This document shows positions 1 to 37,169 of a DNA stretch of 37,169 nucleotides, piece after piece. How positions within the stretch are numbered: position 1 is the first letter of the stretch; the number at the start of each line of letters is the position of its first letter. A program made the position numbers and the translations under genes. The DNA is from a virus. Under the pieces are notes generated by a model. That model made no database searches, was not told where the DNA came from, and saw only the letters and a list, made by a program, of their open reading frames with translations. The stretch lies in the IMG/VR virus record IMGVR_UViG_3300021960_000008. One strand, 5' to 3'.

Positions 1-127
1 ATTAAGTCAGACACATCTTGCTCTATATATTCTTTGTGTTGTTTTTCTAATGCACGAATACGAGCAGGTTTTATTAAGCTTGTAACACTTATATCACTTT
101 CACTACTCGTATAAGAATCATTTTGCA
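1..127. repeat. Terminal direct repeat, copy 1 (identical to 37043..37169); circular-assembly overlap or terminal redundancy
   Basis: Direct comparison: bases 1..127 match 37043..37169 exactly. Base 37042 is not part of the repeat. Confidence 0.95.
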
Positions 128-176
128 CTGCTTGCATAATAACTTCTGGCAAGTTAGATTTGTTTGTTAAGTTCAT
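1..176 (-). CDS. 5' end of the PD-(D/E)XK (Cas4/RecB-like) nuclease gene; continues at 37042 once the window is circularised
   Basis: ATG at 176 on the minus strand reads MNLTNKSNLPEVIMQAVQNDSYTSSESDISVTSLIKPARIRALEKQHKEYIEQDVSDLI. This is in frame with ORF 36307..37056 across the repeat (position 1 = 37043). The GTG start at 37056 in the track is an edge artefact. Confidence 0.7.
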   Translation of the reverse strand, partial: MNLTNKSNLPEVIMQAVQNDSYTSSESDISVTSLIKPARIRALEKQHKEYIEQDVSDL

Positions 177-250
177 ATATTTATCTCCATACTGTCTAAC
201 TCTACGGCCGTCTGTTTCTATAGCGACTTCTTCTATAATAGGGTCGACAA

Positions 251-847
251 TTAAAATGGCACTACCTCTTCCGCTGCACCATTGCCACCATCTCCCCTAT
301 CTGGACTTCTATCTTGTAACTCTTGCGCTCTTAAAACAATATTTCTAATACCATCTGACAATTCATCAAAAACATCTTCATTGCCATTTAAATATTCATC
401 TACAGAAAAGAACATTGATGGATGAAATTGTTCTTCTATCGTATCGTTAAGCGGCATAATGTTATGCACAACTATTTTACCTCTTTCGTTTTGTATTACA
501 TTTAGAGTACATCCTACACCTAGCAATTTTGATATATCAAAACCTTGCTTCTCAGTTTCAGTAAATGGTTTACCTCTCCAAGATGTTAAGTCTTGTGCTA
601 ACTTTGCTTTTTCAAACAAGCTTAGTGTATAAAACTTACTAATAGTCATAGGTGTTCCCTCATGTAATTGTGATGGTACTTCCCACACTACAAGGACTTG
701 TCTTTGCCATTTAACATTTCCTTGATATTCATTCTTTTGTGTACCAAGGTCTATAACCCTAATACATCTTGCAGAGTACAAACCTGGGTCTAATTCTTTA
801 AATGAACTAGATTTAGTTTCACCTGCAGTAGCAATTAATCCTGCCAT
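251..847 (-). CDS. DUF669-type phage single-stranded-DNA-binding protein with an SSB-like acidic C-terminal tip
   Basis: 198-aa ORF with the YTLSLFEKAKLAQDLTSWRGKPFTE and FDISKLLG pattern I recall for DUF669. It ends ...GNGAAEEVVPF, which resembles the bacterial SSB tip DDDIPF. It lies upstream of the nuclease on the same strand. Confidence 0.7.
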   Translation of the reverse strand: MAGLIATAGETKSSSFKELDPGLYSARCIRVIDLGTQKNEYQGNVKWQRQVLVVWEVPSQLHEGTPMTISKFYTLSLFEKAKLAQDLTSWRGKPFTETEKQGFDISKLLGVGCTLNVIQNERGKIVVHNIMPLNDTIEEQFHPSMFFSVDEYLNGNEDVFDELSDGIRNIVLRAQELQDRSPDRGDGGNGAAEEVVPF

Positions 848-876
848 AATTTACTCCTTTTATATTTGATTAAGTA

Positions 877-905
877 ATGTTAACTGTGAATATATGTTAA
901 GTCAA
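877..905 (-). promoter_or_regulatory. Sigma70-like leftward early promoter
   Basis: On the minus strand: -35 TTGACT (905..900), 17-nt spacer, -10 TAACAT (882..877). It sits upstream of the SSB gene, whose RBS is AAAGGAG and whose ATG is at 847. Confidence 0.45.
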
Positions 906-910
906 GTAAG

Positions 911-938
911 TTGACAATAGTTAAGCTACAGGTATAGT
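911..938 (+). promoter_or_regulatory. Sigma70-like rightward early promoter; predicted leaderless transcript
   Basis: TTGACA (911..916), 16-nt spacer, TATAGT (933..938). The expected +1 is about 7 nt after the -10, which is 945, the A of the Cro-like ATG. There is no SD between them. Confidence 0.55.
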
Positions 939-944
939 ATCTAC

Positions 945-1163
945 ATGGAAGAAAAGTACGAACTTGCAAAACAAAGACGAAACGAAATAGTGGCAAAATA
1001 TGGTGGACGAAATTTATCAAAATTATTGAATATATCTCATCCAGCAGTATCTAAATGGGAAGTAGTACCCGCACTTAGAGCATATCAAATAGCTATGTTA
1101 GGTGACTATGCCATTGATTATATTAGACCTGATTTAAATTTCGAAATTTCAAAAAAAAATTAA
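945..1163 (+). CDS. Cro/YdaS-like helix-turn-helix transcriptional regulator
   Basis: 72 aa. LSKLLNISHPAVSKWEVVPALRAYQIAMLGD...IRPDL matches the YdaS/Cro-type HTH pattern. It sits in a divergent promoter region. Confidence 0.7.
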   Translation: MEEKYELAKQRRNEIVAKYGGRNLSKLLNISHPAVSKWEVVPALRAYQIAMLGDYAIDYIRPDLNFEISKKN

Positions 1164-1164
1164 A

Positions 1165-1213
1165 GCGGAGAGCATTATAAGCTCAATAAAAACCTTTACA
1201 CTAAGCTCTCCGC
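1165..1213. repeat. 9-bp inverted repeat with a 31-nt spacer just after the Cro-like stop codon
   Basis: GCGGAGAGC (1165..1173) pairs with GCTCTCCGC (1205..1213). No U-tract follows, so it is not a canonical intrinsic terminator. Confidence 0.8.
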
Positions 1214-1254
1214 CTCTAACCTGCATAAACACTAGCTAATCGTATGACACATAT

Positions 1255-1339
1255 TATAGCAGTGCTATAACAGTGCCATAGCAGTGCCATACTTTTGCCA
1301 ATGGCAAAATATAGCTCTTCGTCTTCGTCTTCGTCTTCG
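1255..1339. repeat. Iteron/palindrome cluster; putative origin of replication
   Basis: Palindrome TATAGCAgTGCTATA (1255..1269). CAGTGC(C/T)ATA occurs three times with an exact 11-bp period (CAGTGC at 1260, 1271, 1282). Palindrome TTTTGCCAaTGGCAAAA (1293..1309). TCTTCG occurs four times in tandem (1316..1339), followed by TTACATCTTCTTACA and an AT-rich stretch. The cluster lies directly upstream of the replication genes. Confidence 0.5.
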
Positions 1340-1385
1340 TTTACATCTTCTTACAAGATATATATACCTTAGTAGTATAGTGTAT

Positions 1386-1413
1386 TTGACAAGCATATTA
1401 ACTTTGGTATTAT
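1386..1413 (+). promoter_or_regulatory. Sigma70-like promoter for the replication operon
   Basis: TTGACA (1386..1391), 16-nt spacer, TATTAT (1408..1413). RBS AAGGGAG and the ATG at 1443 follow. Confidence 0.55.
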
Positions 1414-1442
1414 ATTAACAATACTTAATTAAGGGAGAACTA

Positions 1443-1805
1443 ATGAGAAAGAGTACAAAGCATGAGCAATCACCAGCTTTTCAATTCTATGCTGCTGATT
1501 GGATTAGTGAACCTCTAAGGCTAACGATGTCGTTAGAAGAACAGGGTGCATACATTTTATTGTTGTGTCATTGCTGGAGAGGTTACCAAATAAAATTTGA
1601 TTATGAAGTCCTTGCAAGAATGTGTAATTGTAGTTTAGATAAAATAAAAAAAATGTGGCCTAAGATAGCACCAATGTTTATAGAAGATAATGGCTATCTT
1701 CGTTGCATACAAGCAGATGAGGAAAGAAGTGTGCAAAAAAAATATAGAAAAGCAAAATCAAAAGCAGGCAAGAAGGGTGCAATAGCAAGGTGGAGCAATG
1801 AGTAA
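1443..1805 (+). CDS. DUF1376 (YdaU-like) protein, probable replication-initiation accessory factor
   Basis: 120 aa. PAFQFYAADWISEP...LSLEEQGAYILLLCHCW matches the DUF1376 signature from memory. It is the first gene of the replication module. Confidence 0.65.
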   Translation: MRKSTKHEQSPAFQFYAADWISEPLRLTMSLEEQGAYILLLCHCWRGYQIKFDYEVLARMCNCSLDKIKKMWPKIAPMFIEDNGYLRCIQADEERSVQKKYRKAKSKAGKKGAIARWSNE

Positions 1806-2661
1806 TAGTTTTAATGGAGTACCCTATTACACTAATTGCTCTACCTACTACGAGTTCTTAGAAATGTTTGGACCAGAACATACATTTCAAACTTTTTGTG
1901 ACAAAGGTAAAAATAAAAAAGTTATAAAACAACTACATGGAACAATAAAGCAACACTTCCATGAGTTAGCTGATTTAAATAAACAGGGTGCAGGTGTGTT
2001 CTTTACTGTCAATGAGACAGACCTCCTAGGTAGAACAACAAAGCACATAAAAAAAGTGAGGGCGGTATTTGTAGACCTTGATGGTTCTCCCTTACCTGAA
2101 AAGTTTACTTTACTCCCTCACTTAATAGTGAACACAAGTCCAGATAAATATCATTGTTATTGGTTAGTGTCAGATATGCCACTGGAAAGTTTTACACTTT
2201 ACCAACAAGCACTAGCAGAAAAATTTGGGGGGGATGAAAAAGTAAAAGATTTACCTAGAGTGATGAGAGTTGCTGGATTTTTTCACAACAAGAACAAACC
2301 TTATCCAATAAAAATTGTTAGCACTTATAAGATAAAACCATACACCAAAGAAGAAATAAAAAATGGTTTAAAATTACAAAGACCTAAACCAAAAGTAATA
2401 AATTTTACAAGTTATGAATCTAAATATAGTGGCAGTACAAACTATGGAGCATCAGAAGGCGACAGGCATGAACGATTAATTAGAATGTTGATAGGCATAA
2501 GACTTCGTGGTGAATCATACGAGTATGCAAGAGGTGAGGCATTAGAGTTTGCAAGAGCTTGTAATCCACCAGAAAATCCTAAAGAAGCTATATTTCAACT
2601 TAACGATATATGGAGTAGATATGCACCAGTTACGTCCTTATCAAACAAAAGTAATAGATGA
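1798..2661 (+). CDS. RepB'-type DNA primase (prim-pol fold) with C-terminal PriCT-like domain
   Basis: 287 aa. FQTFCDKG...LHG...LNKQGAGVFFTVNETDLLGRT...VRAVFVDLDG...SPDKYHCYW...RVMRVAGFFHNK matches the RepB_primase pattern. C-terminal GDRHERLIRMLIGIRLRG...NPPENPKEA...DIWSRY is PriCT-like. RBS is GGTGGAG. Confidence 0.75.
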   Translation: MSNSFNGVPYYTNCSTYYEFLEMFGPEHTFQTFCDKGKNKKVIKQLHGTIKQHFHELADLNKQGAGVFFTVNETDLLGRTTKHIKKVRAVFVDLDGSPLPEKFTLLPHLIVNTSPDKYHCYWLVSDMPLESFTLYQQALAEKFGGDEKVKDLPRVMRVAGFFHNKNKPYPIKIVSTYKIKPYTKEEIKNGLKLQRPKPKVINFTSYESKYSGSTNYGASEGDRHERLIRMLIGIRLRGESYEYARGEALEFARACNPPENPKEAIFQLNDIWSRYAPVTSLSNKSNR

Positions 2662-4144
2662 TATAAGAGAATCATTTACCAAAAGAAAAAAGGTTCTGTT
2701 AGTTGCACCAACAGGTTCTGGTAAAACTGTGATTGCTGCAGATATTATTCGCAAAGTAATAGAGAATGGTAAGAAGTGTGTCTTTGTTGCACATAGAAGA
2801 GAATTAATTATGCAATGTAGTAACAAGCTTTTTAATTTTGGTGTTAGACATGGTGTCATAATGGCAGACAAAGCAGCTACACCAGATGCTGATGTGCAAG
2901 TTGTATCAATACAAACTTATACTGCAAGAAAAGATAATTTTGATTTTGATAGACCAGATGCAGATTTGATTATTTTTGATGAAGCACACAGGTCTGCATC
3001 ATTTACTTTTCAAAAAATGATAGAAGAATATCCAGAAGCTCATGTCATAGGTCTAACTGCAACACCATGTAGAGCAGATGGTAAAGGATTAGGTGATATC
3101 TATCAAGGTCTTATAGAGTGCAGCAATATAAAAGATTTGACAGAAGAAGGCTATCTTGTTCCTAGTAGAATCTATGCACCAACAATGCCAGATTTAAAAG
3201 GACTAAAAGTATTAGCAGGTGATTATGAAAAAGGTAGGCTAGACAAAAGAATGAACACACCTAAACTAATAGGTGACATTGTAAACCATTGGATAATGTA
3301 TGGTCAAGACAGACCTACTGTTGCATTTGCTACATCAATAAACCATAGTAAAAAAATAGCTAAGATGTTTAATGACAGTGGCATACCTGCTGGTCACATA
3401 GATGGTAAAATGCCAGAAATAGAAAGAGAAAGACAATTAGCTATGATAAAAGATGGTAGGATTAAGGTCTTAGCTAACTGTCAAGTATTAACAGAAGGAT
3501 GGGATGAACCTAAAATATCCTGTGTTATATTAGCAAGACCTACTAAAAGTTATGGGTTGTATCTGCAGATGGTAGGTAGAAGTCTTAGACCAGATGATGG
3601 CAAGAAAGATACATTAATTATAGACCATAGTGGTGCTGTTTATGAACATGGCTTTCCTGATGAGCCACCTCAATGGACATTAGATGTAACGACTAATGTT
3701 AGTAAAGAAAGAAAAGAACCACAACCAATAGAAAAACAACCATTTACCTGTGTGCAATGTGATTTTGTATATAAACCTACTGCAGACAGCCCAGAATGTC
3801 CTAATTGTGGCTCTAAACCTACTAAAAAAGACACTGAGTTGTTGATTGCACAAGGCAGACTTGTTGAGTTAAAGAAAAAAAAGAACGAGCCAACAGTTGC
3901 AGACAAAGAAACTTTTTATGCAGGATTACTTTTCTATGCAAGACAAAGAGGCTATCTTGATGGATGGGCAAGTCATTTGTTTAAAAATAAATTTAAACAC
4001 TTTCCTAATTTTAAAAAAAATATACTGCCTGTAAGACCAACAAAAGATGTTGAAGGGTATATAAAACATCACAATATAAAACGACACAAATCTAAAATTA
4101 AAATACAAAATATGATTGGAGGTAACAATGAACGAAGTACATAA
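2621..4144 (+). CDS. Superfamily-2 DEAH-box DNA helicase with C-terminal zinc ribbon
   Basis: Walker A is APTGSGKT, motif II is FDEAH, then GLTATP and QMVGRSLR. Zinc ribbon is CVQC...CPNC. I chose the ATG at 2621 (RBS GGAG at 2612) over the track start at 2549. It overlaps the primase end by 41 nt. Confidence 0.85.
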   Translation: MHQLRPYQTKVIDDIRESFTKRKKVLLVAPTGSGKTVIAADIIRKVIENGKKCVFVAHRRELIMQCSNKLFNFGVRHGVIMADKAATPDADVQVVSIQTYTARKDNFDFDRPDADLIIFDEAHRSASFTFQKMIEEYPEAHVIGLTATPCRADGKGLGDIYQGLIECSNIKDLTEEGYLVPSRIYAPTMPDLKGLKVLAGDYEKGRLDKRMNTPKLIGDIVNHWIMYGQDRPTVAFATSINHSKKIAKMFNDSGIPAGHIDGKMPEIERERQLAMIKDGRIKVLANCQVLTEGWDEPKISCVILARPTKSYGLYLQMVGRSLRPDDGKKDTLIIDHSGAVYEHGFPDEPPQWTLDVTTNVSKERKEPQPIEKQPFTCVQCDFVYKPTADSPECPNCGSKPTKKDTELLIAQGRLVELKKKKNEPTVADKETFYAGLLFYARQRGYLDGWASHLFKNKFKHFPNFKKNILPVRPTKDVEGYIKHHNIKRHKSKIKIQNMIGGNNERST

Positions 4145-4478
4145 AGAGTTTGAGATTAACAAGCTTAGAAAGTTAGGTCATGAGCATAGTGTTGCTTTAA
4201 AGAATCTTGTGCAACTTGAAGAAAGTAAAAAGATATTAAGAGCTAGTCTTATGAAAGAATATCAACTCGGACCAACTGGCAAACCAAATAGTGTAGCTCA
4301 ACAAGAAGCTCATGCATATGCAGATGAGCGATATACAGCACATATTAAAGCACTTGCAGATGCTACACAGATTGAAGCTGAGTTAAAATGGCAAAAGAGA
4401 TGTGTAGAAATAAACTTAGAGTTAATTAAAGTACAATCTTTTAACCAAAATCAAGAGAAAAAAGCTTACAACATTTAG
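4128..4478 (+). CDS. Hypothetical coiled-coil protein
   Basis: ORF with RBS GGAGG (4119) and ATG at 4128. The sequence is charged and helical, and I recognise no family. Confidence 0.6.
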   Translation: MNEVHKEFEINKLRKLGHEHSVALKNLVQLEESKKILRASLMKEYQLGPTGKPNSVAQQEAHAYADERYTAHIKALADATQIEAELKWQKRCVEINLELIKVQSFNQNQEKKAYNI

Positions 4479-4485
4479 TCATCTG

Positions 4486-4494
4486 TGTTACAAT
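4486..4494 (+). promoter_or_regulatory. Possible extended -10 promoter (TGtTACAAT)
   Basis: TG at 4486..4487 and TACAAT at 4489..4494. The ATG of the next gene is at 4507 with no SD, so the leader would be very short. Confidence 0.3.
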
Positions 4495-4506
4495 AATATT
4501 TCCCCT

Positions 4507-4824
4507 ATGAAGCACACAGTCAAAGAGAAAAAACACATGGACAAGATTGCTCGACTTGGGTGTATTATATGCAGGAAACAAGGTCATATGTTTGTAGATG
4601 CTGAGTTACATCACATAAGAGATATGACTGGCATGGGCAAAAGGTCTAGTCACTTTGAAGTTATTCCTTTGTGTGTTGCTCATCATAGATTAGGGAAAGA
4701 AGCTTTTCATCACAGCAAAAAAGAATTTGAAGCAAAGTGGGGAACACAGCGAGAGTTGCTCAAAGAAGTTTTAAAATTAGCTGAATGTTGTGGTGGTTTA
4801 TGTGAGGATTGCAATGAAATATGA
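4507..4824 (+). CDS. Ref-like (RecA-dependent) HNH-type nuclease
   Basis: 105 aa. IARLGCIICRK...AELHHIRDMTGMGKRSSHFEVIPLCVAHHRLGKEAFHH...FEAKWG matches the P1 Ref / RecA_dep_nuc pattern as I recall it. The C-terminal tail is Cys-rich. Confidence 0.65.
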   Translation: MKHTVKEKKHMDKIARLGCIICRKQGHMFVDAELHHIRDMTGMGKRSSHFEVIPLCVAHHRLGKEAFHHSKKEFEAKWGTQRELLKEVLKLAECCGGLCEDCNEI

Positions 4825-5059
4825 TTTAGTAGTAGTACAGAAAGATGGCTCTTTAGCTCCATATGATAAAGAGATAATATTTAAAAAGATTTATAATAAA
4901 ATAAAAGATGTTAATGTTAGTTGGCAACTTGTAAAGAATGTTGAGGTAAGTATAGACAATAGGTTTGAAGAGTTTTATCCAACTTACCAAAACATACAAG
5001 ATATAATAAAAAATACTATTACTTATTATCGTTCTGAGAAAGAGCAACATGGGCAATAG
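4814..5059 (+). CDS. Stand-alone ATP-cone domain protein
   Basis: 81 aa from the ATG at 4814 (RBS GAGGA at 4804). VVQKDGSLAPYDKEIIFKKIYNKI ... PTYQNIQDIIKNTITYYRSEKE fits the ATP-cone consensus (v.KrdG..epFd.eKI ... eeIqd.ve..L). It overlaps the Ref-like ORF by 11 nt. Confidence 0.6.
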   Translation: MKYDLVVVQKDGSLAPYDKEIIFKKIYNKIKDVNVSWQLVKNVEVSIDNRFEEFYPTYQNIQDIIKNTITYYRSEKEQHGQ

Positions 5060-5136
5060 CTTCAAGCTTAGCAAATGTATCACTAAAACCTAATGCTAAA
5101 TACATCTGCTCAAATTTCTCATACAAAGCAAAACAT

Positions 5137-5274
5137 TTATCGCACATTAATTCCAAACACCTCCAATATAAACATTATAACAGCATTTGCTAAACCTATA
5201 ACTACTATTAATGTAAAATATTTCTTCCAAGAAAGTGGTGTAGTCGTATCAAAGATTCTAGATTTCTTTTTCAC
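5137..5274 (-). CDS. Small (45 aa) single-pass membrane protein, below the ORF-track size cutoff
   Basis: Hand translation gives VKKKSRIFDTTTPLSWKKYFTLIVVIGLANAVIMFILEVFGINVR. It has a GTG start, with GGAGG 8 nt upstream. It is the last gene of the leftward small-ORF block. Confidence 0.4.
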   Translation of the reverse strand: MKKKSRIFDTTTPLSWKKYFTLIVVIGLANAVIMFILEVFGINVR

Positions 5275-5297
5275 AGCATAAACCTCCAATGGATATC

Positions 5298-5576
5298 TCA
5301 CATTACCTCCACTCCGAAATCTATTTTCAATCTACTTAATACACATTCAGCAAATTCTTTTCTGCCAAACATAATAAAGTCATCATTAGTTTCGCATATG
5401 CCTTCTGTAAGTTCCGTCCTATTTACCTCATCTAATAAATATTCCATGAGCCAATCAATAACCCATTCTTCAGTATGCTCTTTTAGTTTAAAGGTTTTAA
5501 GCTCGCTAAGGATTTGCTCAATATCCATTTCTTGTAGCTCTAAACGAACATCTTCTTTTATTTCTTTAATACTCAT
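5298..5576 (-). CDS. Hypothetical acidic early protein
   Basis: 92-aa ORF tightly packed in the leftward block. It is E/D-rich, and I recognise no family. Confidence 0.6.
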   Translation of the reverse strand: MSIKEIKEDVRLELQEMDIEQILSELKTFKLKEHTEEWVIDWLMEYLLDEVNRTELTEGICETNDDFIMFGRKEFAECVLSRLKIDFGVEVM

Positions 5577-5812
5577 TACCTTCCCTCCATGTAATCTAAT
5601 GGCTCTTCAAAATCATCTGAGCCACCATGTATCTTTACTAGCTTATAATGTCCTTTACAGTCGTTTATATTTACCTTTTGATTTTTATTGCCATAAAAGG
5701 TTATATATACTTCATTATCTTCGGTATATAGATTAAAGTCTAAATCTTTATAACCCTTTAAATTCGTTTCAATTATCCCCCAAGTATCTTCTACAAATAT
5801 TTTACTCATCAT
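5576..5812 (-). CDS. Hypothetical early protein
   Basis: 78-aa ORF whose start and stop overlap the neighbouring genes. Confidence 0.6.
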   Translation of the reverse strand: MMSKIFVEDTWGIIETNLKGYKDLDFNLYTEDNEVYITFYGNKNQKVNINDCKGHYKLVKIHGGSDDFEEPLDYMEGR

Positions 5813-5972
5813 CTAAATCCCCCTCATCAATATCGTACTCTCTCCATGAATCATCATCCTCCATAAAAAGGTCTTCCCTAGCTTGAATACAAGCATCTTT
5901 AAAATCTAATCCTTGCTCAACATAGTACTCAGCTCGTTGCTCTAACCAAGCTTCTGTCCAATGATTACTCAT
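5802..5972 (-). CDS. Hypothetical very acidic 56-aa protein, below the ORF-track size cutoff
   Basis: Hand translation gives MSNHWTEAWLEQRAEYYVEQGLDFKDACIQAREDLFMEDDDSWREYDIDEGDLDDE. Its ATG lies 1 nt after the upstream stop, and its stop overlaps the next start (ATGATGAGTAA). Confidence 0.5.
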   Translation of the reverse strand: MSNHWTEAWLEQRAEYYVEQGLDFKDACIQAREDLFMEDDDSWREYDIDEGDLDDE

Positions 5973-5973
5973 A

Positions 5974-6162
5974 TTAATAACCTCTCTCTTTTTTTTCTTT
6001 TTCTCTATTCATCATGGCTTTTAAGACTGCTTCCTTTACTGCTTGTAAAGTATTCTCATCTAATATTTCGCCTTCAAAAACATAAAAGTCTTTATCTAAT
6101 CCGTTTTCGCTTGTTCTACTATAAAACTTCATAGACATAGACCATTCAATATTATCGCTCAT
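5974..6162 (-). CDS. Hypothetical early protein
   Basis: 62-aa ORF with RBS GGGAGGAAG. It overlaps the upstream gene by 11 nt. Confidence 0.6.
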   Translation of the reverse strand: MSDNIEWSMSMKFYSRTSENGLDKDFYVFEGEILDENTLQAVKEAVLKAMMNREKEKKERGY

Positions 6163-6361
6163 TATCTTCCTCCCTTAATTTATTGTAAAGTTTTTCATTA
6201 ACCCTGTGAACATATTTTCTTAACTTTTGTATCGCTTGAATATGGTCTGGGCTAGGTGTGTATTTAGTTTTAATAGAATTTTCAAATTGCAACAAAGCAT
6301 TTGATATCATAGAACTTTCTTGAAAATTAACTTTTATAATTGCTTTTAATTCTTTAGACAT
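6152..6361 (-). CDS. Hypothetical early protein
   Basis: The ORF runs 6152..6382. I prefer the ATG at 6361 (MSKELKAI...), which overlaps the upstream stop in AATGTCTAA and has GGAGGAAG upstream. Confidence 0.55.
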   Translation of the reverse strand: MSKELKAIIKVNFQESSMISNALLQFENSIKTKYTPSPDHIQAIQKLRKYVHRVNEKLYNKLREEDNER

Positions 6362-6590
6362 TACCAACTTCCTCCATAACATTGGCTATATTAAATATCT
6401 GTAAATTATAATCTTTTAGAATTTCGTTAATTCTTTTTCTGCATAAATCTGTGAAATCTGTATCAATAAAATCTTTTTGATTATAATAATGATGGTAGTA
6501 AACAATCATACTTAAATCATTGACCGAAATGTCATCAATGTTGTCGGCTATGACTGTGTTGATTTTGTTTGATAGTTGTTTTTTAACCAT
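6354..6590 (-). CDS. Hypothetical early protein
   Basis: 78-aa ORF with RBS AAGGGAGGA immediately after the U-tract of the upstream hairpin. Confidence 0.6.
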   Translation of the reverse strand: MVKKQLSNKINTVIADNIDDISVNDLSMIVYYHHYYNQKDFIDTDFTDLCRKRINEILKDYNLQIFNIANVMEEVGNV

Positions 6591-6604
6591 TGTAATCCTC
6601 CCTT

Positions 6605-6633
6605 AAAAAATTAGCAGTTTTAAGACTTGCTAA
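6605..6633 (-). terminator. Candidate intrinsic terminator/attenuator inside the leftward early operon
   Basis: Minus-strand RNA is UUAGCA (6633..6628), an 11-nt loop, UGCUAA (6616..6611) and UUUUUU (6610..6605). The RBS and ATG of the next gene follow directly. The stem is short and AT-rich. Confidence 0.45.
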
Positions 6634-6679
6634 GGTCTGGACAGCAGTTAACTTAGCATTTACGGAGGCTAACTGCTAA
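6611..6679. repeat. Two tandem hairpins built from the same 6-bp arms (TTAGCA / TGCTAA), with alternative pairings
   Basis: TTAGCA at 6611 and 6653, and TGCTAA at 6628 and 6674. In addition AGCAGTTA (6643..6650) is complementary to TAACTGCT (6670..6677), which allows mutually exclusive folds. Confidence 0.75.
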
Positions 6680-6894
6680 TATTCATTTTCATAAAATTCA
6701 ATCGTATCAGAATACTGTTCGGCTAATTCTGCATAATGTTTTATAATAGTAAAATGCTCATCTTTTGATAATTCAGCATCTTCACGAGCTTCTTGCGAAT
6801 GCATATTATAAAGACCAGAATATTGAACACGAACATAATTGTCGAATTCAATTGCTCCGATTGCTTCAATTCCTAAGTCTATTGGTCTAGGCAT
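6676..6894 (-). CDS. First gene of the leftward early operon; hypothetical acidic protein (possibly DUF5049-like)
   Basis: 72-aa ORF with RBS AAGGGAGGTA. The VRVQYSGLYNM motif reminds me of the sG..NM motif of DUF5049. That is a weak recollection only. Confidence 0.55.
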   Translation of the reverse strand: MPRPIDLGIEAIGAIEFDNYVRVQYSGLYNMHSQEAREDAELSKDEHFTIIKHYAELAEQYSDTIEFYENEY

Positions 6895-6929
6895 ATCTTC
6901 TACCTCCCTTATTTTTTTTACTCATATTT

Positions 6930-6958
6930 ATATTAACAAATCTATTAACCTAAGTCAA
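6930..6958 (-). promoter_or_regulatory. Sigma70-like leftward early promoter
   Basis: On the minus strand: -35 TTGACT (6958..6953), 17-nt spacer, -10 TAATAT (6935..6930). It lies about 35 nt upstream of the ATG at 6894. Confidence 0.5.
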
Positions 6959-7050
6959 CTATTTACTTAAAATAAACCAGTATTTAAAAGATACTATTAA
7001 CTAAATATATACTAGTAATTAAACAGTAACTACTTACTAAAAATATACTA

Positions 7051-7079
7051 TTTACATAGATATTAACATATGTTAACAT
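7051..7079 (+). promoter_or_regulatory. Possible rightward promoter overlapped by a 14-bp perfect palindrome
   Basis: TTTACA (7051..7056), 17-nt spacer, TAACAT (7074..7079). The palindrome TTAACATATGTTAA (7063..7076) spans the spacer and -10. The predicted +1 would fall very close to the RBS, so the call is uncertain. Confidence 0.3.
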
Positions 7080-7098
7080 GATAATGGAGGTAAAGAAT

Positions 7099-7263
7099 AT
7101 GAAGATGACAGATGTAGATATTTGGTTTGCAACCGAAAGATTAAAGTTTGTTAGTAAAGTTATTCAAAAGCACTTAGATACTCCAAGAGCTTCCAGTCCA
7201 AAAGCTTTAAAGAATCTAAGAGCTGAGAAAACAAGATTGACAAATCAATTAGCAGGTGTGTAA
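7099..7263 (+). CDS. Hypothetical small basic protein
   Basis: The ORF runs 7078..7263. I prefer the ATG at 7099, 8 nt after GGAGG (7086..7090). The product is 54 aa, and I recognise no family. Confidence 0.5.
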   Translation: MKMTDVDIWFATERLKFVSKVIQKHLDTPRASSPKALKNLRAEKTRLTNQLAGV

Positions 7264-7283
7264 GATTTGAGCTTTAAGAAGTC

Positions 7284-7312
7284 TTGACATTACATTACCG
7301 ACTTGCTACTAT
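7284..7312 (+). promoter_or_regulatory. Sigma70-like promoter at the head of the long untranslated leader before terS
   Basis: TTGACA (7284..7289), 17-nt spacer, TACTAT (7307..7312). Confidence 0.5.
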
Positions 7313-7377
7313 CATATTGCCGGAGCTTTAACCTTTAAAGAATCTAGCTTTAAAATGCACTATCATACTATATAAGG

Positions 7378-7461
7378 TATACAAAAATACCACCTCAAAA
7401 ACCCTTTCACACCCACACACACACATCACTTCCTACCATCAGAGCCGTCCCCCCCAAAAAA
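7378..7461 (+). promoter_or_regulatory. G-free C/A-rich tract followed by C7A6; candidate rut-like (Rho-loading) or packaging-related element
   Basis: There is no G on the + strand from 7378 to 7441. The tract includes CACACCCACACACACACATCAC. CCCCCCC (7449..7455) and AAAAAA (7456..7461) follow. This composition is atypical for this AT-rich genome, and no ORF covers it. Confidence 0.35.
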
Positions 7462-7566
7462 TATTCCTGTGATATACAACATGGATTACTCCACACAGCG
7501 GAGGGAAAAATGGGAATATTAACCTGTTATTGACAGCAAGATACTTTAGTTTAGACTATAAAGTAT

Positions 7567-7980
7567 ATGAGAAAACTATTGACAGACAAGCAAAAAGAGT
7601 TCGTTAGGCACTTTAGCGAAAAAGGTAATGCTACAGAGGCTGCAATTAAGGCAGGTTACTCTCCAGCAACGGCTCAACAGCAGGGATATGAGCTTAAAAA
7701 TAAGCTTTCTGCAGAGATTGAGGATGCTACTAGAAAGCTTTTAAATGGTGCAGTACCAGTTGCGATAGAAAAATTGCAACAATTAGTAGTAGACCCAGCA
7801 GTTAACGCAAGTACAAAGCTTGGTGCAATCAATTCTATCTTGGATAGAACTGGATATCAGACTACAACTAAGATTGAAGATGTAACTGGTAGAAAAACTG
7901 ACGAGGAATTGCAAGCAGAACTTAGAAATATAATGGGTTCTTTGCAACTAGCTGCAGTAAAAGATGAAGATATTAACTAA
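7567..7980 (+). CDS. terS: Terminase small subunit
   Basis: 137 aa. LTDKQKEFVRHFSEKGNATEAAIKAGYSPATAQQQGYELKNK is the classic Terminase_2 N-terminal HTH signature. The gene lies directly upstream of TerL. Confidence 0.85.
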   Translation: MRKLLTDKQKEFVRHFSEKGNATEAAIKAGYSPATAQQQGYELKNKLSAEIEDATRKLLNGAVPVAIEKLQQLVVDPAVNASTKLGAINSILDRTGYQTTTKIEDVTGRKTDEELQAELRNIMGSLQLAAVKDEDIN

Positions 7981-7991
7981 GGTTAAGATTT

Positions 7992-9410
7992 ATGAGTGAT
8001 GCGCTGGAAAGGGCTGTAGAAATTGCTAAAGAATTAGAGCATAGGAAGCTTACTAACAGATTAAAGCACTATGAGCCGTATGAATACCAAATTAAGTTCC
8101 ATAATACAGTAGCATCTCAGAGATTACTTATGGCTGGTAACAGAATAGGTAAGTCTTTTTGTGGTGCAATGGAAATGGCCTACCATTTAACTGGTAAGTA
8201 CCCAGAATGGTGGGAGGGTCGTAAGTTTACTAAACCAATCAGAGCCTGGGCAGGTGGTGCATCTAACGAAACTACCAGAGATATCTGCCAAAAAGAGCTA
8301 GTAGGGCAACCAGATGACCCCTCTGCTAAAGGAACTGGCTCTATACCGCTACAAGACATAGGAGAAACTACCAGAAAACCAGGTGTGCCAAATGCACATA
8401 ATTCTTTGGTTGTTAAACACGTAACTGGGGGGTGGTCAAGGTTAGCATTTAAAGCATATGAGATGGGTAGAGAAAAATGGATGGGAGAAGCTGTAGATGT
8501 TGTATGGCTAGATGAAGAACCACCAGCTGCTATCTATTCTCAAGCACTAACAAGGACTGCAGACAGAGGTGGCATGGTATATATGACCTTTACACCAGAA
8601 TCTGGTATGACAGAAACAGTGGCACAGTTTGTTAACGACCTTAGACCTGGTCAATCTTTACTACAAGCTGGATGGGATGATGCACCGCATATGACACCAG
8701 AGGTAAGAGAGCAGATACTTTCTGCATTGCCACCACACGAAAGAAAGATGAGAGAACAAGGTATACCACAATTAGGTTCTGGTCTTGTATTCCCTATAGC
8801 AGAAGATGATGTAGTATGTGACCCAATAGAAATACCAACTTACTGGCCAAGATTATGTGGTATAGATTTTGGTTGGAATCATCCGACAGCTGCAGTATGG
8901 TTGGCATGGGATAGAGATGCGGACATTGTGTATATTTACGATACTTATGCTATGCGACAAGAAGCTGTACCAATGCACGCAAGTGCAATTAAAGCAAGAG
9001 GTACTTGGATTCCTGTAATCTGGCCTATGGATGGTAGACAAGCTGATAAAGGTTCTGGTAAATCACTTACAGAGCAGTACAGAGCAGAAGGTGTTTACAT
9101 GACACGTAATCATTTTTCTAATCCACCATCAAGAGGTCAACGAGAAGGCACAGGTGGTAACTCAGTAGAAGCTGGTATACAAGAAATGTATACTCGTATG
9201 CAGACAAAACGATTGAAAATTTTTAGAAATCAAGATAAACTATTACAAGAATTGCGAATGTATCATCGTAAAGACGGAAAGATAGTTCCAATAAATGATG
9301 ATGTTATATCTGCAATGAGATATTGTGTTATGTCTTTGCGTCATGCAAGACTTAAAAATTTTGAACCACAATACATAGAAGCAGAAACAGAGTTTAGTAT
9401 ATTCACATGA
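7992..9410 (+). CDS. terL: Terminase large subunit
   Basis: 472 aa with a Walker A-like AGNRIGKS and Walker B VVWLDEEP. The C-terminal nuclease region contains GIDFG and DDVISAMRY. Confidence 0.9.
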   Translation: MSDALERAVEIAKELEHRKLTNRLKHYEPYEYQIKFHNTVASQRLLMAGNRIGKSFCGAMEMAYHLTGKYPEWWEGRKFTKPIRAWAGGASNETTRDICQKELVGQPDDPSAKGTGSIPLQDIGETTRKPGVPNAHNSLVVKHVTGGWSRLAFKAYEMGREKWMGEAVDVVWLDEEPPAAIYSQALTRTADRGGMVYMTFTPESGMTETVAQFVNDLRPGQSLLQAGWDDAPHMTPEVREQILSALPPHERKMREQGIPQLGSGLVFPIAEDDVVCDPIEIPTYWPRLCGIDFGWNHPTAAVWLAWDRDADIVYIYDTYAMRQEAVPMHASAIKARGTWIPVIWPMDGRQADKGSGKSLTEQYRAEGVYMTRNHFSNPPSRGQREGTGGNSVEAGIQEMYTRMQTKRLKIFRNQDKLLQELRMYHRKDGKIVPINDDVISAMRYCVMSLRHARLKNFEPQYIEAETEFSIFT

Positions 9411-9676
9411 GAAAAGAACATAAAAGCGAATCAGGTGGTCTTACACCAGCAGGCAGAAAATACTTTAAAAGAAAAGATGGCTCTAATTTAAAACCAGCAG
9501 TTAGCAAAGGTAAGAATCCTAGACGTATTAGTTTTGCTGCTAGGTTTGGGGGTATGGCTGGAGCAATGAAAGACAAGAAAGGTAAACCAACAAGATTAGC
9601 ATTAGCATTAAGAAAGTGGGGTTTTGGTAGTAAAGCAGCCGCAAAAAAATTTGCTAATGCAAATAAAAAAGCATAA
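9407..9676 (+). CDS. Small highly basic protein (89 aa)
   Basis: ORF overlapping the terL stop (ATGA). It is K/R/G/A-rich and contains GGLTPAGRKYFKRKDGSNLKP...PRRISFAARF. Confidence 0.6.
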   Translation: MRKEHKSESGGLTPAGRKYFKRKDGSNLKPAVSKGKNPRRISFAARFGGMAGAMKDKKGKPTRLALALRKWGFGSKAAAKKFANANKKA

Positions 9677-9690
9677 AGGAGAGTATTATT

Positions 9691-9867
9691 ATGCCAATGG
9701 GAAAAGGAACATATGGAAGTAAAAAAGGCAGGCCACCAAAAAAAACAAAGATGGCTGGTGCTAAAAAAGGTACTTCAAAATTAGCAGGTATGTATGGTAA
9801 TAAAAAAAAAGTAACAAGAGGTGACATTATTGCTGCAGCTAAAAAAAATAAAAGGAGCAAAGCATAA
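9691..9867 (+). CDS. Small lysine-rich protein (58 aa), below the ORF-track size cutoff
   Basis: Hand translation gives MPMGKGTYGSKKGRPPKKTKMAGAKKGTSKLAGMYGNKKKVTRGDIIAAAKKNKRSKA. RBS AAAGGAGAG lies 7 nt upstream. Confidence 0.5.
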   Translation: MPMGKGTYGSKKGRPPKKTKMAGAKKGTSKLAGMYGNKKKVTRGDIIAAAKKNKRSKA

Positions 9868-10025
9868 TGGCTAAACCAGGATTGTATGCAAACATACATA
9901 AAAAACGTAAAAGAATACAAGCTGGTAGTGGTGAGAAAATGAGGAAGCCTGGAGCTAAAGGCGCACCAACTGCAGCTAATTTTAAAAGAGCAGCAAAGAC
10001 TGCTAAAAAAACGAGGAGGGCATAA
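9867..10025 (+). CDS. Small lysine/arginine-rich protein (52 aa), below the ORF-track size cutoff
   Basis: Hand translation gives MAKPGLYANIHKKRKRIQAGSGEKMRKPGAKGAPTAANFKRAAKTAKKTRRA. There are TAATG overlaps at both ends and an AGGAG upstream. I recall the GLxANIHxKRKR motif from other viral hypothetical proteins. Confidence 0.55.
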   Translation: MAKPGLYANIHKKRKRIQAGSGEKMRKPGAKGAPTAANFKRAAKTAKKTRRA

Positions 10026-10279
10026 TGGGAAGTCCAGCATCTGTTCTTACTAGCATAATAGGTTCTGTTGCAGGTAAAACATTAAGCGATGTTTTTGGTT
10101 TTGGTAAAAAGTCAGCAAAAAAAATGACACCACCAGACCCAAAAGAGGTTATGAAACAACCAGATGTTTCAGCACAAAAAAGACTTGCGTCACAGTATGG
10201 ACAAGGTTCTACTTTGTTAACAGGCACACAGGGTGTAGAAGATACAGCAACAACTAGCAAAACTTTATTAGGCGGATAA
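10025..10279 (+). CDS. Small virion-type protein, paralogue 1 (C-terminal ...STLLTG..G....TTSKTLLGG)
   Basis: 84 aa. Its C-terminus is shared with ORF 10692..10919. The layout (G-rich N-terminus, PK-rich linker, ..TiLTG..G...kTLLG end) resembles small pre-portal proteins of podoviruses (T7 gp6.7-like position), from memory. Confidence 0.55.
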   Translation: MGSPASVLTSIIGSVAGKTLSDVFGFGKKSAKKMTPPDPKEVMKQPDVSAQKRLASQYGQGSTLLTGTQGVEDTATTSKTLLGG

Positions 10280-10704
10280 TGATTAGACCAATATTAGACC
10301 AAGCATGGAGTAAAAAATTTTATGAATGGTTACAACCTAGAGCAGAAATAGAAACTGAGGAATATACTACAATTGGTTTCTTAGATGACTGGGATAACAT
10401 AGTAGGAGTTATACTTTTTTGCAACTACGATGGTAATAACATTTATGTTCATATAGCTTCTGATTCACCTAAACACGTTAAAAGAAAATATATAAAATTA
10501 ATGTTTGATTATGTATTTAATCAAGCAAAATGTCAACGAGTAACTGCTACTTGCTATGCAGACAAAAAAAGAAGTCAAAGACTAATTGAGGGCGTTGGTT
10601 TTAAAAAAGAAGGATATTTAAAGAATTTTGTAAAAAAACATGATAAACTTAAAGATATTATTTTGTATGGTATGCAAAAGGAGGACTGTAAATGGGTGGC
10701 GTAA
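10279..10704 (+). CDS. GNAT-family N-acetyltransferase
   Basis: 141 aa. QRVTATCYADKKRSQRLIEGVGFKKEGYLKNF fits the GNAT motif A / beta-bulge region. Confidence 0.7.
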   Translation: MIRPILDQAWSKKFYEWLQPRAEIETEEYTTIGFLDDWDNIVGVILFCNYDGNNIYVHIASDSPKHVKRKYIKLMFDYVFNQAKCQRVTATCYADKKRSQRLIEGVGFKKEGYLKNFVKKHDKLKDIILYGMQKEDCKWVA

Positions 10705-10919
10705 AAGATTTAATCATGGGCGCACCAAAACCTAAAATGCCTGACTTCGGAGCTGAGGCAAGAGAAACTGCTAGAAAACAAGCAGAGTTAGATGCACAAC
10801 AAGCAAAGTTTAGAAAAAGCAGAGCTATGGGTATGGGTAGCTTAATAAAAACATCTGGCATGGGTTTAACAGAAGAAGCAACAACTTCTAAAAGTTTGCT
10901 TGGCGGATTCTATGGATAA
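10692..10919 (+). CDS. Small virion-type protein, paralogue 2 (C-terminal ...TTSKSLLGG)
   Basis: 75 aa. GSLIKTSGMGLTEEATTSKSLLGG aligns with GSTLLTGTQGVEDTATTSKTLLGG of ORF 10025..10279. The PKPKMPD segment recalls the T7 gp6.7 N-terminus. Confidence 0.55.
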   Translation: MGGVKDLIMGAPKPKMPDFGAEARETARKQAELDAQQAKFRKSRAMGMGSLIKTSGMGLTEEATTSKSLLGGFYG

Positions 10920-12558
10920 GTTTAAACATTACAAATCAGCTATAGCTCGTATGGAGGGTGACAGAGGTAACTGGGAAGACCAGTGGCAAGAAATATTAGA
11001 CTATGTTATGCCACGTAAAGCAGATGTTACTTTTGTTCGTTCACCTGGTGAAAAAAGAACTGAGGTCTTGTTTGATTCTACAGCCATAACTGCAAACAAT
11101 TTGTTAGCAGCAAGTTTGCAGGGAACTCTAACATCACCATCTTTGCAATGGTTTCATATTAGATTAAGAGATACTTTTTTAAATGACGAAAGAGATGTGC
11201 AAATGTGGTTAGAAGATTCTGCTAAAAGAATGTATGACGTCTTTAACGAAACTAATTTTAATTCAGAAGTACACGAAGCATATTTAGATATATGTTCTAT
11301 AGGAACAGCAGCATTATTTATAGAAGAAGGTTCAAAAGGTTTTCAAGAAAGTCTTATACATTTTAGAACTTTACACATTTCAGAATATTACATACAAGAA
11401 AATGTAGATGGTTATGTAGACACATTATATAGAAGATATAAATTATCAGCTCGACAAGCAGTGCAAGAGTTTGGCGAAGATAACTTAGGCGAAAAAGTAA
11501 TAAAGGCATCAAAAGAAAAACCAGATAAAGAATTTGATTTTATTCATGCAGTAGAACCATTAGAAGACTATGAAAGAATGTTTGGCAAATCAAACACTAA
11601 GCTACCTTTTCATTCATGTCATATCTGCGAACAAGATAAAATGATTGTAAGAACTGGTGGCTATAATGAATTTCCATATCTTGTACCTAGATGGGCTAAA
11701 GCTACTGGAGAAACATATGGTCGTTCTCCATCTTTCAATGCATTACCAGATATAAAAACATTAAACAAAGCTGTAGAGCTAGGACTAAAAGCATGGTCAA
11801 AAGCTATTGACCCACCATTACTTGTTGGTGATGATGGTGTTATAGGCAAAGTAAGAATGACACCTGGTGGTATAACTGTTGTAAGAGATAGAGAAGCAGT
11901 CGTGCCTCTACAAATAGGTTCTAATTTTCAATTAACAGATATGAAAGAAAACCAACTTAGACAAGCTATTAGACAAGCATATTATTCTGACCAACTACAA
12001 TTACAAGAAGGACCACAAATGACAGCTACAGAAGTACAAGTAAGATACGAACTTATGCAAAGACTATTAGGTCCTACACTCGGTAGATTCCAGTCAGAGT
12101 TTTTAAATCCACTTATAGAAAGAGTTTTTGGTATTATGCTTAGAGGAGGAGGTTTTTTACCTGCACCTGAAATAATACAAGACCAACAAATAGATGTAGA
12201 TTTTGTAGGGCCACTAGCAAGGTCACAGCGTATGGAAGAAGCAGTAGCAGTAGAAAGATTGTATCAATTAGCTATGAATATAGGACAAGTAGACCCTGCA
12301 ATAATGGATAATATAAATCATGATGTAGCAATTAGAACTAGAGCTAATTTATTAGGTGTACCTAAAACTGTATTAAGAAGCGAAGACGAAGTAGAAGAAA
12401 TTAGACAAGAAAGAGCAGCAGCACAACAAGCACAAGCAGAAGCTATGATGCAAGCGCAACAAGCACAAACTGCAAAAACAAATGCACAAGCTATGAACGA
12501 AGCAACACAAAATCCTAACATGGAAGAAATAATGCAAGCGGACGTATTACCTGAATAA
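10912..12558 (+). CDS. Portal (head-to-tail connector) protein, T7 gp8-type
   Basis: About 548 aa from the ATG at 10912 (the track uses TTG at 10900). It has portal-like length and position, the pattern WQEILDYVMPRKA ... YIQENVDGYVDTLYRRYKLSARQAVQEFG, and a Q/A-rich C-terminal tail. Confidence 0.85.
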   Translation: MDKFKHYKSAIARMEGDRGNWEDQWQEILDYVMPRKADVTFVRSPGEKRTEVLFDSTAITANNLLAASLQGTLTSPSLQWFHIRLRDTFLNDERDVQMWLEDSAKRMYDVFNETNFNSEVHEAYLDICSIGTAALFIEEGSKGFQESLIHFRTLHISEYYIQENVDGYVDTLYRRYKLSARQAVQEFGEDNLGEKVIKASKEKPDKEFDFIHAVEPLEDYERMFGKSNTKLPFHSCHICEQDKMIVRTGGYNEFPYLVPRWAKATGETYGRSPSFNALPDIKTLNKAVELGLKAWSKAIDPPLLVGDDGVIGKVRMTPGGITVVRDREAVVPLQIGSNFQLTDMKENQLRQAIRQAYYSDQLQLQEGPQMTATEVQVRYELMQRLLGPTLGRFQSEFLNPLIERVFGIMLRGGGFLPAPEIIQDQQIDVDFVGPLARSQRMEEAVAVERLYQLAMNIGQVDPAIMDNINHDVAIRTRANLLGVPKTVLRSEDEVEEIRQERAAAQQAQAEAMMQAQQAQTAKTNAQAMNEATQNPNMEEIMQADVLPE

Positions 12559-12767
12559 TGGACGATACTTTAAAACAACAAAAAAAAGATTACATGATTA
12601 CCTTCGGTACAAAAGAAGGTGAGCGAGTTTTAGCTGATTTACTTTCAGCTTATTATCATAGGAGTTCTTTTAGTAAAGACCCTTATGAAACTGCTTTTAA
12701 GGAAGGGCAAAGAGCAGTAATAGTCAGAATACTAAATCTTTTAAAGGAGGATAATAATAATGGCTGA
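12558..12767 (+). CDS. Conserved small protein after the portal gene (possibly Bbp19-like)
   Basis: 69 aa with a TAATG overlap with the portal gene. TFGTKEGERVLADLL...PYETAFKEGQRAVIVRIL resembles a small family seen after portal genes. The recollection is uncertain. Confidence 0.55.
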   Translation: MDDTLKQQKKDYMITFGTKEGERVLADLLSAYYHRSSFSKDPYETAFKEGQRAVIVRILNLLKEDNNNG

Positions 12768-13599
12768 CGAAACAATGACCACAGAAGTGGCAGACAACCC
12801 ACAAACAGAAGTGTCAGGAGATTCTGTTTTAGGGTCTGGCATAAGTGATAATCAAACAGCAACTGATTGGAAATCATCTTTGCCACAAGAATTACAAAGC
12901 GACCCAACACTCGCAAATTTTAAAGATGTTGAATCTCTTGCAAAAACTGTTGTGCATCAACAAAAAGTATTAGGTAGTAGAATACCTATACCAAAAAATG
13001 ATGAGGAGAAAGCAGAGTTATACACTAAGCTAGGACGACCAGAAGAAGCTAGTGGGTATGAAGTGCAAATACCAGAAACTCATTCACAGTTTTTTGAAGA
13101 AAATCAAGTAACGGAGTTTAAAGAAGTTGCACACAAGATAGGTCTGAACAACGAGCAGGTAAATGCTTTGATAGACTATCAAGTAAACAACATAGAAAAT
13201 GCAGCACAATATCAAGCTGCAGAATTAAACTCTGGTAGAGAAGAAGCACAAACTACACTTCAAAAAGAATGGGGTGTGGAGTACGATAAAAATTTAAGAG
13301 CAGCACATAGAGCATTACAAGTATATGGCAATGAAGAAGTGCAAGAAGCTGTAAATGGAGAATTAGGAAATAATCCTGCATTTATAAAAATGCTTGCAAA
13401 CATTGGCTCAGAGGTTACAGAAGATATGGCACAAAACACATCTAACAACAATATTGCTGTATCAGTATTGGATGCAAAAGCAGAAATAGAATCTATTATG
13501 CAAGACCCAAGTAATCCATATTTTAATGCTGGACACAAAGACCATAGAAGTGCAATAGAAAGAATGAGGCAATTGCACGAAAAAGTCTATGGAAAATAA
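12760..13599 (+). CDS. Putative scaffolding protein
   Basis: 279 aa, acidic and helical, with RBS AAGGAGG. It lies between the portal and major capsid genes. Confidence 0.6.
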   Translation: MADETMTTEVADNPQTEVSGDSVLGSGISDNQTATDWKSSLPQELQSDPTLANFKDVESLAKTVVHQQKVLGSRIPIPKNDEEKAELYTKLGRPEEASGYEVQIPETHSQFFEENQVTEFKEVAHKIGLNNEQVNALIDYQVNNIENAAQYQAAELNSGREEAQTTLQKEWGVEYDKNLRAAHRALQVYGNEEVQEAVNGELGNNPAFIKMLANIGSEVTEDMAQNTSNNNIAVSVLDAKAEIESIMQDPSNPYFNAGHKDHRSAIERMRQLHEKVYGK

Positions 13600-13607
13600 T
13601 TATCTTG

Positions 13608-13616
13608 TGCTATAAT
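13608..13616 (+). promoter_or_regulatory. Extended -10 promoter (TGcTATAAT) ahead of the capsid gene
   Basis: TG at 13608..13609 and TATAAT at 13611..13616. There is no good -35, which extended -10 promoters tolerate. Confidence 0.45.
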
Positions 13617-13628
13617 TAAAATACCAAA

Positions 13629-13703
13629 ATCTGCCCGTTAGGATAACAGATGTGGTGGCCATGATGGCGTTAAAAATTAGGTTTCCCGTTATGGATAAAA
13701 ACC
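13629..13703 (+). promoter_or_regulatory. Twin hairpins with different stems but near-identical loops (CCCGTTA(T)GGATAA) in the capsid-gene leader
   Basis: Hairpin 1 has stem ATCTG (13629..13633) / CAGAT (13647..13651) and loop CCCGTTAGGATAA. Hairpin 2 has stem GGTTT (13680..13684) / AAACC (13699..13703) and loop CCCGTTATGGATAA. The loop motifs start 51 nt apart. Confidence 0.5.
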
Positions 13704-13737
13704 GCAACATCATTATTTTTTTAAAGGAGGACAGGTT

Positions 13738-14601
13738 ATGTCAACACAAATAACTACAGCTTTTGTTGAACAATACAAAAGCAATGTATTTCATTTGGCA
13801 CAGCAAAAAGGTTCAAGACTTAGAAATGCAGTCCGTACAGAAACAGTTGTCGGAAAATCGCATTACTTTGAAAGAATTGGCTCAACTGCTGCGCTAAAAA
13901 GAACATCCAGACATAGTGACACTCCAAGAGTAGACACACCACACTCTAGAAGACGAGTTACTATGGATGATTACGATTGGGCAGATTTAATTGACAATGA
14001 AGATAAAATCAGAATGTTAATTTCTCCACAATCAGAATATGCACAAGCTGGAGCTTGGGCAATGGGAAGAGCAATGGATGATGCAATCATTGATGCTGCT
14101 AGCGGAAACGCTTTTGGTGGTGTTAGTGGTGGTACAACAGTAGCTTTACCATCTGCACAAAAAATTGTGCATGCTTCTGCAGGTATGACACTTGAAAAAC
14201 TTATAGAAGCAAAAGAAATCTTAGATGCTGCTGATGTAGACCCAGAAGAGCCTAGATATATAGTTGTTACTTCACAACAATTATCTGATTTATTGGCTTT
14301 AGAAAAAATTACTTCTGGTGACTATGCAAGTATCAAAGCTCTAGTACAAGGTGAGATTGACACTTATATGGGATTCAATTTCATTAGAACAGAAAGATTA
14401 GATGCAAATGCTTCTAGCAATAGATTATGTTTAGCTTTCTGTCAATCAGCAATAGGGCTTGCTCTAGGCCAAGATATTAATACAAAAATATCTGAAAGAG
14501 CAGACAAAAATTATGCAACACAGGTATTCTTGTCAATGACTATCGGTGCAACTCGTATCGAAGACGAAAAAGTTGTTGAGATTGAATGTACTGAGAGTTA
14601 A
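13738..14601 (+). CDS. Major capsid protein (HK97-fold type)
   Basis: 287 aa with strong RBS AAAGGAGG. It follows the scaffold gene. FVEQYKSNVFHLAQQKGSRLRNAV...HSDTPRVDTPHSRRRVTMDDYDWADLIDNEDKIRML matches podovirus capsid proteins as I recall them. Confidence 0.85.
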   Translation: MSTQITTAFVEQYKSNVFHLAQQKGSRLRNAVRTETVVGKSHYFERIGSTAALKRTSRHSDTPRVDTPHSRRRVTMDDYDWADLIDNEDKIRMLISPQSEYAQAGAWAMGRAMDDAIIDAASGNAFGGVSGGTTVALPSAQKIVHASAGMTLEKLIEAKEILDAADVDPEEPRYIVVTSQQLSDLLALEKITSGDYASIKALVQGEIDTYMGFNFIRTERLDANASSNRLCLAFCQSAIGLALGQDINTKISERADKNYATQVFLSMTIGATRIEDEKVVEIECTES

Positions 14602-14616
14602 TAGGAGGAAAGAAAA

Positions 14617-15126
14617 ATGGCAACAGCTAAATCAGTAGAAATTACAGCTTTAGACGCATCGCCTAGAGAACTCCTAGAAACAGGAAGTTTAGAGGGCAGG
14701 ATGCGTGTAGCAAGTGGAACGATAGCAGCTGGAACAGGCGACATTGATAATGATGATGTATTAATGATGGTACAAATTCCATCTAATGCAAAAGTATTAT
14801 CAATCAAACTATTCAATGACGATTTAGATTCTAATGGTTCACCAACATTGGCAGCCAACGTAGGTCTATATTATGAGAATGGTACTGTTCTTGATGAAGA
14901 TTGTTATGCAACAGCTATAACAACTTTACAAGCTGCAGAAACAGGTGGCGCTGAAGTTGCTTTCGAAGCTAGAAATGTTAATGCAGTTTCTAACTTTGCA
15001 TGGGAAGATGGTGGTTTATCATCTGACCCAGGTGGGGTTTTAAGAATAGCTTTAACTATTTCTAACGTAGCAGCAACAGCAGCAGCTGGTGATGTATCAG
15101 TTATCGTTACATATGTTGTAGACTAA
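14617..15126 (+). CDS. Hypothetical structural protein (possible capsid decoration or minor capsid protein)
   Basis: 169-aa ORF with RBS AGGAGGAAAG immediately after the capsid gene. It is followed by a GC-rich hairpin. The function is inferred from position only. Confidence 0.5.
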   Translation: MATAKSVEITALDASPRELLETGSLEGRMRVASGTIAAGTGDIDNDDVLMMVQIPSNAKVLSIKLFNDDLDSNGSPTLAANVGLYYENGTVLDEDCYATAITTLQAAETGGAEVAFEARNVNAVSNFAWEDGGLSSDPGGVLRIALTISNVAATAAAGDVSVIVTYVVD

Positions 15127-15137
15127 AAACAACAATA

Positions 15138-15161
15138 AGGGGGTAGTTTCGGCTACCCTCT
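15138..15161 (+). terminator. GC-rich hairpin after the capsid pair; candidate leaky terminator or mRNA stabiliser
   Basis: AGGGGGTAG (15138..15146) pairs with CTACCCTCT (15153..15161) for 9 bp, including one G-U, around a 6-nt loop. No U-tract follows. Confidence 0.45.
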
Positions 15162-15170
15162 GAGGATATT

Positions 15171-15749
15171 ATGGCAACAGAAGTTTCAATATGTGCAAAT
15201 GCTTTAAGAAGATTAGGAGATGACCCTATAACTTCGCTTACAGATGATACAGAAAGAGCTAGATTATGTAATGCATTTTATGCACCAGCAAGAGATTTAG
15301 TTTTAAGAGCGCATCCTTGGAACTTTGCAATAACAAGAGCAACATTAGCTCAACTTTCAGATACACCAGCATTTGAATATTCTTATCAATATGCATTACC
15401 AACAAGTCCATTATGTTTAAGAGTATTACAAATGGAGTATCAAGATTACATTTATAAAATAGAACACTTAGAAGGACAAGGAAGAGTATTATTAACAGAT
15501 GAAAGTCCAGCTAGAATTTTGTATATTGCACAAATAACAGACCCAACACTATTTGATGCTTTATTTGTAGATACATTAACAGCTCGTTTAGCTGCAGATT
15601 TAGCCTATCCAGTAACAAATAGTGCAAAATTACAGGAGCAAATGGAAGTATTGTATATAAGAAAGCTTAAAGAAGCTAGGGCTATTGATGGGCAAGAAAG
15701 TTTTATGGACGACCTGGTTTCAGATACATTTACTGACTTCAGGAAATAA
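15171..15749 (+). CDS. Tail tubular protein A / adaptor (T7 gp11-like)
   Basis: 192 aa. ICANALRRLGDDPITSLTDDTERARLCNAFYAPARDLVLRAHPWNFA parallels T7 gp11 VNDILASIGEPPVSTLEGD...ILNKINRQIQSRGWTFN. Confidence 0.7.
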   Translation: MATEVSICANALRRLGDDPITSLTDDTERARLCNAFYAPARDLVLRAHPWNFAITRATLAQLSDTPAFEYSYQYALPTSPLCLRVLQMEYQDYIYKIEHLEGQGRVLLTDESPARILYIAQITDPTLFDALFVDTLTARLAADLAYPVTNSAKLQEQMEVLYIRKLKEARAIDGQESFMDDLVSDTFTDFRK

Positions 15750-17935
15750 TGGCTAGAGTACATCCAATACAAACAAATTTTACTGCAGGGGAACTAAGTC
15801 CTAAGTTAGCAGGTCAAGTAGATTTTAAAAAATATTCTAATGGTGTAGAAACACTAGAAAACATGACTGTTTTTCCGCAAGGTGGAGCTACAAGAAGATA
15901 TGGCTCTAGATTTATTTGTGAAGTAAAAGATTCGTCTGCGACTACAAGACTTATACCTTTTGAATTTAATGACGAACAAGCATACATATTAGAATTTGGA
16001 AATAATTATATAAGATTTTTTAAAGACCAAGGACAAATAACAGAGGCAGATAAAACTATTACAGGAATAACAAAAGCAAATCCAGCAGTTGTAACAACAT
16101 CAACATCACATGGATATTCTAATGGAGACGATATTTGGATAAACAGCGTAGGTGGTATGACAGAAGTTAATGGTAGAAGGTTTACTATTGGTAATGTAAC
16201 ATCAACAACTTTTGAACTTACAGGTGTAGATTCTACTAACTATACTACATATACATCAGGTGGTACTGCAGCAAAGGTTTACGAAATTGCAACACCATAT
16301 ACATCAGCACAAGTATTTGATTTACAGTTTGCACAATCAGCAGATGTTATGTATATAGTACATCCTTCACATGAGCCAGAAAAGTTATCAAGAACAGGAC
16401 ATACATCTTGGACACTTGCAGATGTAGTTTTTGAAAAAGGACCATACTTAGATACCAATACTACAACAACAACATTGAACCCAGCATCACATACAGTTGG
16501 CACAGGAGTTGCAGTCGTTGCATCAGCTACAACTGGTATTAATGATGGAGATGGTTTTCAATCAACTGATGTTGGTAGATTACTTAGATTTGTAGATGGT
16601 CATGGTGTAATAACAGCTGTTACAGATACATTAAATATTACTATAGAAATACTTGTAGATATGGGTTCAGCAACAGCATCAGCAGATTGGCAACTAGGAA
16701 CTTTTTCAGATACAACAGGATTTCCAAAAGCTGTTACTTTTTTTGAACAACGATTAATTTATGGTGGAACAACATCATTTCCACAAACTATATTTGCATC
16801 TGAATCTGGTTTTTTTGACAATTTTGATGTAGGTGATAGTTCTGATGCAAAAGCATTTGTTTATACAATTGCAGCGAACAAAGTCAATGTAATAAGGTTT
16901 TTAGCACCAGCACGTGATTTAATTATAGGAACTGCTGGTGGTGAATTTATTGTAGGTAGACCAACAGGTGAACCTTTAAAACCTGGAAATGTAAATATCA
17001 CACAACAAACAACATATGGAACACATACAACACAACCTGTGCAAATCGGAAACACTGTGTTGTTTGTGCAAAGACAAAAACGTAAGCTTAGAGAATTAGG
17101 ATATAATTTTGGTGACGATGCATATGTAGCACCAGATTTAACACTGCTTTCAGAACATATAACAGAAGGTGGCATCGTAGATGTAGACTATGCACAAGAA
17201 CCTGATTCTATTTATTGGGCAGTTAGAAACGATGGTGTTTTACTTGGTATGACATATTTAAGAACACAAGACATTGTTGCATGGCACAAACACACTTTAG
17301 GTGGTACAAGTGCAGCAGTTAAATCAGTTTCTACTATTGCAGAAGCAGACGAGCAAGAAACATATTTAATAGTAAGTCGTACAATAAACAGTGCTACAAA
17401 ACAATATGTAGAATATTTAGACAGTACACTAAATCAAGATTCTGCTTTGTCAGGAACAGTTACAGGTTCGTCTACAAGTGTAACAGGACTAGACCATCTA
17501 GAAGGTGAAACAGTGCAAATACTTATAGATGATGCAGTTTATCCTACACAGACTGTAACCAATGGAGCAATCACTGTAAGTTTGCCTAGCAGCTTTGGTT
17601 CTAAAACTATAGAGATAGGTTTAGGATTTACTTCTACAATAAAAACAATGAAACCAGAGGCTGGTTCACAAGCAGGTACTGCACAAGGCCGAAAAAAAAG
17701 GTATAATGAAGTTAGCGTGCGATTATTAAATAGTGTTGGTGTAACAATTAATGGCGACCAATTACCTTTTAGAACATCAGCAGATGAAATGGGTGAGCCA
17801 ATACCAGCATTTACAGGAGATAAAAGAGTTACTAATCTTGGATGGGATAGAGAAGGACAAATAACAATACAACAAACTCAACCCTTGCCTTTAACTGTAT
17901 TAAGTATAACAGGCACATTAGTAACTAGTGATTAG
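15749..17935 (+). CDS. Tail tubular protein B / nozzle (T7 gp12-like) with an inserted small beta domain
   Basis: 728 aa. The N-terminal TNFTAGELSPKLAGQVDFKKYSNGVETLENMTVFPQGGATRRYG follows the gp12-like pattern. The insert KANPAVVTTSTSHGYSNGDDIWINSVGGMTEVNGRRFT... is a common phage tail-protein module. Confidence 0.7.
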   Translation: MARVHPIQTNFTAGELSPKLAGQVDFKKYSNGVETLENMTVFPQGGATRRYGSRFICEVKDSSATTRLIPFEFNDEQAYILEFGNNYIRFFKDQGQITEADKTITGITKANPAVVTTSTSHGYSNGDDIWINSVGGMTEVNGRRFTIGNVTSTTFELTGVDSTNYTTYTSGGTAAKVYEIATPYTSAQVFDLQFAQSADVMYIVHPSHEPEKLSRTGHTSWTLADVVFEKGPYLDTNTTTTTLNPASHTVGTGVAVVASATTGINDGDGFQSTDVGRLLRFVDGHGVITAVTDTLNITIEILVDMGSATASADWQLGTFSDTTGFPKAVTFFEQRLIYGGTTSFPQTIFASESGFFDNFDVGDSSDAKAFVYTIAANKVNVIRFLAPARDLIIGTAGGEFIVGRPTGEPLKPGNVNITQQTTYGTHTTQPVQIGNTVLFVQRQKRKLRELGYNFGDDAYVAPDLTLLSEHITEGGIVDVDYAQEPDSIYWAVRNDGVLLGMTYLRTQDIVAWHKHTLGGTSAAVKSVSTIAEADEQETYLIVSRTINSATKQYVEYLDSTLNQDSALSGTVTGSSTSVTGLDHLEGETVQILIDDAVYPTQTVTNGAITVSLPSSFGSKTIEIGLGFTSTIKTMKPEAGSQAGTAQGRKKRYNEVSVRLLNSVGVTINGDQLPFRTSADEMGEPIPAFTGDKRVTNLGWDREGQITIQQTQPLPLTVLSITGTLVTSD

Positions 17936-17968
17936 TATGGAGGTGTTATCATAGACCCAGCAACAGCG

Positions 17969-18397
17969 ATGCTCATAGCCACAGGTGTATCTGCAGGCTT
18001 TTCATTACTAGGAATGTATCAAAGCTATAATACAGCAAAGACAAATGCTAGATTTATAGAAAAACAAAACCAATACAATGCAGAACTAGAAAAACAAGCA
18101 CAGATAGCAAGTGCATTAGCATTATCACAAAGAAGACAAGCAAGTCTAGGAGTTAGAGGTGTAACAGGAACTGGCTCAGAACTCTACATTGAAAATGAAA
18201 ACTCTAAAATTTTACGTGAAAACATAGCAGCAATAACTAAAAGAGCAGTGTTTGCAAATGCAGGAGTAGGCCTTCAAAAATTTACAGCACAACAAAATGC
18301 GATTTATGGTGGAGCAATGAATGTAACAAATTCAATTATGTCTTACCAGCAATTTAGACAACAAAAAGATTTAGCAGAAAAAGGATTATTAGATTAA
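17969..18397 (+). CDS. Internal virion protein (T7 gp14-like position) with an N-terminal transmembrane segment
   Basis: 142 aa. It has the hydrophobic N-terminus LIATGVSAGFSLLGMY and follows the nozzle gene. Confidence 0.5.
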   Translation: MLIATGVSAGFSLLGMYQSYNTAKTNARFIEKQNQYNAELEKQAQIASALALSQRRQASLGVRGVTGTGSELYIENENSKILRENIAAITKRAVFANAGVGLQKFTAQQNAIYGGAMNVTNSIMSYQQFRQQKDLAEKGLLD

Positions 18398-20500
18398 ATG
18401 AAAGTACCTAAATTACAGAAACAATACTTACCAATACAAAGTGGTATAGGTATACAATCAGGTGACCCTGGAGCATTTACTGCAGGCATAGGACAACTTG
18501 GTCAAAAAATAGCTGATGTCTTAGGACAACAATATAATATAAAACTTAGCAAGCAAAATAGAGTTAGAATAGATGGTGAAAAATTACAAGCAAAAACAGA
18601 ATTTTATAATTTAAATGACCAATATAAAGAGGATTTAAAAGCTAAAACTTTAGGAACTTTAAATCCAAATGAATATCAAGGAATATATGAAAAAAGAGTA
18701 AATAAGTTTTTAAAAGATTCTACAAAAAAATATCACTCACAAACAATGGCAGAAGTGCAAGGTGAATTAATGTGGGAATCACGTTTAGTATATGATGAAA
18801 TAAGAGATATTACATCATCATTGCAACAAACAAAAAATAAAGATTTATTTATAAATGAAACTGTACCTAGTTATAGAAAAAGATATAATGAAAAATCAAC
18901 AGCAGGTGGTATTAATGCTGACTTTCAAAGTTTTATTATTGATTTAAATGCTATGAAAAACAGTTTGTCAGCAGAAGAATTTGATAAATTGCTAGAAAAT
19001 AATAGATATGAAGCTAATAAAGCATTATTAAGTTTAAACATAAAAACAAAAATGCGAGAAGAATTAAAGCTAGAAAATGTTTCTGAATCTCTTATCAACG
19101 ATAGAATGGATGAAGGAATAAGTTTGTTAAAAATGATAGAAGAATTAGAAACTAATGGTATAACAACATTAGATACAAAAGAAAAATTATCACCAGACAA
19201 TCCTGTTGTTAAAAATATGATAGACGATATCACAGAAGAATTAGATGCTTACAATAAAGCTACTGAAAAACAAGGAAAATTTAAAGTAAATCAGGCAAAA
19301 AAAATTATTCCTGATTTGATAGACCAATACGACAAAGCAGAATCATATGACGATATGAAAAGAATTAGTCAAGAAATTGATGATGCAATGAATGACTTGC
19401 CTTTAGAAGAGAGAGCTAAATATGATAAGCTTGTTAAAAATGAAGTTGCAGAAACTGAAAGGTCAATAAAACTTTATAGATTATTGTTAGATTCTGCAAA
19501 TCAAGGTTTATACGATGATTATTTTCACGATAAAGTTTTAGATTATGTAGATATGGATATGCTTACAAAAGCACATGCAACAGAAATAATTTCTGCTGGT
19601 AAAAGCAAAAAAGAACTTTTAGATAAAACGATAAACGATGTTGTTCTTAAAAACAATTTAAAAATTTTATTAACTGAATTAAATGGTTCACAAGAAATGA
19701 TTGATGTAATAACTACTTCAAAAATGCAAGGCCAATCTAGACTAATTGCATTAGAAAGCATGAAAGAATCTATGAGTTCTAAATATAATCAAAAAGCAGG
19801 AGATGCTATACAAATTTATTTAGAAACAATAGAAGCAGGAATGAAACAAGGATTTACTATGGATGAAATTCTTTCTAACAAATTAAACGTAGGTGGTGAA
19901 AGCACAGGAAATTTAGTAAAAGATATTGTAAATTTTGTTAAAAGTGATGCATATACTAAAGGAGTTGACAATGCTAAAAGCAGAGCTAACATTGTCCAAG
20001 ATATTAAAAACGAACTAACACAAAATCAAAACTTAGTAGTAGTAAATGGAAATCCTGCATATCTTTCAGATGCGCAAGCTCTTGGATATTATTTTTCTAA
20101 AAAACTTGATATTGCAAATACTGAGTTTGATAACCAATGGAGAGAAAGAAGGACAATAGGAACTAGTCAGCAAACACAACCTGATGGAACAATTGTAGAA
20201 TATCCTGTATATGAATCTATTGTTGAATATAGTAAAAGACAAGACTTATACAAATTGGCTAAAAATGCAAGATTAAATTTAACTCCTAAAGAATTTACAA
20301 AATTAGGTCAAGCTTTAGGTTTTGATGATGCAAATGTTAAAGCTGTTGCAACAGAAATTTATAAAGTACCTGGTCAAAAACCAATACAAAAACAAGAAGA
20401 AGATAAAAGTGATAGAGTTACAGACGTAAAAAAAGAAGCTATAAATATACACAAAAATAAAATGAGTGAACAGGATAAAGAAAAATATGGCGTTGAATAA
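18398..20500 (+). CDS. Internal virion / ejection protein (T7 gp15-like position), K/E/N-rich and helical
   Basis: 700-aa ORF that follows the stop codon of the previous gene without a gap. The call rests on composition and synteny, and I recognise no motif. Confidence 0.55.
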   Translation: MKVPKLQKQYLPIQSGIGIQSGDPGAFTAGIGQLGQKIADVLGQQYNIKLSKQNRVRIDGEKLQAKTEFYNLNDQYKEDLKAKTLGTLNPNEYQGIYEKRVNKFLKDSTKKYHSQTMAEVQGELMWESRLVYDEIRDITSSLQQTKNKDLFINETVPSYRKRYNEKSTAGGINADFQSFIIDLNAMKNSLSAEEFDKLLENNRYEANKALLSLNIKTKMREELKLENVSESLINDRMDEGISLLKMIEELETNGITTLDTKEKLSPDNPVVKNMIDDITEELDAYNKATEKQGKFKVNQAKKIIPDLIDQYDKAESYDDMKRISQEIDDAMNDLPLEERAKYDKLVKNEVAETERSIKLYRLLLDSANQGLYDDYFHDKVLDYVDMDMLTKAHATEIISAGKSKKELLDKTINDVVLKNNLKILLTELNGSQEMIDVITTSKMQGQSRLIALESMKESMSSKYNQKAGDAIQIYLETIEAGMKQGFTMDEILSNKLNVGGESTGNLVKDIVNFVKSDAYTKGVDNAKSRANIVQDIKNELTQNQNLVVVNGNPAYLSDAQALGYYFSKKLDIANTEFDNQWRERRTIGTSQQTQPDGTIVEYPVYESIVEYSKRQDLYKLAKNARLNLTPKEFTKLGQALGFDDANVKAVATEIYKVPGQKPIQKQEEDKSDRVTDVKKEAINIHKNKMSEQDKEKYGVE

Positions 20501-23500
20501 CACTATACCTACAAGAACAGAATTGATGCAAGCTGGTTACGATGTAAAAACAGTAGATAGTATTATAGGAAACCGTAATACTCTTTTAAAAAAACAAGGA
20601 TTTAGTGAACATGATATAAATGTTTATGATGGTGTTTATCCTAGAGATAAAGAACTTATACCTTCTTTAATGTTTGCTTTTGATAATAAATTTAATCTTA
20701 CAAAAAATGAATACGAAAATAGCAAAAACAATCCTGAAATATTGTCACAATTAATAGACGAAAAAGCAAAATCATTTAATAATTATTACGAAAAGCTTTA
20801 TACAAATGATAAGAATTTTACTAAATTAGCTACAGATGGTTTGCTAAATTTACAAAAACAAAAACCCTTTAAAACCCCAGATTTGTTACAACAAAATTTA
20901 ATAAATCCTGACGGCACAAATATAGCAGATTATTTAGGAACAAATAATATTGGCTTATATGATTATGATATAGGTAAACCTGTTTATGATTATTTGTTTT
21001 CACGATACCCTGATTTTACACAAGAAAACAAAGATAATTTGCACTATCTACTTAGCCGTATAGCTTCTAATGAAAGCAACACTACTATGAAATATGATGC
21101 AGATAAAAATAGAGGTGGAGCTTTCGGATATGATACAAAAAATGAAATTACTGCACCTAATAGTTTTCGTGGTGCATTAACTTTGTTGCAAAGACAATAT
21201 GATAGAGATAATGACCCTGTTCCATTTTGGGTGTTAGATGCATTAAAACACAATAATCCAACAAGATTAAGTCCAGCTCAAGAAATAGAATTGCAAACAG
21301 CAATATATAATAGTGTGCCTGCCAAAATGAGATTAGGAATAGCTAAAGGTAACAAAGAAGTCATGTTAGATTATTACAGAATTTATGTAAATGACAATAA
21401 ACAAAAAGTTGAAGAATTTGCAAAACTATTAGAACAAAACGATAACGTAGTACCTGTTGGTTTTGATTTACCATATTTTAGTGATACTGATTATTCAGTA
21501 CAAAATACTTTTTTAGAGCCTTATGCAGATAGAGTTAAAAACTTTTTTGGTGGCCAAGGTTATAATGCTATCTTAGGAAATGGTAGTTTAAATCATAGTT
21601 ACATTGGAAGAGGCATAGATTATGCAAGATTTCATTTTGGCTATATGAGTAAAGATGAAGCAATGAATAGAATTGCTGTTGCTGATTCAATTCATCAAAG
21701 TCGTAGCAATGGTTTTAATTCTTTTATGCATGAACTTGTTACTTTCGGACTTAATTATCCAACATATTCTGGATTCGGCAGACTTTTTGCTGCAGGCACA
21801 AGTTTTACAAAAATGCCTTTAATTCAATCAATTATAGGTGGAGCTGGTAGTTTTGTAGGACCAGAACTTATGCACCAACCAATACTTGCTGCTCTTAGAG
21901 ATGGTCAAAAAATAAACAACTTAGAACAATTAAATGATTATTTGTGGTCTAATGAAGCATTGCAAGTATATATGGATTCAGCAGTTTTAGGTTCAGTAAC
22001 TGCAGGTAGTGCAATAATGTTTAGACGAGCCAATAGTCAATTGTTAGCAAATCAAATAGCAAAAAATTACAACAAAAATAATTTTTTAATGTGGGGTGGA
22101 GCTTTAGGAAAAACAGAAGCTGCAGGTTCTATATTTGGATTAGGAACAGGTATGTCTGTTTTAGATTATTACCATACAGGTGAATTTAATTTTCAAGACA
22201 ATTATCTTTCTGCAAGTGCATTTGTTGGTGCTGTAGGTCTTTCTAAATATGCATTTCGTAATTTTAAATCAATGTTTGAAACAAATAAAATAAGAGATGA
22301 CCATTTTAAAGAAGGAACACTTGCAAATGATTTCTTAAAAACTGGATATAAAGACCCAGCTACTGTTGCTGGTGAAAATACTTTTGATTTATACATGAAA
22401 CTTAAGAAAGGTGTAAATGTAATAATTCCTAAAAAATTTAAAATTAATGAAGAAATTACAGGCAATAGTAAAGTTGTAAACGAAAAAGAACAAAACGGAA
22501 CAATCTTGTTAGAAACTGAAAGTCCTTCTGGTGCAAAAAATATTGAATTAGCAGAAAATGTTTTGAAAGATAATGTAGATTCAAATCTTAGATATAATGA
22601 AGAAAAACAAAAGTATGAAAACATACTAGAATCTGAACCACGTGAATATAAGATAAATCAAACAGACACAGAAAAATTGTCATTTAATAATGAAAGACCT
22701 AATTTACAACGAAATTATTCTTTATCGTTTGTAAAAAATGCATTAGAAGAAGTAGTAAGACATTATGGAACTACGACTGACACAGTTTTATTGCTAGCAA
22801 AAGATTATCCAGAATTTAATGAGTATATTGCAGAATCAGGAATTATGCCTGTACCTGATGTTGAAAAAAATTTAAAATATTGGAAACAAGATACTGAATA
22901 CGATAAAACAAAAGTATTTGGTACAAGCTTTGAAACAACTATTGACCAACACAACCAGGTAATATCAAATATTTTTAATTCAAAAAAAAATCAGTTTCAA
23001 GAATTAAATTTAAATGTTGACACAGGTTCAATTGCTATTTTTAAAACAGCAGATATGTATGTTGGATTGCCGTCAAAATTATACAAAATATTGTCAAATC
23101 CTAAAAATTTAAAAGGTGATGAGGAGTATGACAAACCATCTATGGTATTTCATCCTAAAAGAGGAATGGATTTAAATGATGTAAGAGAGTTTATGTATAG
23201 TACAGATGTGCAAGAAATTGGTCGTTTAATTTTTATAGACAAAGATGGTAAGGTTCTAGCTAGTGTAAAACCTTTAAATGTAGCACGTTATGCACAATTA
23301 ATAGAAAAAGCTAAAAAAGAATATAAAAGAGATGATGAAGCTATAATTATTAAAGATACAGGTTTAAAAAATGGTGGAACACCACATGAACCTCATGTTT
23401 TAATTGAATCAGTATTTGATGAAAAAACAGTAAATTCTATATATAATCAAAAAACAGGGTTAGACTATATAGATGCATCTATGATAGTTTTAGCTGTTAC

Positions 23501-26500
23501 TGGTAAAAAAATACAAAACATACCAACTGGGTCTTATGGTCATTATGACCCTACTGATAACACTGTAAACATAAGTCCTATAAAACATGTAAGTGCTTTA
23601 AAATTTGGCACTGGAGAGTCAACTGAAAAGATAGGTGGATTTATTGGAAAACAATTGCCTGGTTTTGCTTACACTATAAGTCAAGCTATTACAGCTTTTC
23701 ACGAAATAGGTCACATGGAACAAGGAAATGCAGATGGTTTTACACCAAGTAGTTATGGGTACGAAAGTTGGGGGGAGTTTATCAAAGCTTATGGAGTTGA
23801 AACAACTTTCGGAGGAGCAAAAGCTATTGATTTGCCGTTTGATTTTACAGTAGAAGAATTTAGAAATAGAGCAGCTAAATGGGAAGAAGGATTTAAAGCA
23901 ATAGAAAGAATGGATGCTGATGCTTTATACAAACTTTTTGGTACAGGAAATATTATTGGTAATTTAACAAAAGCAAAAGGTTTTATATATAATGCTATTA
24001 ACAAAAAAACTGGAGAAATAAAAGGAGTATTAGATAAAACAATTTTAGATGCATTATATGAAGAAGCACTAGCAGATGCAAAAATAGCTGAAAAAGAATG
24101 GCAAAAAGAAATTGATGCTATGGGTCTTCAAATTACACCAAAAGACATTTTATCTGTTTGGAATAAAACTAATGCAAGAGATTTTTTACCACCTGAATTA
24201 TATGACAAAATAGCAAGAGCTGATGAAGCATTAAAAAAAGAAATTATTAAACAAGCAATGAAAGGCATTATACATGATGATTTAAAAGTAATAGTTGATT
24301 TAATAAATGATGTAGAAATAACAAAACCTGATTTTGCAGCACAAGCTAAAAAAAGATTTGCAGAAGCTGTGCAAAGAGAAATGAATCGCAGAGGAATGGT
24401 TACATTAGAACAAATTACAAATGAAATTGCAGATATAAGTTTAATTATAAGACCTGTTACTATGTTTACAAACATTACTCGTTCGAAAATGGGATATGTA
24501 AAAGTAACTAAAGAATCTTTTATGAAAATAATTAAAATGAATGAAAAAGAAATTGCAAAAGAAATAGAGAAAGTCAAAAAAAAGATTGCAGCAGCACCAG
24601 GAGCAGAGACAACAGCAAATCTAACTAATTATGAAAAATATTTAAATGCGTTTGACGCTGAAGAGTTATCATATAGACGTAATAGTGCAGAAATGTATGC
24701 TGACTTTATGAGCGCACTTTTAGCACATCCAGAACTTGTTAAAGATAGAGCGCCTAATGCTCTAGAATTATTCCATAATTTTATGGACGAACGACCAGCT
24801 TTTAAAAAGATTTATACAGAAATATTAAATCAATTAAATGCAGGAACTAATGCTAGAGCAGATGCTGCTATTAAATTTATGGCTGACGATATTAAAAAAG
24901 AATCTGACAATGCTATATCAAGACTTAGCAAAAGAACAAAATCATTAATATTAGACCCATTAAGCAACAATTTTATAGATTTAGCAAAACAAATTTTTGT
25001 ATCAAAAGAAGCTTACATAAATGCAAGAACAGATAGTTATAGACCATCTTTAACAAATGGTATAGCAAGTTGGAAAAATACTGAACTTTCACCAACAGGA
25101 AAACCTACTGGTCGTTATGTAGGACTTAGTGAAGCAGAAAGAGTACAGGCTAAAATAGATGATTACAAAATGTTTGGGTCAACTGCCGAAGCATATCAAA
25201 TGGACACGTTAAACAATGTAGTTAATCCTGCAAAAGAATATCTTGCAGAAAAAGGTAAACCCTATGATTATTTTTCTGTCCTTATAATAGCTAACAGATT
25301 ACACTCTCTTAAAAAAACTGGAGAAAAAGATATTGAATCTCCTTATAAGTTAATATCAGAAGATGAATATTTTGTAAACTTAGAAAAAGCTCAAGAACAA
25401 GTAGAAGCTCTCGAAAATAAAGAAGATGCAGAATATGAATTACAACAAGCTAAAGAAAAATTAAATGTTTTAAAAGGTTTAGAAAAATATATAAATCAAT
25501 TTAGAACTATAGAAGATTTGAAAACACATTTTGATGAAAACTATCCAGAATTAAATAAGATTGCGGAAGTTTTTTATACACAAAATCGTGAATTTATGAG
25601 AAATGCTTTTAGTCATGGTGCAACTGAATCTATAACTAGAGAACAATATGATATGTTTATAGAAAAAGCACCTATAAAATTTTATGCTACATTAAAACCA
25701 GTAGATAAAATATATGATGCAATAGCTGGTCATGATTATACTGGAAGTTTTGGTGGTAGTAAACTTGACACAGCTTTTCACGAAGGTTTTTTTAATACAC
25801 CTTTAGACCCTGTTTTTGCAACAGTACAAAAATTATCTGTTATTGGTGCAAGAGAAAAACGTAATCAAGCACTTCTTTCAATGATAGGAAAACCTATTGA
25901 TGGAGAATATATGTCAGAACGTATTCCTACATCTTCTATAAATTACAAAGAAGATATAGATATGTGGAAAGCATTAGATAACACAGCAGGATTTTTTATA
26001 CAATATGCAGATGTGTTTCAATATTATGATTCATGGCATAGCATGACTATACCTTTTGATACTAGTGGTCTTACAAAAGAAGAATTAAAAGAATATAATG
26101 AACACAATCCTAAAAACACACGTGAACACATAGAGTTTGTACGAAAATTTTCTAAAAAATTATTTAAAGAAAAATTAGCTCGACCATCAGCAGTGCCAGT
26201 AGAATATAAAGGAAAAGTAGTAGAGCAAACTAAAAGATTTGTAGTATCTGGAATGAGTAGGTATGCAATTTATTCTGGTAAAGGCAGTGGAGATGTTCGC
26301 AAAATAGTTGATGTAATAACAAGAGAGGAATTAACTAAGGAAGAATATGTTGAATTAGTTGCAGAAAAAAATGAAGAACTAGCTGAGTTTTACGAAAAAT
26401 ATAAAAAAGCTCCTAAAAGAAAAAGAGTGCCTATAGGTTTTTATTCAAAGAAACAATTTGGAATTGTAAGGCCAGAAATTAGAATTAGCTATGAAGACTT

Positions 26501-28730
26501 TAATCCAAGAGCAGAAATAAAAAATAGAAAAGAAATGGAAAAAAAAGGTTATGTATTAGAAGGAGCGCCAATGCTACCTAGAGTATCACGTAAAATACGT
26601 ATTGGTAGAAGAACAATAACAGTAGAAACAAATGAAATAGATAGAGCAGGATATTCTAGACCTGAATATCGTTGGGTAAATGAATTTATGTCATTAGACC
26701 CTATTGAACTTAAATTAATTTCCAAATTTGTGTTAAGCAGTGTTAGTTTAGTAAAACAAGGTTATACAGGTGCAAACCCTGCGTTTTGGTGGACAAACAT
26801 AATGATGGACGTAGGAACTGTGTTACAAAATACAGATGTTAAATTAGTAAATTTATCAATAAAAAAATGGAAAGATGGGTTGCCACCTGACCAAAAAAGA
26901 TTAATGACTGTTTTTGGACGAGATGTATCTTTTGGATATAGTCTTGTTACTGCAATGGTAGAATCAATAAAACAATCTAGATATCTTTATGCTAAACAAG
27001 AAAATTTAGATGCAATAAGTAAATGGATGTATCAATCTGCTGTTGTTCTTGCTAGAAAAGATAGAAGTAATTTTGCACAAACTTATACAGATGCATTACC
27101 TAAAGAAGTTGTTAAAGATATAGAAGATTTAACAAAAGACCCTAAAGATTATGTAGATTTTATCAAAGACCCTGTTACTCGTTCTGCACAACAGTTTACT
27201 GCAGCATGGAATGTTTTAAGTCAAATTGGTAAAGCAACAGAGTTTGTAACTAGAAATGCGGTGGCTCGTTATAAAATAAATCAAAAACAAGCAGGCAAGT
27301 TAAATCAATCACAAAGACAAATAGCACAACTAGTAAGACGACAAATTGTTGATTTTACACAGGGAGGAAATCCTCTATTAGAAATACCGTTTCTTTTTTA
27401 TAGAGCTACAGTAGCTGGTTTTTATGCAGTAGGTAAAAGTGAAAAAAGGTCTAGGCAAGAAGACCCTAGACAAAAATGGTACAAAAGAAATTTTTGGCAA
27501 GCAACTTGGAAATATGCAGCAACATTTGAATTACTAAGAGCGCTTGGACTATTTGGTTTTATGGGCGAAGAAGTAGAAAAAATGATGAAAGCTGTTAAAA
27601 AATACGATGATATATTTTATTGGATTGTACCTATTGGAAAAGAGCAAGTAAATACAACTGAAACAGCAGCGTTAGGATTTAATGCATATAGACCTATATA
27701 TTTTACTTTTAGAAAATCACCATCAGTTTCTGTTCAATCAGAAATTTTAAGAAATCTAATTTCTCCAGTTATTAAAGAAGCAAGATACAGTATTTTAGCT
27801 CCTTTACAAGATGCTGTGGGTGTAAAAAGAGATACCCCTATTACAAGAGGTGACTCAGATTGGCTTACATCAGAAAGTGGAACAGATTTTAAAAACGTTG
27901 TAACAAGAAATGTACCATCAGAATCTGGTGCATATGAAATGGTTGGTGATTTAATTAGTATAGTTCTGCAAGACCAAATAGAAAATCCTTTTAATGGTAT
28001 AGGCATGATTGACCCTGATGTTATAAAAGGAATGAAATCAGAAAATGCGTTTCAACCAAATATAAGTGAGTATAGACCTTTTGCATCTATAGTTGGTCCT
28101 TTAGATTTAGGAAGAGTTCATAAAGAATATTACAAACAAGCTCTTGCTAGTTTTTGGAACAAATATGTTTCATCAACAATGTTAACATTTAAAGCTGATA
28201 TAGGCGAAACAAAAGATAAACCAGAAGGTGCTGTGTCTAAATATACAGAAAGTATTTTTGGAAGAGTGACTGGTATCAATAGATTTCTAAGAGTAGGAAA
28301 TGTTATGGGAGAAAGAGAAGCATCAACTGATATTAAAAATTATGATAATTCAAAAGCTTTAGATAGAGCAAATGAAAGAATATTGTTAGATAAGTTATAT
28401 TCTGGAAATGATTTAACAGAAGAGGAAGCTAACGAATTAGATGTATATTTACTACAAAACAAAAACAATACAAACTTTAGAATTATGATTAAAAATAGTT
28501 TATATAACAATGGTAATTACACATATTTCTTAGACAAATATTATAATGCCCAAAGTAAAGCTAAAAGAAGGTATTTTTTAGAAAGAATAATAGAATCTAA
28601 TAAAGGATATAATATGGACTATAGTAAAGAAAAAGAACGTGAAAAGGCAGAAAAAGAACTAAATACTAATAAAGAAACTACAAAACCTAAAGAAGAGGAA
28701 TATGAGTTTATACCAGAAAGTTTAAGATAA
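20487..28730 (+). CDS. Giant (about 2,747 aa) internal virion / ejection protein (T7 gp16-like position) with an HExxH zincin-like module
   Basis: A single uninterrupted ORF. I prefer the ATG at 20487 (the track uses GTG at 20466). HEIGH is encoded at 23700..23714, preceded by GSYGHYDPTDNTVNISP. There are hydrophobic segments at about 21750..22330 and near the C-terminus. A possible lysozyme-like ...SNESN...GGAFGY lies near 21069. Confidence 0.7.
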   Translation: MALNNTIPTRTELMQAGYDVKTVDSIIGNRNTLLKKQGFSEHDINVYDGVYPRDKELIPSLMFAFDNKFNLTKNEYENSKNNPEILSQLIDEKAKSFNNYYEKLYTNDKNFTKLATDGLLNLQKQKPFKTPDLLQQNLINPDGTNIADYLGTNNIGLYDYDIGKPVYDYLFSRYPDFTQENKDNLHYLLSRIASNESNTTMKYDADKNRGGAFGYDTKNEITAPNSFRGALTLLQRQYDRDNDPVPFWVLDALKHNNPTRLSPAQEIELQTAIYNSVPAKMRLGIAKGNKEVMLDYYRIYVNDNKQKVEEFAKLLEQNDNVVPVGFDLPYFSDTDYSVQNTFLEPYADRVKNFFGGQGYNAILGNGSLNHSYIGRGIDYARFHFGYMSKDEAMNRIAVADSIHQSRSNGFNSFMHELVTFGLNYPTYSGFGRLFAAGTSFTKMPLIQSIIGGAGSFVGPELMHQPILAALRDGQKINNLEQLNDYLWSNEALQVYMDSAVLGSVTAGSAIMFRRANSQLLANQIAKNYNKNNFLMWGGALGKTEAAGSIFGLGTGMSVLDYYHTGEFNFQDNYLSASAFVGAVGLSKYAFRNFKSMFETNKIRDDHFKEGTLANDFLKTGYKDPATVAGENTFDLYMKLKKGVNVIIPKKFKINEEITGNSKVVNEKEQNGTILLETESPSGAKNIELAENVLKDNVDSNLRYNEEKQKYENILESEPREYKINQTDTEKLSFNNERPNLQRNYSLSFVKNALEEVVRHYGTTTDTVLLLAKDYPEFNEYIAESGIMPVPDVEKNLKYWKQDTEYDKTKVFGTSFETTIDQHNQVISNIFNSKKNQFQELNLNVDTGSIAIFKTADMYVGLPSKLYKILSNPKNLKGDEEYDKPSMVFHPKRGMDLNDVREFMYSTDVQEIGRLIFIDKDGKVLASVKPLNVARYAQLIEKAKKEYKRDDEAIIIKDTGLKNGGTPHEPHVLIESVFDEKTVNSIYNQKTGLDYIDASMIVLAVTGKKIQNIPTGSYGHYDPTDNTVNISPIKHVSALKFGTGESTEKIGGFIGKQLPGFAYTISQAITAFHEIGHMEQGNADGFTPSSYGYESWGEFIKAYGVETTFGGAKAIDLPFDFTVEEFRNRAAKWEEGFKAIERMDADALYKLFGTGNIIGNLTKAKGFIYNAINKKTGEIKGVLDKTILDALYEEALADAKIAEKEWQKEIDAMGLQITPKDILSVWNKTNARDFLPPELYDKIARADEALKKEIIKQAMKGIIHDDLKVIVDLINDVEITKPDFAAQAKKRFAEAVQREMNRRGMVTLEQITNEIADISLIIRPVTMFTNITRSKMGYVKVTKESFMKIIKMNEKEIAKEIEKVKKKIAAAPGAETTANLTNYEKYLNAFDAEELSYRRNSAEMYADFMSALLAHPELVKDRAPNALELFHNFMDERPAFKKIYTEILNQLNAGTNARADAAIKFMADDIKKESDNAISRLSKRTKSLILDPLSNNFIDLAKQIFVSKEAYINARTDSYRPSLTNGIASWKNTELSPTGKPTGRYVGLSEAERVQAKIDDYKMFGSTAEAYQMDTLNNVVNPAKEYLAEKGKPYDYFSVLIIANRLHSLKKTGEKDIESPYKLISEDEYFVNLEKAQEQVEALENKEDAEYELQQAKEKLNVLKGLEKYINQFRTIEDLKTHFDENYPELNKIAEVFYTQNREFMRNAFSHGATESITREQYDMFIEKAPIKFYATLKPVDKIYDAIAGHDYTGSFGGSKLDTAFHEGFFNTPLDPVFATVQKLSVIGAREKRNQALLSMIGKPIDGEYMSERIPTSSINYKEDIDMWKALDNTAGFFIQYADVFQYYDSWHSMTIPFDTSGLTKEELKEYNEHNPKNTREHIEFVRKFSKKLFKEKLARPSAVPVEYKGKVVEQTKRFVVSGMSRYAIYSGKGSGDVRKIVDVITREELTKEEYVELVAEKNEELAEFYEKYKKAPKRKRVPIGFYSKKQFGIVRPEIRISYEDFNPRAEIKNRKEMEKKGYVLEGAPMLPRVSRKIRIGRRTITVETNEIDRAGYSRPEYRWVNEFMSLDPIELKLISKFVLSSVSLVKQGYTGANPAFWWTNIMMDVGTVLQNTDVKLVNLSIKKWKDGLPPDQKRLMTVFGRDVSFGYSLVTAMVESIKQSRYLYAKQENLDAISKWMYQSAVVLARKDRSNFAQTYTDALPKEVVKDIEDLTKDPKDYVDFIKDPVTRSAQQFTAAWNVLSQIGKATEFVTRNAVARYKINQKQAGKLNQSQRQIAQLVRRQIVDFTQGGNPLLEIPFLFYRATVAGFYAVGKSEKRSRQEDPRQKWYKRNFWQATWKYAATFELLRALGLFGFMGEEVEKMMKAVKKYDDIFYWIVPIGKEQVNTTETAALGFNAYRPIYFTFRKSPSVSVQSEILRNLISPVIKEARYSILAPLQDAVGVKRDTPITRGDSDWLTSESGTDFKNVVTRNVPSESGAYEMVGDLISIVLQDQIENPFNGIGMIDPDVIKGMKSENAFQPNISEYRPFASIVGPLDLGRVHKEYYKQALASFWNKYVSSTMLTFKADIGETKDKPEGAVSKYTESIFGRVTGINRFLRVGNVMGEREASTDIKNYDNSKALDRANERILLDKLYSGNDLTEEEANELDVYLLQNKNNTNFRIMIKNSLYNNGNYTYFLDKYYNAQSKAKRRYFLERIIESNKGYNMDYSKEKEREKAEKELNTNKETTKPKEEEYEFIPESLR

Positions 28731-28756
28731 ATGTGATATAATAATGGAGAATAACA

Positions 28757-30727
28757 ATGGCAGTAGCAACAACAATTATTAAAAATAGTTACAGTGGAGA
28801 TGGCAGTCAAACTACCTTTGCGTATGCTTTTAAAATATCTGCAGATGCAGATTTAGAAGTTATTATAAGGTCTGCAGCAGGTACAGAAACTGTTAAAACA
28901 CTTACGACACATTATACAGTAACTGGTGCAGGAGAAGCATCAGGGGGTAATGTAGTATTTACTGCAGGAAATATACCTACAGCTACTGAAACAGTAGTTA
29001 TTAGAAGGTCTACAACTCAAACACAAACACTTGACTTAGTAGAAAACGACCCGTTTACAGCAGATTCTGTAGAAGGTGCATTTGATAAAAACCTATCAAT
29101 AGCACAAGAACTTCAAGAACAAATAGATAGAAGCATAAAAATTTCCAGAACAAATACTATGACCTCTACCGACTTTACCACATCTGCAAGTGATAGAGCA
29201 AGTAAAATTCTTGCCTTTGATACAAGTGGTGAGATATCAGTAACACAAGAATTAGGCACATATAAAGGTACAGATACTACTGTTATAACAGAGGCCTATG
29301 TGCAAAGAGATATAATTAAATCTACAACAGCAGGACAACTTAATAATGTATATATTTGTGTAGCAGATGCAGTTGTAGGAGATTCTTTAACAGATACAGA
29401 CCATTTTGAATTATTAATAGATGCTGTAAGTGCAGCAACAAGTGCTACAAACGCAGCTAGTTCTGCCTCAGCAGCAGCAACCTCAGCTACAAACGCTGCA
29501 ACATCTGCTTCAAATGCCTCAACTTCAGAAACCAACGCAGCTACATCAGAAACAAACGCAGGTACAAGCGCAACAAATGCAGCATCTAGTGCAACTGCAG
29601 CAGCATCAAGTGCGACTTCTGCTGCAAGTAGTGCAACGACAGCTACAACTAAGGCATCAGAAGCATCAACATCAGCAACTAATGCTGCTACAAGTGAAAC
29701 TAATGCTGGAACATCAGCAACTAATGCAAGTAATTCAGCTACAGCAGCAGCAACATCAGAAACAAATGCTGCCAACTCAGCGACAGCAGCAGCAACTAGT
29801 GCAACTAATGCCTCTAATAGTGCGACAGCTGCAGCTACAAGTGCGACAAATGCTGGGACTTCTGAAACCAATGCAGCGACTTCTGCTACTAATGCCGCTA
29901 CTTCTGCTACTAATGCAGCGACTAGTGAAACAAATGCAGCAGCAAGTTATGATAACTTTGATGATAGATATTTAGGAAGTAAAACTTCTGACCCAACACT
30001 AGATAATGATGGCGATGCTCTGGTTACAGGTGCATTATATTTTAATAGTTCATCGAATGAAATGAAAGTGTATGGCGGCTCTTCATGGGCAGCCGTAGCA
30101 CCCACTGCAACAAGTGCAAGTGATATTACAACAGGTACACTAGCTGATGCAAGACTTAGTTCAAATGTAACATTAAATGATGGCACACAAACACTTACAA
30201 ACAAGACACTTACAACACCTGTTATATCTTCTATTTCAAACACAGGTACAGTAACTTTACCAACAGCTACAGACACATTAGTCGGTAGAGCAACAACTGA
30301 TACTCTAACAAACAAGACAATAGATTCAGCCACAATTACAAAACACGTGCAAGAAACTGCGACAGTATCAGCTACTGCAGCAACTGGCACAATAAATTAT
30401 GATGTAAAAACACAATCAATTTTATATTACACAACAAACGCATCTGGCAACTTTACAGTAAATGTAAGAGGAGATGGTAGTACAAGTCTTGATAGTATTA
30501 TGGATACAGGAGATGTTATTACTGTCGTATTTTTAGTCACCAATGGTGGTACAGCATACTATAACAATACTTTTCAAATAGATGGTAGTGGTGTTACACC
30601 AGAATGGCAAGGTGGTTCAGCACCTAGTGGTGGCAATACTAACAGTATAGATGCTTATACATATTCAATAATTAAAACAGGGAGTGCTACGTTTACTGCC
30701 TTGGCAGCTCAAACACAATACGCATAA
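28757..30727 (+). CDS. Tail fibre protein with a long heptad-repeat shaft
   Basis: 656 aa. The N-terminal YSGDGSQTTFAYAFKI is an adaptor-type motif. About 25 heptads of (S/T)(A/E)TNA(A/G)(T/S) follow. After them comes the conserved fibre motif DDRYLGSKTSDPTLDNDGDALVTGALYFNSSSNEMKVYGGSSW. Confidence 0.8.
   Translation: MAVATTIIKNSYSGDGSQTTFAYAFKISADADLEVIIRSAAGTETVKTLTTHYTVTGAGEASGGNVVFTAGNIPTATETVVIRRSTTQTQTLDLVENDPFTADSVEGAFDKNLSIAQELQEQIDRSIKISRTNTMTSTDFTTSASDRASKILAFDTSGEISVTQELGTYKGTDTTVITEAYVQRDIIKSTTAGQLNNVYICVADAVVGDSLTDTDHFELLIDAVSAATSATNAASSASAAATSATNAATSASNASTSETNAATSETNAGTSATNAASSATAAASSATSAASSATTATTKASEASTSATNAATSETNAGTSATNASNSATAAATSETNAANSATAAATSATNASNSATAAATSATNAGTSETNAATSATNAATSATNAATSETNAAASYDNFDDRYLGSKTSDPTLDNDGDALVTGALYFNSSSNEMKVYGGSSWAAVAPTATSASDITTGTLADARLSSNVTLNDGTQTLTNKTLTTPVISSISNTGTVTLPTATDTLVGRATTDTLTNKTIDSATITKHVQETATVSATAATGTINYDVKTQSILYYTTNASGNFTVNVRGDGSTSLDSIMDTGDVITVVFLVTNGGTAYYNNTFQIDGSGVTPEWQGGSAPSGGNTNSIDAYTYSIIKTGSATFTALAAQTQYA
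29424..29947 (+). repeat. Imperfect 21-bp tandem repeats encoding the tail-fibre heptads
   Basis: Periodic (a/t)c(t/a)gc(t/a)ac(a/t)aa(t/c)gc(t/a)gc... units are visible throughout. They produce spurious long ORFs in other frames and on the opposite strand. Confidence 0.9.
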
Positions 30728-31428
30728 TGCCAATAATAGGTTCAATAGGCTCAGCAAGTGCAAGTGGCTTTGGCCAACGAGCAGCTGCAGGTATACCAAA
30801 TGTAACACCTGGAAACCAATCATTTACAGCTAACGGAACATTCACACTACAAACTGGTGTCTACTACAACAACCTTATCTTCCGTGTATACGGAGCAGGT
30901 GGGGGTGGTGGAGAAGGTAGGTATGGTGATATTAAATTTCCAGCTGATGGTAATGATGGCTTTGCAGGAACGGCATCAAGTGTAGCTAAATCTGGCATTA
31001 CAACTATACAAGGTAATGGTGGTGGTGCTGGTACAGGTGCAACTGGGGGTGCTGCTCCTGGTGGTGCAGGTGGAACTGCAAGTGGTGGAGATACAAACAC
31101 TACTGGTTCTGCTGGTGGCGATGGTTTAGCTGGAATACCTACTTATGCTCCTGGAGCAGGTGGCGACCCAGGTGGTACAGGTGAAACTGGTTATAACTCA
31201 TCACGAGGTGGTGGGGGAGCAGGTGGAGCAGGTACTGGTTCAGCACCAGCTGGTGGCGCAGGTGGCGGCGGCGGTGGCTTTGCCAAAAAAACTTTCTCTG
31301 CCTTTGAAGGAGATGGCGCAAGTTATACAGTAACCATAGGTTCAGGTGGAGCTGGTGGTTCTGGTGGTAATGGCTCACCTGATGGTACACCTGGTGAAGG
31401 TGGATTTGTTTATGTGGAGTGGAATTAA
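30727..31428 (+). CDS. Glycine-rich tail-fibre-associated protein
   Basis: 233 aa with a TAATG overlap with the fibre gene. VYGAGGGGGEG ... GGAGTGATGGAAPGGAGGTASGG ... TIGSGGAGGSGGNG ... GGFVYVEW matches the glycine-rich domain proteins found next to phage fibres. Confidence 0.65.
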   Translation: MPIIGSIGSASASGFGQRAAAGIPNVTPGNQSFTANGTFTLQTGVYYNNLIFRVYGAGGGGGEGRYGDIKFPADGNDGFAGTASSVAKSGITTIQGNGGGAGTGATGGAAPGGAGGTASGGDTNTTGSAGGDGLAGIPTYAPGAGGDPGGTGETGYNSSRGGGGAGGAGTGSAPAGGAGGGGGGFAKKTFSAFEGDGASYTVTIGSGGAGGSGGNGSPDGTPGEGGFVYVEWN

Positions 31429-31967
31429 TGAGAAAATGTGCAGTAACTGAAAATGGAATAATACAAAGAGTTATTAATTGTGACATGGAAACTTGTCCAG
31501 AAAATCATACTTGTATGAATGATGCAGACCCACACCATATTACAACAGACGAAGCACAAACAGCTTATGATTTATTTAAAACAGTTAGTTATTTTCCTGG
31601 ACTTAAAGCTGCCGATGAGTGTAACAATTTAACAGTTGTATATGATTCAACTATACCTATGGTATGGCATTACAGTATACACAGAGCTGGTGAAAATTTT
31701 AAAGGAACAGGATATACATTAGATGTAGACGCAGTGTCTATAGGATGTGTAACAGGGGATAACTCTGGCACAGCACATACAACAGCTACTATTAACCTTA
31801 TGAACTGGTTTAGAGATAGTTGGAATATCCCTATAACCCTGTGTGAGCCACCTAAATCCAACACTTTAGTACAAGCATGGTGTAAAAACTCGCTTGGTTT
31901 TACAGATACAGGTACACTATATACTAGTGGAGAATATGAATTTTATATATACAGGAGAACAAACTAA
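31428..31967 (+). CDS. Hypothetical Cys-rich protein
   Basis: 179 aa from the ATG at 31428 (TAATG overlap). The N-terminus is MRKCAVTENGIIQRVINCD, and I recognise no family. Confidence 0.55.
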   Translation: MRKCAVTENGIIQRVINCDMETCPENHTCMNDADPHHITTDEAQTAYDLFKTVSYFPGLKAADECNNLTVVYDSTIPMVWHYSIHRAGENFKGTGYTLDVDAVSIGCVTGDNSGTAHTTATINLMNWFRDSWNIPITLCEPPKSNTLVQAWCKNSLGFTDTGTLYTSGEYEFYIYRRTN

Positions 31968-32149
31968 TGAGTGTTATCGATAATATATTAGAAAGATTAG
32001 AAGACATAGAAACTCGTTTGTTAGAAATAGAAGATGCATTACGCATAACTGAGCCAGAAGAAGACATAGAAGGTGAAGAAGTAGAATATCCTGATTGTGA
32101 TTGTGAAGATGTTTGTGAGGAATGTGATGCCAAATATGATGTCCAATAA
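31967..32149 (+). CDS. Hypothetical very acidic small protein
   Basis: 60 aa with an E/D-rich helix followed by a CDCEDVCEECD cluster. Confidence 0.5.
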   Translation: MSVIDNILERLEDIETRLLEIEDALRITEPEEDIEGEEVEYPDCDCEDVCEECDAKYDVQ

Positions 32150-32348
32150 CGAGCTTACTGTAGAGATGGAGCGTATCAAAGGTGATATGCGTCTTATACA
32201 GAAGTCGATAGAAACCATAGAGAAAAATCATTTAAAACATATAGAGAATGATGTAGCAGCAATTAAAAAAGTTTTATGGACTGTAGCCGTTATTGCAGGT
32301 ACACAAATGATTATTGTAATTAGAGAATTAATGTTGAGAGGTTTATAA
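32127..32348 (+). CDS. Small protein with a coiled-coil N-terminus and a C-terminal transmembrane helix
   Basis: 73 aa from the ATG at 32127 (GAGGAA 5 nt upstream). The TM segment is VLWTVAVIAGTQMIIVI. Confidence 0.5.
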   Translation: MPNMMSNNELTVEMERIKGDMRLIQKSIETIEKNHLKHIENDVAAIKKVLWTVAVIAGTQMIIVIRELMLRGL

Positions 32349-32725
32349 TGTTTGGAATATTCGGAAGTGTAATATCTACAGCAGTAAATGTTTTTCAACA
32401 AAGACAAGAAACAAAACGCTTTGAAGCTATGGCAGAAAGAAACCATATGTATCGCATGGCACAAGGTGAAATAGAATATCAAGCACAAGTAAGAGCAGAT
32501 AATAATAATGGATGGAAAGACGAGTTTGTTCTCGTGATTGTATCACTACCAATCTTGGTACTGGCATATGCAGTATTTTTTGGGGATGCAGATATGAAAG
32601 GTAAACTAGATTTATTCTTTGCATATTTTAACGGATTACCACAATGGTATCAATGGTTACTCATAGGTATCTTCGGAGCTATATATGGACTTAAACCAGC
32701 AGCAGGTATGTTTGGCAAGAAATGA
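32348..32725 (+). CDS. Multi-pass membrane protein, holin candidate
   Basis: 125 aa with 2-3 hydrophobic segments (FVLVIVSLPILVLAYAVFF, WYQWLLIGIFGAIYGL) and a charged C-terminus. The GWKDE motif before TM1 recalls 3TM holins. The call is weak. Confidence 0.45.
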   Translation: MFGIFGSVISTAVNVFQQRQETKRFEAMAERNHMYRMAQGEIEYQAQVRADNNNGWKDEFVLVIVSLPILVLAYAVFFGDADMKGKLDLFFAYFNGLPQWYQWLLIGIFGAIYGLKPAAGMFGKK

Positions 32726-33369
32726 GAATACTGTCAATAATTTTAATTATACTGGGTACGTGTGCCTGGTTGTACGGGTGGATAGCTCATGCAGATGATA
32801 ACAGCACTTCTACACAAACTAATACAAGTGGTTCTAATACTTCCATTTCTGGTGGTTATACTTCCACTACTACTAATTCATATAGCGGTGGTCAAAGTAA
32901 TACAACTACTAACACGACTACCAATTCTACAGAAACTCAGAAAATACCTGTAGGCTCTGCAATAGCACCTTCAATGAGTTCTTATTCACAAGACCTATGT
33001 GTAGTAGGAGTTAGTGGTGGTGTGCAAGTAACAGGATTTGGGGTAGCTGGTGGTACATATGTAACTGACGAGAATTGTGAAAGGATGAAACTATCAAAGC
33101 TCTTATACGATTTTAATATGCGAGTTGCATCAATCGCAATTCTCTGTCAGGACGATAGAGTGTTTAGTGCTATGGAACACGCTGGAACTCCTTGCCCGTT
33201 TGAAGGCCAAATAGCAGAGGCAGCTAAAGCACAATGGAAGAAGTATGATATAGAGAGACCAGACTATGATAAGTATGTAGAAAAATTAAAAAGGAGAGCA
33301 GCTATAGATAACAAAAAACAATTTGTTCCTATAGACACACAATACGACTTGTATGGAGATGATGATTAA
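32722..33369 (+). CDS. Secreted Ser/Thr/Asn-rich, Cys-containing protein
   Basis: 215 aa. The signal-peptide-like N-terminus ends in AHA-DD. A low-complexity S/T/N linker follows, then a C-terminal domain with four Cys residues. Confidence 0.55.
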   Translation: MRILSIILIILGTCAWLYGWIAHADDNSTSTQTNTSGSNTSISGGYTSTTTNSYSGGQSNTTTNTTTNSTETQKIPVGSAIAPSMSSYSQDLCVVGVSGGVQVTGFGVAGGTYVTDENCERMKLSKLLYDFNMRVASIAILCQDDRVFSAMEHAGTPCPFEGQIAEAAKAQWKKYDIERPDYDKYVEKLKRRAAIDNKKQFVPIDTQYDLYGDDD

Positions 33370-34633
33370 ATGTTTATACTTGTCCTTAATACTATTCTTG
33401 ATAGCATGGGCAGTTCAAGCATACGACCAGACAACAGACAACTTACTAAGTCCGAACTTTACAGATGGTTCTTGGACAGGAACAAATCAAACAAGTAGAC
33501 ATGGTGATGACACAATTGCTGGTATAGATGGCAAGTATGTGGAATCATCTATAAACCTTAATGACTATTTAACAAAAGAAGAAATCAATGGTGGATTCAG
33601 TTCTACATTAGGAGCTGACATTTGGTTTTGGAATACAACAGAACAGAATGTTATAATGAAACAAACATTGGTAAATGACAATGGGATTAGTATTACTCAG
33701 CAAAGACAAATCTCTGGAGACTGCATTAATTATAATGGTTGTACTTATGATACTTATACTGATACTATTATTGTGGGTGGAAACAGTCAGCAAGACTACA
33801 AAATAACAGCTAGGTTTGAGTTTAACGAATCAACTGGTAGTCCATATCACAATGCTGCTGATTTGAAAAATCCTAGCCTTACAGTAAGCTATTATGAAAA
33901 CTTTACAAAACCAGAACCCATAGAGTTAGACACAAAGTGGAAAGATACATTGGAGGAAGAATACAAGATGGATTATGTTGTAGAAGAATTTAAATTAGAT
34001 GATTTTATGTTCTTGAAAGAGGACACAGAAATGTTTATATTAGAAGAAACTACAGAAGAATTTGACAAAGAGTTTGAGGAAGTAGAAATCTTACAAGCAT
34101 TTGGAGGACCAGAAATTGTTGAAGAGCCAAAGGAACAAGAGGATAAAGAGATTGATAGCACAGTCGCAATACAAGATGACACCTTGGAGGAGGTCATGGA
34201 AGACGAACCTAAACAAACTGAAGAAACCTTTGTGGCGACAGATGGACAGCAACTTGAGAGTGAACCATCTAGTAACGAGCAAGTGGCAGTAGATGTCCAA
34301 GATGTGCAGACACAGGTAGCAGTTAAAATAAAAGCTATAGACAAACAACTTGCAGCTACAAATATAATGGGTGCGCAACTAATAGAGGCACAACAAGTTG
34401 ATTTGTCTAGCTACAATAAAAGCTACACAGACAATAGAAAGATATATGAAGGTAATACTTATGAGGATTTTAGGACACTTGATGAGTACAGTAAAAAGAT
34501 TTATAATGATAGTACAAAATTTGTAGCTATATCTATGAATGACCCTGTAAGAAAGTATCAGGAAAAACTTAGAGATGCTACAATAAAAAGACAAATGGCT
34601 GAAAGAGAATTAAGACAGCTAAGAGGTTACTGA
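33353..34633 (+). CDS. Secreted protein with a beta-rich N-domain and a highly acidic C-terminal half
   Basis: 426 aa with signal-peptide-like LILFLIAWAVQA-YD. The central and C-terminal region is strongly E/D-rich. Confidence 0.55.
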   Translation: MEMMIKCLYLSLILFLIAWAVQAYDQTTDNLLSPNFTDGSWTGTNQTSRHGDDTIAGIDGKYVESSINLNDYLTKEEINGGFSSTLGADIWFWNTTEQNVIMKQTLVNDNGISITQQRQISGDCINYNGCTYDTYTDTIIVGGNSQQDYKITARFEFNESTGSPYHNAADLKNPSLTVSYYENFTKPEPIELDTKWKDTLEEEYKMDYVVEEFKLDDFMFLKEDTEMFILEETTEEFDKEFEEVEILQAFGGPEIVEEPKEQEDKEIDSTVAIQDDTLEEVMEDEPKQTEETFVATDGQQLESEPSSNEQVAVDVQDVQTQVAVKIKAIDKQLAATNIMGAQLIEAQQVDLSSYNKSYTDNRKIYEGNTYEDFRTLDEYSKKIYNDSTKFVAISMNDPVRKYQEKLRDATIKRQMAERELRQLRGY

Positions 34634-34875
34634 TGGATATAATGGAAACACTTAAAAAATACATAGCCCTTGTAGGTATCGTGACTACTATAGGTGGAGG
34701 ATTTTATGCCTGGGGTGTATTTAATAATAGACTTGACGAACTAGAACAATCTACTAATACTAAAACTGTTAAAAGTATGCAGAAAGAAATAGCTGTGTTA
34801 GAAAAAAGAGTAGCAGTATTAGAATCTAGCCTTAATGAATTCAAGATTACAATACAAAACCCACTAAAAAATTAA
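34633..34875 (+). CDS. Single-pass membrane protein with a coiled-coil tail
   Basis: 80 aa with TM segment YIALVGIVTTIGGGFYAWGVF, then a heptad-like LDELEQ...VLEKRVAVLESSL. Confidence 0.5.
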   Translation: MDIMETLKKYIALVGIVTTIGGGFYAWGVFNNRLDELEQSTNTKTVKSMQKEIAVLEKRVAVLESSLNEFKITIQNPLKN

Positions 34876-34884
34876 GGAGGTATC

Positions 34885-35079
34885 ATGGCTTTAGATAAAG
34901 AGAAGATTAAAGAAGAGTTAAAAGAATTTTCTGAAGATGCAGCAGAAGTTATTGGAGATGCACTTAAAAAACATTTCTGGAAATCTGTGAAAGCAGCATG
35001 GAAAGGTTTTTCTGTTATCCAAAAACTATATGTAGTTGCAATTTTTGGAGCTTATTCTTATTTACTATATTGGATTTAA
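34885..35079 (+). CDS. Small tail-anchored membrane protein
   Basis: 64 aa with RBS AAGGAGG. The N-terminus is charged and the C-terminal TM segment is LYVVAIFGAYSYLLYWI. Confidence 0.5.
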   Translation: MALDKEKIKEELKEFSEDAAEVIGDALKKHFWKSVKAAWKGFSVIQKLYVVAIFGAYSYLLYWI

Positions 35080-35774
35080 ACTAACTTGCCTATCCAGTTT
35101 CCTTTATTATCAAGAACCATAGGAAACAGTTTAGGTATTCCATCTATAATCATACCACAGCCTAGTATGAATCTAGTTTTAAAATTTTTAGCATAGGCAA
35201 ATGCTAGGCTTTTTTGATTTATAAGACATCCTACACTCATACCCCAAAATAAATTGTCAGGGTTTGCCCACCATGATATTAAAAATTTAGTGTGATAGTG
35301 TCCTTGTACTGCATTCATTCCCATAGTTTGTGATACCTTTAAGACATCTGCTGCCCTGCCATGTGTAAAGAAACACCTTTGTTTGTTAGGTAAAGTAATA
35401 GTTAAATCATCTTGCCAAGTCCATTTCTTTGTACCTAAAAACTCACCATAAGTTCTAAGAAACATACGACTCATACCAGATTTCAATGCCCTACGATATA
35501 CCATAGAACTATGATTAGATTCTACTTCTATTACTTTTGGAAAAATGTTTTCCAATTCATGCACATACTCTTTTGCTTTAGCAAGTTCATCACCAGGACT
35601 AGGCAAGTCAGGGTCATGGTCGTGCATAGACATAGCATGAAAATCTAATAGGTCGCCAATGTTAACAATAAAATCTGGCTTAAATTGTTTTTTAATTTCT
35701 TTAAGAAATGCAAAAGCATCTTTATGGTGATACGGAATATGTAAGTCACTGATGACTAGTATTCTTTTATACAC
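35076..35774 (-). CDS. Calcineurin-like metallophosphoesterase
   Basis: 232 aa with MPP motifs ISDLHIPYHH (DxH), NIGDLLD (GD), ESNHS (GNH-like), THGR and QGHYH. It uses a GTG start with no clear SD. Confidence 0.8.
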   Translation of the reverse strand: MYKRILVISDLHIPYHHKDAFAFLKEIKKQFKPDFIVNIGDLLDFHAMSMHDHDPDLPSPGDELAKAKEYVHELENIFPKVIEVESNHSSMVYRRALKSGMSRMFLRTYGEFLGTKKWTWQDDLTITLPNKQRCFFTHGRAADVLKVSQTMGMNAVQGHYHTKFLISWWANPDNLFWGMSVGCLINQKSLAFAYAKNFKTRFILGCGMIIDGIPKLFPMVLDNKGNWIGKLV

Positions 35775-35802
35775 ACTTTAATAATAACATAAGTTATCCA
35801 CA

Positions 35803-36066
35803 TTAATCAACAGGCTTGTCGTAATCGTTTTCAAAACATTCGTTAGTACAATAAACATATTCTTGGTTGTTATGCAAAATAACTTTTAGTGGTCCTTTGC
35901 AAGTTGGACAATAATAATATTCATATCCATCTATTTCTACAACAGAACCAACTGGTGCTTCTTGCACATAATTTTTAATTTTATATTTTGGATTATATGC
36001 TTTTATATAATCTTTGCTTTTTTCAACACTGCTCTTACTTTTTCTAAGTAAACGATTGCATCCCAT
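35803..36066 (-). CDS. Small zinc-ribbon protein
   Basis: 87 aa with CPTCKGP...CTNEC. It overlaps the upstream gene by 64 nt, and I saw no alternative in-frame start. Confidence 0.5.
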   Translation of the reverse strand: MGCNRLLRKSKSSVEKSKDYIKAYNPKYKIKNYVQEAPVGSVVEIDGYEYYYCPTCKGPLKVILHNNQEYVYCTNECFENDYDKPVD

Positions 36067-36380
36067 AACTCTTCTTGGACATCATCAACCCATTCGTTAA
36101 ATGGTTTTTTAGCATGGTCCATCTCTATTTTATATTTTATCAGTCCTTCATTTGACCTTTCTGACATTCGTTGCAAAAGTTTACGCACCATTCTGTCTTT
36201 GGTTGCTACAAAAGGCCTGGTTATTTTTTCATCTTTCATGTTACAATATAATATAAGATTGGCAACGAAGAAAGCAAACGAGAGTGGCACTACCGACCAA
36301 TCTTCTTTAAAATGCTGTCTTAGTATCCATGTAATAACTACAGAACTGACTAACAGGACAATAGTTTTGACATCGTACAT
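36003..36380 (-). CDS. MazG-like / small all-alpha NTP-pyrophosphohydrolase-like protein, possibly with two N-terminal TM segments
   Basis: The C-terminal LLQRMSERSNEGLIKYKIEMDHAKKPFNEWVDDVQEELWDAIVYLEKV resembles phage MazG/DUF550-type domains. The ATG at 36380 has RBS GGAGAGG but overlaps the nuclease gene by 74 nt. An alternative ATG at 36239 lacks an SD. Confidence 0.5.
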   Translation of the reverse strand: MYDVKTIVLLVSSVVITWILRQHFKEDWSVVPLSFAFFVANLILYCNMKDEKITRPFVATKDRMVRKLLQRMSERSNEGLIKYKIEMDHAKKPFNEWVDDVQEELWDAIVYLEKVRAVLKKAKII

Positions 36381-37169
36381 CCTCTCCTTTTCTATGTATT
36401 ATAGTAATTTCTTTACTGTCTTGCAAACCTTTATCTTTTAGATATTGATTAGCTTGTTCTCTCGTAGGTAATACACGCAGTGCAGACTTACGATTAGTTT
36501 TCATTATTGCAAATGAATCTTCTTTGCGCCATCTTTCTTGTGGTGTGCAAAGAGGATATTCTTCAGCTTTTGCAGCTTCTTGATGTATTTTGATTCTTTC
36601 TTTAATAAATAATGCTTGTTCTTCATGTGTCCACCTTCTTATAGGTATCATTACAACCTGTTGTCTAGGGTAGTTATCTGACTGCATAACTCGTAGCTTA
36701 GACCAATCTCTTAGTATAGCCATGATAGACAATGATTGCACTTCTATAAGTTTGTTTTTTTTGTTTTGCAATAACTTCGGGTTATGATAGCATAAAAAAT
36801 CTAAAATGTTTAGTTGCTGTTCCCATTCTGTTTTACCATTTTGCAAAGCATCTAATGCAGTCCAAGCTGATGTAACTTTAAAATCAATAAGCTCACCTTT
36901 GCCTGTAAGATAATCAAATTGACCACTCATAGTCCAATCGTTAGTTTCTGGGCCTTCGTAAAACAATCTCATTTCTGCAATATCGTTTTCAGTTACGGCT
37001 CTTTCTATTACAGAATGAACTGATTGGCCAAGCAAAGTAAAAATTAAGTCAGACACATCTTGCTCTATATATTCTTTGTGTTGTTTTTCTAATGCACGAA
37101 TACGAGCAGGTTTTATTAAGCTTGTAACACTTATATCACTTTCACTACTCGTATAAGAATCATTTTGCA
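36307..37169 (-). CDS. PD-(D/E)XK (Cas4/RecB-like) exonuclease, main body; its 5' end wraps to 176..1
   Basis: Motifs are GQFDYL (D) and ELIDFKVT (ExK). The C-terminal Cys cluster is C-x3-C-x5-C (RCQNYCPVSQFC). The reading frame stays open to the window end and continues through the terminal repeat, giving 303 aa in total. Confidence 0.75.
   Translation of the reverse strand, partial: QNDSYTSSESDISVTSLIKPARIRALEKQHKEYIEQDVSDLIFTLLGQSVHSVIERAVTENDIAEMRLFYEGPETNDWTMSGQFDYLTGKGELIDFKVTSAWTALDALQNGKTEWEQQLNILDFLCYHNPKLLQNKKNKLIEVQSLSIMAILRDWSKLRVMQSDNYPRQQVVMIPIRRWTHEEQALFIKERIKIHQEAAKAEEYPLCTPQERWRKEDSFAIMKTNRKSALRVLPTREQANQYLKDKGLQDSKEITIIHRKGEDVRCQNYCPVSQFCSYYMDTKTAF
37043..37169. repeat. Terminal direct repeat, copy 2 (identical to 1..127)
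   Basis: Direct comparison with the window start shows an exact match. Confidence 0.95.

What the first reader, a model, noticed from the sequence alone, without database searches (positions are those of the whole stretch)
13600..13737. Twin hairpins with covarying stems and a conserved 13/14-nt loop in the leader of the major capsid gene
The 139-nt scaffold-capsid intergenic region starts with an extended -10 promoter (TGcTATAAT). It then carries two hairpins whose 5-bp stems are unrelated in sequence: ATCTG/CAGAT and GGTTT/AAACC. Their loops are almost identical: CCCGTTAGGATAA and CCCGTTATGGATAA, starting 51 nt apart. Conserved loops on different stems are what one expects from a structure-specific RNA-protein recognition element, such as a translational operator, a processing site or a stabiliser for the most abundant late mRNA. 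Alternatively the 13/14-mer could be a duplicated DNA site for a late regulator. I did not notice this motif elsewhere in the window.
Basis: seen in the sequence. Interest (0 to 1): 0.7.

Follow-up and report, generated by a model that had tools for sequence, protein, structure and literature searches.

The report
Conserved capsid mRNA leader hairpins
The two small hairpins in front of this marine phage's major capsid gene are real, conserved RNA structures; they share a one-by-four-base internal loop that also occurs in leaders of distantly related phages, which points to an uncatalogued RNA control element for late-gene expression.

Summary
Both hairpins, their near-identical inner sequences 51 nt apart, and the TGcTATAAT element lie where stated, in the 138-nt scaffold-capsid spacer of an HTVC010P-type pelagiphage.

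Comparison with about 200 related loci changes the anatomy. Each "13/14-nt loop" is really three parts:
- an unpaired C;
- a short inner helix (CC/GG, 2-6 bp in relatives) capped by a non-conserved loop;
- a conserved 3' AYAA strand.

The unit is a hairpin with a 1x4 asymmetric internal loop. Outer stems covary strongly: 96.7% of cells are paired, and 163 cells show double-sided changes versus 49 in shuffles. A covariance model finds exactly one copy per relative, always in the capsid-gene leader. G·U pairs place the structure on the sense strand.

The same module (C / ANAA, closed by C-G) precedes capsid genes in HTVC010P, Hodr, freshwater podoviruses and Ralstonia phages. In Ralstonia phage it also follows a promoter in front of a tail gene. 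Rfam 15 has no match.

Best reading: a cis-acting leader RNA of late mRNAs. Its 5' end is base-paired, and its internal loops probably serve as a recognition site for an unknown protein that controls stability or translation. The structure is shown; the function is inferred.

The parts
13608..13616 (+). Extended -10 promoter element TGcTATAAT (TG 13608-09, TATAAT 13611-16)
   Evidence: Read directly from the sequence. T, A and the final T of the hexamer are invariant, and TG is at least 90% conserved, across 32 diverged leaders. The simple sigma-70 scanner does not list it because no -35 match exists. No phage RNA polymerase was found among the 27 ORFs scanned (the structural-module ORFs at 10279-15126 and the non-structural ORFs); the late ORFs after 15126, including the 2754-aa ORF at 20466-28730, were not scanned. 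Promoter activity itself is inferred.
13622..13657 (+). Hairpin 1 with its outer helix P0. P0 is UACC 13622-25 paired with GGUG 13654-57. P1 is AUCUG 13629-33 paired with CAGAU 13647-51. C13634 is unpaired. P2 is CC 13635-36 paired with GG 13641-42. The apical loop is GUUA 13637-40 and the 3' internal-loop strand is AUAA 13643-46.
   Evidence: Folded alone, it gives exactly this structure at -9.4 kcal/mol with z -2.35. P1 covaries: for example, one pair reads UA24 GC16 CG14 AU10 GU2 with 0 unpaired. P0 covaries as UACC/GGUA, UACA/UGUA and UACAGC/GCUGUA, and the flank helices are longer than in shuffles, 5.16 versus 4.51 +/- 0.14.
13658..13668 (+). Central small hairpin hp2: GCC 13658-60, loop AUGAU, GGC 13666-68
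   Evidence: It covaries in the hand-anchored seed; the middle pair reads GC14 CG10 UA4. Alone it folds at -4.5 kcal/mol with z -2.7. The HTVC010P clade has the equivalent AGUC-UAAC-(A)GACU.
13669..13679 (+). Single-stranded linker GUUAAAAAUUA containing the conserved UAAA. Many relatives carry an extra hairpin (hp3) inserted here.
   Evidence: The A residues of UAAA are invariant or nearly so in alignment A1. The hp3 insertion is visible.
13680..13704 (+). Hairpin 2 (called hp4 in the family numbering). P1 is GGUUU 13680-84 paired with AAACC 13699-703. C13685 is unpaired. P2 is CC 13686-87 paired with GG 13693-94. The loop is GUUAU, the 3' strand is AUAA 13695-98, and G13704 is conserved.
   Evidence: The sequence is nearly invariant across the clade. 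Its exact consensus was found in at least 120 viral contigs; 118 of the 118 fetched have a capsid gene starting 20-80 nt downstream on the same strand. The inner helix lengthens with compensatory changes in relatives: 36 extra nested pairs versus 14 +/- 3.4 in shuffles.
13705..13740 (+). A/U-rich spacer, Shine-Dalgarno GGAGG (13726-13730) and the capsid start codon (13738-13740)
   Evidence: Sequence. The capsid identity comes from Pfam PF19821 (E 1.6e-93) and PHROG 'major head protein'.

Best explanation
The element is a cis-acting structured leader RNA of the major-capsid (late) mRNA. A host-type extended -10 promoter in the scaffold-capsid spacer starts a transcript at about A13623. The first bases of that transcript are immediately locked into hairpin 1.

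The leader carries two copies of one module, flanking a small GC hairpin. The module consists of:
- an outer stem;
- one unpaired C;
- an inner helix closed by a C-G pair;
- a 3' AYAA strand.

I infer two layers of function.
1. The base-paired 5' end and the compact hairpins protect the untranslated leader from 5'-end-dependent decay. This lets the capsid message out-accumulate the upstream portal and scaffold messages.
2. The invariant 1x4 internal loop is a specific docking site for a trans-acting protein that tunes stability or translation of late messages. That protein is either conserved in this phage lineage or universal in Proteobacteria. Two modules in this clade would allow dimeric or cooperative binding. 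Hairpin 2 ends 34 nt before the AUG, at the 5' edge of the ribosome-binding region.

Shown: the structure, its strand, its conservation and its gene context. Inferred: the transcription start, protection from decay, and the existence and identity of a binding partner.
For: Structure and covariation:
- In the hand-anchored seed, 95.4% of cells are paired and 10 of 17 pairs show double-sided changes; slid controls give 28-51%.
- In the model-based alignment of 67 distinct leaders, 96.7% are paired versus 81.2% in shuffles. There are 163 double-change cells versus 48.6, and slid controls give 18-60%.

Uniqueness and context:
- There is one hit per locus in 575 kb, always the capsid leader.
- 118 of 118 pattern hits lie 20-80 nt upstream of a capsid gene.
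- There is one hit in the window.

Sense-strand RNA:
- The helices contain tens of G·U/U·G cells.

The internal loop is the conserved core:
- The 5' nucleotide is C in 68 of 76 copies of hairpin 1 and 76 of 76 copies of hairpin 2. The 3' strand is AUAA or ACAA in all of them, while apical loops vary.
- The same module occurs in the HTVC010P clade (AGAA/AUAA), in a freshwater phage and in Ralstonia phage, and in Hodr.
- Fifty distinct Ralstonia-like modules read GGC|C|P2|ACAA|GCC with P2 covarying: 190 nested pairs versus 79.8 +/- 6.3.

Promoter and 5'-end pairing:
- TGnTAnnnT is conserved.
- The outer helix begins 6-7 nt after the -10.
- A promoter-then-module arrangement recurs before a tail gene in Ralstonia phage, with compensatory changes in a relative.
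- No phage RNA polymerase was found among the 27 ORFs scanned with Pfam or PHROGs; the late ORFs after 15126, including the 2754-aa ORF, were not scanned.
Against: - No transcript ends, decay rates or binding data exist, and no candidate RNA-binding protein was found in the ORFs scanned.
- Hairpin 2 alone is thermodynamically marginal, and the whole-leader MFE is a different fold.
- In the HTVC010P clade the module sits in an intergenic spacer without an obvious strong promoter. Protection of the 5' end therefore cannot be the universal role.
- In the Ralstonia-like clade the module lies about 60-80 nt from the AUG, too far for simple ribosome occlusion.
- Alignment A3 was normalised by hand and A4 was fitted to the model, so both lean towards the structure.
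Confidence: 0.5

Rival explanations
1. The element is a purely passive stabiliser or insulator. The hairpins protect the long untranslated spacer from RNase E or Rho and need no specific partner. The conserved internal loop would then only set helix geometry or stability.
For: - The 5'-terminal pairing of P0 begins right after the -10.
- The leader is compactly structured in every clade.
- No RNA-binding protein was identified.
Against: - A passive hairpin should tolerate any sequence. Instead the C / ANAA loop and its C-G closing pair are held across phages whose capsids are only 31-47% identical and whose genomes differ greatly in G+C.
- The outer stem of hairpin 2 is also frozen in sequence.
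Confidence: 0.25
2. The element is a processive antitermination or RNA-polymerase-modifying leader, like lambda nut/boxB with N or HK022 put. The nascent hairpins, alone or with a phage protein, would ride on RNA polymerase and carry it through the long late operon.
For: - The modules sit directly downstream of promoter-like -10 elements, both in the window and at two separate late-gene leaders of Ralstonia phage.
- Paired hairpins with an invariant small signature resemble nut and put logic (from general knowledge of those systems).
Against: - There is no boxA-like element and no conserved apical loop.
- In the HTVC010P clade no clear promoter precedes the module.
- No terminator-like sites on the + strand were found downstream in the scanned late region, apart from a hairpin inside the capsid ORF.
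- No Rfam family matches.
Confidence: 0.1
3. The element is a capsid-specific autogenous translational operator. Unassembled capsid or scaffold protein would bind the twin hairpins and repress capsid translation, as with the MS2 coat operator or the thrS two-hairpin operator.
For: - In pelagiphages the element always lies immediately upstream of the capsid gene.
- Two similar units suit a dimer.
- Hairpin 2 ends at about -35 relative to the AUG.
- The module tracks this capsid family across hosts.
Against: - The same module also precedes a tail gene in Ralstonia phage and a relative.
- The module is 60-80 nt from the AUG in the GC-rich clade.
- No evidence exists that these HK97-fold capsid or scaffold proteins bind RNA.
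Confidence: 0.12
4. The element is a ligand-sensing tandem-hairpin riboswitch, or an SD-sequestering switch. The 5' strand of hairpin 1 would alternately pair with the SD-AUG spacer.
For: The window's MFE (-29.6 kcal/mol) pairs AAUCUGCC of hairpin 1 with GGACAGGUU next to the SD. Close relatives with GGAGGAC show similar complementarity.
Against: - Across the family the complementarity is no better than controls: -4.39 versus -4.22 +/- 0.28 for shuffled strands and -4.06 +/- 0.18 for permuted partners.
- Apical loops are not conserved.
- Many clades have a single module.
- The conserved core is too small for a typical ligand pocket.
Confidence: 0.04
5. The element acts through its primary sequence. 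Either it is a duplicated double-stranded DNA site for a late regulator, or it offers CsrA-type GGA motifs presented in loops.
For: - The two inner sequences are nearly identical, 51 nt apart.
- GGA is present in both inner sequences and in the SD.
Against: - The stems covary with abundant G·U pairs, a property of sense-strand RNA.
- The spacing between CCC and GGAYAA varies from 3 to 9 nt.
- The GG is base-paired, and it is replaced by CG (L026), AG (L061), UG/AG (HTVC010P clade) and ACG/CAG (Ralstonia-like clade), each time with a compensating partner. GGA is therefore not required.
Confidence: 0.03

Closest known systems
Phage T7 gene 10 leader (phi10 promoter, 5' stem-loop, A/U-rich enhancer, strong SD)
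   Same: - It has the same genomic slot in a podovirus with the same gene order of portal, scaffold, capsid. A promoter sits inside the scaffold-capsid spacer, a hairpin starts at +1, then come an A/U-rich stretch and a strong SD (searches compared with 1, 84).
- The T7 leader even contains the 8-mer GGTTTCCC found at 13680-87.
- Relatives of the window carry UUAACUUAA(C), close to T7's UUAACUUUAA.
   Different: - T7 uses its own RNA polymerase promoter. Its single hairpin is a plain stem with an ACAAC loop and has no 1x4 internal loop or second module.
- Homology is not demonstrated, and the shared 8-mer may be coincidence.
5'-terminal stabiliser hairpins and differential-stability leaders of major structural genes (E. 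coli ompA 5' UTR; the papBA transcript processed to a stable papA mRNA). This comparison rests on established knowledge.
   Same: - A hairpin lies at or within a few nucleotides of the 5' end of a very highly expressed structural-protein mRNA.
- The purpose would be higher output than from the upstream cistrons.
   Different: - Those elements have no conserved sequence signature.
- Here a specific internal loop is conserved across very distant phages.
- Transcript ends have not been mapped here.
Protein-binding operator hairpins: the thrS operator (two similar hairpins bound by a dimer), the MS2/PP7 coat-protein hairpins and the T4 gene 32/regA operators. This comparison rests on established knowledge.
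   Same: - Stems are free to covary while a small unpaired signature is fixed.
- In this clade the unit is duplicated on unrelated stems.
- The location is in the translation-initiation leader.
   Different: - No partner protein is known.
- The signature is a 1x4 internal loop, not an apical loop or a single bulged A.
- The module also occurs before a non-capsid gene and far from the SD in other clades.
Lambda nut (boxA/boxB) and HK022 put antitermination RNAs. This comparison rests on established knowledge.
   Same: - They are promoter-proximal hairpins in phage operon leaders.
- There is more than one site per genome (seen here in Ralstonia phage).
   Different: - There is no boxA, no conserved GNRA-like pentaloop and no N-like gene.
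- Antitermination was not tested.
Unnamed candidate structured RNAs predicted from IMG/VR (Fremin et al. 2023, PMC10690425)
   Same: - That screen used the same data source (IMG/VR) and targeted the same kind of object: covarying motifs just upstream of phage genes.
- This motif could be among its 8,495 candidates.
   Different: - The paper highlights the GP20 and GP32 leaders, not capsid leaders.
- Its supplementary tables are not held, so overlap could not be checked.
- No match exists in Rfam 15.

Membership tests
Any Rfam 15 family | A covariance-model match at or near the family's gathering score | tested here: not met
   The window gave 0 hits at gathering thresholds. In E-value mode on 13580-13760 only two chance hits appeared, at E 4-6. 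Fourteen diverse leaders gave 0 hits at E <= 1.
CsrA/RsmA binding sites | An invariant GGA exposed in the apical loop of a short hairpin | tested here: not met
   The GG pairs with CC and changes with compensation: CG/CG in L026, CUA/UAG in L061, CUGUC/GACAG, CAGA/UCUG and CGUCC/GGACG. A model in which loop nucleotides pair with AYAA so as to expose GGA is not maintained across the variable loop sequences listed; this was judged by reading those sequences, not by a computed test.
Guanidine-II-like tandem-hairpin riboswitch | Two hairpins with conserved apical tetraloops (ACGR) that dock on each other | tested here: not met
   Apical loops are variable (GUUA, GUAA, GAAA, UUAC, UUUUU and others). 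Many clades have a single module.
SD-sequestering riboswitch or thermosensor | Conserved alternative pairing between the leader and the SD/AUG region | tested here: not met
   Duplex energy between the 5' strand of hairpin 1 and the RBS is -4.39, versus -4.22 +/- 0.28 for shuffled strands and -4.06 +/- 0.18 for permuted partners. No conserved complement of the hairpin 2 strands exists within -600 to +1000.
Lambda-type nut site | A boxA element plus a boxB hairpin with a conserved GNRA-like pentaloop | tested here: not met
   The conserved single-stranded element upstream is not boxA-like, and apical loops are not conserved.
RNase III processing hairpin (T7 R-site type) | About two turns of double-stranded RNA interrupted by an internal loop | tested here: not met
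   P0, P1 and P2 of hairpin 1 total 11 bp, and hairpin 2 totals 7 bp. Cleavage itself cannot be tested here.
Kink-turn and the 11-nt GAAA tetraloop receptor | Tandem sheared G·A pairs after a 3-nt bulge, or the CCUAAG/UAUGG sequence | tested here: not met
   The internal loop is C opposite A-Y-A-A, flanked by Watson-Crick pairs. It contains no GA/AG tandem and no receptor sequence.
Intrinsic terminator or attenuator | A GC-rich stem followed immediately by a U-tract | tested here: not met
   The terminator scan lists nothing in 13600-13737. The run of U at 13715-21 lies 12 nt after hairpin 2.
5'-terminal stabiliser hairpin (ompA type) | A stem beginning within about 0-4 nt of the transcript's 5' end | not testable with these tools
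   The predicted start, 7 nt after TATAAT, falls on A13623, inside P0. The transcription start has not been mapped.
Protein-binding translational operator | A demonstrated specific protein partner and repression of the downstream gene | not testable with these tools
   Only the sequence logic is available: covarying stems and a fixed internal loop.
Capsid-leader C/ANAA hairpin module (the family defined here) | An outer stem, one unpaired 5' nucleotide (C), an inner helix closed by C-G, a 3' ANAA strand, location on the sense strand in a late-gene leader | tested here: met
   Both window hairpins satisfy the strict descriptor. They align to the 76-member model alignment. The same features are seen in the HTVC010P, Hodr, freshwater and Ralstonia-like clades.

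The most novel reading that the evidence does not exclude
The C/ANAA hairpin is the RNA half of an ancient, lineage-wide regulatory pair. A conserved protein of these BPP-1/HTVC010P-like podoviruses (or the RNA polymerase or ribosome itself) would read this loop on nascent late transcripts. Through it the phage would couple virion-protein supply to assembly, or make late transcription processive. That would be a new phage late-gene control system operating in some of the most abundant viruses in the ocean.
Probability: 0.15. Interest if true: 0.8.

Novelty: new member of a known kind. Interest (0 to 1): 0.6.

Why it matters
HTVC010P-type pelagiphages are among the most abundant viruses known, yet almost nothing is known about how they regulate gene expression. 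They lack their own RNA polymerase, and their SAR11 hosts have very few regulators.

This analysis gives a sharply defined, covariation-supported RNA motif at the gene that must be expressed most highly. The motif is shared with phages of Ralstonia and with freshwater phages. Its core is small enough (C opposite ANAA between two G-C pairs) for direct mutational, pull-down and structural tests.

It is also ready as a new Rfam family, and it would serve as a marker for capsid-gene starts in fragmentary viral contigs.

Tried and rejected
- **Whole-leader single-sequence folding.** It gives a different, non-conserved fold.
- **RNAalifold on plain MAFFT alignments.** It recovers only hairpin 2, because the stems are misaligned. 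I therefore built a hand-anchored, normalised seed and a covariance model.
- **Rfam.** Nothing was found at gathering or E-value thresholds, either in the window or in 14 diverse leaders.
- **Copy in a host genome.** The exact hairpin 2 consensus gives 61 hits in 596 Gb of genomes, about the chance number by my own rough estimate (~34; no control was run). Only one hit (L120) has a capsid gene, and it is a mis-binned phage contig. The general module could not be searched in SAR11 genomes.
- **Anti-SD switch.** Not conserved.
- **Long-range partners of the hairpin 2 strands.** None found.
- **CsrA-type GGA loops, K-turn, tetraloop receptor, RNase III site, terminator.** All were rejected on the defining features listed in the membership table.
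- **Extra modules in the window.** The loose hits at 3929, 10905, 34406 and 36341 and at 35791 are at chance frequency. Those at 3929, 10905, 34406 and 35791 lie inside ORFs, and 36341-36369 (+ strand) lies opposite minus-strand ORFs.
- **An RNA-binding regulator among the window's proteins.** Pfam and PHROGs show only structural, replication, terminase and Cro-like functions.
- **Literature.** No paper links pelagiphages to an RNA motif. The supplements of the IMG/VR csRNA screen are not held.
- **The recurrent GGUAG near these leaders.** I judged it to be part of the outer helix or the start-site context, not a separate motif. This is unresolved.
Full report
**What the window is**

The region lies in the structural module of a podovirus related to Pelagibacter phages. 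DNA similarity finds only pelagiphages, the best being Baldr EXVC032P at 71%.

The neighbouring genes are:
- a T7-type portal (PF12236);
- a small Bbp19-like protein;
- a scaffold or assembly protein;
- a capsid protein of family PF19821.

The ORFs scanned outside the structural module encode a Cro-like regulator, primase, helicase and terminase. No RNA polymerase was found among the 27 ORFs scanned, but the late ORFs after 15126 (including the 2754-aa ORF at 20466-28730) were not scanned. On that evidence host-type promoters are expected.

**Checking the observation**

The sequence is as described.
- The scaffold gene stops at 13599 and the capsid ATG is at 13738, so the spacer is 138 nt.
- TGcTATAAT lies at 13608-16.
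- Hairpin 1 is ATCTG/CAGAT around CCCGTTAGGATAA (13629-51).
- Hairpin 2 is GGTTT/AAACC around CCCGTTATGGATAA (13680-703).
- The two inner sequences start 51 nt apart.

The motif occurs nowhere else in the window.

Thermodynamics alone would not have revealed the hairpins.
- The MFE of the leader is a different fold with z -0.95.
- The conserved structure scores -15.9 kcal/mol, against -29.6 for the MFE.
- Hairpin 2 alone is only -2.9 kcal/mol.
- Hairpin 1 with its outer helix does fold as proposed, at -9.4 kcal/mol with z -2.35.

**Relatives**

The capsid protein retrieved 80 IMG/VR loci at 78-99% identity. Their upstream regions show the same leader with obvious compensatory changes.

The exact hairpin 2 consensus was found on at least 120 further viral contigs. 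All 118 fetched have a capsid homologue on the same strand, starting 20-80 nt downstream.

In 596 Gb of prokaryotic genomes the same pattern gives 61 hits, about the number my own rough calculation predicts by chance (~34; no control was run). Only one of these precedes a capsid gene, and it sits on a small mis-binned contig.

**Refined anatomy**

Comparison shows that the "loop" has three parts:
- an unpaired nucleotide, C in 68 of 76 copies of hairpin 1 and 76 of 76 copies of hairpin 2;
- an inner helix P2 that begins with C-G;
- a 3' strand AUAA or ACAA.

P2 is CC/GG in the window. It lengthens in relatives to CCG/CGG, CCUA/UAGG and CCUGU/ACAGG, and changes to CG/CG in L026. For hairpin 2 there are 36 extra nested pairs versus 14 +/- 3.4 in shuffles.

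The apical loop is variable (GUUA, GUAA, GAAA, UUAC, UUUUU and others).

Other features of the leader:
- Hairpin 1 is extended by an outer helix P0, (U)ACC 13622-25 paired with GGU(G) 13654-57. It covaries as UACC/GGUA, UACA/UGUA and UACAGC/GCUGUA.
- A small central hairpin, GCC-AUGAU-GGC, also covaries.
- Many relatives carry a fourth hairpin inserted in the UAAA linker.

**Statistics**

MAFFT misaligns the stems, and RNAalifold recovers only hairpin 2. I therefore anchored 28 diverse leaders on the conserved CCC and GGAYAA signatures. Variable loops and linkers were trimmed to equal length, which gave a gapless alignment.

On that alignment 95.4% of cells pair and 10 of 17 pairs show double-sided changes. 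Sliding the partners gives 28-51%.

A covariance model built from it behaves as follows:
- In the window it finds one hit, at 58.4 bits.
- In 80 sources totalling 575 kb it finds one hit in each of 76 sources, always the capsid leader. The four sources without a hit are the distant isolates HTVC010P, HTVC028P, Greip and Skadi-3.

The model alignment of 67 distinct sequences gives:
- 96.7% paired cells, versus 81.2% in shuffles;
- 163 double-change cells, versus 48.6;
- slid controls of 18-60%.

Individual pairs of hairpin 1 use four to five pair types with no unpaired cases, for example UA24 GC16 CG14 AU10 GU2. Frequent G·U pairs place the structure on the sense strand.

Two caveats apply. The seed was curated by hand and the second alignment was fitted to the model. 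The sequences are also related to one another, so the shuffle counts are not probabilities.

**Depth of conservation**

Cultured HTVC010P-clade phages have capsids 54-61% identical to the window's. They lack hairpin 1 but keep the central hairpin, followed by one module with AGAA or AUAA.

The module also precedes the capsid gene in:
- pelagiphage Hodr (31% capsid identity, AAAA variant);
- freshwater podoviruses (39-47%);
- Ralstonia phage DU_RP_II (43.5%).

The strict descriptor finds the module in four of these: DU_RP_II, Hodr and two of the three freshwater phages. Each of those has a shuffle probability of 0.008-0.034. The third freshwater phage (L271) carries the module by eye but fails the descriptor because its outer stem has a bulge.

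Eighty IMG/VR relatives of the Ralstonia phage yield 50 distinct modules reading GGC|C|P2|ACAA|GCC.
- P2 covaries strongly: the third pair reads UA25 GC12 AU7 CG2 UG2.
- There are 190 nested pairs versus 79.8 +/- 6.3 in shuffles.

The invariant core is therefore the 1x4 internal loop and its closing pairs, conserved across genomes of very different base composition.

No Rfam 15 family matches any of these leaders.

**Context clues to function**

- TG and the T, A and final T of the -10 are invariant or nearly so in 32 leaders. P0 begins 6-7 nt downstream, so the 5' end of the predicted transcript is base-paired.
- In Ralstonia phage a second module lies at L361:19587-19608. It sits behind a TGcGATAAT element, 26 nt before the start of a tail gene. 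It recurs with compensatory differences in a relative whose tail protein is 47% identical. In that clade the module is therefore a feature of late-gene leaders and is not capsid-specific.
- In the window, hairpin 2 ends 34 nt before the AUG.
- In the window, the 5' strand of hairpin 1 can pair with the SD-AUG spacer, but this is not conserved across the family.
- No long-range partner of the frozen hairpin 2 strands was found.

**Interpretation**

The structure, its strand, its conservation and its leader context are established.

I infer a cis-acting late-mRNA leader with two properties. Its paired 5' end and compact hairpins protect the message. Its invariant internal loop is read by a protein, either conserved in the phage lineage or universal in Proteobacteria. 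In this clade the module is duplicated.

The rivals, in order of weight, are:
- a purely passive stabiliser;
- a nut/put-like antitermination leader;
- a capsid-specific autogenous operator, weakened by the tail-gene copy;
- a riboswitch or SD switch, not supported;
- a DNA or CsrA-type primary-sequence site, contradicted by covariation and by loss of GGA with compensation.

**Comparison with known systems**

The closest analogue in architecture is the T7 gene 10 leader. It also has a promoter in the scaffold-capsid spacer, a 5' hairpin, an A/U-rich stretch and a strong SD.
- It even shares the 8-mer GGTTTCCC.
- It lacks the internal-loop module and uses T7 RNA polymerase.

The logic of covarying stems around a fixed unpaired signature resembles the operator hairpins of thrS and MS2, and lambda nut. 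The defining features of those families are not met.

A large IMG/VR screen predicted thousands of unnamed structured RNAs upstream of phage genes (PMC10690425). This motif may be among them, but that could not be checked.

**Verdict**

This is a real, well-supported and uncatalogued RNA motif: a new member of the class of phage leader RNAs. Its function remains to be tested.

Noticed in passing
window 13759-13782 (+), inside the capsid ORF, codons 8-15: There is a perfect 8-bp hairpin, GCUUUUGU-N8-ACAAAAGC, 21 nt after the ATG. All 8 pairs are kept in 16 of 17 distinct relatives. This includes G-C, G·U and A-U alternation at pair 7, and fixed synonymous choices (GCU, UUU). This suggests selection on RNA structure at the start of the capsid coding region.
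   Followed up: partly
L361 (Ralstonia phage DU_RP_II) 19560-19634; L363 about 330-400: A second C/ACAA module (GGCC C CCG CUU CGG ACAA GGCC) sits behind a TGcGATAAT element, 26 nt upstream of tail gene p016. It is conserved with compensatory changes in a relative (GGC C CCGG ACU CCGG ACAA GCC).
   Followed up: partly
L273 (Alteromonas phage ZP6) and L278 (Vibrio phage K300), about 60-150 nt upstream of the capsid ATG: Gammaproteobacterial relatives (capsids about 29-32% identical) have TGnTATAAT followed by paired hairpins of a mirrored design. A 4-nt GUAG lies on the 5' side and 1-2 nt on the 3' side, next to a CC/GG or CG/CG inner helix; an example is CAG-GUAG-CC-ACUA-GG-U-CUG. This may be an analogous leader motif, but it has not been analysed statistically.
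   Followed up: no
Relatives L005, L009, L026, L032, L064 and others, between the central hairpin and hairpin 2: Many leaders carry an extra covarying hairpin (hp3). It is introduced by a conserved CCG-NNN-GA, has a CG(U)-containing loop, and is followed by YAAGG. The preceding UAAAAUCCG resembles the 3' strand of hairpin 2 (AUAAAAACCG), so an alternative pairing with GGUUU is conceivable.
   Followed up: no
window 13659-13667 versus 13686-13694, and 13628-13636 versus 13729-13737: Two complementarities are specific to the window's lineage. The central hairpin's CCAUGAUGG can form 9 bp with hairpin 2's CCGUUAUGG. The 5' strand of hairpin 1 can pair with GGACAGGUU next to the SD. Together these give the -29.6 kcal/mol MFE. 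Neither is conserved across the family.
   Followed up: yes
L365 (phage T7, 22904-22969), and the leaders of L260, L262, L032 and L064: The T7 gene 10 leader contains GGTTTCCC, identical to 13680-87. Its UUAACUUUAA enhancer-like stretch resembles the UUAACUUAA(C) present upstream of the SD in many pelagiphage capsid leaders, though not in the window itself. Whether this is homology or coincidence is unresolved.
   Followed up: partly
L120 (NHDJ01000148.1, labelled Verrucomicrobia bacterium TMED56): This 8.9-kb MAG contig carries the full leader element and a capsid gene 74% identical to the window's. It is almost certainly a pelagiphage-like contig binned into a bacterial MAG.
   Followed up: partly
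L361 5835-6312 (Ralstonia phage DU_RP_II): The annotated 600-nt gap between the scaffold-like gene and the capsid gene appears, from reading the sequence, to contain unannotated small ORFs. The last ends ...ADKSAPIFE*. The true untranslated capsid leader would then be only about 116 nt. HTVC010P-clade phages likewise have a small ORF between the scaffold and capsid genes, which the window's clade lacks.
   Followed up: no
window 1-37169: The window looks like a complete or nearly complete phage genome of about 37 kb. It has a Cro-like regulator at 945-1163 and a block of minus-strand small ORFs at 5298-6894. Its other coding features are a 2754-aa ORF at 20466-28730 and a GNAT acetyltransferase-like ORF at 10279-10704, just upstream of the portal gene.
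   Followed up: no

Follow-up and report, generated by a model that had tools for sequence, protein, structure and literature searches.

In the analyzed viral sequence (a stretch of 37,169 nucleotides, hereafter referred to as the window), we found a giant gene whose product is probably a polyvalent-type ejection protein, equivalent by position to T7 gp16 (IVP-D) and probably processed in cis by its own zincin. We assign this reading a probability of roughly 55%; virion location, zinc binding, proteolysis and cis-cleavage are the components that we infer from the sequence, while packaging and ejection are suggested by synteny alone. The strictly conserved zinc-protease-like module marks a family of giant phage proteins that is large and lacks annotation, and relatives of the window protein carry anti-host effector domains.

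A giant gene in the T7 gp16 slot

The phage that carries the giant gene is a marine podovirus of the T7-like kind, and among cultured phages its nearest relative is a pelagiphage. In the window, a terminal direct repeat of 127 bp leaves 37,042 bp of unique sequence, 22.3% of which is occupied by this single gene. Its start codon (ATG at 20487) is preceded by AGGA and lies in a stop-to-stop frame of 20466..28730. The 94%-identical L002 and P0001 likewise have an intact ORF, and dN/dS amounts to 0.41 in comparison to L002. Both the size and the T7 gp16 slot claimed by the initial annotation were confirmed, as the gene comes after the tail tube genes and two further genes and ahead of the tail fibre, as does gp16 in T7. 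The gene and its context are as follows:

15171..17935, + strand: tail tubular proteins A (phrog_394, 1e-55) and B (phrog_376, 2e-205), context anchors
17969..20500, + strand: two genes in the positions of gp14 and gp15, encoding 142 aa and 700 aa (by position only)
20487..28730, + strand: giant ORF in the IVP-D/T7 gp16 slot, 2,747 aa plus stop (8,244 nt)
28757..30727, + strand: tail fibre, matched by many tail-fibre PHROGs, context anchor

On the 5' side, PHROG matches also include the portal, the major capsid protein and a scaffold/prohead-protease-like gene (phrog_458), which is separate from the giant gene. The description of the two intervening genes as gp14-like and gp15-like agrees with their size and position, from which these labels are taken, but neither the 142-aa nor the 700-aa protein showed a Pfam or PHROG match.

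The slot between tail tubular protein B and the fibre is kept across many phages. In Baldr it holds an ORF of 2,329 aa, and in sister phages it is filled by proteins of ~1,300 aa, in which the C-terminal core of the giant protein is present and the zincin absent; giant and short slot proteins show a mosaic distribution. Comparing the window with L004, the 142-aa protein is 93% identical, whereas identity drops to 43% for the 700-aa protein and to 38% for the giant protein. The 700-aa gene and the giant gene, with a GC content of 0.28-0.31, form one hypervariable, low-GC cassette.

Alternatively, the giant protein might be no component of the virion but be expressed late as a polyvalent or anti-defence protein of the cytoplasm, its gene simply lying in the structural operon, and sequence and profile searches indeed detected no homology to any experimentally verified ejection protein. 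We regard this as highly improbable, given that the slot is so widely conserved, that the core also occurs in the sole large slot protein of sister phages, which would otherwise have no gp16 equivalent, and that a distant family member (P0034) comes after a head-closure gene and an adjoining 'DNA ejection' gene.

The HExxH module

The central part of the giant protein contains the following features:

23421..24983, + strand: putative zincin (gluzincin-like) module, aa 979-1499 (144-sequence alignment, AF2, sub-threshold Pfam and PDB matches, BFVD)
23538..23540, + strand: G1018 in GSYGHY, invariant Gly in the strand before the HExxH helix (100% in 144 sequences)
23700..23714, + strand: HEIGH, comprising the putative zinc ligands and catalytic base H1072, E1073 and H1076 (149/149 homologues reaching the region)
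23715..23945, + strand: insertion of the window lineage just after HExxH, aa 1077-1153 (spacing comparison)
23946..24458, + strand: 'block 1' at aa 1154-1324, a conserved helical insert (highest conservation of any stretch in the exhaustive search)
24672..24704, + strand: YRRNSAEMYAD, aa 1396-1406, with E1402 on a helix, putative third zinc ligand (alignment and model)

HEIGH (aa 1072-1076) is the sole HExxH in the giant protein, while 0.027 would be expected from its composition. The initial annotation had proposed conservation of this motif among homologues as a check, and an exhaustive HMMER search retrieved it in all 149 homologue sequences that extend across the region. The motif is no chance occurrence. 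The only fully invariant residues in the 144-sequence alignment are G1018, both His and the Glu of the motif (H1072, E1073, H1076), and E1402. The latter is the sole other invariant acidic or His residue and lies within YRxxxxE[LM]YAD on a predicted helix (456-469 of the AF2 model), in which Y1396 and A1405 are each conserved to 99%. The strand pattern described in the initial annotation likewise precedes the motif (G-x-Y/F ... I-x-I ... HExxH), GSYGHYDP beginning at aa 1015 and AITAF at aa 1067. Taken together, H1072/E1073/H1076 and E1402 correspond to a gluzincin signature, with an active site predicted to be placed on two helices.

Throughout the family, these two ligand helices are separated by a conserved helical insert of ~260-325 aa, whose block 1 includes the near-invariant residues RGNILG, K1250, A1257, E1298, R1302 and E1313. 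An Asp found three residues past HExxH in 93% of the family is displaced in the window lineage by an insertion of ~77 aa. A spacing of 70-79 aa is seen only in the window and in P0001; the insertion itself is shared with L004, in which it is conserved. This insertion could alter or abolish the activity of the putative zincin in the window lineage.

The AF2 model of the module is only moderately confident overall (pLDDT 70, pTM 0.63). It places a helix (50-61) and two strands (74-77 and 82-85, the first containing G1018) ahead of a helix (114-136) bearing HExxH; pLDDT values are 75-83 in the helix and the strands and reach 88 at the motif itself. A helix and a small beta-sheet ahead of the HExxH helix agree with the zincin core fold, and the placement of HExxH on a helix, together with its conservation among homologues, agrees with the zincin superfamily. 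A second proposed check, the search for a zincin-like fold, had a divided outcome: the order of elements fits, whereas Foldseek with the whole 555-aa module against PDB returned no zincin and nothing at E<=0.001, the top matches being generic helical proteins. Here, the large helical insert probably masks the small zincin core. In BFVD, a local match to an 83-aa phage 'Peptidase' was obtained (probability 0.99, E 0.4).

Based on profile searches, almost all sub-threshold Pfam and PDB matches of the module family are zincins (SprT-like, M48, ATLF, MPTase-PolyVal). Among 32 homologous modules, 11 matched SprT-like (best individual E 0.0042), six Reprolysin_3, four ATLF (3e-6), four M48 and one MPTase-PolyVal (PF18818, E 3.3e-6), and effector peptidase M91 was also matched by some members; all of these Pfam zincin matches fall under the curated cut-offs. 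The family consensus scored 19.0 bits against SprT-like (E 0.0013) and 16 bits against M48 (E 0.01), with gathering thresholds of 25.6 bits (PF10263) and 20.3 bits (PF01435), respectively. Neither the consensus nor any member reached the SprT-like threshold, the window copy had no match to this model, and MPTase-PolyVal was matched neither by the window protein or its module (E<=10) nor by the family consensus. In PDB, the profile matches at the strand and HExxH comprised a snake-venom metalloproteinase (E 0.0097), BepA, Ste24 and ADAM8. Of the families named at the outset, SprT-like and MPTase-PolyVal remain the nearest. The more specific assignment to ArdC found no support: the window protein has no ArdC-N domain and no ArdC-type Pfam match, and 20 relatives searched at full length gave no ArdC-N match either.

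The module might serve morphogenesis only, either by trimming the giant protein or neighbouring core proteins in the prohead or as a structural element of the internal core that is stabilised by zinc and shows little catalysis or none. The large conserved insert between the ligand helices could then be a protein-protein interface, and the loss of the conserved Asp at +3 in the window lineage would be in line with this. There are also precedents, as pre-packaging autoprocessing has been proposed for P1 DdrB, and the zincin region of the N4 virion RNA polymerase (vRNAP) is required for encapsidation while the protein stays uncleaved (PMC5512222). However, the general base E1073 is 100% conserved together with the metal ligands, which argues for catalysis over metal binding alone, and the phage already possesses its separate scaffold/prohead-protease-like gene. 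We therefore consider a purely morphogenetic role unlikely.

Variable cargo and constant core

The exhaustive search yielded 369 clusters of proteins, mostly 1.9-4.1 kaa in size. The distance from HExxH to the C-terminus is nearly constant (median 1,120 aa, sd 116), whereas the N-terminal part varies strongly (sd 403). The family layout is thus a variable N-terminal cargo, a zincin and a constant core of ~1,100 aa. The initial statement that most of the protein matches nothing holds where curated libraries are concerned; the window protein itself had no Pfam match in a domain search and no PHROG match in a profile search. Beyond these libraries, however, the protein can be placed in a large family that has not been curated, and it shares two regions with the ordinary-sized slot proteins of sister phages. 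Outside the zincin module, the window protein can be divided as follows:

20511..20630, + strand: double motif 'L..AG[FY]....(K)AGFS..EI', aa 9-48 (kept at the N-terminus of giants)
20940..21524, + strand: helical domain at aa 152-346, which may go back to a lytic transglycosylase or lysozyme fold (alignments A4/A6, AF2, Foldseek)
21579..22340, + strand: Gly/Ala-rich, moderately hydrophobic region, aa 365-618 (common to the ~1,300-aa slot proteins of sister phages)
22341..23420, + strand: poorly conserved linker, aa 619-978 (conserved in closest relatives only)
24969..27833, + strand: conserved C-terminal core, aa ~1495-2449 (common to the zincin-less slot proteins of sister phages)
27834..28727, + strand: aa 2450-2747, tail at the C-terminus (conserved among the giant proteins)

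The relationship to the sister-phage proteins was evident from hhalign comparisons. The core aligned to L021 aa 495-1165 over 543 columns (probability 99.5%, E 1.9e-22) and the Gly/Ala-rich region to L021 aa 85-308 (98.1%, E 1e-13), while the zincin module reached 0.3% against a zincin-less slot protein. Within the giant family, the Gly/Ala-rich region was found in only 25 of 127 members. The C-terminal tail carries, for example, an RF.KV[GS] motif and the invariant residues E2647 and L2651, and the N-terminal double motif faintly resembles the AGFS repeats of DotG/IcmE (E 0.04). For the linker, we found neither a library match nor conservation past the closest relatives. Hydrophobic stretches, as initially described, are present at aa 433-462, 492-512, 2068-2091, 2139-2158 and 2296-2316. 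Their hydrophobicity is only moderate, however, and with a Kyte-Doolittle 19-residue maximum of 1.3 they are no classical transmembrane helices.

The canonical SLT motif has its second element (G-L-M-Q type) about 15-18 residues past the catalytic Glu. In relatives of the window protein, the pattern ES...GG[LV]FQ places a second motif at +15..+18. The window retains E196-S197 within SNESN (aa 194, nt 21066), at the end of AF2 helix 28-46; its second motif, within GGAFGY (aa 210, nt 21114), is a degenerate GGAFG in which the Gln is lost. In the closest subfamily, this Glu is ~90% conserved and the Ser invariant, with L017 and P0096 having Val in place of Glu. The AF2 model of aa 152-346 (pLDDT 78.5, pTM 0.74) was compared to PDB using Foldseek, and ~38 of the top 50 entries were MltF, MltE, phage lytic transglycosylases, g-type lysozymes or GH19 enzymes, none of them significant (best E 0.15; TM 0.2-0.33; RMSD 10-18 A). 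No SLT or lysozyme profile was matched by the A4 profile against PDB, by members against Pfam (E<=10) or by the consensus. Based on the model, this helical domain may derive from a lytic transglycosylase.

Other members of the family encode a broad set of domains, including ddrB-ParB, InPase, LPD22, PBECR3, ART-PolyVal, GGDEF, SNF2/ResIII, MTase and GNAT, and classic polyvalent effectors frequently make up their cargo. In the window protein, only the zincin and the possible transglycosylase-derived domain were recognisable, and no cytoplasmic effector domain was recognised.

These cargo domains bear on what the zincin might act upon. It could be a periplasmic enzyme that breaches the envelope by cutting peptidoglycan peptide stems or lipoprotein tethers alongside the transglycosylase-like domain, which lies upstream of it in the closest subfamily. 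Weak matches to the periplasmic M48 protease BepA fit such a role, and the internal virion proteins of podoviruses often have muralytic domains, including an endopeptidase in Pf-WMP3 (PMC4819975). Most members, however, pair the zincin with cytoplasm-acting cargo (ParB nuclease, SNF2-methylase, ART, GGDEF). The known phage cell-wall peptidases belong to the M15, M23, CHAP and NlpC/P60 groups, and HExxH gluzincins are not known among them, which also speaks against this role. Furthermore, this phage group has separate lysis enzymes, namely a lysozyme in Baldr and a peptidase M15 in HTVC010P-type phages (PMC8477408), and we judge an envelope-breaching zincin to be very unlikely.

Cleavage of host proteins involved in defence, the envelope or cell division, by a zincin acting in trans after ejection, which was the initial hypothesis, appears rather unlikely to us. 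The catalytic residues show strict conservation even among highly divergent proteins, and the matches of some members to anthrax lethal factor (ATLF) and to M91 point towards an effector. A hypervariable, exchangeable cassette is what would be expected of arms-race genes (PMC10504331), and such activity is one possible role of the metallopeptidase (MPTase) domain in polyvalent proteins (PMC5512222). Nevertheless, the zincin is constant and coupled 1:1 to the core, while an arms-race effector is expected to be variable or optional. Sister phages of presumably similar hosts manage without it, and no substrate-recognition domain was found.

Proposed role and comparison with known systems

For the preferred reading, a polyvalent-type ejection protein with in-cis processing, we propose a scaffold composed of the Gly/Ala-rich region and the helical core, as in the ~1,300-aa slot proteins of sister phages, to which two elements would have been added: the N-terminal helical domain, which may stem from a lytic transglycosylase, and the gluzincin-type metallopeptidase module of ~520 aa. 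The core would ensure that the protein is packaged into the capsid and ejected through the tail. Located where cargo and core meet, the zincin would cut the polypeptide in cis, either at head maturation or after ejection, and release the N-terminal part from the channel-forming core. This freed part would be directed at the envelope in the window phage and would consist of enzymatic effectors in relatives. As the zincin is always located at the junction between variable cargo and constant core, cis-processing is favoured at least as much as an attack on host proteins. However, the N4 vRNAP is packaged uncleaved despite its zincin (PMC5512222), and a zincin at such a position need not mean self-cleavage.

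More tentatively, and with considerable doubt on our part, the combination of a zincin and a helical core of ~1,100 aa could represent a general podovirus delivery chassis, which accepts any N-terminal cargo, delivers it by means of the core and releases it in the host through the zincin. If so, muralytic domains, nucleases, ADP-ribosyltransferases, methylase-helicases and cyclases would all count as its cargo, as would the RNA polymerase of N4, and the pelagiphage family and the C-terminal domain (CTD) of N4 gp50 would be either anciently homologous beyond sequence detection or convergent. The swapping of giant and short alleles between near-identical pelagiphages would then be nature's own with/without experiment, run in the ocean's most abundant phage-host system.

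Among known zincins, SprT-like, Spartan and Wss1-type as well as M48 minimal zincins gave the best, albeit sub-threshold, sequence matches, extending over the strand and the HExxH helix. The third ligand of SprT and Wss1 is a nearby His. In the window protein, unlike these enzymes, the candidate is an invariant Glu ~330 residues downstream, and there is no DNA-binding context. ArdC of conjugative plasmids combines an ssDNA-binding ArdC-N domain with a C-terminal MPTase, a zincin of the same broad kind as the putative one of the window protein, and is transferred along with the DNA (PMC5512222), but it belongs to a conjugative element and the window protein to a phage structural operon.

T7 gp16 shares with the window protein its slot and large size. 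It has an N-terminal lytic transglycosylase and an ejectosome-forming body, and the window protein, predicted to be mostly helical, may have a transglycosylase-derived N-proximal domain with Glu-Ser. T7 gp16, which is not known to contain a zincin, is half the size of the window protein. Neither the protein nor the A1/A5 profiles gave a PDB sequence match to T7 gp16 or any other solved structure, and an hhalign comparison with L036, a match to phrog_6651 ('internal virion protein'), resulted in a probability of 0.8%. IVP-C as well as IVP-D proteins often diverge beyond recognition, and IVP-D proteins host lysozyme and cytoplasm-destined domains (PMC4819975).

N4 gp50, an ejected podovirus protein regarded as an IVP-D homologue (PMC4819975), shows the same order as the giant family, i.e. 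cargo, HExxH subdomain and a mostly helical C-terminal end of >1,100 aa. Its CTD consists of an HExxH subdomain (C1) followed by a helical subdomain of ~1,125 aa (C2) (PMC13434306). HELVH is located at aa 2228 of 3,500, leaving 1,272 aa after it, as compared to the giant-family median given above, and N4 gp50 and the window protein have the local pattern G-x-Y-G ... I-Y-L ... HExxH in common. In contrast to the window protein, the cargo of N4 gp50 is an RNA polymerase, and no long conserved insert of the block-1 type could be aligned in it. Regarding homology to the gp50 CTD, hmmsearch returned nothing, and in hhalign comparisons with a 12-sequence profile of N4-like CTDs, the module reached a probability of 3.4% and the core one of 0.3%.

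A further close likeness is to the polyvalent proteins, such as P1 DdrB/DarB and the N4-like vRNAPs, which are giant multidomain proteins encoded among virion genes, as in the window (PMC5512222). In these, a zincin MPTase with HExxH and a distal Glu, for which autoprocessing has been proposed, is the constant hub domain of injected proteins, with variable inserts between its ligand helices (PMC5512222). As judged from its sequence, the giant protein would share these properties, being large and multidomain, encoded with virion genes and built around a putative MPTase hub. There are differences as well: the window protein, unlike polyvalent proteins, matches none of the Pfam polyvalent models, and T7-like internal core proteins are not discussed in PMC5512222. 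The family-specific zincin insert and the ~1,100-aa core that always follows it belong to the giant family and are not described in that study. The signature domains of polyvalent proteins (ddrB-ParB, InPase, LPD22, PBECR3, ART-PolyVal, SNF2+MTase, GGDEF) do occur in the window's relatives, in which disparate enzymatic effectors are joined in one polypeptide.

Genomic setting of the giant gene

One uninterrupted reading frame spans 20466-28730, and its ATG at 20487 is preceded by an AGGA Shine-Dalgarno-like sequence. The 2,747-aa product (hereafter the giant, to which all aa numbers refer) is encoded by 8,244 nt, or 22.3% of the genome, in agreement with the initial annotation in both size and position. 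It lies between the tail tubular and two unmatched genes on one side and the fibre on the other. The window carries an exact direct terminal repeat, most simply explained as overlap in an assembly that is circular or has terminal redundancy, and is a phage genome, circularly permuted or overlap-assembled, with 37,042 bp of unique sequence.

Features of the window discussed in the text
1-127 and 37043-37169: exact 127-bp direct terminal repeat
5137-6894, minus strand: eight small ORFs (54-92 aa), tightly packed or overlapping
~18000-29000: low-GC island (0.28-0.31 vs 0.34-0.41 elsewhere)
20487-28730, plus strand: giant gene
20511-20630, plus strand: N-terminal double motif (aa 9-48)
21066, plus strand: SNESN motif
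21114, plus strand: GGAFGY motif
23700-23714, plus strand: HEIGH motif (aa 1072-1076)
23715-23945, plus strand: first lineage-specific insertion
~24459-24660, plus strand: second lineage-specific insertion
~25900-26650, plus strand: third lineage-specific insertion

The neighbouring genes have the make-up of the late operon in T7-like podoviruses. PHROG matches upstream of the giant comprise portal, a scaffold/protease-like gene, major capsid, tail tubular A (phrog_394, 1e-55) and tail tubular B (phrog_376, 2e-205), and the order after tail tubular B is a 142-aa protein, a 700-aa protein, the giant and the tail fibre. Neither the 142-aa nor the 700-aa protein has a library match, so that the labels gp14-like and gp15-like of the initial annotation hold by position only. 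No tRNA or tmRNA genes were found in the whole window, and no Rfam family reached its gathering threshold. The run of minus-strand ORFs (GC 0.30), with a strongly negative GC skew (-0.31), diverges from the long plus-strand late operon and may hold early or accessory genes.

An artefact or a pseudogene could be ruled out, because the ORF is intact in independent contigs (a separate IMG/VR contig and an ENA assembly both contain a 94%-identical copy; dN/dS 0.41) and because the related contig L004, whose giant is 38% identical, keeps the motifs. The nearest cultured relative, Pelagibacter phage EXVC032P Baldr, shows 76% nucleotide identity in the portal-to-capsid region only, and a 2,329-aa 'hypothetical protein' occupies the equivalent slot. 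Baldr was also the sole match in a tblastn search of the giant against GenBank phages, with 9% of the query covered.

A conserved gluzincin-like module in a widespread family

HEIGH lies where the initial annotation had placed it and is the only HExxH in the giant, with 0.027 expected from composition; the other motifs quoted there (GSYGHYDP from aa 1015, AITAF from aa 1067, SNESN and GGAFGY) were likewise found in place. The hydrophobic stretches described are present but only mild (Kyte-Doolittle maximum 1.3), and no classical TM helices were found in the giant at Kyte-Doolittle >1.4.

The whole giant had no match in Pfam, PHROGs or PDB sequences, and a word-indexed homologue search returned only the 94%-identical twin for the full-length query and a single fragment for the module profile. 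First relatives were obtained via synteny, with tail tubular B as the anchor in IMG/VR. Proteins in the giant's slot are of two kinds, namely giants of 2,315-2,756 aa with exactly one HExGH, or proteins of ~990-1,440 aa with none. Six giants are only 14-22% identical to the window protein, and H1072, E1073, G1075 and H1076 are invariant among them, as is a second patch around R1397, E1402 and P1415.

An exhaustive HMMER search with aa 800-1999 yielded 369 clusters (50% identity) at E<=1e-3, 129 of them at E<=1e-10, nearly all consisting of proteins of 1.9-4.1 kaa. Similarity is concentrated in two blocks, at aa ~1150-1325 (block 1) and ~1390-1490. HExxH occurs 0-30 residues upstream of block 1 in 149/156 sequences (HEIGH 107, HELGH 17, HEVGH 12), and the remaining seven are N-terminally truncated fragments that end short of the motif position. 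A lack of conservation of this motif among homologues would have refuted the initial annotation, an outcome clearly excluded by its presence in 149/149 sequences reaching the region. In a 144-sequence module alignment, exactly five columns are 100% invariant: G1018, H1072, E1073, H1076 and E1402, the last within a YRxxxxE[LM]YAD motif. Two His and a Glu on one helix, combined with an invariant Glu (here E1402, the putative third zinc ligand) on a helix further along, are the hallmark of gluzincins. The insert between the ligand helices is long and itself conserved (typically ~260 aa, ~325 aa in the window).

For aa 945-1499, an AlphaFold2 model that drew on 31 homologues (pLDDT 70, pTM 0.63) comprises in segment numbering a helix at 50-61, strands at 74-77 and 82-85 and a long HExxH helix at 114-136, with E1402 on a later helix at 456-469; this predicted layout is the expected zincin core topology. 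Foldseek of the whole module against PDB found no solved zincin, only generic, spurious helical matches. In BFVD, it matched a single large viral protein that has no name (E 2e-7) and, locally, an 83-aa 'Peptidase' of Corynebacterium phage Dina (probability 0.99, TM 0.63 on target). The module profile against PDB drew sub-threshold matches, most of them to zinc metalloproteases, which in every case were hit over the strand and HExxH (snake-venom metalloproteinase, E 0.0097; BepA; Ste24; ADAM8). Thirty-two modules were also scanned singly against Pfam.

Recurring Pfam families among 32 modules, all sub-threshold (number of members)
SprT-like: 11
Reprolysin_3: 6
ATLF: 4 (best 3e-6)
Peptidase_M48: 4
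Zn_peptidase_2: 3
M91: 2
M78: 2
MPTase-PolyVal: 1 (3e-6)
M76: 1

The window copy itself matches none of these recurring families, and the core HMM consensus scored 19 bits for SprT-like (cut-off 25.6) and 16 bits for M48 (cut-off 20.3). Membership of a curated Pfam family was ruled out, with scores below each family's own threshold. Overall, we regard the module as a divergent zincin within the broad SprT / M48 / MPTase group. The ArdC part of the initial label (ArdC/polyvalent-type) was not borne out: nothing ArdC-specific was detected, and no ArdC-N domain was found in the window protein or in 20 full-length relatives.

Scaffold, core and exchangeable alleles

In profile-profile comparison, two regions are common to the giants and the ~1,300-aa proteins that fill the slot in sister phages (L006, L008, L014, L021, L024).

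Regions common to the giant and the short slot protein of L021 (hhalign)
Gly/Ala-rich region, aa 365-618 vs L021 aa 85-308: probability 98.1%, E 1e-13
Core, aa ~1495-2449 vs L021 aa 495-1165: probability 99.5%, E 2e-22, 543 columns

Between both regions lie ~185 aa in the short protein vs ~880 aa, including the zincin, in the giant. The short proteins lack the zincin module (hhalign probability 0.3%) and the N-terminal helical domain, which argues that the giant is the scaffold of the short slot proteins plus two additions. Since the Gly/Ala-rich region is limited to a pelagiphage-like subfamily (25/127 members), the universal unit is the zincin plus core. Among 127 full-length members, the stretch from HExxH to the C-terminus hardly varies in length (median 1,120 aa, IQR 1,091-1,164, sd 116), and the part before HExxH ranges from 529 to 2,868 aa (sd 403). 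The window lineage is extreme, with 1,675 aa after HExxH, because of its three lineage-specific insertions. The first directly follows HExxH and displaces an Asp at +3 that is present in 93% of the family; its conservation in L004 (38% identical) shows that it is under selection. Taken together, the 369 clusters make up a large, uncurated and widespread family. Its members always combine the strictly conserved gluzincin-like module with a constant core, and exchangeable cargo precedes the two.

In other members, the zincin-core unit is preceded by GGDEF, InPase, ddrB-ParB, LPD22, SNF2/ResIII/Helicase_C, methyltransferase, GNAT, HATPase, PBECR3 or ART-PolyVal domains, and such cargo domains are hallmarks of injected 'polyvalent proteins' (PMC5512222). 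PHROG matches of members include 'DarB-like antirestriction', 'endolysin', 'minor head protein' and 'virion structural protein'. The gene of one distant member, P0034, comes after a head-closure gene and a 'DNA ejection' gene, a neighbourhood that speaks against the unlikely rival reading of the giant as a non-virion protein. No homology was detected between the core and slot proteins of more distant podoviruses, including one with a PHROG 'internal virion protein' match, and the C-terminal core profile found nothing in PDB. The distant 4,094-aa member P0078 (L043:8001-20285) has precomputed matches to PF28553 WH_1, PF28554 DUF8437 and PF28555 Helicase_dom, very recent families absent from the Pfam copy searched; none of the five genes before it matches a PHROG, and a resolvase gene comes after it. 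On the contig of P0034, the head-closure protein (P22 gp10-like, Phage_stabilise) is fused to RCC1/WD40-like beta-propeller repeats (L045:313-1836).

The low-GC island has a sharp mosaic boundary and coincides with the 700-aa and giant genes, at which identity between L004 and the window also drops.

Identity of L004 proteins to the window
Tail tubular A: 100%
Tail tubular B: 97%
142-aa protein: 93%
700-aa protein: 43%
Giant: 38%

This mosaic pattern fits a published hypervariable region of HTVC010P-type pelagiphages, which surrounds their internal virion protein genes (PMC10504331). L006 is 82% identical in tail tubular B and 93% in the fibre N-terminus, yet has the short zincin-less allele. 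Giant and short alleles appear to be exchanged among close relatives, and in marine pelagiphage-like podoviruses, the zincin giant is one of the two alleles that can replace each other. The gp15-like and giant genes together are flagged as the arms-race hotspot cassette in these phages.

At the N-terminus, the closest subfamily has the motif LESxNxNI...GG[LV]FQ[IF] (13/121 members), with a Glu-to-GLxQ spacing matching that of SLT-type lytic transglycosylases (LTs). The window keeps E196-S197 but has GGAFG, and in L017 (14805-21833) and P0096, Val-Ser replaces the Glu-Ser of ES...GGLFQ with GG[LV]FQ kept. If the domain is LT-derived, transglycosylase activity would not be universally retained, and the domain is possibly inactive in the window. 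No SLT match was found by sequence profile (profile, members, consensus); the assignment is ruled out at that level and survives as a structural or motif-level possibility. In the AlphaFold2 model of aa 152-346 (pLDDT 78.5, pTM 0.74), the Glu ends a helix, after which comes a small hairpin. Of the 50 best Foldseek PDB matches, about 38 are MltF, MltE, two phage LTs, g-type lysozymes or GH19 chitinase, all non-significant (best E 0.15, TM 0.2-0.33), which makes a lysozyme-fold origin plausible but unproven. The double motif '..L..AG[FY]....(K)[AQ]GFS..[ED]I', conserved in giants, bears a weak likeness to the AGFS decapeptide-like repeats of Legionella T4SS DotG/IcmE (E 0.04).

Putative role and comparison with known systems

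Few parts of podovirus infection are as little understood as the ejected giant proteins. The conserved gluzincin site is probably catalytic, and the gene has a late, structural genomic context. A morphogenetic or purely structural role of the zincin is a less likely rival reading, against which the full conservation of E1073 speaks. The position of the zincin is fixed between variable cargo and constant core. Two further rivals are a trans-acting effector protease, as the initial annotation envisaged, which is less likely than cis-processing, and an envelope-directed peptidase, which is unlikely. In the self-processing mechanism that we propose, the core would mediate packaging and ejection, as for T7 gp16 / IVP-D and the N4 gp50 C-terminal domain (PMC4819975, PMC13434306), and the zincin would cleave the polypeptide in cis, parting the N-terminal part from the core. 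Autoprocessing has been proposed for polyvalent-protein MPTases; since N4 vRNAP is packaged uncleaved, cleavage, if any, may come only after ejection (PMC5512222).

The core idea of the initial annotation, an ejected giant with a polyvalent-type zincin, was largely right, and as a concept it is already published. New is the family itself, which is uncurated and widespread and couples a split gluzincin to one particular, putative ejection-protein core. Closely related marine phages with the zincin giant or the short zincin-less allele offer a natural comparison, and the cultured member Baldr makes the self-processing hypothesis directly testable. Together with the invariant architecture of the family, these render the role of the zincin in ejected giants testable, and the family-wide alignments are a source for new profile models of proteins now annotated 'hypothetical'.

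For the role of the HExxH subdomain of N4 vRNAP, PMC5512222 gives no more than alternative proposals, and PMC13434306 mentions the motif without assigning it a role. Homology to the N4 gp50 C-terminal domain was rejected at the sequence-profile level, as neither HMM nor hhalign comparison with a 12-sequence N4-like profile detected any (probabilities 3.4% for the module and 0.3% for the core), and the giant cannot be classified into the N4 CTD family, the T7 gp16 family, ArdC or any Pfam zincin family. The likeness is one of layout: in N4, ~1,125 aa with a novel helical structure come after the HExxH subdomain (PMC13434306), with 1,272 aa after HELVH, and a G-x-Y-G / I-x-L / HExxH pattern precedes the motif in both. 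For Hardies and colleagues, this N4 domain is homologous to IVP-D and 'hosts' cargo (PMC4819975). Conceptually, the giant comes nearest to polyvalent proteins with an MPTase hub, and its nearest concrete analogue is N4 gp50; by analogy, it would work like these systems.
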